From: a virus
Reading direction: 5' to 3' (one strand)
Virus record (IMG/VR): IMGVR_UViG_3300032253_000017
Span: 1 to 36,782 of that record
Length of the DNA stretch: 36,782 bases
In this document: one piece after another, positions 1-36,782 of the stretch
How the letters are laid out: every line of letters begins with the position of its first letter
Numbering within the stretch: position 1 is the first letter of the stretch
Program-made: the position numbers and the translations under genes
Notes under the pieces: generated by a model
Seen by the model: the letters and a program-made list of their open reading frames with translations, nothing else
Databases searched by the model: none
Told to the model about the DNA's origin: nothing

Positions 1-127
1 GCCATAGCCATAGCCATAGCCAGAGCCATCGCCAGAGCCATCGCCAGAGCCATAGCCATAGCCTTTTTTATCTTTATCTGTGATTACTCTTTCCATTCTT
101 TAGCACTCTCAATAAGAGACTTAGCCT
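1..127. repeat. Terminal overlap: bases 1-127 are identical to 36656-36782 (circular closure; unique length 36,655 bp)
   Basis: Base-by-base comparison of the two ends. The overlap starts inside the GCCAKM hexamer array and ends inside the 121-aa gene. Bases 1-96 (-) duplicate the 5' part of the Gly-X ORF annotated at 36557-36751. Confidence 0.95.
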
Positions 128-449
128 TGTCAGTACAAGGTATAATCTCTATCGCCTCAAGTAATGTTATTTCTGATATTGCAGCAGGGAACTTACACGC
201 ATCAATATTTGACGTACCAACACCAGCAAGCTGAGATAATGATGCAGCGCCTTTCCAATACCATAAGCGCCTAGTATTTGTTAGTACAACCTCTTTACCG
301 TCGCGTGATTTTAAATAGCCAGCATGAACACCAGCGCTATAAGTTCTCACTACAACATAGTCTCCTGATGGCTTCTCTATCTCACTAACGTCAGACTTTT
401 TAATATATTTTTCACCGTTTATTTCAATTTCAGTAATATTTGTTTTCAT
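84..449 (-). CDS. Hypothetical phage protein, 121 aa; first gene of a leftward early unit
   Basis: ATG ORF with a purine-rich leader (CAACAAAAGAGAGTAAAA-ATG). Its stop overlaps the ATG of the Gly-X repeat ORF (ATGGAAAGAGTAA). No catalytic motif recognised. Confidence 0.7.
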   Translation of the reverse strand: MKTNITEIEINGEKYIKKSDVSEIEKPSGDYVVVRTYSAGVHAGYLKSRDGKEVVLTNTRRLWYWKGAASLSQLAGVGTSNIDACKFPAAISEITLLEAIEIIPCTDKAKSLIESAKEWKE

Positions 450-506
450 TTTTACTCTCTTTTGTTGGTTTACCGTTTAAGTTGAAATAATAATTACACA
501 AAAAAC

Positions 507-533
507 TTTACACGTCAATATAATTATTATAAT
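507..533 (+). promoter_or_regulatory. Candidate sigma70-like promoter for the rightward arm (TTTACA-N15-TATAAT)
   Basis: Hexamers read in the 117-nt divergent intergenic region 450-566. The 15-nt spacer is shorter than optimal. Confidence 0.25.
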
Positions 534-566
534 ATTTGCAATAGATATTAAAACAACAGGTTAACA

Positions 567-986
567 ATGATTATGAAGAAAACACAAAAACCGTTAAGCT
601 TTAGTCTTTGCGCTGAAAACATAGCTTATGTTGAGCAAGAGTTTAAGGCTAGGCATAGAAATAAGAGTCACTGGATGGATGATTTATTAACTCATTTAAG
701 AAGCAAGAAAGCTCCAGTCAGTAAAGTGCCGCGCTCAAAAGCCAAGACGTACCCTAAAAACATGGATGATAGATTTTCTATGCTATGGGATATAAAAGGC
801 AAGAAAGGCTCTAAAAAGAACGCATACGCTAAATTTAAACTATTAGCTGCTGGCTCTACCGAAGATGGTTGCGAGGATTTTACTCAAATGCTTATAGATG
901 ACATATTGAAACGCCAACATGAGATAGGTGTTAAAGAGCAGCACTTGGTAACTTATCTTAATCAAGAAAATTGGGATCGCGAATAA
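567..986 (+). CDS. Early protein with a ribbon-helix-helix-like N-terminus; possible regulatory or replication-associated role
   Basis: 139-aa ORF. The N-terminal strand-helix-helix pattern is LSFSL..ENIAYVEQEF..SHWMDDLLTHL. The C-terminus FSMLWDIKGKKGSKKNAYAKF...TYLNQENWDRE resembles, from memory, a widespread phage family ending WLNQxRW(E/D). Confidence 0.5.
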   Translation: MIMKKTQKPLSFSLCAENIAYVEQEFKARHRNKSHWMDDLLTHLRSKKAPVSKVPRSKAKTYPKNMDDRFSMLWDIKGKKGSKKNAYAKFKLLAAGSTEDGCEDFTQMLIDDILKRQHEIGVKEQHLVTYLNQENWDRE

Positions 987-1411
987 TGGCTAAAAACATG
1001 AATGAGCTTGTTGCTGGTGTAAAGACTGGTAAAGGTCGAAGTGATAAAGCAAAGGATTACGCTGCGGCTAGTGAGTGGCCTAAATGCTCACACTCTGGCT
1101 GTCCGTTACCAACTACGATTAAAGCTGAAACTGTAACTTGTGGCTATCATTACAGAGAGCATGGATTTAATGCTACTTGCATCACAGAAGCTGTTAAAGA
1201 GTTTCAGCCGTATCTTAAAAAGTATGGTGAGATGATTTACTGGAATGTCAGGCAGTGGAAGGAAAAGCGTAATCAAATGATGGGATGGCCAGTACTTCCA
1301 GCAACAGAAAAAGAAATGGATTACCCGAACAGTTATTTATCTAGGTTTAAAGATTGGATAGATAGCAGCATTAGAGAAAGAGCAGAAGAAATTTACAAAG
1401 GACATAAATAA
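986..1411 (+). CDS. Hypothetical Cys/His-rich protein (141 aa from ATG 986)
   Basis: The track ORF starts at TTG 971. ATG 986 forms a TAATG overlap with the upstream stop. Contains CSHSGCPLP...CGYHYREH. Confidence 0.6.
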   Translation: MAKNMNELVAGVKTGKGRSDKAKDYAAASEWPKCSHSGCPLPTTIKAETVTCGYHYREHGFNATCITEAVKEFQPYLKKYGEMIYWNVRQWKEKRNQMMGWPVLPATEKEMDYPNSYLSRFKDWIDSSIRERAEEIYKGHK

Positions 1412-1659
1412 TGCACTATGACAATGAAAGAGAAGAAGAGGTAACCATTGACAATGGTTTTTACGTATATCAACCAAGGGATAATATAGACTTTCTTGGC
1501 CACTTTGAACCGCTATCATTACCACAAATAATACAGGTTATTGAAGGTGAGGTGTGGCTTACTGGTGTAAGTATCACCTTCCAACTATTTGAGGTTTTTA
1601 TTTGTGGAGCTATTGGAAATATGGTTTTAACAGAAGATGGAGTCGAGTGTAATGCATAA
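1411..1659 (+). CDS. Hypothetical protein, 82 aa
   Basis: ATG in a TAATG overlap with the upstream gene, in the same operon orientation. Confidence 0.5.
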   Translation: MHYDNEREEEVTIDNGFYVYQPRDNIDFLGHFEPLSLPQIIQVIEGEVWLTGVSITFQLFEVFICGAIGNMVLTEDGVECNA

Positions 1660-1855
1660 ACAATTAAACGTACACCAAAAACCACGCGGATTAAAAGAGT
1701 GGACACTAGAGCAGAAAAAAGAACTGTTTAGCTACCACAATAAAGGGTATGACTTTAAAGAAGTCGCTGAAATGATGGGTGTAAGCCCAGCAACAAGAGT
1801 TAGGAATAAAGCAAATAGTATGCACATAAGCTTAGTTAAAGGAGTTGTAAAATGA
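1637..1855 (+). CDS. Small helix-turn-helix DNA-binding protein
   Basis: The 72-aa ORF contains YDFKEVAEMMGVSPATRVRNKANSM, which reads as an HTH. The alternative start is ATG 1652. Confidence 0.55.
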   Translation: MESSVMHKQLNVHQKPRGLKEWTLEQKKELFSYHNKGYDFKEVAEMMGVSPATRVRNKANSMHISLVKGVVK

Positions 1856-2190
1856 TAACTCTTGAAAGCTTAAAGGTGATGCAATCAAAGCCAAAATGCT
1901 TAATTAAAAGAAATAAAATTAAGAAGCCGGGCGAGAGAAAAGAGTATCGCATCCCGAAAGAATCAACCATAAGCAAGGTTGAAGATGCGTTAAAAGACGG
2001 TGAAATACTAACCAGAGCCGCTTTAGTTGTTGCGACTGATTTAAGTAAGGACACAGTTAAGAAAGTAACCGATTGGATGTATAAAAATAAACTAATACTC
2101 AAACATCATATTGCTAATGTTGGTGTGTCTCGAGTTTATGAATATAGATTACGAACTGCTGGCGATGTTGCTATAGGGAAGTGGAAATGA
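1852..2190 (+). CDS. Hypothetical protein, possibly a winged-helix DNA binder
   Basis: 112-aa ORF with an ATGA overlap to the upstream gene. The segment ILTRAALVVATDLSKDTVKKVTDWMYKNKLI looks wHTH-like. Confidence 0.5.
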   Translation: MITLESLKVMQSKPKCLIKRNKIKKPGERKEYRIPKESTISKVEDALKDGEILTRAALVVATDLSKDTVKKVTDWMYKNKLILKHHIANVGVSRVYEYRLRTAGDVAIGKWK

Positions 2191-2285
2191 AAAGAAAATT
2201 TGATGGCGTTAAGGAGCGCAGAAAGGAGTTTACTTGTTGGTTAGTGGCTTCGATTTTAATTATAATTTTTATGGTGCTGATATGA
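2187..2285 (+). CDS. 32-aa single-TM peptide
   Basis: Translated by hand as MKRKFDGVKERRKEFTCWLVASILIIIFMVLI. ATGA overlaps on both sides. Below the 60-aa cutoff of the ORF track. Confidence 0.45.
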   Translation: MKRKFDGVKERRKEFTCWLVASILIIIFMVLI

Positions 2286-2383
2286 AAGAGCGTAATTTTA
2301 CAATTTGTATTATATTGTTTTTAATTTCTATTATTATTGCCGCTGTTATTGGTGACTGTTTAACAAGTATATTCTGGAGTTGA
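2282..2383 (+). CDS. 33-aa single-TM peptide
   Basis: Translated by hand as MKERNFTICIILFLISIIIAAVIGDCLTSIFWS. ATGA overlap with the preceding peptide ORF. Confidence 0.45.
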   Translation: MKERNFTICIILFLISIIIAAVIGDCLTSIFWS

Positions 2384-2571
2384 TTTTGAATAAAGAAGAT
2401 GAGGAAATGTTAAATTATTATGGCGACCAACTAACGACAATAAGAGAAAGAAATAAACGCTTAGAGCATGATGTCAAATTATTGACTAGTTACAATAAAA
2501 GCTCTAGGCGTGAAAACGGATTCTTATTGTGCTTAGTTATTTCTATGTCTCTATGGATTGCGACATCATGA
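2380..2571 (+). CDS. 63-aa protein with a coiled-coil segment and a C-terminal TM segment
   Basis: TTG start at 2380, with ATG 2407 as the alternative. The stop overlaps the next ATG (ATGA). The C-terminus is FLLCLVISMSLWIATS. Confidence 0.45.
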   Translation: MILNKEDEEMLNYYGDQLTTIRERNKRLEHDVKLLTSYNKSSRRENGFLLCLVISMSLWIATS

Positions 2572-3005
2572 AAGTTAATTTAATAGTTACATCAAATAAG
2601 GCGCTATGGCCTACCGATGATTTAGAGAAAGAAAAGCTATCTAAATTGAAGGTAGGTGAATTCTACACTTGTGACATTAAGCTGAATCAAAACTACAGGT
2701 TGCACTCTAAAATATTCGGGTTCTTTAAGTTTTGCACTCAATATTATTATGGTGATTCTGAACCAAGCAAACAGCAAATTGATTATGTTAGGCGTAAGCT
2801 TACAGTTATATCTGGCTATTACACGCAAGTCTTTAGTCGTGATGGTGATTCGTTTGAGCTTGTAGCTGACTCAATTAGTTATGAGAATATGCCTCCAGAA
2901 GAAAGAGGTATTTATTACAAGAAGATAACACAGTCTGCACTTGATAGGGTTTTTGATAGAGCAACAGATACTAATGTGATTAATCAAGTAATTGCTTGGT
3001 TTTGA
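2568..3005 (+). CDS. Conserved phage protein, tentatively DUF1367-like (nin-region type)
   Basis: 145 aa from ATG 2568. LSKLKVGEFYTCDIKLNQNYRLHSKIFGFFKFC resembles DUF1367 as I recall it. Not verified. Confidence 0.4.
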   Translation: MKVNLIVTSNKALWPTDDLEKEKLSKLKVGEFYTCDIKLNQNYRLHSKIFGFFKFCTQYYYGDSEPSKQQIDYVRRKLTVISGYYTQVFSRDGDSFELVADSISYENMPPEERGIYYKKITQSALDRVFDRATDTNVINQVIAWF

Positions 3006-3151
3006 TTATTTAATAAATAATACTTGATTTTAATTATATTAACGTCTAGTATTATTCATAACGAACTAGAGCAGAGTTTATATAGGTCGTTTTGATATAA
3101 CTTATTGATTTTACTAAGTGTACTTAAACGGAAAAGTAGGAGTGGATAATC

Positions 3152-3340
3152 ATGATTATTTGGCTGAAAACAAAATACTATCAGTGGAGGTTTAGATTCA
3201 TTGATGAAGACATATGCTGTTGCGGAGGTAAAATAACTGGTACATGGTGCGGCTCTCTTTATGGGTGTCGTAGCGCAAAAGAATATGCAGTTACCAAAGC
3301 CGTTGAAGGTGACAAGAATTTTATCAGTCTATCAAAGTAG
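3152..3340 (+). CDS. Hypothetical Cys-rich protein, 62 aa
   Basis: ATG ORF preceded by AAAGTAGGAG. Ends in AAG TAG within the junction motif. Confidence 0.55.
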   Translation: MIIWLKTKYYQWRFRFIDEDICCCGGKITGTWCGSLYGCRSAKEYAVTKAVEGDKNFISLSK

Positions 3341-3354
3341 ACGGAGAGATAACG

Positions 3355-3537
3355 ATGACAGGAAAAATGACACCATCGGCATTCAATAAAGTAGTAGAGC
3401 AAGATATTGAATGGCTAGAGAACATGGTTAGTGAATCGGACAAAGATGGCTCTCTAGAATTTGACCATATTGTAAACACGCTTCGTTATGCCGCCAAACA
3501 ATACAGCGACAATAAAAAACGAATAGACGATTTATAA
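3355..3537 (+). CDS. Hypothetical protein, 60 aa
   Basis: ATG preceded by AAAGTAGACGGAGAGATAACG. Confidence 0.55.
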   Translation: MTGKMTPSAFNKVVEQDIEWLENMVSESDKDGSLEFDHIVNTLRYAAKQYSDNKKRIDDL

Positions 3538-3565
3538 TTTATTTTAAAGTAGAAAAGGAATAACG

Positions 3566-3709
3566 ATGCAAAGAAGTGAAAGTTATTGGAAAGGCTATTC
3601 TGATGGGCAGGCGAAAAACGATAAAGCCAGCGCTGACAGAGAATACGTTGAGGGCTACAAGCTTGGGGTTTACGACAAAAGCCACGGGTTTGATTGTCGA
3701 TATGACTAA
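3566..3709 (+). CDS. Hypothetical protein, 47 aa
   Basis: Hand translation MQRSESYWKGYSDGQAKNDKASADREYVEGYKLGVYDKSHGFDCRYD. Preceded by AAAGTAGAAAAGGAATAACG. Confidence 0.45.
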   Translation: MQRSESYWKGYSDGQAKNDKASADREYVEGYKLGVYDKSHGFDCRYD

Positions 3710-3716
3710 TCTATTT

Positions 3717-3738
3717 AAGTAGACCTACGGGTTTACTT
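3717..3738 (+). promoter_or_regulatory. 9-bp hairpin with a TACG tetraloop (AAGTAGACC/GGTTTACTT, one G-T pair) just after the 47-aa ORF
   Basis: Paired by hand. The 5' arm is the junction-motif variant. No T-run follows, so it is not a canonical terminator. Confidence 0.5.
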
Positions 3739-3774
3739 CACACAGTTAAACTTAAATAGAAAAAGGAAAGTAAA

Positions 3775-4221
3775 ATGAAATTCACAGCACAAGAGTTAAC
3801 AGAGTGGGATGGTCACCAAGACGCAGGTACTAGCGGTTGGATACCTGCTCGACCTGACGGTTGGAAAATTGAGGGGTTACTTAACCGTATTCACAATGCC
3901 TGGAAAGTAATTACTGGTGATTATGATGTAGTTGATTGGTATTCGTTCAGAAGAACAGAAACGAGCACGATATCAGTTGTCGTACCAAGCCAGCTACACA
4001 GGGACACTGTAAACCTCGTTTGGCAATTTTCCTCTGCAATGGCTAAGAAGTTAAGAAAGTCTGAATTAAAATATGGCTATGATAATAGATGGAAAGATAA
4101 TGACTGGGCTGATGAATGCAGAAAGCAGTTACAGCAGCATATTGATAAAGGCGACCCGTTAGACGTAGCTAATTACTGTGCTTTTCTTTGGTATATGAAA
4201 GAGTCAACTAGCGAGGATTAG
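3775..4221 (+). CDS. Hypothetical protein, 148 aa; the C-terminal half is possibly a MazG-like all-alpha NTP pyrophosphohydrolase fold (tentative)
   Basis: FSSAMAKKLRKSELKYGYDNRWKD...HIDKGDPLDVANYCAFLWYM resembles phage dATP/dGTP pyrophosphohydrolase-like domains from memory. Confidence 0.3.
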   Translation: MKFTAQELTEWDGHQDAGTSGWIPARPDGWKIEGLLNRIHNAWKVITGDYDVVDWYSFRRTETSTISVVVPSQLHRDTVNLVWQFSSAMAKKLRKSELKYGYDNRWKDNDWADECRKQLQQHIDKGDPLDVANYCAFLWYMKESTSED

Positions 4222-4223
4222 TT

Positions 4224-4394
4224 ATGTCTTATATAGTAATTGTTAACTGCAAACAGCCTGAGTCAGCTGAGATTTTCACTCTGTATGATGATGTTACAAA
4301 CGATGTTTATTTTGATTTAGAAAGCGCTCAATCTTTAGCTGAACAACTAAACGAGTGTAATGGTAAGGGTTACGCACGAATAGTAACTCTATAA
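4224..4394 (+). CDS. Hypothetical protein, 56 aa
   Basis: Hand translation MSYIVIVNCKQPESAEIFTLYDDVTNDVYFDLESAQSLAEQLNECNGKGYARIVTL. The stop runs into the AAAGCAG variant. Confidence 0.45.
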   Translation: MSYIVIVNCKQPESAEIFTLYDDVTNDVYFDLESAQSLAEQLNECNGKGYARIVTL

Positions 4395-4413
4395 AAGCAG
4401 ACGGAGAAAGATT

Positions 4414-4662
4414 ATGAGCAAAAAGAAAATAGAAAAACTCCTAAAAGAAAAAGGTATAGAGGCTGAATCCATTGAGTATCAGCGTGGTTGTCCTGTACCC
4501 GAAGGTTATGCAAGTGGTTGGGATTTGAGTTTTACCGAAAGAACCGAAGATGATGTTTGGTGCGCTGACAGAGAATGTAATTTTGAAATGTTTATGGAGT
4601 TCGGCAGCTTAAAAGAAGTCACTGGCTGGATAGAAACATTACCAACAATTACACAAAAGTAG
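4414..4662 (+). CDS. Hypothetical protein, 82 aa (ends ...ITQK*)
   Basis: ATG preceded by AAAGCAGACGGAGAAAGATT. The last 14 nt, TTACACAAAAGTAG, are identical to the end of ORF 5167-5355. Confidence 0.55.
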   Translation: MSKKKIEKLLKEKGIEAESIEYQRGCPVPEGYASGWDLSFTERTEDDVWCADRECNFEMFMEFGSLKEVTGWIETLPTITQK

Positions 4663-4672
4663 GATTTGAATT

Positions 4673-4846
4673 ATGAGACTAGAAGATTTTAAGAAAAATT
4701 TAAATGAAGCAGGGTGGGATGCAGTTAGTGATGGACAACATCATGGTGTTGAGGATTTACACAAAAAGATATTTCCGTTGGTGGCAGAGCTTGAAAAAGA
4801 AAACTTCGAGCTTTACTGTCAAATCCCTGATGATGAATGCATTTAA
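4673..4846 (+). CDS. Hypothetical protein, 57 aa
   Basis: Hand translation MRLEDFKKNLNEAGWDAVSDGQHHGVEDLHKKIFPLVAELEKENFELYCQIPDDECI. Preceded by AAAGTAGGATTTGAATT. Confidence 0.45.
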   Translation: MRLEDFKKNLNEAGWDAVSDGQHHGVEDLHKKIFPLVAELEKENFELYCQIPDDECI

Positions 4847-4854
4847 AAGTAGGA

Positions 4855-5025
4855 ATGAACAATATGACTGAATTAAATGTTTCACATGCAGGTGAGTCGC
4901 AAGGTGATTTAATGACTCATTCGTCTGTACAATCTTGGTGCGTTGACATCAACAAGGACTTAGTCAAAAGTGATACTATCGAACATGTGGAGGTGAGTAA
5001 TGAACAAAGCATTCCAAAGGAATAG
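4855..5025 (+). CDS. Hypothetical protein, about 56 aa
   Basis: The track ORF starts at 4837. ATG 4855 or 4864 fits the AAAGTAGGA-ATG junction pattern better. Confidence 0.4.
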   Translation: MNNMTELNVSHAGESQGDLMTHSSVQSWCVDINKDLVKSDTIEHVEVSNEQSIPKE

Positions 5026-5070
5026 GTTTTGGTTTTTTATTAGAAGAGTAGAACGCAAACAAATTACGCA

Positions 5071-5149
5071 AAAGTAGGGTTTTGGTGAGTCGGTTGTCAT
5101 AGGGCAAATAGAGTAAGACCCTTTAAGAAGGCTTCCGACTCACCACTTT
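5071..5149 (+). promoter_or_regulatory. 79-nt bipartite hairpin in a 141-nt intergenic gap
   Basis: The outer stem is AAAGT (5071-5075) with ACTTT (5145-5149). An 8-nt bulge follows. The inner stem is a perfect 10 bp, GGTGAGTCGG (5084-5093) with CCGACTCACC (5135-5144), around a 41-nt loop holding a 4-bp AGGG/CCCT stem. Confidence 0.6.
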
Positions 5150-5166
5150 CTTTAAAGTAGGCTGAT

Positions 5167-5355
5167 ATGAAAAAGAATATTGCAATATTAGGTATTGGTC
5201 TAACTGCGAGTTCAAGGATGGTAGAAGCTATTGAGGCTTTGCCTCCTGTTCGTGAACTTGGTTATGACAGTAAAGCCGAAGCCAAGAAGAAAAAGAAACG
5301 TTTACGTGAATTAGCTCGTAGAAAGAAACGGTTAGACAAACTTACACAAAAGTAG
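5167..5355 (+). CDS. Hypothetical protein, 62 aa, with a highly basic C-terminus (ends ...LTQK*)
   Basis: ATG preceded by AAAGTAGGCTGAT. Contains KKKKKRLRELARRKKRLDK. Confidence 0.55.
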   Translation: MKKNIAILGIGLTASSRMVEAIEALPPVRELGYDSKAEAKKKKKRLRELARRKKRLDKLTQK

Positions 5356-5363
5356 AGGTGAGT

Positions 5364-5924
5364 ATGCAAGTTGGATATGTAAGGGTAAGCTCTATAGACC
5401 AAAACCTAGATCGTCAATTAGATGGTATTGAGTTAGATAAGGTTTACGAGGAAAAGCTAAGTGGTAAAAGCCGAGAAAGGCCAAAGCTAAAAGAGTGTAT
5501 AGATTATCTGCGCGAAGGTGATACTCTGCACATTCATAGTATGGATAGATTATCAAGGTCATTAAAGGACTTGTTAAACATAGTTCATGAGTTAACCGAT
5601 AAAAATGTAATGGTTAAATTTCACGCTGAGAATATGGAGTTTGCAGGTAAAGATAACCCAATGAGTTATCTAATGCTTGGTATATTTGGATCTATACATC
5701 AATTTGAAATAGCAAACTTAAAGTTACGACAAGCCGAAGGTATAGCAAAAGCGAAAGCTAGAGGGCAGCAGTTCGGTCGTCGTAGCTTAAAAAAAAGGCT
5801 GGTAGAAGAACTTAAAGAAAGAAGATCAAAAGGCGAATCAGTAATTAAAATAGCAGCATCAATGAACATAGGTACATCGACCTGCTACAAATATTTGGAT
5901 GGAAAGCATGATAAAAGCATCTAG
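5364..5924 (+). CDS. Small serine recombinase, resolvase/invertase family (186 aa)
   Basis: The N-terminal catalytic motif is GYVRVSSIDQNLDRQ, followed by DRLSRS. The C-terminal HTH, QFGRRSLKKRLVEELKERRSKGESVIKIAASMNIGTSTCYKYL, aligns by eye with gamma-delta/Tn3 resolvase. ATG 5364 is preferred over GTG 5358. Confidence 0.9.
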   Translation: MQVGYVRVSSIDQNLDRQLDGIELDKVYEEKLSGKSRERPKLKECIDYLREGDTLHIHSMDRLSRSLKDLLNIVHELTDKNVMVKFHAENMEFAGKDNPMSYLMLGIFGSIHQFEIANLKLRQAEGIAKAKARGQQFGRRSLKKRLVEELKERRSKGESVIKIAASMNIGTSTCYKYLDGKHDKSI

Positions 5925-5943
5925 CAACAAAGTTAAATAATGC

Positions 5944-5977
5944 GCTCACTGTAAAGATAATATTTATAGTGGTGAGC
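5944..5977. repeat. 34-bp palindromic site GCTCAC-N22(AT-rich)-GTGAGC immediately downstream of the recombinase gene
   Basis: Arms at 5944-5949 and 5972-5977. Size and AT-rich centre resemble a serine-recombinase dimer-binding site. It could equally be a plain stem-loop. Confidence 0.35.
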
Positions 5978-6112
5978 TTCGCAACAATAGAAATAACGGT
6001 TCTAGTATTCATTTAAGGTGTAGTGTAGTAAATTTACACTCAATGTCTGTTAAGTGGGTGAGTTCAATTGCAAAAAATATTAACTGTAATCACTAATCTG
6101 GATAACTTAAAG

Positions 6113-6673
6113 ATGAACAAAAAACGTAGATGTCGAGAGTGCAAAGAATATAAGGACTCTATCAGTATGCTGACTGTTAATGGTGGTTCATATTGTGATA
6201 TTGAGTGCTGTACGAAATATGCGTACAAAAAAGGCAAGAAAGCCACTAAAGCAAAGCACGTTAAGCAAAAGAAAGAATTAAAAGACAATGATAAACCTTT
6301 TAGATTAAAGTGCGCTCAATCGGCTTTTAACGCGTTTATACGAAAGCGTGACGAATCACTTGGTTGCATTAGTTGTAATAAGGATAATAATTGGCATGGT
6401 CAATGGCACGCAGGCCACTACAAGACAACCAAGTCACGACCTGATATTCGATTTAATGAAGATAACTGTCACAAACAATGCTCAGTGTGCAATAACCATT
6501 TATCAGGAAATATAGGAGAATACACCCCTAGACTTATAGGGAGAATAGGTCAAGATAAATATTTAGTGTTAACGTTAAATAAAGTAAAAAGATATACTTG
6601 TGCTGAATTAAAAGAAATTGAACGACTTTACAAACGAAAGCTAAAAGAATTAGCGCAGGGTGTGAGAGCCTAA
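6113..6673 (+). CDS. ninG: NinG-like recombination protein
   Basis: N-terminal KKRRCRECKEY and C-terminal AFNAFIRKRDESLGCISC...WHAGHYKTTKSRPDIRFNEDNCHKQCSVCNNHLSGN align closely with lambda NinG as recalled. ATG 6113 is preferred over TTG 6068. Confidence 0.85.
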   Translation: MNKKRRCRECKEYKDSISMLTVNGGSYCDIECCTKYAYKKGKKATKAKHVKQKKELKDNDKPFRLKCAQSAFNAFIRKRDESLGCISCNKDNNWHGQWHAGHYKTTKSRPDIRFNEDNCHKQCSVCNNHLSGNIGEYTPRLIGRIGQDKYLVLTLNKVKRYTCAELKEIERLYKRKLKELAQGVRA

Positions 6674-6735
6674 ACGCAAGCTGCCAGACTTGTGCGCGAT
6701 ATCTGGCAACCAAATCAACCAAAGGAATAATAAAA

Positions 6736-7476
6736 ATGAAATATTTATTTATACTGCTTTTAAGTTTTAACGCTCTAGCTCTAGAGTTTCACCAACAACC
6801 AATAGCACCAGAAGAAAAAGCTATGAATGGTATTATTGAAGATTTAGGACTTAATAGTTGGCGCTTTACAACTCACACTAATATTGCTCGCAATGGTTGT
6901 TTATACTCATACTGCCGCAAAGTTGGTGTGCAAGCTGATGATGATGCTTGGGTGCGTGACAGAATAACAAGTTATAAGTTTAATTTCACCGTTGAAAAAT
7001 ATCCTGACGTTGCGCCTGAATGGGTTATCGTATTTCAGAACTGGATGCGAATAGATCCTGATGATGCAAACGGCAACCACCCAATCTCCACGCTAAAACT
7101 CAAAAATGTTGGCGGTAAATTAATGTTACAACAATATGAGAATAGCTGGCAGTTCGATAGAAGCTATTTTGATTTAGATGATTATTATGATGCTGACCAT
7201 AATCACAGCCTTGAAGTATTGCGAGGTGAAAAAGAGCTAGCTGTTAACCAGACCTATGCAATAGAATTAATTATTGCACATGGTCACTTGCCTAGTGTTG
7301 GTCATGTAACATTAAAGATTGATAGCAAAGTTATTAGTGATAGTGTTTATCAAACAAAATCGTTTACTGAAAGTGGTATAGTTTATTTTGGTCACTATTG
7401 GTCAAAGGACGCTGACTCTATAGATAGCCAGCTAATCACAAGGATGGAAAACTTAACTTACAAGATTACATATTAA
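6736..7476 (+). CDS. Secreted protein with an N-terminal signal peptide; tentatively polysaccharide-lyase/concanavalin-like
   Basis: MKYLFILLLSFNALALE is a signal-like N-terminus. EWVIVFQNWMRIDPDD...HPISTLKLKNVGGKLMLQQ loosely resembles the PF14099-type lyase core (recollection only). Confidence 0.35.
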   Translation: MKYLFILLLSFNALALEFHQQPIAPEEKAMNGIIEDLGLNSWRFTTHTNIARNGCLYSYCRKVGVQADDDAWVRDRITSYKFNFTVEKYPDVAPEWVIVFQNWMRIDPDDANGNHPISTLKLKNVGGKLMLQQYENSWQFDRSYFDLDDYYDADHNHSLEVLRGEKELAVNQTYAIELIIAHGHLPSVGHVTLKIDSKVISDSVYQTKSFTESGIVYFGHYWSKDADSIDSQLITRMENLTYKITY

Positions 7477-7898
7477 GTTGTTATTGGTGTTAAAAGCAAT
7501 TCGATATCTACTGATGTATCGGTTGCTTTTTTTATCTCTAGCGTTATATTTGACTCAACTAAAAATGACGTGTTTAGCTTGTCGATAGTTGAGCTACTGC
7601 CAATCAATTGAGTGGTAGTGAATGATGTGAAATCAATGTCATTCATTACCACTTCGCCATCTATAGTTAAGACGATAGTTGTTGTCTCTGCTATTTGGTT
7701 TTTAATCACCAAGTGACTTAAAGAGAATCTGCCATCCCTATTTAGTATTTCAGACAGCACGCCCGCTGTAAATGTTTCGCTAATATCCTCATAATCCAGC
7801 CCGTTCCCCGGAGTTGAAGGCCAAGACAAGTTTGCGGCTAACTTAGGAAGCCCGCCTGAAACTGTTATACTGCCGCACGTACCAAAATCCCTACTCAT
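7473..7898 (-). CDS. Hypothetical tail-fibre-associated protein, 141 aa (last gene of the late operon)
   Basis: ORF directly downstream of the two fibre genes. Its stop shares the tetranucleotide TTAA with the stop of the convergent + gene. Confidence 0.5.
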   Translation of the reverse strand: MSRDFGTCGSITVSGGLPKLAANLSWPSTPGNGLDYEDISETFTAGVLSEILNRDGRFSLSHLVIKNQIAETTTIVLTIDGEVVMNDIDFTSFTTTQLIGSSSTIDKLNTSFLVESNITLEIKKATDTSVDIELLLTPITT

Positions 7899-7907
7899 AA
7901 TCTACCC

Positions 7908-8663
7908 CTAATCGTTTATATATGTTATTTCATCGGCGTTGAGTACAAAATCATAAAACCTCAAGCCTTGAATGTTTAATGTGAAATTACCAGACAAAGT
8001 AACAACTGATAATAAATCCATGCTAGCCGTAATAGCGGTTGGTAGCGTCGTAGTGCCAGATAGAGAGTTGTTTATATTGATATTCAAAACCCCCGACGAA
8101 TAAGTTAATACTATGACCTTGGTTGCTGCTGATGTGGCATTAATCGTTGTTGATGCTACGTATTGTATTAAGTCACTGCCTTTGATTGTAGATATCCACT
8201 CGCCACTAGCGTTAGTTCCTACACTCAGCAGGTCGCCAGAGGTCGAAGGTATAGCTATAATGTTTTGCTGTGATGCAGCCTCACTATAAGAACCAACCCT
8301 AATAACAACACTAAAATCATTACTTAAGTCAGGAATGTTGTTATATACATTGAAAGTATGTGTTTCAGTACTACCTATAAGCCAGCCTTTGGCTTCCTCC
8401 ATCGGGTTGTCTGCCACTTCAATTTGAGCATCGCCATAAATATCTGTATAGTTACCTGTTGACGGCCTATCAACAACCAATGTTTGATTGATAATATTAA
8501 CTAGATTGTTCTTCTTGTAAAGCCAGCATAGCGGATTATCAACAAGCGCCTTTCTTACGTTATTAAAACCGACACCGTCCGTACCATTTGTACCTGCATC
8601 CCCTTTGGATCCGTTCTCTGATATTTCAACCTTCACAGGCGTGTCGCTTGCTGATAGTGTCAT
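7908..8663 (-). CDS. Tail fibre protein (short paralogue) with a collagen-like N-terminal triplet run
   Basis: GSKGDAGTNGTDGVG is followed by NNVRKALVDNPL. The LamG-like C-terminal end is LRFYDFVLNADEITYI. Confidence 0.6.
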   Translation of the reverse strand: MTLSASDTPVKVEISENGSKGDAGTNGTDGVGFNNVRKALVDNPLCWLYKKNNLVNIINQTLVVDRPSTGNYTDIYGDAQIEVADNPMEEAKGWLIGSTETHTFNVYNNIPDLSNDFSVVIRVGSYSEAASQQNIIAIPSTSGDLLSVGTNASGEWISTIKGSDLIQYVASTTINATSAATKVIVLTYSSGVLNININNSLSGTTTLPTAITASMDLLSVVTLSGNFTLNIQGLRFYDFVLNADEITYIND

Positions 8664-10301
8664 CTAGACCCCCATTAAATATATTATTTCATTTTCTGTT
8701 AGTTGTGAGTTATACGCCATAAAATTACTTAAGTAAGCGTTTATTGCGCTATCTGTTCCGTTGTAGCCTATATAAACCTTACTAGATGTAATACTTATAC
8801 TTGTTAGCGTAGAAGTCAATATTAAATTCTTTTCACCATATAATTTTATTTGTGCGCCATCATAGGTTAGTGCGACCTTTTTATAATCAAATAAGTCAGC
8901 AGACACTTCATTCCCGCCCATATTTATAGTTAAATCCCTATTCTTGTATGTCAAGGAAAACTCATTAACACCAGTAAGACCGTTGCTGAATATTGTCTTT
9001 GTTTCATCGTTGTCGATATTTCCATCAATACCAAAAACAACAGACCACGGCAAGCTAGGCTTTGGAAAATTATACTTATAATCCATACTGAAATCGTCTT
9101 TGTTGTTACTGAATCCTATAGCGCCTGTCTGCTTGTATGATGTAAGTCCGCCAGATTCAACTTGAACTGATGATATTAAAAGCCCTGCGTTTAATGCTTG
9201 TGACTCTAGGTTTATCGTAAGATTGTCCAGTGCGCCAGATACGCACACAGCAGATAGCCTAGTAAAACCAATTACTGATGGTGTAGGAAATGTAACGCTA
9301 GCTCCCCCACCAAGAGACACGGTTATTGGTTGTAGTGAACCTGATGTCATATAAGCCCAAAACGAAACGGTATAACTAGAACCGGGCGAAAGGCTATCGG
9401 TTGATGTCGTTACACTGATATTCTGTAGCGAGCTAAATACAACGCTAGTGTACTGGTTCTTATGACCGAAAACATCCGGTATAGGTGATTGCGAAACCGA
9501 ACCGTTCAATACAGTCCACTCTGAAAGATCGTTACTATATCTAACTAAATTAGTTTTTTGATCCTCAATCAAAACACCTTTATCACTCTGTCTTATCTGG
9601 TTGTCTGTATATGCTTTTGTCCTCACAGAACCGAATGTCTGTATTAAATCTTTTACTGTAGGATTGTCTTCTATCTGAACACCATACAAGGCTATTCTTG
9701 CTCCAGACTTTCCGCGAGGATTTATTGAAAAAATAAAAGCGCCATTAGCAAAATAAAGAGGGTATACAACCCTTGTATAGTCTCCTGTAGGCGAATCAAC
9801 ATTATAAACTTTTGAGCCAGTACCGAAATCTAACGAGCTAACATCTCCACTTAATACTTTTACATAAAAAGATACGCAACCAATCATTTGAGGTGTAGTA
9901 GTAGTTAGCTCTAAAACCTCGCCAACACCAGCCAGATCATCCGTGTCAGTGTCTAGGTTTATCTCTGTTGCTTTATTTCCACCAAAAGGGTCTGTTGTTG
10001 CACCGATTATTGACCATCTACCAAAGGTATCAGACCATGCGCTAAAGTCTCTATAATGCGTTATGTAATTTGTGGATTCTGATTTTTTAGTCCATACATT
10101 ATTTCCATACCTATCAACAAAAGATACAGCATCAATACGATCACTTGTTATATATGCGTTTTTTGATAGCTGGTTATCAACAAATGAATCCAACAAGGGC
10201 TGATCGACATCAAAACCGTTAACATCAGCAGAACTAAGGCCGTTGATGCCATTAACGCCAGCCTCGCCCTTTTCACCTAAATAAAACTTTAATGTAGGCA
10301 T
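8664..10301 (-). CDS. Tail fibre protein with a collagen-like N-terminus and a LamG/concanavalin-like C-terminal domain
   Basis: GEKGEAGVNGINGLS near the N-terminus. The C-terminus YDGAQIKLYGEKN...YIGYNG...LSNFMAYNSQLTENEIIYL is typical of LamG-type lectin folds. Confidence 0.65.
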   Translation of the reverse strand: MPTLKFYLGEKGEAGVNGINGLSSADVNGFDVDQPLLDSFVDNQLSKNAYITSDRIDAVSFVDRYGNNVWTKKSESTNYITHYRDFSAWSDTFGRWSIIGATTDPFGGNKATEINLDTDTDDLAGVGEVLELTTTTPQMIGCVSFYVKVLSGDVSSLDFGTGSKVYNVDSPTGDYTRVVYPLYFANGAFIFSINPRGKSGARIALYGVQIEDNPTVKDLIQTFGSVRTKAYTDNQIRQSDKGVLIEDQKTNLVRYSNDLSEWTVLNGSVSQSPIPDVFGHKNQYTSVVFSSLQNISVTTSTDSLSPGSSYTVSFWAYMTSGSLQPITVSLGGGASVTFPTPSVIGFTRLSAVCVSGALDNLTINLESQALNAGLLISSVQVESGGLTSYKQTGAIGFSNNKDDFSMDYKYNFPKPSLPWSVVFGIDGNIDNDETKTIFSNGLTGVNEFSLTYKNRDLTINMGGNEVSADLFDYKKVALTYDGAQIKLYGEKNLILTSTLTSISITSSKVYIGYNGTDSAINAYLSNFMAYNSQLTENEIIYLMGV

Positions 10302-10675
10302 TATCTAATCCCGTTTTGCTCAAAAGTTACATTTAAGCCTGCAACCGTCTTCACCGTAGTATCAGCAAAGGTGAACTGTAGCTTTGAAATAAAAGACTTT
10401 TCTATAGCTTCATTACCAGTAATCGGCAACGGTAGCAGCGCTTGAGATTCAGTACTACTTAGGCTAAATGTTCCTTGACCGCTTTGAGGGCTTGTTATAC
10501 CACCGTTAAAGTCATCCACTTGACTGATATCACCTATAGCGCTTAATAGTTGTAGTTTAGCGGCGGCACCAGTTAAATCAATAGGCGTTTCTCCGTCATC
10601 TTCAAAATACTGAAAATCAATATTAACAGTGTCTCCAGCAGTAAAGCAGGTTTGTACAAAATCAACGCAAGCCAT
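10301..10675 (-). CDS. Small beta-rich (Ig-like?) tail/baseplate accessory protein, 124 aa
   Basis: TAATG coupling to the fibre gene. Composition and position sit between the Tal-like and fibre genes. Confidence 0.45.
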   Translation of the reverse strand: MACVDFVQTCFTAGDTVNIDFQYFEDDGETPIDLTGAAAKLQLLSAIGDISQVDDFNGGITSPQSGQGTFSLSSTESQALLPLPITGNEAIEKSFISKLQFTFADTTVKTVAGLNVTFEQNGIR

Positions 10676-10708
10676 TAAAGCCCCCTTAAATAAACAATAT
10701 TATACATC

Positions 10709-13027
10709 TTAATGGTCGCCACCGCCATTTACATACCTAGACGCTGAATCACCAAAAAATGTCACGGTAGCGCCATTATCAACAACACCTTTACCTTTTA
10801 ACCCGCCATTAGCGTTGTTGTTAGCGCCATCTAAACCAAAATTACCAGACAATAAAGAATCCGTACCGTTATCACCAGTCTCACCAGAAAAAACATTAAG
10901 ACTAGCATTTGTTAACTGCCCAGCAACACCAGCCTCACCTATATTCCTTCCGTCACCACCATTACCACTATTACCGCCTTTTTCAGTTATAACATCAGGG
11001 TCAAACCCGCCATCACCACCGCTAGGTGCAATTATATATCCATCTGCCGTAGGGTGTGCTGTTGACGGTGTAGCGCCTGAAAAATATATATCACAATCAA
11101 CGCCTTCTGCATCAAAAACAACACCACCATTCTCACCATTGCCAACAGCAGGAAAATAAAGCCATGATGAAGATTCTTGATCCCATTCAGCACCGCCACC
11201 ATTACCACCCTTGCCACCTTTAGCCATTAACTCAGCGCCATTAGCTAGTATTATAATGATCTTTGATCCAACTGGGAATGCGCCCGCCCTTATAGCTGGT
11301 ATATCTTTGTTGTTGCCGCCACACATAGTGCCATCAAAAACAAAGGTAATTGTAACAGGTTGACTAGGAGCGCCAGCGTATTGTACATATAAGTTTACAT
11401 TGGTTGTACTACCAGAAATCACAACCTCAGAACCAGAGGCAAATATAGGGTCGTAACTTAACGCATAAACACTGTAATCTCGACCTAAACTAGTATAGTT
11501 CGGCTTTATTGATGTGATCTGTACCCTATCACCAGCAGACTGCAACCCATCAAAACCAACGTCTGAAAATGTAGATATGTCAACAATATCTCCAACCTTA
11601 AAATTAAGCTTTCTTTCTTGCGCCTTAAAGATGTAATCTTGAGGGTTTGAAAATCTACTAACCCATCTATTAACAAGTAGGTCTGCGGAATCCTTATCAA
11701 TCACCGCTGTAAAATCAAAGCTTTTTGTTTTAACCTCGCCAAACAAGTCGTCAGATTCTAGCGTGGTATTTTTAAATATAGAGGACTTACTAAAGCTTGT
11801 AACCTCATCAGGGTTTGTTAAGTAAGGTTTATTGTATACAATTAATGCTCTTGTAGATCTTAATGTCTCATTTCTTTTTTTAGTGACACTTTCAAAATCT
11901 ATCTCGTTACCTTCTGTAATAGATATACTTGACTCCTTCCATACGCTTATAGCTGATAGCTTTATTTCTCTATCTACCGGATCGAACCACATATCAAGCA
12001 TATAGTTAGTCAGTATCTCTTTTAATACGTCTGACGTAGGCTTTGACTCTATCCATATAGTGTTTACTCTTGTTGATGGGTGCCACTCATCAACCTCAGC
12101 AGTCCACTTCGCTTTAGGTATAAAAGACGAATCTGTACCTATATCTAAAAGTATTCGCTCTAGTAAATCATCAATACGTTCATTATCAGACACCTCGCAC
12201 ACAAAAACCTCATCTAGTGGATCGTGAGTATCGCTAGTAGTCCTAGTTAACGTATTAGTGTAAACAATATTTGTGCCTCTTGTTTGCACTGTTATCGTTG
12301 CTGATCCTGTGCCTATCCCACTAACACCAATAACCTTGCACAATTCATCGGAAACCCTTACAGTATCACCTATCTGATATGTAACATTAGCATCTACATC
12401 CCAAGAAACTGTTGTCTGGTTTACTGCTGTGCGCAAAGAGCCTTCAAGCGGTAAAGGCCACACAGAGTCGCCGATATTTATTTTTGATAGTTCGTCTTTG
12501 AACTTAAAAGACCATTCGCCATTTTTACTACTGCTTACTGACTCTATGATATAGTGCCTCGTCTCAGCACCATTAGTTAAATCTATAGTCCCATCAATTT
12601 CAAGTCTGTAGTTTTTAATTCGTATGTTTTTGTTTGTGAGTTCGTTTCTTGAGTTTAACTTAGCCAAGAAAGAGCCTTGAGAAATCACGGAAGAAGTCAC
12701 GTCTGGAGCATCGGGGTTAGGATCTTTATTTGTAACATCTATCATAGTTACCGAACCACCACCCCTAGATGCTAACCCTTTATCTACATTTAGCTTAGCT
12801 GGTGTCTCAGATATCTTTTTAACTATCCTTAATATTCCGCTTTCCGGCATATTAAGTGGCGCATCTGTATTTGTAAACTTGTAAGTCCTAGTTGCATTAC
12901 TTGCCTGTCCTGATGATTTTGGAGTGCCAAACCCAGTTAAGGCGCCCTCCACCACTGGTAAGTCGATCTCTATCACTGAAAAGTGAGTTTGATTGAATAA
13001 CCCTCTTGATTGCTCAAATGTACTCAT
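10709..13027 (-). CDS. Tail tip/hub (Tal-like, host-specificity) protein with a Gly-rich C-terminal region, 772 aa
   Basis: Large ORF two genes after the tape measure. C-terminal about 180 aa is rich in GGxGG/GNGG stretches. Confidence 0.6.
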   Translation of the reverse strand: MSTFEQSRGLFNQTHFSVIEIDLPVVEGALTGFGTPKSSGQASNATRTYKFTNTDAPLNMPESGILRIVKKISETPAKLNVDKGLASRGGGSVTMIDVTNKDPNPDAPDVTSSVISQGSFLAKLNSRNELTNKNIRIKNYRLEIDGTIDLTNGAETRHYIIESVSSSKNGEWSFKFKDELSKINIGDSVWPLPLEGSLRTAVNQTTVSWDVDANVTYQIGDTVRVSDELCKVIGVSGIGTGSATITVQTRGTNIVYTNTLTRTTSDTHDPLDEVFVCEVSDNERIDDLLERILLDIGTDSSFIPKAKWTAEVDEWHPSTRVNTIWIESKPTSDVLKEILTNYMLDMWFDPVDREIKLSAISVWKESSISITEGNEIDFESVTKKRNETLRSTRALIVYNKPYLTNPDEVTSFSKSSIFKNTTLESDDLFGEVKTKSFDFTAVIDKDSADLLVNRWVSRFSNPQDYIFKAQERKLNFKVGDIVDISTFSDVGFDGLQSAGDRVQITSIKPNYTSLGRDYSVYALSYDPIFASGSEVVISGSTTNVNLYVQYAGAPSQPVTITFVFDGTMCGGNNKDIPAIRAGAFPVGSKIIIILANGAELMAKGGKGGNGGGAEWDQESSSWLYFPAVGNGENGGVVFDAEGVDCDIYFSGATPSTAHPTADGYIIAPSGGDGGFDPDVITEKGGNSGNGGDGRNIGEAGVAGQLTNASLNVFSGETGDNGTDSLLSGNFGLDGANNNANGGLKGKGVVDNGATVTFFGDSASRYVNGGGDH

Positions 13028-13809
13028 AACCCGTTAAACACCTTAAATGATACGGAAACGTTGTTCAATAACCTTGTTTGATTGTGTGCGCTAACTTTAT
13101 TTCTAGCTAAATCAAAGCACGCATAAGCGCTGTTGTTGTTTGATGAAGCAAGCTCAACGCCTAATTCGTTTACAGGATCTTGCTCCCTTATAAAAAAAAT
13201 ATTACTTGAACTAAAGTCCAGAAACTCTTGCCACGTACTTTCGCTAAATGACCTAGTTACATTTGGTAAGTTTAAGGCACCTTTAGCGGAAATCTTTTTC
13301 TTTAATGTTGCCACCGGGGCGGCTATATCACTTAATGTTGATTTTGTTTTTATATTTCTATTAAGAAACTGCCTATTATAGCCTGAGTTTTCACCACCGT
13401 TAGGTACTTTAAATGCCTGTCCTGCTGCTATAAATGACACCCTGGGGGGAGTCTCACCTAGCTCGTTTAGCATTCCAACACGAAGATTACTAAAAGACCT
13501 AGACGGAAAAGTTACCAGTACGCAGTTATTCATAGAAACAAAGGTTGTAGCTATTATTGTTGATCCATCCCTAACTCTGACCCTACTAGTAAAATTCCTT
13601 GCGCCCTCTATATTTAATCCTGCATAGGCAACATAATTTATATTACTTACCGCACCAAAATCAAAAGTGAGTCTGTTATTGTCTGTACTGACATAGAATG
13701 TTGAAAAGTCTGGATCTGTCACGCTTGCAGGGTCAAAATTTAAATTCTCACCATTCTGAACTGATGTAGGTGTTTTATTTATTAATACATTTGACTTTGT
13801 AATATACAT
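13024..13809 (-). CDS. Distal tail (Dit-like) protein, 261 aa
   Basis: Immediately follows the tape measure with overlapping stop and start, and precedes the hub protein. Assignment is by synteny only. Confidence 0.5.
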   Translation of the reverse strand: MYITKSNVLINKTPTSVQNGENLNFDPASVTDPDFSTFYVSTDNNRLTFDFGAVSNINYVAYAGLNIEGARNFTSRVRVRDGSTIIATTFVSMNNCVLVTFPSRSFSNLRVGMLNELGETPPRVSFIAAGQAFKVPNGGENSGYNRQFLNRNIKTKSTLSDIAAPVATLKKKISAKGALNLPNVTRSFSESTWQEFLDFSSSNIFFIREQDPVNELGVELASSNNNSAYACFDLARNKVSAHNQTRLLNNVSVSFKVFNGL

Positions 13810-15515
13810 TAACGACCCTGCCTTGTTCTTTCTTCTAATCCGCCAGCAATACCATCAAGAAATAAATTACCGCTTTCATCTGTTATGACTAATCGCATTT
13901 CCTGAATGCCTTCTTCTGTTTGTTCTGTGATATCTAACGTCGATGTTTCTGGCGCAAAATCTGACTGCTGTTGCTGACTAGATGATGAAGCGCCGCCGCT
14001 AGATATAGAGCTGCCACCTCCGCCACCAGCTAGCGAGCCTAGCGTAGTAGCCGCAATAGCCGCAATACTTAAATTGCCGCTTGCCTGAATACTTGCAGCA
14101 ACAGGAGGGCCAGCAACAGGCCCTAGCTCAGCTATAGCTTTCATTGATGCAACTTGAGTATTAAAAAATACCTCGCTAGCTGATAACGCCTGACTACCAA
14201 TAAACAAAAGCTTTCCTAACGTATCATTATGACCAAGGATTGCTGACGTTATAGACATTATCGAACTTATATTTTTTCTTTCTAGTGATTGTTCTGTTTT
14301 TTGCCTCTTTTCATCTAAAGATATTTTATCTTTTGCGGCTTTTTCGTTTATTTTTGCTTTTTCTTCTTCTGCCTTTCTGTCCATTTCAACTATGGCCATA
14401 AGATATTCATCTTCAAGCTGTAGCTTTAATTCGTTATTCTTGCCAATTATTTCAAGCTCTCTTTCTAGCTTTTCAGTGAGTAACTCTTCCTCACCTTTAA
14501 ACCTGTCAGCTATAGCCTGTATTTGCGCCTCACCCTTAAGTGCATCTATCTCAAGCTCTCTAGCCTCCGCATCAGCTATCGCAGCCTCTTCTTTTGCATC
14601 TCTCAGGGCATATATAGCATCTATTTGTGCGCTTATATTTGCTGGTATTTCCTCACCAACTTTTAATCCTAGCTCTTGCGCTATATTGTACCTTAGAGCA
14701 GCCTCTTCACCTGCTGATAGCGCTATTATCTGAGATGTAAGCCCTTCCGTTATACTTTCTGATGATTTTTTGAATTTTTCAGCGTTACCACCTAGCCCGT
14801 TAAGGGTTTCGGTTGTCTCTTTCATTTCTAGTCTAACGGTAACTAGAGAGCCTTTAACTTTGGCTAACTTAGCCTCTAACTCTTCCTGTGAATCGCCGAA
14901 TATACCCTCTAGTATATTTGCACCTTCCGAAGCGTTTTGTAGCGAGACTAATTCAGATTGAATAACATTGACTTCTTTGGCTAGTCCTAATGCAACCTTC
15001 TGCTGTTCTTTTAGCTTTTCAGTTAATACATTTCTAGCTACTGCCTGTTGAGCCTTGGTTAGCTTGTCAAAATTCTTTGTTAGTACGCTTATGGAATCAT
15101 CAAGATCAATAATACCTTTTGTGGCTTTAAATAGGTTTGGTAGCATCATCCCTGCTATTGATGCAGATATACCAACAACAGCACCAAGCAATGGAGCACC
15201 TAAAACGAAACCTAAATCGGCAGACTGTTGCGACAATGCAAGCATGGCGCCTTGTCCGCCTTGAATTTGCCCTATAAATTGCTGAACTTGTATTCCTGCT
15301 TGCCCTGATGCGCGACCTATACCAGCTATATTACTATTTACTGCTTTAGATGTTTTTGATAGCTTCGCGCCTGACGTAGAAAGTCCATCTAGTGAATTGT
15401 CTGCTTTTTTTGCGCTATCACTAACATTTACAAGGTTTGAGCTAGTCTTTTTTAATGCTGCATCTAATTTACTTGTGTTTGCATCAAGTTCGACGACTAA
15501 TGATTCAGTAGTGAT
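13809..15515 (-). CDS. Tail tape measure protein (start uncertain; provisionally ATC 15515, 568 aa)
   Basis: Long helical A/E/K/L-rich ORF following G/G-T. GQAGIQVQQFIGQIQGGQGAMLALSQQ resembles a motif seen in many tape-measure proteins. The first ATG is at 15245, but 91 further stop-free codons lie upstream with no ATG, GTG or TTG. Confidence 0.8.
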   Translation of the reverse strand: MTTESLVVELDANTSKLDAALKKTSSNLVNVSDSAKKADNSLDGLSTSGAKLSKTSKAVNSNIAGIGRASGQAGIQVQQFIGQIQGGQGAMLALSQQSADLGFVLGAPLLGAVVGISASIAGMMLPNLFKATKGIIDLDDSISVLTKNFDKLTKAQQAVARNVLTEKLKEQQKVALGLAKEVNVIQSELVSLQNASEGANILEGIFGDSQEELEAKLAKVKGSLVTVRLEMKETTETLNGLGGNAEKFKKSSESITEGLTSQIIALSAGEEAALRYNIAQELGLKVGEEIPANISAQIDAIYALRDAKEEAAIADAEARELEIDALKGEAQIQAIADRFKGEEELLTEKLERELEIIGKNNELKLQLEDEYLMAIVEMDRKAEEEKAKINEKAAKDKISLDEKRQKTEQSLERKNISSIMSITSAILGHNDTLGKLLFIGSQALSASEVFFNTQVASMKAIAELGPVAGPPVAASIQASGNLSIAAIAATTLGSLAGGGGGSSISSGGASSSSQQQQSDFAPETSTLDITEQTEEGIQEMRLVITDESGNLFLDGIAGGLEERTRQGR

Positions 15516-16116
15516 AAATCACCCCCGTTGAGCTTTCTTTCAAAGTTAAGCATTACAGATGTATCATTTTTGCTTTTGTTTGAATCTAAAAGGTTTGAAA
15601 TCTCTATGTAGTCCAAGTTCCAAGCCTCCGAAGGTGATATTTTTAAATGGTTAACACAAAGTCTAAAGAAAGCCCAAAAGTCGAAATCAAACCTTTCTAG
15701 CTTTTTATTTATTACTCTGCGATAACCTGCTTTTTTTCAGTTATGCCTTCTAGAAAGTCTTGCTCAATCTCTGTTGCTAGGCCAACTAAAACCAAAGTCC
15801 AAGGCGAGCAAAAAGCATCATCAACTTTGTTTGGCATGATCCCAACTCTAAACATAGAATCTTCAATCTCAGAAAATGGAATGTCTTTGCCTGATCCTTT
15901 GACAAGGTGATAAAAGGCATATGCAGACAATTCAAAATCACAAGCTGAATATATAGAGTTTATCCTTCCCCTTATATTCATTCCTTCGCTATCAGCCCAA
16001 ACCTCTAACACTTTAGACAAGGTAAACATTAAATCTTCACCAGTATCTTTTTTAAATCCCTTTAGTGCTTTTAATGATAATTTATGCTCATATTCTTTAT
16101 AGCATAACTTAAACAT
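15497..16116 (-). CDS. Tail assembly chaperone G-T fusion via a -1 programmed frameshift (about 206 aa)
   Basis: After a slip at 15736-15730, the -1 frame stays open for 78 codons (...LERFDFDFWAFFRLCVNHLKISPSEAWNLDYIEISNLL...) to TAG at 15497-15499. Confidence 0.7.
15712..16116 (-). CDS. Tail assembly chaperone (G-like), 134 aa
   Basis: Sits between the tail tube and tape measure. Ends 6 codons after an in-frame A_AAA_AAG slippery heptamer. Confidence 0.75.
   Translation of the reverse strand: MFKLCYKEYEHKLSLKALKGFKKDTGEDLMFTLSKVLEVWADSEGMNIRGRINSIYSACDFELSAYAFYHLVKGSGKDIPFSEIEDSMFRVGIMPNKVDDAFCSPWTLVLVGLATEIEQDFLEGITEKKQVIAE
15730..15736 (-). promoter_or_regulatory. -1 ribosomal slippery heptamer A_AAA_AAG
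   Basis: The minus strand reads GAA AAA AAG in the G frame. The frame was checked from ATG 16116 (378 nt = 126 codons). Confidence 0.7.
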
Positions 16117-16538
16117 TAGGTTACCGCTGCCGTATGCGTTACTGCGCCACTAGAGTTAAACGATAAAGCTGTCGTTACTTTTACGCCCATGCCAATAGTG
16201 TCAGTTAATCCAGTAGGGAAAAATGAACCGCTAAACGATTCATCGGTAGTCGCATCGCTAACAAATGTTAATGTGTACGTGTCACTTGAGCCACTAAATA
16301 CATCAGCGCGAACTTTTCTAAACTGAGTATCGTTGTTATAAGTGAATTCACCAGCAAATATATGTTGCTTGCCTGCGTTTTCGCCTTCCATGTATGTAAT
16401 TGAATCACCGTTAGACTGGTTTGATGTCTCAATCAGTGTTCCACCATAGGTGTGAGTTAACGAGCCTTGGCCTACTATCTCACCTGTACCATTTTGAACT
16501 ATACACGGAGTGCCGTTTATTTCGCCTGAACTAGCCAT
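16116..16538 (-). CDS. Major tail (tube) protein, 140 aa
   Basis: Beta-rich 140-aa ORF between the tail terminator and the chaperone, the classic siphovirus position. Confidence 0.6.
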   Translation of the reverse strand: MASSGEINGTPCIVQNGTGEIVGQGSLTHTYGGTLIETSNQSNGDSITYMEGENAGKQHIFAGEFTYNNDTQFRKVRADVFSGSSDTYTLTFVSDATTDESFSGSFFPTGLTDTIGMGVKVTTALSFNSSGAVTHTAAVT

Positions 16539-16548
16539 AATATTTACC

Positions 16549-16962
16549 TTACCTGTTAGAAAATGTTAAATAGTTAATTGTAATATCTCTTTTAAACCAT
16601 GGATCATCAATAGCACCATCATTCAAAGTAGATTCTAAAATATCAACATCTTGATCACTAAATGAAACAGTTGTTGTATTTTTAAAAGCAGACAATATTA
16701 AATCAACCTTTGATAGTTGTATATTATCATAATCAGCGCTGTTAGACCTCACAAATATACTTACTTGTAAAAACCCTCGCTGTTCCTCTGCATTTGACAA
16801 TGACTGACCAGTACCTTCCGTTGTTACAGGCATAAAATAAGCCGCATACCATAAGTCTTTATCTTTTGGGTCGAAATATCTATTTTCAAAGGCTACATCT
16901 GAACTGCTAACAACTGTCAATAGTTGCTGTATTAACGCTTGCTTAGTGTTTAAATACGACAT
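16549..16962 (-). CDS. Tail terminator protein (gpU/DUF4128-like)
   Basis: VAFENRYFDPKDKDLWYAAYFMPV...RGFLQVSIFV matches the DUF4128 pattern as recalled. Synteny agrees. Confidence 0.6.
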   Translation of the reverse strand: MSYLNTKQALIQQLLTVVSSSDVAFENRYFDPKDKDLWYAAYFMPVTTEGTGQSLSNAEEQRGFLQVSIFVRSNSADYDNIQLSKVDLILSAFKNTTTVSFSDQDVDILESTLNDGAIDDPWFKRDITINYLTFSNR

Positions 16963-17333
16963 TAAAGCACCCTTAATTTATTTTGCATTCTAATTATAGC
17001 CTTTCTTACCCAGCCGTCAGGTGCTTGAGTACTGAATCCGTTTGTTGTTTTTTGTCCGCCGGGTACTGGAAACCCACCAAATTCAAGTTTATTTATATAT
17101 GGCATGTTATTAATCAACGTAAACCTCTTACCTAATACGACTTTAGGCAACACTTCTGCATTTCCAGACCAGTTATTCCTTGCTCTACCTGTATCTACTG
17201 GAGTTTCTTTTATTATTTCCCTAACACCAATAAAGAATATTTTTCTAACATCGCTGTTTATTGATTTTTTAGTGTTATTAACTGCTTTCTTGACGTTGCT
17301 TAACCCATGTATAGGCATAATTAAGCCCTGCAT
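16962..17333 (-). CDS. HK97 gp10-like neck/tail-completion protein
   Basis: VDTGRARNNW motif, about 120 aa, in the neck module. The alternative start is ATG 17318. Confidence 0.6.
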   Translation of the reverse strand: MQGLIMPIHGLSNVKKAVNNTKKSINSDVRKIFFIGVREIIKETPVDTGRARNNWSGNAEVLPKVVLGKRFTLINNMPYINKLEFGGFPVPGGQKTTNGFSTQAPDGWVRKAIIRMQNKLRVL

Positions 17334-17674
17334 ATAATTTTATAGATAACATCAACACCAGCAGGACTAACATTTATAATGCTGATAATTTTATGGTTAG
17401 TAGATCCAATTAATACAGTATCATTCATTAATGGCTTAACGTCACTAGATGTTATAACCATTCTATCAGTTGACTCTACTAAACCATCTGCAATCAAATC
17501 ACTTCCTACCGCTAAATCTACAGCAGTTAAGCTAAAGCTTTCAGTGGTTATCGTGCCACCTGTTATCGGGTCAGTTGCTCCGCTTGGTCTATTTAATTTA
17601 ACGTGACCAAATGAACCGAACCTATCAAGCATCCGTTTAGCGCTTGCTGCTTTGTTAGCGTAGTTTACTGTCAT
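17321..17674 (-). CDS. Head closure / head-tail joining protein (SPP1 gp16-like)
   Basis: 117 aa, beta-barrel-like pattern, positioned after the adaptor. Confidence 0.5.
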   Translation of the reverse strand: MTVNYANKAASAKRMLDRFGSFGHVKLNRPSGATDPITGGTITTESFSLTAVDLAVGSDLIADGLVESTDRMVITSSDVKPLMNDTVLIGSTNHKIISIINVSPAGVDVIYKIICRA

Positions 17675-18459
17675 ACTCTAACCAGCATATCAGTAGGCTT
17701 TAATAGCACAGATAACTGAGCGTTTACGCGCTGTAAATTAACCGTTGTCATACTTCCACCTGAAAAGTATTCAGTTTCTAATACGTCAACTTTCTCTGAC
17801 TTGATATTGTCATTTGATGAATTAGTTAATAGTGAGTTAGATGTAGCATATACAGCAGCTTCAAATTGAGCATTCTTTAGCTCTTGCGGTATGGCTGTAG
17901 ATGATAAGTTGTAGCCGTACATATAAACACCTACACGCGGATATAACAAACTCTGAGTTGAGCTAGACCTAATGCCTTGCATGTTACATTCAACTGAGCG
18001 TAGATAGTCCATTGCCGCAATTAAATCAGATTCACGCTCTGGTTGCGTTGCTGATACAGATAAGCCCTTTAAATTAGTATAGGCTTTATATTCAGCATCG
18101 GTAACGAATGAATTAGAATTTGCAACTTGAGTACCGTCTTCAATAATTAACTGTGAACCAACAGCGACAATAATTTGTGCTAGGTTTGATAGTTCCTGAC
18201 TAGTTATGTCTGTTCCGTTAGTGCTTGCACCATCAAAATAAGTAGCAGTTAGAAATATTCTACCTACCTCACTGGTTGCAGATAAATCTAAGCTTAATTG
18301 TGTTGCGCTATCAACAACAACGATAGTCGGATCTAACAATAAGCTATATGACTCACTACCGAATAATATCTTTAAGTCTGTAGCCAAAGTCAAATCAACG
18401 CCTGAGAATGTCAGCACAACTTTATTATCTTTATTTGGTATTACTAAATTTTGTGACAT
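17671..18459 (-). CDS. Head-tail adaptor (gp6/DnaT-like connector domain) with an N-terminal extension
   Basis: The C-terminal half, AEYKAYTNLKG...ESDLIAAMDYLRS...LLYPRVG...IPQELKNAQFEAAVYA, fits the head-tail connector family pattern as recalled. Confidence 0.55.
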   Translation of the reverse strand: MSQNLVIPNKDNKVVLTFSGVDLTLATDLKILFGSESYSLLLDPTIVVVDSATQLSLDLSATSEVGRIFLTATYFDGASTNGTDITSQELSNLAQIIVAVGSQLIIEDGTQVANSNSFVTDAEYKAYTNLKGLSVSATQPERESDLIAAMDYLRSVECNMQGIRSSSTQSLLYPRVGVYMYGYNLSSTAIPQELKNAQFEAAVYATSNSLLTNSSNDNIKSEKVDVLETEYFSGGSMTTVNLQRVNAQLSVLLKPTDMLVRV

Positions 18460-19953
18460 TTATAAATCATCCTGTACTGTTATTGATGCACTCATTTCTG
18501 ATGCTGAACCACTACTTACTTTTGCAGCAACACAAACTATATCGCCCGGCAATATTCCTGCTGACAGGCTGTTGATATCAATCTGAACCAGTGAAGTAGC
18601 TTTTACATTGTATGCAGCCACAATAGTACCACTAACATCAACAGAACTTGTAGAGGTTTCAGCCAGCCTAGTGTCACCATGAGATATAAACTCTAACGCC
18701 TGACCTGTCGCAACAATAGGGTTTATTATTATAACAAATTCTGCTGTTTTAGTTGTGTCAGTTGATAGTATTATGCTCTTTATTAAAAGCTCTGCTCTAT
18801 TAGCCGTTAGAAAATAAGTGAGCCTATTCTGTATACTCAAAACTGACGTAAGTGCAGTACCTACATTTAATTGCGTATGGTTTACGCCAAACCTGTCACC
18901 ATCTGGAACGATTTTTCCCTCGACAAATATAGCGCCAGATGCGCCCTGTGTAACTATATCTGTATTGTTACCTTTATTTCTTGCTGCCCATCCAATTCTA
19001 AATATCGGGTTTTTAACGCTAGGTTTTGTTTCTGTGTTTGCATAGCGTATAACATGTACTAATTCAAAGTTAGCTGTTTTTTGGTTTTCTATGTAATACT
19101 TTATACCGCCAAAGCCAAGGTATTGTATTTGCACTTGGTATACATTTCCTAGAGTTGGGTCTATATCAATATCAGGGTTAACATTCCAGTCTGCTTTTTT
19201 AACCCATGTTTCAGATGGTATCGTTCCGTTTGCTATTTCTGTGAACACACCAACAGCAGTATTACTAGTAAAAGAGAATGCACCTGCACCGAAATCAGGT
19301 AATTGTGCTAGTACCTCGACACCATCGCCAACAGATGAAAAATCATAACCTAAAACCTGAGTTTTTAACGATTCAGACACCTCGTAAGCATTGTGCTCTG
19401 GCGTTCCTGCTGTAAGTGGTACTGCATAAATATTACCATCAATAACAACTATTGCACTTTCATCAACTGTCGCGCCAGTGGTTATTTTTAAATCTTGATG
19501 CTCTAAAAAGCCATCTCTAGAATGAACTAGACCAAACTCATCCCCGTTATAACCAAAAGCAAAAGAACTTTCTGATGTTATAAACCCTGCTTGTTGTGTG
19601 CTGTTTATTTTTCCCTGCGTAAATAACGCAGTAAACCTAGACAATAAGCCTTGCCCTGCTCTGTATGTAGCCTGCTTTGATGATACTATTGCAGATACGT
19701 TGCTTATCCCTACGCCAGTAGAAGCCACAAACTTAGAATCAACGCTTGATGTTGAGCCCCCTAAATTAGCCGTTACAACGTCGCTTCTTAATCCATACTG
19801 TGCTGTTACTTGTAATACTGGAGACATTTGAGCTACTTGCAGCTCACCGAAAGCAGAGGTTGCCGCAGTATTTTCGACCTTTAGTCTACCTTGTTCGCTT
19901 ATCAATTCAGAAGGTAATCCCTCTTTATCGTGAATCGTACTAGTGCAAGTCAC
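18460..19953 (-). CDS. Large unassigned virion-module protein, 497 aa
   Basis: Long ORF translationally coupled (ATGA/TAATG overlaps) between the capsid-proximal small genes and the adaptor. No motif recognised. Confidence 0.6.
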   Translation of the reverse strand: MTCTSTIHDKEGLPSELISEQGRLKVENTAATSAFGELQVAQMSPVLQVTAQYGLRSDVVTANLGGSTSSVDSKFVASTGVGISNVSAIVSSKQATYRAGQGLLSRFTALFTQGKINSTQQAGFITSESSFAFGYNGDEFGLVHSRDGFLEHQDLKITTGATVDESAIVVIDGNIYAVPLTAGTPEHNAYEVSESLKTQVLGYDFSSVGDGVEVLAQLPDFGAGAFSFTSNTAVGVFTEIANGTIPSETWVKKADWNVNPDIDIDPTLGNVYQVQIQYLGFGGIKYYIENQKTANFELVHVIRYANTETKPSVKNPIFRIGWAARNKGNNTDIVTQGASGAIFVEGKIVPDGDRFGVNHTQLNVGTALTSVLSIQNRLTYFLTANRAELLIKSIILSTDTTKTAEFVIIINPIVATGQALEFISHGDTRLAETSTSSVDVSGTIVAAYNVKATSLVQIDINSLSAGILPGDIVCVAAKVSSGSASEMSASITVQDDL

Positions 19954-20228
19954 TGACGAATACCAGCTTCAATACTCGGTAGTATTGAGTTTTCAAGTGA
20001 TAGCCTCACTTTTTCACCGCTAACTAAATACCTAATCAATCTACCGGGAGCTGTTAGGTTATCAACAGTAAACCAATTAACACCGTTGTCTGGTGATGCC
20101 TCTAGCGACAAACAACCACCGCCAAAATCACCAGTAGCAAAGAACATGTATTCAATACTTAAAGGTACGTTTGATAGCTTACTGACACCATCAGCGCTAA
20201 ACGAATTATCTACGGTTAATACGCTCAT
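19950..20228 (-). CDS. Hypothetical beta-rich head-module protein, 92 aa
   Basis: ORF coupled on both sides. Possibly a decoration-type protein, judged by position only. Confidence 0.5.
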   Translation of the reverse strand: MSVLTVDNSFSADGVSKLSNVPLSIEYMFFATGDFGGGCLSLEASPDNGVNWFTVDNLTAPGRLIRYLVSGEKVRLSLENSILPSIEAGIRQ

Positions 20229-20386
20229 TATTTTTTAGCTGATCTTGACGTTTTTACTTCAACAACAGCGCCAGCATCAAGCAATGATTGAACTAATTTT
20301 TTGTCGCAATCACAAACACCTTTATTATCGAACTTTAGGCCGTATTCAGTGCAATCTTTTTTCTTTGTTTTAAGTGATACTTTCAT
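20228..20386 (-). CDS. Hypothetical basic protein, 52 aa
   Basis: Hand translation MKVSLKTKKKDCTEYGLKFDNKGVCDCDKKLVQSLLDAGAVVEVKTSRSAKK. TAATG overlap with the next gene. Confidence 0.45.
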   Translation of the reverse strand: MKVSLKTKKKDCTEYGLKFDNKGVCDCDKKLVQSLLDAGAVVEVKTSRSAKK

Positions 20387-20410
20387 TGTGACACCTCATG
20401 TAAATATTAT

Positions 20411-20432
20411 AAAAAGCACTCATAGAATGCTT
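20411..20432 (-). terminator. Weak stem-loop after the major capsid gene (AAGCA-N9-TGCTT followed by a T-rich tail)
   Basis: 5-bp stem read by hand. Possibly an attenuator. Weak. Confidence 0.25.
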
Positions 20433-20444
20433 TCTAAATACTTA

Positions 20445-21383
20445 CTAAGCTTGCAATGAAGTTAAGCGAGCTAGACCTTTACGGTTAAAGTTTACAAAGT
20501 TACTGTAAGACTTAACGCGAGTAATAGACTCGTCTTTAGTCTCAGCAAGACCAACCATGTCAACTTGAACGCCTACAGGGATTCCATCAGGGTGAATCAT
20601 TGATTGACCAATTTTTGCTGATCCATCATCAAAACAACCAGCGTAAATAGAAGTTAATGCGCCAGTAGTTAATGCAGCACCGTTAGCGGTTTCAGTTGAT
20701 GTGATGTAATCGTTTTGGAACATCGGAATGCCATTGTAAACATCAATGTTACGTGTACGACCGTTACCCATATCGAAAGCCATTGTCTCGTTTACACCAC
20801 CTAAAGCACGAACCAATGCACGATATTTACGCAATTGAACACCGTTAGCTAATAAATAATCAACTTCGCCATCTTTAGCTTTAACCAAATCAAGCAATTC
20901 ATCTAATAACTCAAACGATAACGCTTGTCCTGCCGATGCAGCAGTATACTGACCAGCATCACACAATGTATGATAAGAATGCAATTCAGGGCTTGTGCCT
21001 GTTCCAGAAGCCATACCTGTTTGCAGTAAACGACCAACAGACTTGGCCTTACTAGATACTTCTGCCATTAGTTGATCTACGCCACCTGATAATGATTGCG
21101 CTTGTACTAAGCCGTTCATTTCAGCATCACCAATAGTGGTAACTGCTGTATAAGGTGTCTGGATTGCTGTACTTGCAGCTTTAGCAGTAATAGTGCCACC
21201 GATAGCTAAGTGCTGTGCATCGCCAAGCGTATCTTCACGGTTGACTAGGATTGCTTGACCTGCGTAACCAGTCCAAGGCATTACTTGCCAGATAGGGTTA
21301 GTTGTAATGATATCTTCTACTACACCAGCAACAATTTCGTTGTTGATGAATTTTTTTGCTTCGCTCAAAGTTTGAGTAGCCAT
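20445..21383 (-). CDS. Major capsid protein (HK97-fold type), 312 aa
   Basis: Follows the scaffold gene. Size, composition and the preceding promoter-like element fit a major capsid gene. The family was not identified precisely. Confidence 0.75.
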   Translation of the reverse strand: MATQTLSEAKKFINNEIVAGVVEDIITTNPIWQVMPWTGYAGQAILVNREDTLGDAQHLAIGGTITAKAASTAIQTPYTAVTTIGDAEMNGLVQAQSLSGGVDQLMAEVSSKAKSVGRLLQTGMASGTGTSPELHSYHTLCDAGQYTAASAGQALSFELLDELLDLVKAKDGEVDYLLANGVQLRKYRALVRALGGVNETMAFDMGNGRTRNIDVYNGIPMFQNDYITSTETANGAALTTGALTSIYAGCFDDGSAKIGQSMIHPDGIPVGVQVDMVGLAETKDESITRVKSYSNFVNFNRKGLARLTSLQA

Positions 21384-21498
21384 AATTTTTATACCTTTAA
21401 ATTGTTAATTTCAAGGCACAAAAAATGCCATGAGTTTTCACTTCATAGCACCGCTATATTGAATAAGTTTGTTGATAGATCACCGAGCCATTAAACTA

Positions 21499-21527
21499 AT
21501 TATACTCTTGTAGTCTATTTTATACAA
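21499..21527 (-). promoter_or_regulatory. Candidate sigma70-like promoter TTGTAT-N17-TATAAT upstream of the capsid gene
   Basis: Read on the minus strand in the 144-nt scaffold-capsid gap: -35 at 21527-21522 and -10 at 21504-21499. Confidence 0.4.
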
Positions 21528-22214
21528 CTAACCTAACAACTTAGCATATGCAGCCCGTTTAGCTGTGCCATCGTTACTGTGTTGGTGATTGTCGTTTCCG
21601 TTACCTTTGCCGCCATTAGATTGTATTTTAAATATTTCTGGCTGGCTTGCTACGAATTCAGATACCGTCAAATTACCGTCAGCACCTGTCAAAATATTGT
21701 CACCTTCTCTAGCTACCACTTGACCATTATCAATACTAAACTTAGATTTAATCTGAGCCATGACAGAGTCAAAAGCATCGGGGTTAATCTTGTGTTCACC
21801 GAAAGCTTTCGTTGCTGCGCCTTCAATCTCATGTTTAGCGATGAGTGAATTGTAATTTCCTGAGCTATCATCTAATTGCTTAGTTAAGATGTTAATCTTG
21901 GCTTCATAATCAGATTTCATAACACTTGTGTTTTCAGCTAGCAGCGTGTCAAACTCACCCTTATCTATTAGCTCTTTGTCTCGAAGTTTGCGCTCTTGCT
22001 CTTCTAGTTTTCGATACTTTTCTATGTCTACGCCTTTGAACTGCTCTTGTTGCTTTAGTAGGTCAACATTTGTACTTCTGAATTCGTCAATCTTTGACTT
22101 ATCAACAGCACCATCTACTTGTAGTTGATAACCATCACCAGTTTGTGCGTAGAATGTTTTTTCTGCATCGCTTAACTTTTCGAAATCTTCTGAGCTTAGT
22201 TTAAATTTTAACAT
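21528..22214 (-). CDS. Scaffolding protein, 228 aa
   Basis: Helical, charged, coiled-coil-like ORF between the MuF-like gene and the capsid gene. Confidence 0.65.
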   Translation of the reverse strand: MLKFKLSSEDFEKLSDAEKTFYAQTGDGYQLQVDGAVDKSKIDEFRSTNVDLLKQQEQFKGVDIEKYRKLEEQERKLRDKELIDKGEFDTLLAENTSVMKSDYEAKINILTKQLDDSSGNYNSLIAKHEIEGAATKAFGEHKINPDAFDSVMAQIKSKFSIDNGQVVAREGDNILTGADGNLTVSEFVASQPEIFKIQSNGGKGNGNDNHQHSNDGTAKRAAYAKLLG

Positions 22215-22253
22215 TATTTAACCCTCTGGGTTGCTGGTGTCACACTGTGACGT

Positions 22254-23300
22254 TTATAAATCTGCTTCTTCCCATGATGTTGGGTATTTAATTTTTAACT
22301 GGTCAAGTGTTAATGTTTGACCTCTGTTATTAACAAACTGATCCATTGTTAAATCACCTTTGCGAAATAACTCCGCTCTAGCATCTCCTAATACATCAAC
22401 CTGAAAACTCTTTGATTGCTTTGCTAGCCAATCATTGTAATTTAAGTCTGCACTTACCTGTCCGTCTTTACTAGCACGTTTACCGCCTGTTTTCTTCTTA
22501 ATTAGTTTTTTACCACTTACCGTCACTTCATCTTCAAATAATGGTGTTGTGGTGCTACGGCAATTTGGGTGTGCTGGTGGTAGCCTGCCTTTTCCAACTC
22601 GATATACTTTACCATCTAAACTTCTGCATATTGTAGATGTTCTGCCGTCTAAAGTAGATACCCACTCATAGAAAGGCACAATATCAATGTTATCTTCAAA
22701 CGTTTTATTTTTAGCGACTGCTGATGTATGGGCTAAAGCAGTCCTAACCATTCTTTCACCACTGGTTCGTGTGACGTTTAAAATTCCGTTCTTATAATTC
22801 TGTGATTTAGTACCTATAATGCCCTGTACGATATCTTGTGTTGTTTTGCCTTCAAAAAAACCCATTGATACAGCATCTTTCACCATCCTAGCCTGCGTTG
22901 TACTGAATTCTTTCAGGTAATCTTTTAATAGTTTATTATTAAATGGTCTAGCATTGACTGCTGCATATAATTGAGTTGGTGATGGTATCTTTGTATTAAA
23001 TAAATCATCTTGTAAATCAATAGTTGATGCTGCAAATTCAGATTCACTTTCTGCAAACATTTCTATCTGCTCTGTTAGTTCAGCAGTAAAGCCCGTTAAT
23101 TCATTATTTACTAAATCTTCTGTAAATGATAATAAGCGCTCTATTCTAGCTTGTGAGTGTACCGTTTGAGTTTTAGTTAACTCTAGACGTAAGCTTCTGG
23201 ATATACGCCTTAAATAAGGCATTAACTTGTCGGCTTCACCGTTATAGTATTGTTCCAAAAAGTGAGCGTGACGGCTATAAATATCAGTAGGAGTTGGCAC
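22254..23300 (-). CDS. Minor head / head morphogenesis protein (Mu F / SPP1 gp7 family)
   Basis: WVSTLDGRTSTICRSLDGKVY...PPAHPNCRSTT is the characteristic MuF motif. Apparent GTG start. Confidence 0.8.
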   Translation of the reverse strand: MPTPTDIYSRHAHFLEQYYNGEADKLMPYLRRISRSLRLELTKTQTVHSQARIERLLSFTEDLVNNELTGFTAELTEQIEMFAESESEFAASTIDLQDDLFNTKIPSPTQLYAAVNARPFNNKLLKDYLKEFSTTQARMVKDAVSMGFFEGKTTQDIVQGIIGTKSQNYKNGILNVTRTSGERMVRTALAHTSAVAKNKTFEDNIDIVPFYEWVSTLDGRTSTICRSLDGKVYRVGKGRLPPAHPNCRSTTTPLFEDEVTVSGKKLIKKKTGGKRASKDGQVSADLNYNDWLAKQSKSFQVDVLGDARAELFRKGDLTMDQFVNNRGQTLTLDQLKIKYPTSWEEADL

Positions 23301-23333
23301 TAGGGCTTTTACCTGTAGAGTTTGAGAAATATC

Positions 23334-23371
23334 TTGCGGCAGATATGACTTTTAACGCCATACTGCCGCAA
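23334..23371 (-). promoter_or_regulatory. 9-bp perfect inverted repeat TTGCGGCAG-N20-CTGCCGCAA in the 131-nt portal-MuF gap
   Basis: Arms at 23334-23342 and 23363-23371, checked by hand. Confidence 0.45.
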
Positions 23372-23431
23372 TTACATTTACAGTTTAACTGGTTGTCATT
23401 GGCAAAACGCTCAAATGTAACGCCAGTCTCT

Positions 23432-24763
23432 TTACACTGGAAGTTGCGGATCTTCTTCAAAATCTACTCCTGTAGTATCTATTAAGTCAGCTTCATCTTC
23501 TGCCGTTACATTCTTGGGTAGTAACTCACCTTTAACCAATAAGCTTAAGAATGACATTAGGCTCATACCGCCTGATTGATAAACCTGTAAGTATGCTAAC
23601 AATGCTTGTGGCTCTAATTTAATATCAATAAAGTCTCTATTGATTGCGTATTCTGGAGCGCTAACTCCTTGCCATTCAGCCATAATTTCTAACAGGCTTT
23701 GTATAGTGTTATCAACGGTATTAGCTATCGTTGATAGTATTGCTGTTTCGCTTGATGCTTCAATTCGTGATGTTTCAGCAGATTTAACGCCGCTAGAGCC
23801 ATCTACTAGCATTTTAGCGCCTATACTTGCCATTGTCTTAACGTTATCATCAATTGCTGCTTTTAACGATCCTATACCTTGACCTGTGAATTCTAACAAC
23901 TCAACTCTAGCTTCTGTGTCATCGATATGGTTAGCACTACCAGCACCTACTTTAATTTGCTTTTTGTTTCCTGACTCATCGCGTAAATCACCAAATAAAA
24001 ACAAGGTAGGTAATGCAGTCCAGTGTAATCCATGCCTATGATCTGTACTCATTCTATATTGATCTAAATTAACGTTAGCAAGATGAAGCAATAATGGATC
24101 ACACTTTAATTCATTGGTTAATACAAAAGGAATCTCTGATAGTGGCTCACCTCTATTTGTAGGCATAAAGCTTTCAACAATAGAAAAGCCTTTTTTGCCG
24201 TTAGTTTCGCGCCATAAGTTCTGTATGTAATAACCTGACTCGTTAAACGTCAATTCTAAGTATTCTGTTTTTGTTTTTTGTTTATACTTATCTTTTTTAT
24301 CTTGCTCTTGATACGTTTGAGTAAGAACAATGTAATCATCAGAAATATTTATAATTGATTCTTTTGCGTATCGTTTAACTATTGGTTTGTCAGTGAATTC
24401 CACCAAGTAACCAACTGCGCCAGCATACAATAATTCTTTTATCATATCCCCGGTAAACTTTGTTAAATCTGTATTGTTTCCATCAATATCTTCTAGTATG
24501 TAATCTAAATTAGAATCAGGATCAAACAAGGCAGGCTTTCGCATAATAGCGCCGCTAACAGCATTAGCAGTAGGCTCAACAGTAGGAATTATAAACCCCC
24601 TTGTTAGGTATGATTCATATTCTGATTCAGTCTGACCGCCAAGCTTAGGCAAATAAACCTCACCTTTATCTTTTACAGTGAATTCGCCATCTGCAAAATC
24701 TCTAACTCTTGTTGATTTACTTATAGCTAAATCATAGCCTTCGTATTTTGTGTTAATTGGCAT
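23432..24763 (-). CDS. Portal protein, 443 aa
   Basis: Immediately downstream of terL. The N-terminus resembles DUF4055-type portals as recalled. Size is typical. Confidence 0.8.
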   Translation of the reverse strand: MPINTKYEGYDLAISKSTRVRDFADGEFTVKDKGEVYLPKLGGQTESEYESYLTRGFIIPTVEPTANAVSGAIMRKPALFDPDSNLDYILEDIDGNNTDLTKFTGDMIKELLYAGAVGYLVEFTDKPIVKRYAKESIINISDDYIVLTQTYQEQDKKDKYKQKTKTEYLELTFNESGYYIQNLWRETNGKKGFSIVESFMPTNRGEPLSEIPFVLTNELKCDPLLLHLANVNLDQYRMSTDHRHGLHWTALPTLFLFGDLRDESGNKKQIKVGAGSANHIDDTEARVELLEFTGQGIGSLKAAIDDNVKTMASIGAKMLVDGSSGVKSAETSRIEASSETAILSTIANTVDNTIQSLLEIMAEWQGVSAPEYAINRDFIDIKLEPQALLAYLQVYQSGGMSLMSFLSLLVKGELLPKNVTAEDEADLIDTTGVDFEEDPQLPV

Positions 24764-24765
24764 TA

Positions 24766-26142
24766 TTAAAATCCTGTAAAATCTAAATCTGACACTCTAT
24801 TGCTGTTTACTAAGTATACACTAAGCGCCATTATAAAAGAATCAGCCTTATTAGGTGACTTAACATCTCTTTTCTTTAAGTCGTCCTTGCTTTCAACTTT
24901 TACGCGGCCTGCTTTATCAAAATCACGCCTTGGTGTTGTTAACTCTGTCATTAGCGACTCGATGTTATTTATCTTTGAGCTAACACTTATTAAATCATCG
25001 CTAGAGTAATTTTTATTACCATTATGCAAGTAGTCATACGTATTTCTTAATCTGTCAGCGACTAGCCACCAAGCTTGCGCTTTAATGTTTGAAAAATACT
25101 CTTTGTTTTTAACACCGTTATATTTCTGAGATGGTTTGATAACCTTTCCGCCTGCATTAAAGCCTGCAAAATCATTAAAATTAGCTGCTTGCAAAGTAGA
25201 ACCAGTGTGAGCGCCAACACCAATAGAATCATAAACAACCTTAGCGCGATGCTTAATAGCTTCAATGCGTACTCTGTCAGCAGACTTTTTAAGCTCATTC
25301 TCTCCGCCTTGCCACTCATAACAATCAGTTATTATTGCGCCATCACATATCGTAACAGCGTTCTTATCATCTCCACTGTCTGCAACATCATAACCAAGCA
25401 CTTTAGCACCTTGCATCTCGCCATCATATTTAAGATGAAAATCAATAGCAGCTTCAACCCATGACCTTTTAATTATAACTGCATCATCATCACTTAATGG
25501 TTTACCTAAATAAACATGCTCGTAACGCTCAAAATCTTTTTCTTTTAGTTCTTTTATGCTCTCTCTGAGCGTATCTGATAAAAACGGATTATCAGTATAA
25601 TTAATCCATCTAACCATTGAATTTTTAGGCGGATCGACAATAAAATTCTGCCATACAAAATCAGTTATTAATCTACCGTTAAAGCTTATCCATATTTCAG
25701 AGTTTTGCTTTCTTATTGTTGGCTCTAGTATTTCCCATTGCTCTTTAGTTAGGTTATGCGCCTCTTCGATCCATAAAACATCAGCACCTTCAAATGATTT
25801 TATCTCATCAATGTTTCGCTCTATACCATAAAAAACAAACTCACTACCGTTTTCATGCTCAATAGTTGTTGCTAATTTCTTATAGCCATCAAAACCAAAA
25901 TTATCTATTTGATCCTTGATTAATGTATAGACTGATTCTTTTATCTTATTCTGAAATCTACGAACGCACAAAACCCTAGTTTTATACTCTTGTGCTATTT
26001 GAGATATACGGCCTGCAAATTCCCACGACTTAGTGGATGCCCTGCCTCCATGCAACACCCTGTTTCTAGCTTGGATAAGGTTACCATCAACATCAACCCA
26101 GAAATCTTTTAGCTTAGGGTTCAGTGTTGCCATACATATCAC
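24766..26142 (-). CDS. terL: Terminase large subunit (PBSX/Terminase_3 type)
   Basis: Walker A-like HGGRASTKSW near the N-terminus, with a nuclease-half pattern at the C-terminus. 458 aa. The alternative start is ATG 26133. Confidence 0.85.
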   Translation of the reverse strand: MICMATLNPKLKDFWVDVDGNLIQARNRVLHGGRASTKSWEFAGRISQIAQEYKTRVLCVRRFQNKIKESVYTLIKDQIDNFGFDGYKKLATTIEHENGSEFVFYGIERNIDEIKSFEGADVLWIEEAHNLTKEQWEILEPTIRKQNSEIWISFNGRLITDFVWQNFIVDPPKNSMVRWINYTDNPFLSDTLRESIKELKEKDFERYEHVYLGKPLSDDDAVIIKRSWVEAAIDFHLKYDGEMQGAKVLGYDVADSGDDKNAVTICDGAIITDCYEWQGGENELKKSADRVRIEAIKHRAKVVYDSIGVGAHTGSTLQAANFNDFAGFNAGGKVIKPSQKYNGVKNKEYFSNIKAQAWWLVADRLRNTYDYLHNGNKNYSSDDLISVSSKINNIESLMTELTTPRRDFDKAGRVKVESKDDLKKRDVKSPNKADSFIMALSVYLVNSNRVSDLDFTGF

Positions 26143-26512
26143 TAAATGTTTTAACCTCTTTGTTTTCGTTTTGCACTACTTGAGTGTCTTTCCAGTTCAT
26201 ATTTTTAAGCGCGAAAATTGCACCTGTAGGGTTTGCTTTTTGAAGCATGTACTCGTATTCATTCTCAACTAAACACCTTGCCCTTTTTATTATGCAAGAA
26301 AACTCTTCTTTCTTTTCGTAGTCATAAAATGATTGTCTTGATGAAAATCCGCACGAAAGAACTAAACCTGTAATAGAAATAAAAGGCAATTCTTTGTCGT
26401 CATGTATTCTTACTGGTGGGTTATCGAAGTATGCTTGTATAGCTTCTTTCAATGATTCAGGTGTGTGAAGCTCTGGCCTTCCACCGTTACTATATATCTT
26501 TACTTTCGTCAT
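26114..26512 (-). CDS. terS: Terminase small subunit (gp3-type DNA-packaging protein)
   Basis: GGRPELHTPESLKEAIQAYFD N-terminus is typical of this TerS family. It overlaps terL by 29 nt. Confidence 0.65.
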   Translation of the reverse strand: MTKVKIYSNGGRPELHTPESLKEAIQAYFDNPPVRIHDDKELPFISITGLVLSCGFSSRQSFYDYEKKEEFSCIIKRARCLVENEYEYMLQKANPTGAIFALKNMNWKDTQVVQNENKEVKTFSDMYGNTEP

Positions 26513-26580
26513 TATATAACTCCGCTATAAATGATTAACGCCTACACTGTAAACGTTTTATATCTGTACTGAGACAAGTT

Positions 26581-26615
26581 AACCTAGCAATTGATTTAAC
26601 TAGGTTTTATTTTTT
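26581..26615 (+). terminator. Hairpin AACCTAG-N12-CTAGGTT followed by a T-rich run (terminator-like only in + orientation)
   Basis: Read by hand in the gap upstream of terS. The orientation is wrong for the flanking minus-strand genes, so function is uncertain. Confidence 0.2.
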
Positions 26616-26616
26616 A

Positions 26617-27066
26617 CTAACTTGTTGTAATAGTTCCTGCACCACTAGCGTTAACAGTAAAGTTTAACCCTAGCGTAGTATCAGCAGCAGTTGTGCCGCC
26701 ATCGGCAGTTATATCAATAAACTTAAATACATGTTTACTTGCGTGTGTGTCGTTATATACAGCAATAGTCTTGCCTGTAATTGGGTTTGCGCCATCAGCG
26801 GCAAAGCTAAAGTCAGCATAATCTAATGTAGATACTGCGCCTGACTTAACCCATGTTTTAGATGCTAGCGTTGTGTCCTGTACGTAATTTCCTGCACTAG
26901 CAACTTTAGTGTAACTTGCAATACCAATTGCTGCGGCAGTAGCATCAATTACTGTGTAACTATCTGTCAACATAACCCACTTAAACACATCTGTTGAATT
27001 ATTATAAGCGCCTAACCCTGCTTGATAATCATACTCACTTGTTTTCTTACTGTCTGATAAAGCCAT
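26617..27066 (-). CDS. Beta-rich structural-like hypothetical protein, 149 aa
   Basis: Follows the beta-helix fibre gene. Composition is T/A/G/S/D-rich. No motif recognised. Confidence 0.45.
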   Translation of the reverse strand: MALSDSKKTSEYDYQAGLGAYNNSTDVFKWVMLTDSYTVIDATAAAIGIASYTKVASAGNYVQDTTLASKTWVKSGAVSTLDYADFSFAADGANPITGKTIAVYNDTHASKHVFKFIDITADGGTTAADTTLGLNFTVNASGAGTITTS

Positions 27067-27075
27067 GTTAAGCCC

Positions 27076-28536
27076 TTATTTAAAATTAACCGTTATAGCG
27101 CTTGGTTTGTAGCCTACGCTGATTGAATCATTTTCATATTTTACACTAATACCGCTATCTTTAAAACCAACCGTTACATTGCCAATAGTTTGCACTTGTC
27201 CTGATGATATAAATGGGTTGTTTGATGCTGATAAACTATCAATAGAGTTTGGCGAAATATTTACAATTGATTTAAATTCTATCAGTGGATTTACTGAATC
27301 GCTTTGACTGTCTATTGCGTTAGGTGATATTGATAACGAACTAGTAAAGCTAATTACTGGATCTAAACTTAACGATGAACTATCAATAACATTTGGTGCT
27401 AAATTTAATACACTTGCAAATTGTATACTTGGATTGCTAGACGATGAATCTGAATCTATTACTTGAGGCGTGACGTTTAATACGCTACTAAATGATATTA
27501 ACGGGTCGTTACTTGTTGAACCCGAATCAATAGAGTTAGGCGAAACATTTAAAATACTTTCAAATGTGACTATAGGATTTAATGCAGCGCTTGAGCTATC
27601 AATACTTAATGGTGATATATTTACTACAGAGTTAAAAGCTATTGCTGGGTTGCTTGATGTGCTAACGCTGTTTATTGAGCTTGGTGTTACTTCAATTGCT
27701 GAGCCACTACTTTCTAAGGCGTAACCAATAAAATCAACGCTACCAGCAGTAGCCAACGCGCTACCTGATGCAGTTCTGAAATCACCGCCTGCATAGTTCG
27801 CTAAGTCTGCGGTAGTTCTATTCTGTAATGAGTTGCCGTTGTCTGGTGCATCTGTTCCGTCACTAGCGTTATAGTCTGAGGCTGCGTTAAATGTACCGAG
27901 CCAAGGATCTGGACTACCTATAGATAGTGAATTGGTTATGGTGGTATCTGCTGTACCTGTATCTATACCTACCGCACTAGCGTCAACTGATGTTAGTTTG
28001 TTTGCTGTACGGATGTTATTGTTACCAAAGTCAAACCCTGTAGTTCCTAAATATGATAAACACTCGCTTATATTTAGATTGTTGGCGTTATTCATAAAAA
28101 ACAAAATTGCGCCTGATGTAGATGCTGTAGTTGCGTAAACATTTGATATTGTACAATCATTGCCGAACCAATCTACACCCCTGCCAGAACCTAGTGTTCT
28201 AGTGTTTTTAAATCCTATACCTGATAACCTAGTAAAGCTTGATGAGTTAACGAAAACACCAGCAAAACCTACTGATGCCGTAAGGTAAATCCCTGCATCG
28301 GTTACGTGGTCATATTCATCACCTGTAGCTGCTTTTATATCCACATACCTTGTTGCGTCTTGTGTTATGGCAGGCATGGTCACACTATCAGCCAAGCCGC
28401 CAGAAAACTTACTTACAATAATTCTCCACTGCTCATCTGCCGCTACTAGGTTTGCTGTTATTGCTGCTACGGCTGTTGATAGTAAAGTATAATCTCCGCC
28501 ACTAGGTTTAACTGTTTTTGTTATTACCGTAGCCAT
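27076..28536 (-). CDS. Fibre/tailspike-like protein: N-terminal right-handed beta-helix-like region plus seven 24-aa tandem repeats
   Basis: KPSGGDYTLLSTAVAAI is typical of pectate-lyase-fold depolymerase N-termini (recollection). NDCTISNVYA and NISECLSY look like beta-helix rungs. The repeats are described in a separate feature. Confidence 0.6.
   Translation of the reverse strand: MATVITKTVKPSGGDYTLLSTAVAAITANLVAADEQWRIIVSKFSGGLADSVTMPAITQDATRYVDIKAATGDEYDHVTDAGIYLTASVGFAGVFVNSSSFTRLSGIGFKNTRTLGSGRGVDWFGNDCTISNVYATTASTSGAILFFMNNANNLNISECLSYLGTTGFDFGNNNIRTANKLTSVDASAVGIDTGTADTTITNSLSIGSPDPWLGTFNAASDYNASDGTDAPDNGNSLQNRTTADLANYAGGDFRTASGSALATAGSVDFIGYALESSGSAIEVTPSSINSVSTSSNPAIAFNSVVNISPLSIDSSSAALNPIVTFESILNVSPNSIDSGSTSNDPLISFSSVLNVTPQVIDSDSSSSNPSIQFASVLNLAPNVIDSSSLSLDPVISFTSSLSISPNAIDSQSDSVNPLIEFKSIVNISPNSIDSLSASNNPFISSGQVQTIGNVTVGFKDSGISVKYENDSISVGYKPSAITVNFK
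27187..27690 (-). repeat. Seven tandem 72-bp (24-aa) degenerate coding repeats
   Basis: The unit is [VIL]-[STA]-P-x-x-I-[DN]-S-x-S-x-S-x-[ND]-P-x-I-x-F-x-S-[VIL]-[VL]-N, covering aa 283-450 of the 486-aa protein. Confidence 0.85.
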
Positions 28537-28904
28537 TATGTGCGCTCAACTATGAAATGCTCTAACTCTGCAAAAGTAACAGTAACTTCACCGTTAAAGT
28601 ATAGTGACTGAAAGAATTCAGATTCCGGATCTGGTTGTGTGAAGTGATATTTATTATCTGTTGCCGTTAGTGTTCCATCAATATCAACTACTAACTTCCC
28701 TCTAAACCACTCCATTTCTTCTAGTGATCTGTCAGAGATAACCACTAATGAAAACGTCCTAGGCCAATCATCCACATCTTCCCCAGAAGTAACCCACGCT
28801 TGCATAGTTTCGTTTTTAGCCCACTGATGCTCACCATCTACTAGTGATATCCACTCAGCTTTAGGTACTGCGCATAAGTTTGCTACTAATATTTGACAAG
28901 GCAT
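28536..28904 (-). CDS. Hypothetical protein, 122 aa
   Basis: ORF coupled to its neighbours with overlapping stop and start. Acidic, no motif recognised. Confidence 0.5.
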   Translation of the reverse strand: MPCQILVANLCAVPKAEWISLVDGEHQWAKNETMQAWVTSGEDVDDWPRTFSLVVISDRSLEEMEWFRGKLVVDIDGTLTATDNKYHFTQPDPESEFFQSLYFNGEVTVTFAELEHFIVERT

Positions 28905-29110
28905 TATTTACAACCACGTTGTTTATTGTTTGGATATATTCGACTGTTTGAAAGCGGCTTTACTTTAAATTCATACTGACCTATAAAGCAGTATATATAC
29001 CTATTAGTGTTGTTTTTTACGTATAGGCCATTTTTTGCATTTATAAATTGAAACGGTAATGACGCGCTTAAACTAAATGACAAAATGCTAATCAATAATA
29101 TTTTCAGCAT
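28904..29110 (-). CDS. Small secreted protein, 68 aa, in the o-spanin position but with no lipobox
   Basis: MLKILLISILSFSLSAS is a signal-like N-terminus. It overlaps the upstream TM/coiled-coil gene by 23 nt. Two Cys residues, but none at a lipobox position. Confidence 0.45.
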   Translation of the reverse strand: MLKILLISILSFSLSASLPFQFINAKNGLYVKNNTNRYIYCFIGQYEFKVKPLSNSRIYPNNKQRGCK

Positions 29111-29390
29111 TTAAAATCGCCTCTTGTGCTTTTACTATTCTTTTAGTTGAGCTTACTATTGACTCATAATGTCGATTTTCACTAGTTGTAAGCTCTCTTT
29201 CTAGTTTTATTCTGTCTAAGCTATCAAGTTGTAAATCGTTTATTTTTATATTTGATTCTGACCACTTAAAGTTATTTATAGTGATAGATCTTTGTAAATC
29301 TGATTTTGTTGCAAGCTGTGAATATCCAGCGTAAAGAAATCCTGATATTGTTATCAGCGCCGTTATTGTTGCCAGCTTATCACTAAGCAT
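29088..29390 (-). CDS. i-spanin-like protein (N-terminal TM plus coiled coil), 100 aa
   Basis: TITALITISGFLYAGY is the TM segment, followed by a charged helical region. Located just after the holin candidate. Confidence 0.4.
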   Translation of the reverse strand: MLSDKLATITALITISGFLYAGYSQLATKSDLQRSITINNFKWSESNIKINDLQLDSLDRIKLERELTTSENRHYESIVSSTKRIVKAQEAILNAENIID

Positions 29391-29707
29391 TAGCTTATTT
29401 TTCTTAAAATAGATTGAACACCGTTGTTTATAGTTCTGAACTCTTCCCTAGTTTCATCTATATGTAAATCAAGCTTTGCACCTTGTGAAACTATTTCTTT
29501 TTTGTTTTCATTGGCTAGCGTTGCCTTTCGCCAAGTTAAACAATAAAAAACTGAAGCAGTAACACCGAACAAAAACGACAATATTACGCCAATTCCAGCA
29601 GCGTTTTCATTGATGAAAGTGAACCAGCCAAAGTAACTACTTGCGCCTGAACTTACGGCTGATATTGTTGCTCCATCCGCTAAATGTTTTATTGTTTCTT
29701 GCTTCAT
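29390..29707 (-). CDS. Class II holin candidate (phage 21 S-like, two TM segments)
   Basis: AVSSGASSYFGWFTFINENAAGIGVILSFLFGVTASVFYCLTWRK aligns by eye with S21 ...GTSAGSAGYWFLQWLDQ...[23 protein letters not shown] (recollection). Confidence 0.45.
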   Translation of the reverse strand: MKQETIKHLADGATISAVSSGASSYFGWFTFINENAAGIGVILSFLFGVTASVFYCLTWRKATLANENKKEIVSQGAKLDLHIDETREEFRTINNGVQSILRKIS

Positions 29708-30246
29708 GCCTTGCTATCTCTCTTTTCTTGTGTAGATAGACCCTTACAAGAACTGTTGCTATAAAAAATAGTCCTAGATAGCAGCTTCTGTACTCTGCCA
29801 AGTGATTCAATAAATCCATTATAAGAAACGCCCATTTGCAGTAGTCCAACGGTTATAATCAATTCATCATAGTAACTGTAAAAAAACAAAGTAAACCATG
29901 ACGAAGCTATTGTTAAATCATATATTATCATAGTATGGCAAAGCACAGCAAAAGCAAGTATAAGCGAATACTTCCATGCTGATTTATCGAATATCAAAAA
30001 CATGGTCAATATTAGTGCTGTTAATCCATCAATTAATATTAGTACGCGCTTGCTAGCTAAATAATCTAACCGGTCAAACATACCTGTTATTGATGTTATA
30101 GAATAAAAACACCAAGCAACAAACAAAATAAATGCGCTCACTTTTGTTCTGCTACTTCCAAATAAAAGCAAAATAAAAAACCACACCATTAAAAAGCATG
30201 ACATGTTCATAGCTAACAAGTGTGGTTGATACATGTTACCAGCCAA
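29704..30246 (-). CDS. Polytopic inner-membrane protein (about 5 TM segments), unknown function
   Basis: Strongly hydrophobic 180-aa ORF. The TTG start at 30246 is doubtful, and ATG 30234 is likely. Confidence 0.55.
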   Translation of the reverse strand: MAGNMYQPHLLAMNMSCFLMVWFFILLLFGSSRTKVSAFILFVAWCFYSITSITGMFDRLDYLASKRVLILIDGLTALILTMFLIFDKSAWKYSLILAFAVLCHTMIIYDLTIASSWFTLFFYSYYDELIITVGLLQMGVSYNGFIESLGRVQKLLSRTIFYSNSSCKGLSTQEKRDSKA

Positions 30247-30351
30247 TTACTTAGGTGGGTTTACTGGTGGCTTAACTGGTTTTTCTTTACCGTCTGGCAT
30301 AACTTACCCTTTTAATTAAATCACTATTGATCGGATTTATTATATCACTAT

Positions 30352-30750
30352 TTACTTATTCTGTTTAGTGTTTGCGTAGTTAACACCAAATGATGCTGTG
30401 ACAATTATCCCGTATAGCGTGGTTATCGGAACAAACAGGCTTGTCATTTTATCTGTTGCATTGCTTAGCGCCACCAAAACATAATCATCTTTTGTTAGTG
30501 TGTCACCAACATACATTGAATACACTAGCTCAATAAAGATCATTAATGCTGTAGATATTAAATAAAACTTATACATACCGCCAACATTGTTAGATTGATC
30601 GCGCCTCATTTTGCCGTTTGGGTCTAAAGTTTTAACCATTAGCGCTTTAGCTTCTGCGCTTTCCATGTCGGTTTCTATCCATTCAGAGGCTATATTTTCA
30701 ATTGACTTCATAGCGCCACCACTAAAAAAGCCTAATACTTTACTTAACAT
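30352..30750 (-). CDS. Membrane protein, tentatively a GTA-type 3-TM holin-like protein
   Basis: MLSKVLGFFSGGAMKSIENIASEWIETD...AEAKAL followed by hydrophobic segments resembles the PF11351 family as recalled. Confidence 0.35.
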   Translation of the reverse strand: MLSKVLGFFSGGAMKSIENIASEWIETDMESAEAKALMVKTLDPNGKMRRDQSNNVGGMYKFYLISTALMIFIELVYSMYVGDTLTKDDYVLVALSNATDKMTSLFVPITTLYGIIVTASFGVNYANTKQNK

Positions 30751-31378
30751 AATAATCCTTAGTATCTGCGCGGTCTTTTATTTTATACTTAATCAGCGCT
30801 GACCTTAATGGCTCTGACTGTAGTAACGCTATATCTAATATCAACTTATACTTAAAACTCTTGTATGCTGCACTTGCCTCTTCCTTTGTGTCGAAATACC
30901 CAAGACTAACCCTTGATCCATTTTTCCTACATCGCGCGTGATACTTTCCATACCTCTCATGCAAGCTAACTCCTTGTGCTGGCGATTTGTGATCACCATC
31001 TTGACTGATGAGTAGAGAGTTTATCTTACCAGTTACAAATATGCACATTTCTGGACTGTAAACCTTATTTCCTTGTTGTAATATGTCCTTGTCAAGCTCC
31101 AGACCTTCCCACTCCTGCCTTTTCATCCACCTTTTGAAGTTAGAAAAGGTTAGCCATTCATCACAAACAGTACACTCTTTGTACGTTGGAGAGGATTCTT
31201 GATAATTAACAGAGTAACATCTTTTTATCATGCAGTGCCATCTTTTATAAAACGGACAGGGAGCTTGCTTTCCATTAATTAATGGGCAAACAATATAGTC
31301 AGCATCGTTTATTCCAACACCGAACACTGGCTTCCTTTTGCTTATTGATCTTTTGTTTGCTGGAATTTCTATAAACAT
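30740..31378 (-). CDS. Free-standing homing-endonuclease-like protein (HNH-type core plus C-terminal AP2 DNA-binding domain)
   Basis: FYKRWHCMIKRCYS...CTVCDEWLTFSNF...GLELDKDILQQGNKVYSPEMCIFVT is the family core. The AP2-like part is GVSLHERYGKYHARCRKNGSRVSLGYFDTKEEASAAYK. ATG 31378 has AAGGT 8 nt upstream and is preferred over GTG 31465. Confidence 0.7.
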   Translation of the reverse strand: MFIEIPANKRSISKRKPVFGVGINDADYIVCPLINGKQAPCPFYKRWHCMIKRCYSVNYQESSPTYKECTVCDEWLTFSNFKRWMKRQEWEGLELDKDILQQGNKVYSPEMCIFVTGKINSLLISQDGDHKSPAQGVSLHERYGKYHARCRKNGSRVSLGYFDTKEEASAAYKSFKYKLILDIALLQSEPLRSALIKYKIKDRADTKDYYVK

Positions 31379-31477
31379 AATAATTACCTTAGTGTAATTG
31401 CTTAGAATTGAAGTTTTGTGCCAGTCTGTTCTAAGGTCAGATATTCCCCCGCTAAAGGTAGGCACAAAATAATTATA

Positions 31478-31879
31478 TCATGAACTTAATTGAAAGTGAG
31501 GCATATCAACAAAATTAATCCATAGACCGCCCCATTCTAATTTATAACCTAGCACGCTAGCAGCTTGAAGTATTGCCGCAGCAACATTAGTTATATCATC
31601 ACTACCCCATGATGCTTTACCATTAACATAGGCATAAATATCGAAAGCTTTGCCTGTTTGATGGTAGCTTCTGTTTTTGTACCCATCGCACTTAGATACC
31701 TTTTGGTCAAATAACTCTTTTTGTCTTTCTTTTGACCGTAACCCTCCATCACTAGGTATTCCAAAATCAACCTTTGTTAATGTCAGTGCTAGTTCGATTA
31801 TTTCATGTATTCTTTCATCGACACCGTTTAATCTTTCTTTTGACCTATCACTTAATTTAAACATATCAACCCCTTTCAA
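31478..31879 (-). CDS. Endolysin, peptidase M15 (L-alanyl-D-glutamate / VanY-like zinc peptidase)
   Basis: Zn ligand pattern SYHQTGKAFD ... DMPHFQL. Overall similarity to T5-type endolysin as recalled. No signal or SAR sequence. Confidence 0.8.
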   Translation of the reverse strand: MKGVDMFKLSDRSKERLNGVDERIHEIIELALTLTKVDFGIPSDGGLRSKERQKELFDQKVSKCDGYKNRSYHQTGKAFDIYAYVNGKASWGSDDITNVAAAILQAASVLGYKLEWGGLWINFVDMPHFQLSS

Positions 31880-31960
31880 TTGTGTGACATATTAATTCAT
31901 TGTCATAACCTAACTTACCGATAGTGCATAGGTTTGTACTATGTGTTACTAAACTTAATT

Positions 31961-32719
31961 TCATTTTGTTAGCCTTTCATGTATTTGTTTTACCATCTCA
32001 ACATCATCGTGACAGTAATCTATAACTTTTTGAGGATCTTCTTGCCAGGTATCATAAACCCTTGAGCCGTCCATGCCTTCTGTTTTTCTTTGTAATTTCA
32101 AAACCTCCGCTAATCTGTCCATACTGATTGAATTACCGTAACCAGCCCATGCTTGCATAGTATCATAGCAATTATAACCATGTTTCGCATCAATCCACTT
32201 AACACCTTTACATGGCGTAACGCCATTAATCATTGAGCGTTTCCAGATAAAAGGTAAATCAAACTTGTTTATGTAGTGACCGATAAACATTGGCTTAGTT
32301 ATTTGCGCTCCATTCTTTGAGCATATCTCATTAACAGTAAAATGAAAATCATCTAGCATGTTGCGCTCTGTTGTTATGTGATCATTAGTGAATTCTATTT
32401 TCTTGTATTCACCAGAATCAAAGTAACCGATACAAATACAAGCTATTGGCGTAACAGTTGGATCGAAGCTTGTTTTCTCCCACTTAGTATGAGCAACTTC
32501 AACCGCTTTTTCTTCTTTGAATCTATCCTCCCATCGTGCAATCATATCAGGCGCACTAGTAAATTTAATTTCTTTACCATCAGTTAAACCTAAATCTTTA
32601 GCAGCTTGAGCTTTAGTTAATCCAGTTGGTGCTTTGAAATTATCTTTAGTATCTTTTAATATTTCAAGCCTTACACTTTCTGGTGCGCGTAGTGTTTCTA
32701 TGTCTATGAAAATTTCCAT
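31961..32719 (-). CDS. 3'-5' exonuclease, DEDD/RNase H-like (PolB-exonuclease-domain type)
   Basis: ExoI is FIDIETLRAP, the mid motif is GHYINKFDLPFIWKR, and ExoIII-like is YCHDDVEMVKQIHERL. Confidence 0.7.
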   Translation of the reverse strand: MEIFIDIETLRAPESVRLEILKDTKDNFKAPTGLTKAQAAKDLGLTDGKEIKFTSAPDMIARWEDRFKEEKAVEVAHTKWEKTSFDPTVTPIACICIGYFDSGEYKKIEFTNDHITTERNMLDDFHFTVNEICSKNGAQITKPMFIGHYINKFDLPFIWKRSMINGVTPCKGVKWIDAKHGYNCYDTMQAWAGYGNSISMDRLAEVLKLQRKTEGMDGSRVYDTWQEDPQKVIDYCHDDVEMVKQIHERLTK

Positions 32720-33309
32720 TATGCTTTTAACTCCATTATTTGCTGCCTAACTTTTTTATTTATCGCATAACCTGATCCTTGCAGTGATTTAATTATGCTG
32801 TCGTTTGTTTCACCATTAGATAAGGCGTCAATCATGCTTTGTTTGTCAATCTCGAATGAATTGTACCAATCAGTCTCGTTGTGCTGTGCCGTACCTTTTG
32901 TTGCGCTACCTGCATCATCATCTTCTTGCGCCAACCCTAGCACAGCCGCATATTGATAACGCCTAAAATACGTCACACTAGCACCAAGAACCTGAGCCGG
33001 ATTATTAGCACCACCTCCGGCTAACTTAGCGATAGGAATAATACAAGATTCTGTCATATACTCACCGCTAGAGTGACCTAAAATAGTTTCAATAGTGGTG
33101 TTGCTATTATCATCACTACCTAGAAACTGGATAACGCTTAATCCATTTTTTGCTAAAATAGGTTTCGCAGCATCAATACATGCACCAAGCGTAGCGTACT
33201 TATAGCCATGACCCTCTTTTCCTTTTTCAACATTCTCTAACTCACCCTGAAACACTGACACAGCTTTCAACAATTCTTTAATTGATTCTGATTTATTCAT
33301 CTTCGCCAC
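32719..33309 (-). CDS. erf: ERF-family single-strand annealing protein
   Basis: GYKYATLGACIDAAKPILAKNGLSVIQ...HSSGE...GASVTYFRRYQYAAVLGLAQEDDD aligns with P22 Erf as recalled. The start is GTG 33309 or ATG 33300. Confidence 0.8.
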   Translation of the reverse strand: MAKMNKSESIKELLKAVSVFQGELENVEKGKEGHGYKYATLGACIDAAKPILAKNGLSVIQFLGSDDNSNTTIETILGHSSGEYMTESCIIPIAKLAGGGANNPAQVLGASVTYFRRYQYAAVLGLAQEDDDAGSATKGTAQHNETDWYNSFEIDKQSMIDALSNGETNDSIIKSLQGSGYAINKKVRQQIMELKA

Positions 33310-33430
33310 CCGTTAAATTATCTTGATTAGCCTCATGTTGATATTGGCACGCTTCGCAGTAACCATCGCTTGAAATATCCCACTCTAAAAAATCACCGTA
33401 ACAACCTTTACATCCAAATAGTTCAATCAT
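33293..33430 (-). CDS. 45-aa zinc-ribbon peptide
   Basis: Hand translation MIELFGCKGCYGDFLEWDISSDGYCEACQYQHEANQDNLTGGEDE, with two CxxC pairs. Overlaps the erf start. Confidence 0.45.
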   Translation of the reverse strand: MIELFGCKGCYGDFLEWDISSDGYCEACQYQHEANQDNLTGGEDE

Positions 33431-33596
33431 TTTCTTCTACCTCCAAGCTTTCATCACCTACAATAATGTTATGCAACAACCCTTGAACTTGATGAATTGT
33501 AGTTAATTCATTTACCGTTATAAGCAAGCTAAACTGTTGTAGCACTGTTTTTTCTGCTATGCGTAATAACTCATGCATTTCACCTTTTAAATCCAT
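33423..33596 (-). CDS. Hypothetical protein, 57 aa
   Basis: Hand translation MDLKGEMHELLRIAEKTVLQQFSLLITVNELTTIHQVQGLLHNIIVGDESLEVEEND. ATGA overlap downstream. Confidence 0.4.
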   Translation of the reverse strand: MDLKGEMHELLRIAEKTVLQQFSLLITVNELTTIHQVQGLLHNIIVGDESLEVEEND

Positions 33597-33600
33597 CAGT

Positions 33601-33756
33601 TTAATCCTCTACTGTATCAATTGTATATTCACACTCTGAGCAAACTAAATCAGTTTCGCCTAGCTCTATGTACATATTACCTACGCACTCAGGACAAAAG
33701 CTTTCTCCTTCGTTACAGTGTTCTGCTATTTGATTCTCTATATGACAATATTGCAT
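33601..33756 (-). CDS. 51-aa zinc-ribbon peptide; first gene of the long leftward unit
   Basis: Hand translation MQYCHIENQIAEHCNEGESFCPECVGNMYIELGETDLVCSECEYTIDTVED. Confidence 0.45.
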   Translation of the reverse strand: MQYCHIENQIAEHCNEGESFCPECVGNMYIELGETDLVCSECEYTIDTVED

Positions 33757-33784
33757 TTGCGTAAACCTTGTTTGTTGTTGATGT

Positions 33785-33890
33785 ATCTAATTTAGCACAC
33801 TGATTTAGATTGTCAAACCTTTTAACGGTTAATTTCAGTGTTATTTTTAGGTTGACTATTATTGTGTAATGACTTACTGTTTATTTAGAT
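33785..33890. promoter_or_regulatory. Divergent control region with operator-like ATTTAGAT motifs and two candidate promoters
   Basis: ATTTAGAT lies at 33803-33810 and 33883-33890, with an inverted ATCTAA at 33785-33790. The leftward promoter is TTGACA (33816-33811)-N16-TAAATT (33794-33789), with the inverted repeat in its spacer. The rightward promoter is TTGACT (33852)-N17-TACTGT (33875). Confidence 0.4.
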
Positions 33891-33910
33891 TTAACTAATT
33901 AGGTGTATTT

Positions 33911-34060
33911 ATGAGTATTAATATTAAAGTAAACAAGAAAACTAGCGAACAATTAACAGCTCTATCAAGTAAGCGCAAAAATGAAAACGCATTAAATAGA
34001 ACTAAGCAAGATATTGTTGCGGAACTGGTTGAGCAATCATTTAAAAAGGAGTGTAAATAA
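33911..34060 (+). CDS. 49-aa ribbon-helix-helix (Arc/CopG-like) DNA-binding protein
   Basis: Hand translation MSINIKVNKKTSEQLTALSSKRKNENALNRTKQDIVAELVEQSFKKECK, with a beta-strand then two helices. Confidence 0.5.
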   Translation: MSINIKVNKKTSEQLTALSSKRKNENALNRTKQDIVAELVEQSFKKECK

Positions 34061-34161
34061 TGAATAAAGATAATGACGGAAACAAATACGCAGCCATAGC
34101 ACTTGGTTTATTTCTTCTAGCTAGTACAGTAGAGTTTATTTTAACTAACTTAGGAGTTTAA
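34060..34161 (+). CDS. 33-aa single-TM peptide
   Basis: Hand translation MNKDNDGNKYAAIALGLFLLASTVEFILTNLGV. TAATG overlap with the RHH gene. Confidence 0.4.
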   Translation: MNKDNDGNKYAAIALGLFLLASTVEFILTNLGV

Positions 34162-34163
34162 CC

Positions 34164-34340
34164 ATGACTGATGTTATAAATAAAAAATTACAAGAAACTA
34201 TTAAACGCGAGTGTATGATTAAAAGCGCAACTAAAAAAGCTCAAGATGATTATATAGAGCGACAAAATGATGCTAGACATGCGATAGAAGATTTAAAGGA
34301 ACTAGCAAAGGTTGAGCAAGATTATTTAGATTATGAATAA
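34164..34340 (+). CDS. 58-aa helical/coiled-coil protein
   Basis: Hand translation MTDVINKKLQETIKRECMIKSATKKAQDDYIERQNDARHAIEDLKELAKVEQDYLDYE. Confidence 0.4.
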   Translation: MTDVINKKLQETIKRECMIKSATKKAQDDYIERQNDARHAIEDLKELAKVEQDYLDYE

Positions 34341-34367
34341 AATTGTTGAGTTGTTATATAATTTACT

Positions 34368-34399
34368 AAAAAGATAAGCGCCAATTAAGGCGCTTTTTT
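34368..34399. terminator. Bidirectional rho-independent terminator between the + island and ssb
   Basis: 7-bp stem AAGCGCC (34376-34382) with GGCGCTT (34389-34395) and a 6-nt loop. A T-run follows on the + strand, and ATCTTTTT follows on the - strand. Confidence 0.7.
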
Positions 34400-34404
34400 A
34401 TTAT

Positions 34405-34881
34405 CTATTGTTGTTGGTTATAATAACCTTGTTGATTAGGTTGTTGTGCTTTGTCCTGCTGATTAAATCCCTGTTGGTTATTCTGCTGAAAACCCTGCTG
34501 TTGGAATCCTTGTTGTGGTCGCGCCTGTGTTTGGCTTGGCTGGTTGCTTGGCTTACTATCTAGCATTTCCATCTGGAATACTTTTATTTCAGTGCTGTAT
34601 TGATCAACACCTTCTTTGTTTTGCCATTTACGCGTTTCTAGCTTACCCTCAACGTACAACTTAGAGCCTTTCTTAACGTACTCGCCAACAACCTCCGCCA
34701 AACGACCACTAAAAACTAATTTAGACCACTCTGTCTTTTCTTTCTGCTCACCCGTTTGCTTATCCTTCCACTTCTCGCTAGTGGCTAAAGTTAAATTTGC
34801 AAATGCTGTACCTGACTGACTGAATCTTACTTCTGGATCTTGACCGATATTTCCCAGAAGAATTACTTTATTTATACTCAT
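34405..34881 (-). CDS. ssb: Single-stranded DNA-binding protein (OB-fold) with a Q/N-rich tail lacking the acidic tip
   Basis: The N-terminus [20 protein letters not shown]...[37 protein letters not shown] is canonical for SSB. The C-terminus ends ...GYYNQQQ rather than DDDIPF. Confidence 0.9.
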
Positions 34882-34903
34882 GCTCTTTACTCTCTTTTGT
34901 TGT

Positions 34904-35107
34904 TTAAAGGTTGGCTTTCTTTATTGCTATGACTTCCTCTGCTGTAAAGCCAGAATTTTTTAACTTGATCATATCATCTACACTTGTTGATACTTCATAC
35001 TGTTCAATATCAATAGGAATAAATCCAGCCATACATACAACTAAACTCCCTTTATTGTCAGTTACATTTCCAGTTACTACGTCATATTTTAAATATTGCT
35101 CTTTCAT
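34904..35107 (-). CDS. Hypothetical protein, 67 aa
   Basis: ATG preceded by AGAGGGTTATAGG. The C-terminus is [22 protein letters not shown]. Confidence 0.5.
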
Positions 35108-35120
35108 CCTATAACCCTCT

Positions 35121-35339
35121 CTATTTGTGATTGGTTTTATCAGAAATATTTCTAATAATATTCTTTTTACTTTGTAACTTTAACTCTAATCTATTAACTG
35201 TGTTTTTCAATGCCGCTATCTCTCCTTTTTGGTCGAATATAATTTCATCGCGCATAGATATAATTCTGTTAAAGTTTTCCTGAGTCATATCCATGCGCTT
35301 ATCTTTTGGTGGTGTCATTCCTTCGCCATGCCAAGCCAT
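35121..35339 (-). CDS. Hypothetical coiled-coil protein, 72 aa
   Basis: ATG preceded by AGAGGGTTATAAG. Heptad-like segment KGEIAALKNTVNRLELKLQ. Confidence 0.5.
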   Translation of the reverse strand: MAWHGEGMTPPKDKRMDMTQENFNRIISMRDEIIFDQKGEIAALKNTVNRLELKLQSKKNIIRNISDKTNHK

Positions 35340-35453
35340 CTTATAACCCTCTGTAAAACATTATTGAATCTATACGTAAGCCCTTAAACCAGTAATACCT
35401 TAATTGTGTAGGGTAATGATTGTTTAGTGCTATACGTGCTTGTTGTAATCTGT

Positions 35454-35819
35454 TCATACCTGTGGCTCTAAATAATCATTTAAAACTTCCTGCAATTCAT
35501 CGTCAAGATAAAAAACCTCTGCACTTGCTAGTGTTAATATTTTCCTGTACTTGTTAACTTCTGGCATAACCTCAAAAAACAAATACGAGTCGCTATAAAA
35601 CATATTTATTTTGCAATGATTATTAATTGCATCATCTTCCGCCATTGAAATATCATAAGTAACACGTTCCTTTTCAAAGAAAATCATGTATCTCTCTTTT
35701 GTTTTGATAGCGTAGTCATTTTTATATGATAAAGAAATAAAATTATCAGCCTTATCTACAATTGACTGTAACTCACTCTTTGTTTTATCTGACAAATAAC
35801 CTTTTGCATAACCTTTCAT
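35454..35819 (-). CDS. Hypothetical protein, 121 aa
   Basis: ATG preceded by AACAAAGGAGATATAAAC. First ORF after the 737-bp non-coding region. Confidence 0.6.
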   Translation of the reverse strand: MKGYAKGYLSDKTKSELQSIVDKADNFISLSYKNDYAIKTKERYMIFFEKERVTYDISMAEDDAINNHCKINMFYSDSYLFFEVMPEVNKYRKILTLASAEVFYLDDELQEVLNDYLEPQV

Positions 35820-36556
35820 GTTTATATCTCCTTTGTTAAATTTAAAATATAGCAGTCATTAGATACGTTAGTGCATGGATGAGATGTCTTTATCTCAATA
35901 TATACTTAACTATCTTTATGCGCCATTACTGGTAAAACAATATAAATTAGTATCAGCCTAACTTTTCACAATCCTTGTTGGTAGTCCACACCATAAACCA
36001 TGCACAAAACAGCTGTATATCCGCGTATCTAAACGTCAATTTATATTAAGTTGTAACTAAATTGCTATTTTTATTGTTATTAGCTAAACATTAGGGATTT
36101 TTACAAGATACCAATTAACTTGGCAGTATTAATCTGTATAGTGAAATGAGCTGGGTTTCAACAAACCGCATAGAAATATAAAATTGACTAGAAATTATAT
36201 TCATATAGATAATTGACTAGATCACCTATACACCAACTCACTTCACTTATACAGACTATAGAAGCTTTGAAAGGGATTGTGTCTGGGTAGCTTTAGATTA
36301 GCCAACGGACGTGCTGTTAAACTATTTTACGGTTACTAATCAACCAGACACAAAAAAGGGCTTATAAATTCAAACCCTAGCAACTCGGGGTAGATATAGC
36401 ATAAGTGGAAGTTTCCCACGAATGCTAAGACCTGAACTTATAAACCCTAATTACTATATCTATACACAGCTTCCACACTGCAATTACTATTGTACTATGT
36501 TATTCCTTATTTGCAAGTTTAAAGTTTGCGGCCTTTACACCGCGTTAATTTACATA
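35820..36556. other. 737-bp ORF-free, AT-rich, repeat-bearing region (candidate origin / ncRNA / regulatory locus)
   Basis: I tabulated all minus-strand stops, and the longest open stretch is 35 codons. The supplied track has no + ORF of 60 aa or more here. The region contains several direct and inverted repeats, described in the findings. Confidence 0.7.
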
Positions 36557-36751
36557 CTAGCCATCGCCAGAGCCATCGCCAGAGCCATCGCCAGAGCCAT
36601 CGCCAGAGCCATAGCCATCGCCATAGCCAGAGCCATCGCCAGAGCCATAGCCATCGCCATAGCCATAGCCATAGCCAGAGCCATCGCCAGAGCCATCGCC
36701 AGAGCCATAGCCATAGCCTTTTTTATCTTTATCTGTGATTACTCTTTCCAT
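36557..36751 (-). CDS. Putative 64-aa peptide: leader MERVITDKDKK followed by a (Gly-[Tyr/Ser/Asp])27 repeat
   Basis: The ATG overlaps the stop of the 121-aa gene (ATGGAAAGAGTAA), and a GAGAG run lies 9-13 nt upstream. Five of six frames are open through the repeat, so coding status is unproven. Confidence 0.45.
   Translation of the reverse strand: MERVITDKDKKGYGYGSGDGSGDGSGYGYGYGDGYGSGDGSGYGDGYGSGDGSGDGSGDGSGDG
36560..36718. repeat. Tandem hexanucleotide array: 26 x GCCA[T/G][A/C] plus GCC (159 bp)
   Basis: Counted unit by unit: 10 GCCATC, 9 GCCAGA and 7 GCCATA, with GCCATCGCCAGA as the commonest 12-mer. Confidence 0.95.
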
Positions 36752-36782
36752 TCTTTAGCACTCTCAATAAGAGACTTAGCCT

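Follow-up and report, generated by a model that had tools for sequence, protein, structure and literature searches.

AAAGTAG as the putative crossover core of a stop codon and ribosome-binding-site linker in a nin-like array of small phage genes

Organization of the variable block

The window analysed here is the whole 36,782-nucleotide stretch of IMG/VR virus record IMGVR_UViG_3300032253_000017. Downstream of replication genes (a replication-initiator-like match lies at 567-986) it carries a nin-type block of small genes bracketed by NinB and NinG homologues; the order is NinB, a conserved promoter and leader, nine tiny ORFs, a small serine recombinase and NinG. The recombination genes of the window comprise Erf, an exonuclease, SSB, NinB and NinG; family matches bear out the Erf and exonuclease named in the initial annotation. 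The features of the block are as follows.

2529-3005, + strand: NinB/Orf-like recombination mediator (phrog_319, E 1e-25), conserved left anchor of the variable block
3024-3052, + strand: sigma-70-type array promoter (TTGATT, 17-nt spacer, TAGTAT), conserved in an alignment of the window, L001, L081r and L125
3053-3151, + strand: conserved leader (5' UTR), 70-88% identity to L001, L081r, L125, L183 and L187
3133-3139, + strand: linker core copy 1 (AAAGTAG) at the leader end, 12 nt upstream of ATG 3152
3152-3340, + strand: cassette ORF 1, 62 aa (phrog_21505), ending LSK-stop, the stop being the core TAG (3334-3340)
3334-3357, + strand: linker AAAGTAG-ACGGAGAGATAACG-ATG
3355-3537, + strand: cassette ORF 2, 60 aa, holding the in-frame core at 3388
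3546-3568, + strand: linker AAAGTAG-AAAAGGAATAACG-ATG, with TAA 3535 upstream in frame with the core TAG; matches L183 5041-5064
3566-3709, + strand: cassette ORF 3, 47 aa
3716-3774, + strand: compound linker, TAAGTAG and a 45-nt spacer (ACCTACGGGTTTACTTCACACAGTTAAACTTAAATAGAAAAAGGAAAGTAAA), its 3' half repeating the leader end
3775-4221, + strand: cassette ORF 4, 148 aa, 89% nucleotide identity to L001 6001-6447
4224-4394, + strand: cassette ORF 5, 56 aa
4394-4416, + strand: variant linker AAAGCAG-ACGGAGAAAGATT-ATG, matching L081r 7210-7228
4414-4662, + strand: cassette ORF 6, 82 aa, ending ITQK-stop, the stop being the core TAG
4649-4675, + strand: linker TTACACA-AAAGTAG-GATTTGAATT-ATG, identical over 21-24 nt in L081r (7799, 8431), L182 and L125
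4673-4846, + strand: cassette ORF 7, 57 aa, with TAA followed by in-frame AAG TAG
4846-4866, + strand: linker AAAGTAG-GAATGAACAAT-ATG, 19 nt identical to L001 5538-5556 beside unrelated genes
4864-5025, + strand: cassette ORF 8, 53 aa from ATG 4864
5000-5077, + strand: relic ORF ending ITQK-stop at core 5071-5077, with no gene after the core
5083-5145, + strand: stable hairpin between two cores, with a stem of 11 G+C-rich pairs followed by CUUUCUUU
5154-5169, + strand: linker AAAGTAG-GCTGAT-ATG, 24 nt identical to L081r 6771-6794
5167-5355, + strand: cassette ORF 9, 62 aa, ending LTQK-stop, the stop being the core TAG
5342-5366, + strand: last linker, TTACACA-AAAGTAG-AGGTGAGT-ATG, right-hand boundary of the variable block
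5364-5924, + strand: small serine recombinase, resolvase/invertase family (PF00239, E 8e-34), conserved right anchor co-transcribed with the array
6068-6673, + strand: NinG/Rap-like junction endonuclease (phrog_171, E 5e-54)

The promoter pattern TTTARTTAYATTAANRTCTAGWATT retrieves only related arrays from viral and metagenome collections. The leader has no significant fold, and its 3' end is where homology among relatives stops; since relatives carry GGAAAAAGGAA at the site of core copy 1, this copy is probably secondary. Most array ORFs, which the initial annotation took as possible accessory or anti-defence-type genes, are without a match in family searches; the closest solved structures to the serine recombinase are the Sin, Gin and Tn3 resolvases. 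ORF 4 is one of only four gene families common to the arrays compared below and is also present in phages of unrelated types (L002 and L003), where the ORF 5 homologue lies upstream of the 148-aa gene, so that the gene order is swapped; in the window the junction between the two reads TAGTTATG, without the core. The hairpin at 5083-5145 (dG -32.6 kcal/mol, z -3.2, none of 200 shuffles as stable) is the only strong one found; it is a candidate non-coding cassette, internal terminator or RNA stabiliser.

Distribution of the AAAGTAG core

On an exhaustive count, the + strand holds nine copies of AAAGTAG within 3133-5355 (3133, 3334, 3388, 3546, 4656, 4846, 5071, 5154 and 5349). Eight of these had been listed in the initial annotation, all correctly; the copy it overlooked, at 3388, is in frame inside ORF 3355-3537 (AAT AAA GTA GTA) and looks like a chance occurrence within a coding sequence. 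The other 34 kb of the window contain three + strand copies (16625, 22651 and 25193), one more than the two first reported (16625 and 22651), and two copies are found on the minus strand (23947 and 27707). The comparison with shuffled sequence that had been proposed as a check gives a divided answer: over the whole window the total of 14 is not enriched (9.2 +/- 2.6 in shuffles), but locally nine copies fall within 2.36 kb, for which Markov models of first or second order fitted to the region itself predict 0.59 (Poisson P~1e-8). When every 7-mer was scanned without bias, AAAGTAG came out as the most strongly clustered word apart from tandem repeats and homopolymer-like A-runs.

Three one-base variants had also been reported; those at 3717 (TAAGTAG, 3716-3722) and 4394 (AAAGCAG, 4394-4400) hold, while the site at 3754 reads AAATAGA, a one-base deletion form with no substitution. 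The 14-mer TTAC[A/G]CAAAAGTAG is present as listed at 4649, 5064 and 5342. The early description of the motif as a gene-boundary element placed before ATG, with its TAG serving as the upstream stop, stands: array cores lie on the coding (+) strand in every case, the copies in the block are 6-14 nt upstream of the next ATG, and ORFs 3152-3340, 4414-4662 and 5167-5355, like the relic ORF ending at 5077, all stop at its TAG. The TAG of the cores at 3546 and 4846 follows a TAA in the same frame. Elsewhere in the window none of the 35 minus-strand junctions has an exact core, and the other + strand junctions use overlapping stop and start codons and not linkers, which suggests that the array is treated differently.

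Linkers in related arrays

The window was compared with eight further marine metagenome contigs, related but independent (L001, L081, L124, L125, L182, L183, L185 and L187), all of which have the same architecture of NinB, leader and array. The recombinase follows the array in L001, L081, L124, L125, L182, L183 and L187 (the L185 contig ends before this position), and it stands directly after the array in 8/8 arrays with the distal end on the contig. Gene content is almost wholly different, with only four small families in common among about 65 array genes; nearly all nucleotide similarity between arrays resides in the linkers. The exact core occupies 31 of the 58 junctions in the nine arrays and a one-base variant another 15 (46/58), and in 107 of 158 short inter-array HSPs the core is intact in both partners; most of the remaining HSPs contain partial or variant cores and about five are genic. 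Linkers are likewise present in L174 (a Colwellia MAG) and L196, neither of which has a recombinase gene beside the array.

Across arrays the extended linker consists of TTAYAYA-AAAGTAG-R, then a Shine-Dalgarno sequence and, after a spacer of 5-9 nt, the ATG; its length is 15-35 nt, and the gap from core to ATG is mostly 6-15 nt (range 2-52 nt). The Shine-Dalgarno sequence lies downstream of the core or overlaps only its last two bases. Of about 43 cores, 23 contribute their TAG as the actual stop of the upstream gene; in roughly nine others the TAG shares its frame with a stop codon that precedes it. The information content is one-sided, amounting to about 15 asymmetric nucleotides, and reaches 7 nt upstream into coding sequence, as a result of which unrelated proteins end in -TQK or -LSK. 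Left arms fall into three classes (TTACAYA, T-rich and YATC) and right arms into seven (ACGGAG.., AGGTGAGT, GATTTG.., GAATG.., GAGCAA.., GCT.. and ACCTCG..), the right arms being simply different ribosome-binding sites. No secondary structure is conserved around the core and Rfam gives no match; a sigma-70-like scan finds no promoter-like hexamers coinciding with linkers. Dyad symmetry around the core TA is absent, with a mean of 2.9/12 complementary matches between flanking 12-mers against a null of 3.2, and the best symmetry centre anywhere reaches 4.7/12.

Individual linkers recur beside different genes. The linker at 3334 is found as 24-35 nt between unrelated genes in L001 (4781-4815), L081r, L185 and L187, and the compound linker at 3716-3774 has copies of 87-97% identity before or after unrelated genes in L001 (4452-4506) and L185 (2760-2792). 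The 18-mer AAAGTAGAGGTGAGTATG is present in three copies in L124, with one further copy containing TAAGTAG before the L124 recombinase gene. The longest exact linker identities are 22-24 nt.

Reassortment, breakpoints and scars

Left and right arm classes are combined independently (mutual information 0.32 compared to 0.40 when permuted, P=0.83), and the arm types form one pool common to all arrays, without homogenisation within an array. Breakpoints in related phages, another check named in the initial annotation, do coincide with the motif, at a distance of 0-7 nt in two gene-level cases and eight flank comparisons. At the gene level, L001 6456-6633 matches L081r 8265-8442 and L185 2698-2767 matches window 5287-5356 (the 3' 70 nt of ORF 9); both matches stop one base past the core. 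At the right flank, eight array pairs regain homology 0-7 nt from the final core ahead of the recombinase gene, and the homology of the window to L124 begins at 5350, inside the core; (A)AGTAG is invariant at this site in 8/8 arrays, although the adjoining spacer varies. L182 and L187 have flanks of 83-96% identity and totally different arrays. The 5' breakpoints of genes are not always at a core, as homology in fam4 starts a few codons inside the gene; the 3' junction of the 148-aa gene is also without a core.

Cores with no following gene are seen in the window (5071) and L182 (5966), and tandem or compound linkers in the window (3716-3774), L185 (2263-2306) and L001 (5949-6000). Among the contigs searched no near-identical genomes differing by one cassette were found; two with exact protein matches (L191 and L192) carry an identical array.

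Proposed recombination at the linker and alternative readings

Since the linker is almost the sole DNA common to these blocks, it is most likely the splice point for small-gene swaps between phages. On the sequence comparisons above, AAAGTAG is the invariant core of a clade-specific stop and ribosome-binding-site linker, which probably acts as a short-homology crossover point for cassette exchange. The crossover reading offered in the initial annotation gains from the presence of linkers between differing genes, the reassortment of arms and the breakpoints at cores; recombination itself we infer from these mosaic patterns. The linker supplies the last codons and stop (Lys-TAG) of the upstream tiny gene and abuts the ribosome-binding site of the next; linkers punctuate a hypervariable nin-like array of promoterless accessory cassettes, running from the conserved promoter and leader to the serine recombinase gene. 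Arrays that are otherwise unrelated are identical over 14-25 nt where their linkers have the core and one flank in common, and because of this identity crossovers between co-infecting phages or prophages could swap, insert or delete whole cassettes, with stop codon and ribosome-binding site left intact in each product. The phage's own recombination functions (Erf, exonuclease, NinB and NinG) would probably catalyse the exchange; the linker may also serve in termination-reinitiation coupling. Recombinases of the Erf type work on homology that is short and diverged, and Red-beta pairs segments of 23-27 bp at the least (PMC3945230), near the longest exact linker identities of 22-24 nt.

However, the universally common core is only 7-8 nt, well under the Red-beta minimum, and longer identity exists only between linkers with the same arm. 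If selection merely purges gene-breaking recombinants, breakpoints would likewise be expected at gene boundaries, and a cis-acting signal kept by purifying selection could explain the invariant (A)AGTAG ahead of the recombinase gene equally well. That the element is primarily such a signal in RNA, with recombination incidental and its presence at junctions due to selection on expression, is possible but somewhat doubtful; UUACACAAAAGUAGR might be a target that a phage or host factor binds or cleaves (a translational regulator or endoribonuclease, much as suggested in the initial annotation), or a long polycistronic mRNA made up of tiny ORFs might require the element for efficient termination-reinitiation. 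An RNA signal would fit the strand specificity, the restriction to a single transcription unit that begins with the conserved promoter and leader, the fixed relation to stop and start codons (gap 6-15 nt), the invariant core beside a variable spacer before the recombinase gene (8 arrays), the information extending 7 nt into upstream coding sequence with its shared -TQK/-LSK protein ends, and the use of overlapping stop and start codons at other + strand junctions of the window; a proposal of the same kind has been made for the SAS of Cluster K mycobacteriophages (PMC3203893). It is weakened by the lack of a known candidate factor, of conserved secondary structure around the core and of an Rfam match; a start distance of 2 to 52 nt is loose for a translational operator, and the core itself is not a Shine-Dalgarno sequence. 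An RNA signal alone also leaves unexplained the gene-less cores, the tandem linkers and the whole linker 'alleles' of 20-35 nt that are common to phages beside unrelated genes.

The recombinase gene right after all eight arrays with a distal end on the contig invites an integron-like reading, in which this enzyme or another dedicated one cuts at the TA of AAAG-TA-G; the likeness is formal (one promoter, promoterless cassettes, a 7-bp core per boundary), and nothing found here gives the recombinase another role, with no convincing invertible segment and no integrase seen. Resolvases and invertases bind their crossover sites as dimers on symmetric half-sites. The linker has none of the symmetry of a res site I, hix or gix, in which inverted half-sites of about 12 bp each flank a central dinucleotide (2.9/12 matches against a null of 3.2); its information is one-sided, unlike that of such sites, its right arms are merely different ribosome-binding sites, and L174 and L196 have linkers with no recombinase gene beside the array, all of which makes site-specific crossover at the core highly improbable. 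The broader proposal of a phage counterpart to the integron, in which the array is a platform dedicated to cassette exchange and its cores are cut and rejoined site-specifically by the serine recombinase or an unrecognised factor, is very unlikely; if it were true, cassettes would travel as circles between phages. A phage-specific promoter-like element before each small gene, an option raised in the initial annotation, would account for recurrence upstream of each ORF in a single orientation; however, only 6-15 nt, with a Shine-Dalgarno sequence among them, separate the core from ATG, too little for a transcript leader; the scan for sigma-70-like hexamers gave none at the core, no phage RNA polymerase is present among the ORFs scanned against families, and a single conserved sigma-70-type promoter (3024-3052) precedes the whole array. 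This option is accordingly unsupported and extremely improbable. An artefact of A-rich, TAG-terminated small ORFs could be argued from the unenriched whole-window count (14 vs 9.2) and from the clearly chance in-frame copy at 3388, but it is refuted by the local clustering (9 vs 0.59) and by the same core and flanks at 46/58 junctions beside unrelated genes in nine independent arrays, and retains next to no probability.

Comparison with known systems

The linker appears to be a new form of a known type, comparable to the boundary sequences of lambdoid phages, the SAS of mycobacteriophages and the PeSLs of T4-type phages. Integrons, which consist of a Pc promoter, attI, attC sites with the 7-bp core GTTRRRY, and IntI, resemble the array in having one upstream promoter, promoterless cassettes, a 7-bp core per boundary and an adjoining recombinase gene. 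However, the recombinase here is a small serine type at the distal end (PF00239 resolvase of the Sin/Gin/Tn3 family) and not the tyrosine recombinase IntI with its attI; the linkers have about 15 asymmetric nucleotides without the imperfect palindrome of attC, and they occur without a recombinase in L174 and L196.

The SAS of Cluster K mycobacteriophages have an asymmetric 13-bp consensus, GGGATAGGAGCCC, which contains a Shine-Dalgarno core; no recombination role was proposed for them (PMC3203893). Like the linker, SAS are clade-specific, asymmetric short repeats in one orientation only, limited to the non-structural gene half of the genome and placed immediately before the start codons of genes from different families, with the upstream stop codon sometimes inside; all array copies of the linker are likewise on the + strand upstream of unrelated ORFs, mostly at 6-15 nt. 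The linker does not fit the SAS consensus, as its sequence is unrelated and AAAGTAG lies upstream of the Shine-Dalgarno sequence or shares two bases with it. SAS also lie 3-7 bp from the start codon compared to 6-15 nt for the linker core, and SAS genes are largely syntenic in Cluster K whereas the genes between linkers are almost wholly replaced.

PeSLs of T4-type phages are larger composite elements of a sigma-70-like promoter and a terminator stem-loop, whose recombination leads to gene insertion, deletion and replacement, with mini-circles demonstrated (PMC2839356, PMC4122927). In both systems regulatory cassettes recur on either side of small ORFan genes in hypervariable (hyperplastic) regions; PeSLs, however, are transcription signals, whereas the linker is a 15-35 nt translation-level element (stop and ribosome-binding site) within a single operon. 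The linkers are not PeSLs, having neither promoter-like sites nor a stem-loop; the sole strong hairpin found (5083-5145) lies between two cores.

In the lambdoid model of modular evolution, as cited in PMC3029335, the short conserved sequences that separate modules are the sites of homologous recombination. The likeness extends to the position of short conserved sequences exactly at gene or module boundaries with non-homologous genes flanking them in relatives, and to the setting, a nin-type region in a lambdoid-style genome with its own recombination genes. The linker differs in being a single defined word at about 80% of junctions in nine arrays, and in doubling as the upstream stop codon. 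Conservation at the boundary with non-homologous DNA beside it is seen here in that 107/158 HSPs are linkers with an intact core that separate unrelated genes; the gene-level and flank cases given above have their breakpoints 0-7 nt from the core, with some 5' breakpoints elsewhere.

Genome Setting of the Array

The window, ~36.8 kb long, is the complete genome of a tailed phage. A Gly/Tyr/Asp/Ser tandem repeat crosses its ends (36559-36718 and 1-63), consisting of AGCCATCGCCAG x13 and GCCATA x10, with the minus strand coding a (GYG/SGD)n low-complexity protein segment; since the repeat continues over both ends, the assembly is considered circular or circularly permuted. The features relevant here are as follows.

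~567 to 7476, + strand: operon
2529-3005: NinB/Orf homologue
3024-3052: sigma-70-type promoter (TTGATT, 17 nt, TAGTAT), conserved in relatives
~100 nt, up to 3151: leader between the promoter and the first small ORF
5364-5924: small serine recombinase (PF00239; Sin/Gin/Tn3 family)
6068-6673: NinG/Rap homologue
24766-26142, minus strand: TerL
Minus strand: structural, lysis and early-left genes, including TerL, portal, major head protein, tape measure and tail fibre, and endolysin, exonuclease, Erf and SSB

The motif block is flanked by the NinB/Orf and NinG/Rap homologues and is therefore assigned to a nin-type region; it contains nine ORFs of 47-148 aa followed by the serine recombinase gene, and most of the small ORFs have no match in family searches. 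Overlapping stop/start codons (ATGA, TAATG) connect the + strand genes upstream of the array, whereas successive genes of the array are separated by a non-overlapping linker, composed of the core AAAGTAG with a left and a right arm. The relatives of NinG in genome collections are from MAGs of Colwellia, pointing to a marine host of that type; the clade consists of marine lambdoid phages that probably infect Colwellia. A 486-aa ORF (27076-28536, minus strand) lies upstream of the terminase gene; neither PHROG nor a tblastn search of 50,697 phage records gave a match for it, and it was rejected as a terminase, TerL being encoded at 24766-26142.

Clustering and Anatomy of the Linker

The eight clustered copies of AAAGTAG reported in the initial annotation are all present within 3133-5355, together with a ninth at 3388 that is in frame within ORF 3355-3537 and looks like a chance occurrence. 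The window holds 12 copies on the + strand and two on the minus strand; + strand copies outside the cluster number three (16625, 22651 and 25193) rather than the two first noticed. Two of the reported one-base variants stand (TAAGTAG at 3716, AAAGCAG at 4394); the one placed at 3754 differs by a one-base deletion rather than by a substitution. The 14-mer TTAC[A/G]CAAAAGTAG occurs at 4649, 5064 and 5342, as originally described. Comparison with shuffled sequence gives no enrichment over the whole window (14 vs 9.2 +/- 2.6), but clustering is strong: Markov models trained on 3006-5363 predict 0.59 copies against the nine observed (Poisson P~1e-8), and in an unbiased scan of every 7-mer AAAGTAG is the most clustered word outside tandem repeats and A-runs.

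In the window copies, a purine and then a Shine-Dalgarno-like stretch come after the core, and an ATG lies 6-14 nt downstream of the core. The earlier observation that the core TAG is the upstream stop codon is true for three ORFs and one relic ORF; in two further copies an earlier TAA is in frame with the core TAG. An information profile of 43 non-redundant sites yields the consensus TTAYAYA-AAAGTAG-R, downstream of which nothing further is conserved or symmetric; at 23 of these sites the upstream gene actually ends at the core TAG, and at ~9 more the TAG lies in the frame of an earlier stop, while in TAAGTAG variants the TAA often serves as stop. Due to the conserved left arm and the TAG stop, unrelated array proteins share the endings -[ILVF]TQK or -LSK. 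A suppressor tRNA reading of the core TAG was rejected, as no tRNAs were found in the window. Left arms come from a limited set (TTACACA, TTATTTT, CTATC), as do right arms (ACGGAGARATAACG, AGGTGAGT, GATTTGAATT, GAATGAACAA, GAGCAAAAATTAA, GCTGAT); a further right arm is a 45-nt spacer starting ACCTCGCGG. No Rfam family was found anywhere in the window.

Related Arrays and Gene Turnover

Relatives were searched with the 148-aa protein of the array (window 3775-4221), the recombinase, the leader pattern and linker words. Eight other independent arrays of the same architecture were found on contigs from marine metagenomes, including TARA (L001, L081, L124, L125, L182, L183, L185 and L187); a truncated fragment, L188, is excluded from the counts. 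In all eight, a NinB-like gene is accompanied by the conserved promoter and leader and by an array of small ORFs, with no match to the leader pattern in L124. Behind the array comes the serine recombinase gene, except in L185, whose contig ends before that point. Two more loci, L174 (a Colwellia MAG) and L196, have linkers and no recombinase adjoining the array. Among searches of viral contigs, the 14-mer AAAGTAGACGGAGA gave >120 matches, nearly all by chance, with L081 as the sole real relative, the 16-mer TTACACAAAAGTAGGA gave 55 matches and a single new array, L196, and a NinB protein scan gave no relatives; blastn of the array region against INPHARED phages gave no match. The AAAGTAG-rich loci L064, L093, L013, L039 and L068 were rejected as linkers, the word being in-frame Lys-Val coding sequence.

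The exact core is found at 31 of 58 array junctions and a one-base variant (TAAGTAG, AAGGTAG or AAAGCAG) at another 15, the remaining 12 having mostly visibly degenerate versions; the comparison set, the 35 minus-strand junctions of the window, has no exact cores and six one-base variants. Recurrence at 46/58 junctions, together with the clustering in the window, excludes a chance origin of the pattern. Gene content is far more variable, as only four small gene families among ~65 array genes occur in more than one array. The 148-aa gene and the neighboring 56-aa gene (window 4224-4394) are also present in two unrelated, linker-less phage types (L002 and L003 5834-6456), in opposite order relative to window 3775-4394 and joined by an ATGA overlap; cassettes therefore cross clade boundaries while the linker is clade-specific.

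A shorter, paralogue-like member of the 148-aa family is seen in L001 (4811-5116). Arrays often open, just after the leader, with a larger and enzyme-like cassette (L001 3576-4442, L182 4915-5958, L196 805-1626, L183 3971-4711); a ~270-350 aa protein (MKxVVSFSGGRTS...) is common to L182 and L196, and in L183 the product, with a DPPY motif, is a probable DNA methyltransferase. These first cassettes hint that the block may function in DNA modification or anti-restriction.

Evidence for Exchange at the Linker

The linker is probably a boundary sequence at which crossovers have assembled the arrays, judging from comparison of the nine arrays. It would serve a dual purpose: its Lys-TAG would end the upstream gene and abut the ribosome-binding site of the next, and crossovers between different arrays at the linker would leave intact genes on either side, each event regenerating a stop codon and a ribosome-binding site. 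The linker being common to the arrays, it offers a place where crossover yields intact genes on both sides.

Of the meanings first offered for AAAGTAG, it is the crossover point that the comparative evidence favors, through shared linkers, independent arms and breakpoints at the core. In an all-vs-all short-word BLAST of the arrays, excluding leader and recombinase, 107/158 HSPs have an intact core in both partners and the others mostly contain partial or variant cores, with ~five being genic; the arrays thus appear to share essentially only linkers. The arms form one pool common to all arrays, and left and right arms combine independently (mutual information 0.32 vs 0.40 +/- 0.09 in permutations, P=0.83); within-array homogenisation of arms by concerted evolution was tested for and is absent.

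Alignment with relatives, suggested as a check in the initial annotation, places mosaic joints at the core. At L001 6590-6660 the left side is homologous to L081 read in reverse (a CxxC mini-protein gene) and the right side to L182 (the recombinase gene), with the switch falling inside AAAGTAG; at window 5287-5400 homology to L185 on the left gives way to L124 on the right, again at the core. In eight comparisons of array pairs, the sequences become homologous again at a distance of 0-7 nt from the final core ahead of the recombinase gene; at the opposite flank homology stops at the leader end. Both flanks of L182 and L187 are 83-96% identical, yet the arrays are entirely different (3 vs 8 genes). 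Cores lacking a downstream gene (window 5071, L182 5966), tandem or compound linkers (window 3716-3774, L185 2263-2306, L001 5949-6000) and mini-ORF relics are interpreted as scars of past events. Near-identical genomes with differing cassettes were sought by exact-protein lookup; both contigs listed, L191 and L192, carry the same array.

The core and one shared arm provide 14-25 nt of exact identity, the longest linker identities being 24 nt at 100% and 35 nt at 94%. Identity of 14-25 nt is too short for RecA. It is close to the minimal pairing segment of Red-beta, 23-27 bp, and Erf-type recombinases work efficiently where homology is short and diverged (PMC3945230). The phage does encode Erf and an exonuclease, as initially proposed, and additionally SSB, NinB and NinG; these proteins could perform the exchange. 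The linker may be retained partly for termination-reinitiation coupling.

Alternative Functions and Comparison with Known Systems

A purely cis-regulatory RNA element, acting as a factor-binding or processing site (RNA form UUACACAAAAGUAGG), is a less probable explanation of the linker; an invariant core beside a variable spacer would fit such a site, and the same proposal has been made for the SAS of mycobacteriophages (PMC3203893), but the core-to-start distance is loose (2-52 nt), and gene-less cores, tandem linkers and shared linker alleles are left unexplained. The promoter initially suggested is unlikely, as a scan found no promoter or terminator match at the linkers and the conserved sigma-70-type promoter precedes the first ORF. 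Chi, RegB/RegA-type, CsrA and toxin RNase sites and transposon target-site duplication were considered and dropped for want of a match.

The serine recombinase gene at 5364-5924 is syntenic in eight arrays and its product is the only recombinase seen in the window, where no integrase-sized ORF was found; this conserved synteny could indicate that the core is its crossover site, in an integron-like manner. Such a role is very improbable given that the linkers have no dyad symmetry (2.9/12 vs null 3.2) and one-sided information content, and that L174 and L196 have linkers without the recombinase. Only weak inverted repeats, none convincing as an invertible segment for the recombinase, are found in the window; the best pairs 7456-7480 with 12862-12886 (25 nt at 80%), on either side of the tail-fibre genes.

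As a boundary sequence, the linker would work like the short conserved sequences postulated in lambdoid modular evolution (as cited in a passage of PMC3029335) and like the PeSL cassettes, which bring about shuffling within the hyperplastic regions of T4-type phages (PMC2839356), and its placement is similar to that of SAS repeats in Cluster K mycobacteriophages. It belongs to neither the SAS nor the PeSL family, since its sequence differs from both, it does not have the Shine-Dalgarno core of SAS, and it features neither the promoter nor the stem-loop of PeSL; nor is it an attC site of the integron kind or a site for a serine recombinase. The boundary-sequence concept is already known and has analogues in SAS and PeSL, so the significance of the linker is moderate rather than high; what appears distinctive is a single defined word doubling as stop codon at ~80% of array junctions. 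The usual objection to the model, as given in a passage of PMC3029335, is that such sequences are not found at most joints. This clade is an unusually clean case, with one 7-15 nt word at ~80% of junctions and gene content almost wholly replaced, and is a natural test case for a long-debated model of phage mosaicism, which linker placement and ubiquity make directly testable. In phage contigs from metagenomes, the linker would also be a simple sequence marker by which accessory or candidate anti-defence cassettes can be delimited.

Leader and Hairpins

At least six related phages with different downstream genes share the promoter and leader (3024-3151) at 70-88% identity; the leader fold was tested and is not significant. 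The 3' end of the leader (TAAACTTTAAyGGAAAAAGGAA) recurs inside arrays, within the 45-nt compound linker. Between two cores, in a stretch with no ORF, a hairpin at 5083-5145 (dG -32.6 kcal/mol, z -3.2) features an 11-bp G+C-rich stem and a large loop, followed by CUUUCUUU; it has no counterpart in BLAST against nine of the related loci and could act as an internal terminator, stabilise the RNA or represent a non-coding cassette. The intergenic region 5925-6067, after the recombinase gene, contains a weak hairpin (GCTCAC...GGTGAGC, z -1.4) and a second copy of the TCTAGTATT box, the first being at the -10 element of the array promoter; this region may hold a second promoter of the array type ahead of NinG.

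Follow-up and report, generated by a model that had tools for sequence, protein, structure and literature searches.

In the c4 immunity RNAs of phages P1 and P7, a phage leader RNA is complementary to sites in the same transcript, and in attenuators, riboswitch platforms and the leaders of pT181 and pIP501 a promoter-proximal leader carries a hairpin followed by a U tract, together with an alternative structure that forms earlier. The CI RNA of P4 comes from the leader of the operon which it controls, and its pairing with seqA and seqC controls premature transcription termination; the IsrK locus of Gifsy-1 has a promoter and a partly read-through terminator, and its short RNA acts in trans on the long isoform (PMC4825925). 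T4-type phages contain PeSLs, conserved modules of a promoter and a stem-loop that flank variable accessory genes and are apparently mobile (PMC2839356, PMC4122927). The ROOL, GOLLD and manA RNAs, whose function is unknown, have pairings that are intelligible only as intermolecular ones (PMC12286853, bioRxiv 10.64898/2026.07.01.735769). Candidate phage RNAs, about 10,000 of them, have also been catalogued (PMC10690425), and the comparison made here was with Rfam models.

The locus considered here is a gap at positions 35820-36556 of a viral genome (IMG/VR record IMGVR_UViG_3300032253_000017), the whole 36,782-nucleotide stretch of which is referred to below as the window. We are very confident that this gap is a conserved, structured RNA cassette of the minus strand, and one or more non-coding RNAs were indeed among the alternatives offered for it by the initial annotation, which a conserved and covarying minus-strand RNA now bears out.

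Coding content and repeats of the gap

The gap had been described as ORF-free, AT-rich and full of repeats in an otherwise tightly packed genome, and as a description this holds in every part. The longest ORF lying inside is of 29 aa; longer ones merely clip its edge (36526..36738 on the plus strand, 70 aa, and 36550..36714 on the minus strand, 54 aa) and both of them belong to the hexamer array, while the flanking genes are the minus-strand ORFs 35454..35819 and 36557..36751. The GC content is 0.31-0.32 against about 0.37 for the genome. At a 60-aa threshold the sole other big junction, 33309-34405, is full of small ORFs, so that the gap is the genome's one truly non-coding stretch. Nor does it appear to hold a gene for a small protein: no frame stays open without frameshifting indels, the alignments showing indels of 1 nt, and the substitutions in these alignments are compensatory, of the RNA type.

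All the listed repeats are present. The direct repeat is real and longer than had been noted, with 17 nt at 36176-36192 and 36205-36221 (88% identity), and it was found in no related locus. The 'CTTATAAA..AACCCTA' sites exist as well, but their reading as a direct repeat has to be given up, as they are the two arms of an inverted repeat, the long hairpin B discussed below, and they mimic a direct repeat because TTATAA is palindromic.

Conservation, strand and distribution of the RNA

The core of the cassette is a structured RNA of about 130 nt with two probably incompatible folds, at 36352..36481 of the minus strand. It is 79-93% identical to unannotated gaps of otherwise very different phages, and the proteins common to these loci are only 22-63% identical, which makes the cassette by far the most conserved sequence that these marine phages have in common. 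Its carriers are Pseudoalteromonas phage H105/1, Vibrio phages 1.122.A/B and NF and about 12 uncultured marine viral contigs, where it occupies gaps of 460-740 bp. When 24.8 kb of the genome was compared by megablast with 50,697 GenBank phage records this RNA was the only match, and broader DNA patterns for the core gave the same 11 loci again in IMG/VR. The cassette is unannotated in every GenBank record that we examined and is absent from Rfam: the whole window has no match at gathering score in Rfam 15, whose families include C4, IsrK, tRNA, tmRNA, ROOL, GOLLD, group I and II introns and 6S; at E up to 10 there are weak generic matches only, mostly to microRNA-precursor hairpin models, and five other cassette loci gave nothing at E up to 0.1.

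Structure conservation, which had been proposed as a check on the region, is pronounced. In the first set of sequences 45 pairs were 98.3% paired over all cells and 16 of them had compensatory changes; none of 500 shuffled controls was as good and slid controls were paired at 41-52%. A wider set of 25 distinct sequences has compensatory changes in 27 of 29 pairs. Of the alignments, A5 was fitted to the model and its pair counts are thereby inflated; A2 was not fitted. The same helices are 98.3% paired when read on the minus strand and 81.6% on the plus strand, with 122 G-U cells, and this abundance of G-U pairs identifies the minus strand as that of the RNA. The minus-strand fold has -57 kcal/mol (z = -4.5). 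A three-way-junction fold of the plus strand was considered and rejected: one of its stems does not hold in the Vibrio phages, and the G-U pairs speak for the opposite strand.

Genes downstream of related cassettes encode methyltransferases, phosphoesterases, head proteins or ORFans, and before such varied genes the cassette would be a reusable regulatory module of Vibrio and Pseudoalteromonas phages. In each of the nine contexts that are annotated, cassette and next gene are co-oriented, and another 285-533 nt of leader lie between them. No partner protein is conserved beside the cassette, the flanking ORFs being without homologues in the other loci. Two cassettes are present in Vibrio phage NF, one in each of two divergent operons, with different sequences of the helices E and D described below. 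The copies in the divergent operons of NF also brought to mind the put-type antitermination RNA of HK022; put consists of two simple stem-loops, an architecture unlike that of this RNA, and the candidate was dropped.

A replication origin cannot be called from 'ORF-free, AT-rich, repeat-rich' alone, and none of the more specific signs supports the host-dependent origin that had been put forward for this gap. The DnaA-like box TAGTCCACA is indeed found at 35982-35990, but it does not stand as an origin signal: the window contains 121 matches to TTATCCACA with at most two mismatches, where 139 +/- 9 are expected, so that its frequency is at chance level, and relatives read TGGTCAG or TGGCCTA at its position, the box thus not being conserved. 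Iterons, taken as three or more copies, were not found in the gap, which has two-copy direct-repeat families only, and the clearest of them, the 17-nt pair, is specific to this window. GC skew has no inflection in the gap either; its value there, -0.15, is that of the neighbouring minus-strand genes, and the change of sign falls at about 450-570, where it coincides with the flip of gene orientation at 449/567. An origin, possibly RNA-primed as in ColE1, would be in keeping with an AT-rich and non-coding gap that lies about 0.7-1 kb from the skew sign change and from a gene (567..986) weakly similar to replication initiators, and a transcript-primed origin would likewise be conserved at the RNA level. 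However, homologous cassettes sit among head genes and NF has two of them, and origins do not behave so; the domain of helix A (see below) is naturally deleted in some loci, and what is conserved is an RNA of one strand, with its G-U pairs. Taken together, this leaves us regarding the origin as very improbable.

Still less credence, practically none, can be given to an attachment site, another of the initial alternatives, which as attP would share sequence with a host tRNA or tmRNA gene. The thought has some ground in GGUUCGAnUCC motifs, resembling a T-arm, that lie within the helix A domain of some relatives. Against it, ARAGORN detects no tRNA or tmRNA in the window, and in the first 14 loci the only genuine tRNA that it reports is a tRNA-Arg further downstream in locus L006. 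When 185,579 representative bacterial genomes were scanned for the exact pattern of the core, no true match turned up, the sole pattern match being an unrelated, coincidental gene of candidate-phyla-radiation bacteria. Among the ORFs scanned there is no tyrosine or large serine integrase, and the only recombinase is a small invertase-type serine recombinase (5358..5924). Covariation and G-U pairs here again indicate an RNA.

Two folds, the leader and a possible switch

Between the stop codon (36557) of the repeat ORF upstream and the start of the RNA there is first a short G+C-rich hairpin at 36527..36544, CGCGGUGUAAAGGCCGCA in minus-strand reading, which the terminator-like scan reported on the plus strand and which may end the upstream transcription unit. 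It is followed by a sigma70-type promoter predicted by motif scan on the minus strand (36489..36516; TTGCAA, 16-nt spacer, TACAAT), with 7 nt from the end of its -10 hexamer to the start of hairpin F. In this window taken alone the promoter is not above chance; in 20 of 22 homologous cassettes, where the surrounding sequence is unrelated, an equivalent promoter ends 6-20 nt before hairpin F, with 8-11 of 12 consensus matches and a -10 element that is mostly TATAAT.

Hairpin F (36466..36481, minus strand, as are all elements that follow) has a GCAG/CUGU stem and an 8-nt loop, UGUGGAAG, and all four of its pairs have compensatory changes. The GUGGAAG of this loop (36476-36470) is the 5' strand of helix E and pairs with CUUCCAC at 36405..36411. 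F and E have the geometry of a classical H-type pseudoknot, with 1 nt separating F5' from E5' and none (0 nt) separating E5' from F3'. The seven pairs of E are 100% paired and three are compensatory; across the family there are about 11 different E sequences, each with its matching complement. The 5' strand of helix D, UAGAUAUAGUA (36452..36462), which belongs to inverted repeat I12, ends 4 nt before hairpin B, and its 3' strand, UGCUAUAUCUA (36391..36401), lies within the apical loop of B. Its nine counted pairs are 100% paired, with five pair types at one column pair, and in almost every homologue D is made of 10-12 contiguous bp and separated from B by a linker of 0-5 nt. Hairpin B is long and imperfect (36358..36447; 5' strand 36447-~36415, 3' strand ~36390-36358), has 25-33 bp, many of them G-U, and holds both E3' and D3' in a loop of about 25 nt. 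It is present in the minimum-free-energy fold; its 25 counted pairs are 97.7% paired, and 23 of 25 are compensatory in the wider set.

Directly after the GCCC base of hairpin B follows a U6 tract (36352..36357), and the terminator scan has a match at 36378-36357 of the minus strand. B and U6 together form an intrinsic-terminator-like end, that is, a G+C-closed hairpin and a U tract in the leader of a gene of the same orientation. Most homologues keep the U tract; HS5 and L043 lack it and that of L046 is weak, yet all three retain F, E, D and B, and from these members without a good U tract it follows that termination cannot be the only output.

The fold with D and E and the fold with B probably cannot coexist, because D5' is only 0-5 nt away from the base of B and D3' is in the loop of B, at a distance of about 25-33 bp. 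We would argue, from geometry and topology rather than from calculation, that the two folds exclude each other without sharing nucleotides. Covarying and sterically incompatible folds of this kind would make the RNA an uncommon type of switch. In a diverged subtype the order of D3' and E3' is swapped, yet they keep their complementarity to D5' and E5', which tells that the pairing is conserved and not one particular three-dimensional arrangement. Folding calculations are in part instructive: every full-length RNA folds into B (-40 to -48 kcal/mol), and when the RNA is truncated before B3', helix D forms in five of seven subtype-2 RNAs and does not form in the subtype-1 RNA of this window, E and D of subtype 1 being crossing helices, which the folding program cannot represent. 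Pairing of the 5' tail with the loop, assessed in each sequence by RNAduplex with shuffles, gave an uninformative z of about -1, and a contiguous-helix test was informative for D and not for E, as 6-7-mers that tolerate G-U are common by chance. A search downstream for a third copy of E or D, as a target in trans, gave nothing consistent.

That all three helices covary although a single molecule could probably not form D and E alongside B may also be taken as a sign of self-assembly. D and E would then be intermolecular, one RNA pairing by its 5' tail and F loop with the hairpin loop of its neighbour, to give dimers, rings or filaments. Such pairing would tolerate the swapped order of E3' and D3', the RNA is carried by phages and has tRNA-like sequences or tRNAs next to it in some loci, and natural RNA-only multimers built by kissing loops, some of them phage-associated, are on record (PMC12286853, bioRxiv 10.64898/2026.07.01.735769). 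On the other side, loops of 1 nt and 0 nt in F/E are ordinary for an intramolecular pseudoknot, and no match to ROOL, GOLLD or manA appears in Rfam; we hold such assembly to be quite improbable.

A promoter of its own and an end with hairpin and U6 are the classic architecture of a small-RNA gene, and it is conceivable, if rather unlikely, that the core is a stand-alone small RNA acting in trans, a kind of 'RNA moron' with promoter and terminator, and that the rest is an unrelated leader. Its targets would be host or phage mRNAs or proteins, the 5' segment being a seed masked and unmasked by the RNA's own loop. Such an RNA would explain the position between unrelated genes in many phages, also inside head-gene clusters, and a nucleotide conservation far above that of proteins, and the blocks AGUAAUUnGGGUUUAU and ACUUAUGCU, invariant in subtype 1, could be its binding sites. 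These 'invariant' blocks are lost in subtype 2, however, and the variable E and D are matched inside the same RNA, whereas a seed would stay constant; the U tract is missing from some members, and the same ordered leader modules and a gene of the same orientation always follow.

The first of these modules is helix A, in which UUGUGUCUGG (36353-36344) pairs with CCAGACACAA (36286-36277); the domain (36277..36353) encloses a variable stem-loop of 57 nt. It corresponds to inverted repeat I6, with 10 bp at 100% complementarity, and its arms covary, judged partly by eye, as GUAUCUG/CAGAUAC, GUACCUG/CAGGUAC, GUGCGU/ACGCAC and GUGUCUA/UAGACAC. Its interior varies among loci from 47 to 110 nt and is deleted in L024 and L045. 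On the 3' side there is a conserved single-stranded tail, UCCCUUUCA (36268..36276), which reads AAnCCCUUUC(A) in most cassettes.

Since helix A begins directly after the U tract, the whole could also be a module for RNA processing, with B as an RNase III site and helix A with the U tract as an RNase P/RNase E site, where cleavage would part the upstream message from the downstream one and stabilise both. Phage T7 has RNase III hairpins between its early genes, and the 25-33 bp of hairpin B with its internal irregularities, the orientation shared with the neighbouring genes and T-arm-like hairpins in the helix A domain of some loci would suit such a module. But it would leave helices D, E and F unexplained and would have no need, as an intercistronic site, of a conserved promoter directly upstream; neither ARAGORN nor Rfam recognises a tRNA-like domain, and L024 and L045 do without the helix A domain altogether. 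We therefore think of processing as improbable.

Further along the leader a long hairpin at 36130..36258 is specific to this window, with no homologue in the other loci; it has a lower stem of about 25 bp and the 17-nt direct repeats at its top (inverted repeat I5 and direct repeat D2), and it forms when the whole leader is folded. It is followed by a conserved leader block, Z (TGACGUUUAGAnnCGCGGAUAnACAGC...GUCAUGGUUAUAUGGUUUGG...CCAACAAGGAUUGUGAA, 35935..36126), which includes the DnaA-like box, is 75-83% identical in L034, L006, L011, L043 and L045 and is non-coding, because the alignments carry indels of 1 nt. The 3' end of the leader, CAUCCAUGCACUAACGUAUCUAAUGAC (35817..35882), is conserved in L034, L006, L041 and L043; it contains the 3' arms of two candidate long-range helices, Z2 and Z1, then a GGAG ribosome-binding site (35831-35828) and finally the start codon ATG (35819-35817) of the 121-aa ORFan that lies downstream. 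In Z1 the 5' arm 36032-36024 would pair with 35867-35859, and in Z2 36008-35998 with 35878-35868. The arms are 89% paired against 17-49% when slid, and the covariation is not significant, with seven sequences and some misalignment, so that these helices are only suggestive. A scan of viral contigs with the 3' leader motif returned 10 loci, and in eight of the 10 the core RNA is 250-500 nt upstream on the same strand. The entire 686-nt leader has a fold z of -4.85. For the downstream 121-aa protein there is no relative in IMG/VR and no PHROG or Pfam family.

From this arrangement it would be logical to propose that the gap is a self-contained regulatory cassette of the minus strand, in which a promoter-proximal switch between termination and readthrough precedes a leader; we would give this reading, which is a model and the likeliest of those considered, a probability of roughly 45%. 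The sigma70-type promoter at 36516-36489 would start the RNA at about 36481, and its first ~130 nt could take either of two folds. The first would be open during synthesis, with the F and E pseudoknot and the 10-12 bp of D binding the 5' segment to what is going to be the loop of B. The second, the thermodynamic minimum, would be the 25-33-bp hairpin B and then U6, like a terminator. Competition between the folds would set the outcome, either release of an RNA of about 130 nt at U6 or readthrough into helix A, the structured leader of about 530 nt and the downstream gene. The released RNA may even act on nascent copies through the E and D pairings, in the manner of P4 CI and Gifsy-1 IsrK. The conserved RNA and its strand, the position of the promoter, the two covarying folds and the order of the modules are observed; termination at U6, the direction of the switch, any action in trans and its biological output are what we infer here.

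The interchangeable E and D pairings, and their two versions in one phage, suggest a specificity code. A bolder form of the proposal, to which we give a low probability, is that E and D constitute a programmable code of self-recognition, through which the RNA released at U6 would bind nascent copies of its cassette, or further copies of itself, and flip them to the terminator fold, a related reading being an RNA-only homo-oligomer. If this were true, the cassette would provide a phage-specific and dosage-dependent shut-off of the downstream genes, as an RNA-only immunity or timing device; co-infecting phages, and likewise the two cassettes of NF, would be orthogonal to each other, and the folds of the switch would exclude each other topologically, without competing for shared nucleotides. 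The specificity code can be tested directly in the cultured phages NF, 1.122.A, H105/1, HS5 and BS5.

Comparison with described systems

Among the systems introduced above, PeSLs share with the cassette its position before varied genes in greatly differing phages; they are short promoter and terminator motifs, whereas the cassette has 450-740 nt and several covarying domains. ROOL, GOLLD and manA are, like this RNA, phage-borne, highly structured and sometimes located beside tRNAs, but the cassette has no match to them in Rfam, is modular and partly dispensable, and its oligomers are here only proposed.

With attenuators the cassette has in common a hairpin and U tract, a candidate alternative structure that would form earlier, and a place upstream of a gene of the same orientation. 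Unlike in classical attenuators, terminator and alternative fold have no nucleotide in common, and exclusion would be steric or topological; no conserved ligand-binding domain or antisense promoter is seen, and three members are without a good U tract. IsrK is similar in that a promoter and then a terminator-like end come before a longer leader. It differs in activating translation of the downstream ORF, no homology to it was detected, and in this cassette we found no equivalent pairing of the short RNA with the leader further downstream.

Set beside P4 CI and c4, the cassette has no match of the C4 or IsrK/seqA type in Rfam, both pairing partners lie within about 90 nt of one RNA of about 130 nt with its own promoter, no second target downstream was found here, and action in trans is here a proposal; its carriers, unlike P4 and P1, are marine and siphophage-like. 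What it shares with P4 CI and c4 is short segments complementary to sites in one transcript, here E and D, which vary together with their partners from phage to phage, as determinants of specificity would.

A structured RNA in the ORF-free gap

The 737-bp gap at 35820-36556, bordered by the minus-strand ORFs 35454..35819 and 36557..36751, is truly free of genes (its longest ORF has 29 aa), AT-rich (G+C 31-32% vs about 37% genome-wide) and alone of its kind, the sole other large junction, 33309-34405, being filled with small ORFs. That junction has no ORF of at least 60 aa; its minus strand contains three small ORFs of 45, 57 and 51 aa, the last of which bears two CxxC pairs, a plus-strand three-gene module (33911..34340; 49, 33 and 58 aa) lies antisense within the minus-strand operon, and a G+C-rich hairpin at about 34372-34403 is flanked on both sides by U/A runs. 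Upstream of the gap, the hexamer-repeat putative gene 36557-36751 reads (G-S/Y-G-D)n on the minus strand, is open in two further frames (70 aa, plus; 54 aa, minus) and has a weak sub-threshold Pfam hit as its sole family match.

All sequence features which the initial annotation listed for the gap are found there, but several have to be reread. The direct repeat extends over 17 nt rather than 11 (36176-36192 and 36205-36221, 88% identity), and the 'CTTATAAA..AACCCTA' pair represents two arms of one long inverted repeat. The region's best sigma70-like match (36184-36213, plus strand; TTGACT, 18-nt spacer, GATAAT, 10/12) lies inside the 17-nt repeats, is directed antisense into the core RNA described below, and is window-specific.

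A host-dependent replication origin, the reading favoured initially, finds no positive support. The DnaA-like TAGTCCACA on which it drew is present, but near-matches occur at chance level (121 in the window vs 139 +/- 9 expected) and the box is unconserved; iterons are absent from the gap, the GC skew, which had been proposed as a check, changes at 449/567 where gene orientation flips, and cassettes sit amid head genes, with two copies in phage NF. An ORF at 567..986 (plus) has weak similarity to replication initiators, so an origin, if any, would more likely lie near there than in the gap. An attachment site, also suggested earlier, is very unlikely: there is no tRNA in the window, the core has no true match in the bacterial genomes scanned, and a small invertase-type enzyme was the only recombinase among the ORFs scanned. 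This serine recombinase (DNA invertase type, 5358..5924) belongs to the plus-strand operon, together with NinB (2529..3005) and NinG/Rap (6068..6673). It is the remaining suggestion, one or more ncRNAs, that the data bear out, as the gap holds a conserved, covarying and strand-specific structured RNA; we regard the presence of a structured RNA cassette as close to certain.

Homologues and covariation

About 140 nt of the gap (36345-36495) proved to be 79-85% identical to GenBank phage sequences in a distant blastn search, the matches being gaps between genes that carry no annotation in Pseudoalteromonas phage H105/1 or in Vibrio phages 1.122.A/B and NF; each gap is 460-610 bp long and has adjacent genes oriented as in the window. 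With the 11 IMG/VR contigs and about 10 metagenome contigs that pattern scans contributed, the set came to 16 distinct sequences. The core pattern had no true copy in 185,579 bacterial genomes, where it met an unrelated gene only; the discarded matches (loci L015-L018, L020, L022, L023, L035 and L036) come from metagenome-assembled genomes of candidate-phyla-radiation bacteria (Saccharibacteria, Paceibacterota) and represent a conserved protein-coding gene unrelated to the RNA.

The phage itself has no close sequenced relative. Megablast of window positions 12000-36782 (24.8 kb) against 50,697 phage records returned the ~130-nt RNA in H105/1 as its sole match, proteins common to the window and the homologous loci are 22-63% identical, and the 486-aa product of 27076..28536 had no tblastn match at 1e-5 among GenBank phages. 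Vibrio phage NF carries two cassettes, 10688-10842 (minus) and 21728-21870 (plus), one per divergent operon, of different subtypes and with different E and D pairing sequences. In GenBank/RefSeq, tiny opposite-strand 'hypothetical proteins' are annotated over the cassettes of phages HS5 (2438-2578, 2754-2843) and BS5 (2565-2678), and these are probably spurious gene calls.

Alignment A2 of the 16 sequences defines four minus-strand helices: hairpin F (36481-36466; 4 bp, 8-nt loop), helix E, which pairs the F loop with a downstream site over 7 bp (36476-36470 with 36411-36405), helix D (36462-36452 with 36401-36391; 9-12 bp) and hairpin B (36447 to ~36415 with ~36390 to 36358; 25-33 bp). Of 716 helix cells 98.3% are paired and 16 pairs are changed on both sides; none of 500 shuffles was as good, and slid controls reached 41-52%. 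On the plus strand pairing falls to 81.6%, because the 122 G-U cells become A-C mismatches. A covariance model built from F and B recovered all copies, as well as the diverged second copy in NF and diverged members at further loci. When the set is widened to 25 distinct sequences, compensatory changes appear in 27 of 29 pairs, a count inflated by the alignment having been fitted to the model. Neither the window nor five other cassette loci drew a match from Rfam 15; the family is absent from that release and unannotated in all records examined. It may be one of the ~10,000 unnamed candidates of PMC10690425, a paper which mentions four candidates upstream of N6-adenine methyltransferases.

A modular leader

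There is strong support for a real family of structured RNAs whose leader is conserved and modular. The cassette, read along the minus strand, opens with a predicted promoter, TTGCAA-16-TACAAT (36516-36489), which is not significant taken alone in the window; an equivalent promoter with 8-11/12 consensus matches ends 6-20 nt 5' of F in 20 of 22 cassettes, the surrounding sequence being otherwise unrelated. Hairpin B is followed by a U6 tract (36357-36352) and by helix A (36353-36344 with 36286-36277, 57 nt enclosed), whose arms covary (GUAUCUG/CAGAUAC, GUACCUG/CAGGUAC, GUGCGU/ACGCAC and others) and whose interior measures between 47 and 110 nt, depending on the locus. At three homologous loci (L003 ~3900-4000, L006 ~14020-14120, L008 ~1090-1185) the helix A domain has a closing stem of 7-11 bp and one or two hairpins that bear T-loop-like GGUUCGAnUCC sequences; neither ARAGORN nor Rfam called a tRNA in these T-arm-like domains. 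A genuine tRNA-Arg lies close downstream in L006 (13919-13995). The whole domain is naturally deleted at loci L024 (~3455-3480) and L045 (~3090-3110), where the U tract is joined to the tail (UCCCUUUCA, 36276-36268 in the window), and it is therefore dispensable or modular.

Beyond the tail lie a long window-specific hairpin bearing the direct repeats (36258-36130) and the conserved leader block Z (36126-35935 and 35882-35837), which is 75-83% identical, with 1-nt indels, in L034, L006, L011, L043 and L045, and for which two long-range helices are plausible, their covariation not being significant in seven sequences. Its 3' end, scanned alone, found ten viral contigs, and eight of them carry the core RNA on the same strand, 250-500 nt further upstream, so the modules constitute one ordered cassette. 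A GGAG ribosome-binding site (35831-35828) and the ATG (35819) of the downstream gene, a 121-aa ORFan, complete it; the full 686-nt leader has a predicted fold of -181 kcal/mol (z = -4.85). An RNase III or RNase P processing module would account for B and helix A, but it leaves the promoter and helices D, E and F unexplained, and we consider it improbable.

Two probably incompatible folds and a possible switch

The 5' strand of D ends only 0-5 nt from the base of B, and its 3' strand sits 25-33 bp off, in B's loop. A linker of 4 nt or 1 nt is too short for this distance, so that D, with E, could not coexist with full B; on this geometry the two would be mutually exclusive despite having no nucleotides in common. 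The F/E loop lengths, 1 nt and 0 nt, are those of a classical H-type pseudoknot. In the diverged subtype 2 (NF copy 2, 1.054.O, 1.275.O, HS5, BS5 and L043-L049) the order of the 3' strands of D and E is reversed and their complementarity to the 5' strands is kept, and across the family E occurs in about 11 sequence versions and D in a comparable number. Conservation lies in the pairing, not in a single 3-D arrangement, and this speaks for a role in switching or recognition more than for a fixed catalytic or scaffold structure. In folding, transcripts truncated before the 3' strand of B form D in five of seven subtype-2 RNAs, and full-length RNAs all fold into B (-40 to -48 kcal/mol); for the window's own subtype-1 RNA D was absent from truncated folds, crossing E and D not being representable by the program. 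A self-assembling RNA would fit the predicted inability of D and E to form beside B in one molecule, in line with recently discovered RNA-only multimers (PMC12286853; bioRxiv 10.64898/2026.07.01.735769), though we hold it to be slightly less probable even than processing.

We propose, with a probability of roughly 45%, that the RNA is a promoter-proximal switch. The early fold F + E + D would trap B's 5' strand within a closed loop, delaying or blocking completion of the terminator-like hairpin beside U6. Either the ~130-nt RNA would then be released, or transcription would continue through helix A and the structured leader into the downstream gene. Once free, the RNA might feed back on nascent copies via E and D, and the distinct E and D of the two NF copies would be compatible with a specificity role without proving it. 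Against the switch we count that the proposed antiterminator and terminator do not overlap, that HS5, L043 and L046 have no good U tract, and that a search for a separate downstream target of E/D found none. A stand-alone trans-acting small RNA is a plausible alternative. The RNA may reasonably be grouped with phage cis-regulatory leaders or small RNAs, its design of two folds being unusual; the switch itself is a reasoned proposal.

Which gene follows varies with the phage: besides the ORFan here, there are DNA methyltransferases, calcineurin-like or Ser/Thr phosphoesterases, and head scaffold or portal genes. The cassette accordingly has the character of a portable regulatory module, comparable to the PeSL cassettes of T4-type phages (PMC2839356; PMC4122927). 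Phage RNAs acting on their own transcripts have precedents in P4 CI RNA and Gifsy-1 IsrK (PMC4825925).

Follow-up and report, generated by a model that had tools for sequence, protein, structure and literature searches.

The vrRNAs of the VIPR system are encoded by phages as arrays of 9-16 YNNGG pentamers; they are non-coding, their NN dinucleotides are fully variable, and the arrays are hypervariable between relatives (bioRxiv 10.64898/2026.04.26.720920). They have a structured 3′ tail and a partner of the RAMP/RRM type, Vipr, which consists of an RRM core, a G-loop and a thumb (bioRxiv 10.64898/2026.04.26.720920). Borg elements carry fast-evolving perfect tandem repeats that preserve the reading frame and make disordered regions, some of them on Sm proteins (PMC9879509); these repeats are of independent origin, have units of 4-17 aa and varied composition, and are placed N-terminally in the same protein (PMC9879509). 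We analysed a stretch of viral DNA of 36,782 nt (IMGVR_UViG_3300032253_000017:1-36782, hereafter the window) in which a tandem hexamer array encodes a string of Gly-X dipeptides next to a gene for a 121-aa protein of the family DUF6948. That the array is coding sequence and part of a conserved module is, on the comparisons given below, close to certain. The best explanation overall, which we consider likely, is a translated (Gly-X)26-Gly that forms the second gene of a phage two-gene module with DUF6948. The initial annotation was aware of no described phage element of this form, and our literature search agrees, having found no description of DUF6948, of Gly-X peptide strings or of such a two-gene module.

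Like the vrRNAs, the array is a phage-encoded series of short tandem repeats, hypervariable between relatives and built on a conserved GGY with a variable dinucleotide in between, but its unit is a hexamer, its 15-71 units run without interruption within an ORF, NN takes only three states and the partner is Sm-like. With the Borg repeats it shares residence on a mobile element and the frame-keeping encoding of disordered regions; it differs in being one deeply conserved composition class, associated with one partner family across bacterial phyla. Disordered Gly-dipeptide tails that mediate interactions are also found on the eukaryotic proteins SmD1, SmD3 and SmB (Arg-Gly repeats) and LSm4, which resemble the phage pair in joining an Sm-type beta-barrel, predicted in the case of DUF6948, to a low-complexity Gly-X dipeptide tail. 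In the phages, however, X is not Arg but Ser, Tyr or Asp, the chain being acidic; the chain is usually a separate, start-coupled polypeptide of hypervariable length, and DUF6948 lacks sequence similarity to the Sm motifs. FUS-type domains and glycine-rich RNA-binding proteins contain [G/S]Y[G/S] motifs, the latter class combining an RRM or CSD with a Gly/Tyr-rich tail, and here the likeness lies in the Gly/Ser/Tyr composition, in Tyr flanked by Gly, in predicted disorder and in the tie to an often RNA-binding fold, while the phage chain differs as a strict dipeptide repeat with about one quarter Asp at X and no Gln, Asn or Arg, in a tiny stand-alone protein. The Gly-Ala repeat of EBNA1 from Epstein-Barr virus, which is internal to a large protein and affects proteasome processing and translation in cis, is likewise a viral Gly-rich repeat that varies in length and comes from a biased, repetitive nucleotide tract, but it belongs to a eukaryotic virus and has Ala where the phage array has Ser, Tyr and Asp. 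Collagen (Gly-X-Y), RTX (GGXGXDXUX) and silk (GAGAGS) were ruled out by the strict two-residue period, the lack of a hydrophobic position and an Ala content of 0.3%; the database names 'fibroin-like' and 'Lamprin' borne by some Gly-X proteins reflect composition only.

The first and last 127 bp of the window are a direct overlap (1-127 = 36656-36782). The contig was thus assembled as a circle of 36,655 bp, and it is a complete tailed-phage genome. Its plus strand carries early and replication genes between 567 and 7476, namely a weak replication-initiator match (567-986, about 450 bp from the array), NinB, a serine recombinase and NinG/Rap. The minus strand encodes SSB, ERF, an exonuclease, an HNH protein, TerL, portal, a Mu-F-like protein, scaffold, major head protein, tape measure and tail fibre; the leftward unit starts with the 121-aa gene and the Gly-X ORF and continues into SSB, ERF and exonuclease. 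The pair diverges from the replication operon over a region of 118 bp with promoter-like sites on both strands, and the candidate promoter listed in Table 1 sits in this region, which is common to the rightward replication operon. About 700 bp without long ORFs adjoin the array and hold a separate sRNA-like gene. We considered this conserved downstream element of 130 nt as an RNA partner of the Sm-like protein and rejected the link because no other DUF6948 locus has the element and phages without DUF6948 carry it. Rfam gave nothing at the gathering threshold and, at E ≤ 1, sub-threshold miRNA noise only; no tRNAs were found in the window, and PADLOC gave no match for the pair or its neighbours.

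Table 1. Features of the Gly-X/DUF6948 locus in the window, with positions counted from its first base
Feature	Position	Strand	Evidence or remark
DUF6948 gene, 121 aa	84..449	-	Pfam PF22253; 3′ end repeated at 36739-36782 by the assembly overlap
Gly-X repeat ORF	36557..36751	-	Translation; homologous ORFs in equivalent position in relatives
Hexamer array (GGC-[TA/TC/GA]-T)26 + GGC	36560..36718	-	Encodes the repeat; length-polymorphic in relatives
Gly-X start ATG	94..96 = 36749-36751	-	Its TG, together with the G that follows, makes up the conserved Trp codon at the C-terminus of DUF6948
Terminal direct overlap	1..127	.	Second copy of the array's last 63 nt and the ORF start
Sigma-70-like promoter candidate, TTGACG-17-AATTAT with TG	490..518	-	Upstream of DUF6948; consensus match only

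Direct counting and translation bear out what the initial annotation had described for the array itself. The 159 nt of bases 36560-36718 are 26 uninterrupted hexamers (GCCATC nine times, GCCAGA nine times, GCCATA eight times) and a final GCC; Tandem Repeats Finder (TRF) reports the same tract with period 12, 13.3 copies and a score of 236. The minus-strand ORF at 36557-36751 translates as MERVITDKDKK(GY/GS/GD)26G and ends in TAG, so that an 11-aa leader is followed by 26 dipeptides and a last Gly in a product of 64 aa, with a net charge of -8 and a pI of 4.05. Its X residues are eight Tyr, nine Ser and nine Asp. Each residue of the array has a single codon: all 27 Gly are GGC, Tyr is only TAT, Ser only TCT and Asp only GAT. 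The array is open in five of the six frames, stops occurring only in plus frame 3. The ATG (36751-36749, duplicated at 96-94) overlaps the end of the upstream gene as had been claimed; it stands 10 nt ahead of the TAA of the 121-aa gene, inside ATGGAAAGAGTAA, and the two ORFs overlap by 13 nt. The complete array occurs only once in the window, with unique sequence flanking each side, bases 1-63 being merely the overlap copy of its last 63 nt.

The 121-aa protein matches Pfam DUF6948 (PF22253) with E 2.7e-31 and 108 bits against a cut-off of 27; Pfam finds this domain alone, and the PHROG match is to a family of unknown function. DUF6948 proteins have about 100-120 aa, and the family is large, with 7,995 clusters at 90% identity among the candidates scored and at least 2,657 representatives at 50% identity (E ≤ 0.001). 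An AlphaFold2 (AF2) model of the 121-aa protein built with 43 homologues has a pLDDT of 91, and in a Foldseek search of the PDB the listed top 50 matches were all Sm/LSm proteins or Sm-containing snRNP/spliceosome entries, with a probability of about 1.0. The E-values of these matches are only 5e-3 to 3e-2 and the TM-scores 0.4-0.67, and the model has an N-terminal hairpin and C-terminal elements beyond the Sm fold. A PDB sequence search with the DUF6948 profile gave no Sm or Hfq match, only noise, and thus no sign of the Sm1/Sm2 motifs. DUF6948 is therefore predicted to be Sm-like in fold, a small beta-barrel, rather than a proven member of the Sm family, and because the Foldseek E-values are modest we use the term Sm-like only. 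The family is near neutral (median pI 7.7) and not basic, so that it gives no evident sign of RNA binding or of charge pairing with the acidic chain.

The Gly-X ORF follows DUF6948 at nearly all loci where the family is found with enough sequence behind it. It lies directly downstream in 43 of the 44 viral contigs with a DUF6948 relative, and directly after DUF6948 in 62 of the 67 genome or metagenome-assembled genome (MAG) contigs that extend far enough downstream. The bins of the genome loci span more than 15 phyla, and three loci are prophages, as they are located in Mb-sized chromosomes. The search was also run the other way, with a pattern-only scan of viral contigs for (GGN-KMY)8 arrays, which gave 120 loci. 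Where upstream sequence was available, DUF6948 directly preceded 56 of the 70 mixed Tyr/Ser/Asp arrays and just two of the 30 arrays that were pure Gly-Ala/other or Gly-Ser/Gly-Asp. Nine of the 14 mixed exceptions also have a DUF6948-like ORF upstream, five by weak HMM matches and four only by BLAST to those or by motif. Carriers extend over phages and prophages of Pseudomonadota, Bacillota, Bacteroidota (including gut Bacteroides), Spirochaetota, Cyanobacteria, Planctomycetota and CPR bacteria, and cultured examples are the Pectobacterium phage Ymer group, Iodobacter phage phiPLPE, Ralstonia phage NK-7 and Chlorobiaceae phage CV-1-33. In the window, as in phiPLPE and CV-1-33, the pair stands at the head of early or recombination operons, and its neighbours differ by phage, with tail genes in Ymer and terS in NK-7; the sequence 3′ of the array is not common between loci. 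The Gly-X ORF is unannotated in phiPLPE, 'fibroin heavy chain-like' in NK-7 and annotated in the wrong frame in CV-1-33. The pair corresponds to CDS0033/0032 in Ymer, to gp84 and the unannotated ORF in phiPLPE, and to XCO36016/XCO36015 in NK-7. The array breaks assemblies, as shown by the 12 of 44 viral loci that terminate within it. Following the relatives of the 121-aa protein was a check proposed at the outset, and it showed that the Gly-X frame, the ATG overlap and the stop right after the last Gly are kept.

The start of the Gly-X ORF is written into the end of its upstream neighbour. The ATG usually lies 10 nt ahead of the DUF6948 stop (31 of 62 genome loci and most viral loci), and most loci have the Gly-X ORF in frame -1 with respect to DUF6948. 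Of 176 non-identical DUF6948 genes, 149 encode a Trp within the final five codons, 128 of them at the third codon from the stop; the TGG follows an A in 115 and a G in 24 of the 149, which creates ATG or GTG in 93%. In 124 of these genes the ATG or GTG leads in the -1 frame straight into a Gly-X array, and a Shine-Dalgarno (SD)-like 4-mer is present 4-16 nt upstream in 78 of the 124 (63%) versus 11 (9%) in a control window. Both the SD-like motif and the start codon sit inside the DUF6948 gene. The Gly-X ATG of the window itself has no clear SD 4-mer. A stop directly follows the last Gly in 76 of 168 distinct arrays, and many others run into a C-terminal domain. At some loci the Gly-X ORF is in the same frame after the DUF6948 stop or lies tens to hundreds of nt downstream, and in two (L011 and L041) the frame changes within the array.

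These signals bear on a reading in which programmed -1 frameshifting or read-through yields a DUF6948-(Gly-X)n fusion as the main product. The prevailing -1 frame would suit it, as would the natural in-frame fusions at two loci (L024 and P0333). Against it, no X XXY YYZ slippery heptamer was seen on inspection of the DUF6948/Gly-X overlap in the window, the ATG or GTG and the SD-like motif are conserved exactly where independent initiation requires them, and some loci have the ORF in the same frame after the stop, or well downstream of it. We regard it as improbable. On the preferred reading of a separately initiated second gene, the Gly-X ORF would start, in the -1 frame, at the ATG that overlaps the conserved Trp codon near the end of DUF6948, and because the ATG is built into that codon the two proteins are probably produced together from one early transcript.

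Between phages the array is conserved as protein and not as nucleotide sequence. Depending on the phage, Gly codons are GGC, GGG, GGT or GGA and Ser codons TCC, TCT, TCA, TCG or AGC, and Tyr and Asp occur with either codon, so the synonymous change that the initial annotation had proposed to look for is present at both Gly and Ser; the other two frames differ wholly between phages (AMAL..., ATAP..., PGTG...). Lengths, which come from short-read assemblies and may be collapsed, differ in-frame as a coding reading had been expected to require: two loci whose flanks are 97-99.6% identical (L050 and L051) are exactly 126 nt, or 21 hexamers, apart. Close relatives of the window, whose DUF6948 proteins are 86-93% identical, keep the leader ME(R)(V/I)IxDxDKK, and their complete Gly-X ORFs have 34, 76, about 91 and 134 aa. 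Long forms that share the usual N-terminus and are 100% identical over the C-terminal domain come in lengths of 187, 227, 229, 235, 239, 241, 243, 247, 257 and 259 aa, all odd numbers. Kept frame, in-frame length steps and synonymous codon differences in the relatives thus decide for the coding one of the two readings first left open.

Codon uniformity had been held against a gene, an argument that fails: many arrays of the family use codons almost uniformly, others mix them, and the degenerate arrays at four loci (L020, L034, L182 and L231) mix Gly codons and remain Gly-X. The lack of synonymous variation in the window fits concerted evolution, that is, turnover by 6-nt slippage under selection on composition. 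Replication slippage would lengthen or shorten the array by 6 nt, one dipeptide at a time, and such turnover would homogenise the units, hence one codon per residue in many arrays. The peptide had also been called young, which is true of each array; it does not hold for the gene, which spans many phyla. Two features of codon use are not fully explained by slippage alone, the preference for GGC, which persists where contigs have a GC content of just 31-36%, and the identical third base that all X codons share within an array.

The X residues of the 168 distinct arrays, which have 15-71 dipeptides, are Ser at 1847 positions, Tyr at 1688, Asp at 1245, Asn at 120 and Phe at 100. Ser (36%), Tyr (33%) and Asp (24%) together fill 93% of the positions, and each remaining residue occurs fewer than 20 times, Ala 14 times (0.3%) even though the search pattern permitted GCY. 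The mutational neighbours Ala, Cys, His, Val and Pro are excluded from X. The order of residues is close to random (runs test for Tyr/Asp spacing, z 0.15-0.34), and the runs test for even Tyr/Asp spacing gave no support for designed patterning. Selection would act on the proportions, keeping Ser and Tyr at about one third each and Asp at one quarter, with the order near random. A hypermutable microsatellite that is open in the Gly-X frame by chance, and gives a functionless peptide, would fit the extreme turnover, the near-random order and the five open frames. But the array is kept over more than 15 phyla with a fixed Ser/Tyr/Asp composition from which mutational neighbours are excluded, and the upstream gene preserves the start signals at its own synonymous sites, so that a neutral by-product is very unlikely.

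The Gly-X string is also found as part of larger proteins. Besides the direct fusions to DUF6948, there is a long form in which (Gly-X)n stands between an N-terminal helix and a domain of about 150 aa with the invariant FAHGxT...WHHxLTGSCxxGR; this form accounts for more than 7,000 clusters. Gly-X precedes this C-terminal domain at 25 loci or more; the order is reversed at one (L226), and the two are separate genes at another (L240). The domain had no match in Pfam, in PHROGs or, by Foldseek, in the PDB. An AF2 model of a long-form homologue has a pLDDT below 50 over the array, 86 in the N-terminal helix and above 90 in the C-terminal domain, and the array is accordingly predicted, with good confidence, to be intrinsically disordered. 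We also asked whether the window holds a split long form with the ORF at 35454-35819 as third domain, and rejected this, the WHH-LTGSC domain having no match in that ORF or any other ORF of the window.

A short non-repetitive leader before a repetitive core, small size and modifiable Tyr, Ser and Asp would suit a precursor of a RiPP-like modified peptide, or a Gly-rich peptide that is secreted in the manner of a bacteriocin. The flanking ORFs scanned with Pfam, PHROGs and PADLOC, and the genes called beside close relatives, gave no recognisable modifying enzyme, transporter or protease, however; the ORF has no segment resembling a signal peptide, and the array also occurs internally in larger, cytoplasmic-looking proteins. 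There is little probability left for such a precursor.

The resemblance to VIPR raises the further question of whether the array acts, instead of or besides coding, as an RNA, a (GGC-NN-Y)n transcript bound by an Sm-like ring and serving as a VIPR-like guide or an autoregulatory operator. In its favour are the alternation of GGY with NN, the four of six hexamer positions that are invariant within an array, synonymous sites included, and the predicted fold of the partner, which is typical of RNA-binding ring proteins. But the period is 6 and not 5, and NN is far from hypervariable, being confined to TA, TC and GA in the window and to these three at 93% of positions across the family, where GC is nearly missing. 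The array is part of an ORF with a conserved ATG and SD-like motif, often an immediate stop, and in-frame globular fusions, and arrays that mix Gly codons (L020, L182 and L231) stay Gly-X. No RAMP-like protein (RAMP/RRM) was found among the window ORFs scanned with Pfam or PHROGs, the adjacent protein matching Sm/LSm folds instead; no run of four or more YNNGG units exists anywhere in the window, and no gapped self-target outscores shuffled controls. VIPR membership was therefore rejected, the tests of repeat period, of NN diversity, of the partner's fold, of YNNGG arrays and of gapped self-targets all having been negative, and an RNA-level element in general is highly unlikely. A dual-coded array, translated and with its RNA also wrapped by a ring of the Sm-like DUF6948, has a slightly smaller chance still. 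Under that scheme the constant GGC..Y would be held by protein and the variable dinucleotides exposed, as a hexamer-period analogue of the noncontiguous VIPR guide or as a TRAP-like autoregulatory operator, which would explain the invariant synonymous positions and the GGC preference in AT-rich phages.

Iterons are units of about 17-22 bp, spaced, and conserved as DNA together with a Rep protein. A DNA-level element beside the AT-rich, ORF-free region, either iteron-like binding sites as proposed in the initial annotation or part of a replication origin, would resemble them in having direct repeats in tandem close to a replication gene and to AT-rich DNA, given the weak initiator homologue and the adjoining stretch without long ORFs; but iterons are far longer than the 6-bp units seen here, the array is conserved in amino acids and not in nucleotides, it travels with the 3′ end of DUF6948 through unrelated contexts (the tail genes of Ymer, terS of NK-7) and not with replication genes, and the ORF-free region holds its own sRNA-like gene, so this reading has almost no probability left.

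Returning to the two-gene module, the product of the second gene would be an acidic disordered chain in which Tyr residues may serve as 'stickers' and Gly and Ser as spacers. A functional partnership of the Gly-X chain with DUF6948 is probable. The two are inferred to be co-translated, expressed early and physically associated. The chain would usually act in trans with the Sm-like protein and, in some phages, in cis, fused to DUF6948 or to the second conserved domain of about 150 aa. What the chain does is a more tentative matter. Our best guess is a length-tunable multivalent tail for binding, scaffolding or decoy in early host takeover; action by stickers and spacers, as a scaffold or as a decoy is a possibility to which we give limited credence, and we are a little more doubtful of a ribonucleoprotein condensate or multivalent decoy that the phage would make from the pair, with a valence tuned by slippage. 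The roles put forward in the initial annotation, as DNA mimic, disordered decoy or modified-peptide precursor, are likewise guesses.

A widespread gene has thus escaped annotation, been placed in a wrong frame or received names taken from silk and lamprin. It offers natural cases of a disordered protein that is locked in composition and free in order, of concerted evolution that wipes out synonymous variation despite selection at the protein level, of a start codon and ribosome-binding site that act as synonymous-site constraints in an upstream gene, and of a repeat that breaks assemblies. If the pair is a tool for host takeover or anti-defence, it would represent a new class of phage effector, with cultured models at hand.

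The first 127 bp of the window are repeated directly at its end (1-127 = 36656-36782). The contig therefore assembles as a 36,655-bp circle, and the copy of the Gly-X array (the hexamer repeat encoding alternating Gly and Tyr, Ser or Asp) that lies at 1-63 is an artefact of this overlap. Across the arrays of all loci, Gly is encoded by GGC at ~75% of positions, a dominance that persists in contigs with only 31-36% GC, and within most arrays the X codons share one third base, either all T or all C. The Gly-X register shifts frame inside the arrays of contig loci L011 (two compensating shifts) and L041 (one shift); these changes could be assembly errors or real.

Annotation of the Gly-X gene in public records is unreliable. 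The ORF is missing from the annotation of Iodobacter phage phiPLPE (L046), the frame annotated for gene25 of Chlorobiaceae phage CV-1-33 (L048) is wrong and reads MAMAMAL..., the product in Ralstonia phage NK-7 (L047) is labelled 'fibroin heavy chain-like', and one Gly-X protein from a MAG bears the name 'Lamprin'.

Neighbours of the pair formed by the Gly-X ORF and the gene for DUF6948 (Pfam PF22253) were noted in other loci. Directly downstream of the array in L010, and read in that locus only, is an ORF for a CspA-like cold-shock protein (~4540-4750); such an ORF after the array is probably common to the GC-rich relatives L011-L013. In L053 and L054, from close relatives of the window phage, a gene for an AcrIF11-like ADP-ribosyltransferase, an anti-CRISPR family, lies at 2879-3366, ~1 kb downstream of the pair.

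The window also holds an sRNA-like gene, whose conserved body spans ~130 nt; RNAalifold predicts a long stem with three compensatory pairs. Intergenic copies with 79-85% identity occur in Pseudoalteromonas phage H105/1, Vibrio phage NF and Vibrio phages 1.122.A/B. Rfam has no family for the window element, which outside the window shows no linkage to DUF6948. Among the window ORFs scanned there is a serine recombinase homologue and no tyrosine integrase.

Features of the window outside the Gly-X/DUF6948 pair
Feature	Position	Strand	Remarks
sRNA-like gene	36350-36516	minus	promoter-like site, conserved body, terminator hairpin
Promoter-like TTGCAA-16-TACAAT of sRNA-like gene	36516->36489	minus	
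Terminator hairpin and T-run of sRNA-like gene	36378->36357	minus	
Serine recombinase / DNA invertase homologue	5358-5924	+	PHROG 125, E 4e-54

One Gly-X subclass has conserved ends, MF.PVG-(Gly-X)n-GT(V/I)STR.RR (L091, L110, L112, L120, L141 and L152). In four of them (L091, L112, L120 and L141) it comes after a protein that is DUF6948-like but divergent and carries the motifs VVVVDRGWIFAGDV and RAVHVFKW.

In the long form (L037, L105, L159, L166 and L230-L241; proteins P0121-P0273), an N-terminal helix, ME..I..FL, is followed by (Gly-X)n and a ~150-aa domain. This family, without a match in Pfam, PHROG or PDB folds, comprises >7,000 clusters and is frequent in phages of Bacteroides and Oscillospiraceae. 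The ~150-aa domain carries the invariant motifs FAHGxT and WHHxLTGSCxxGR, which may form a His/Cys metal site.
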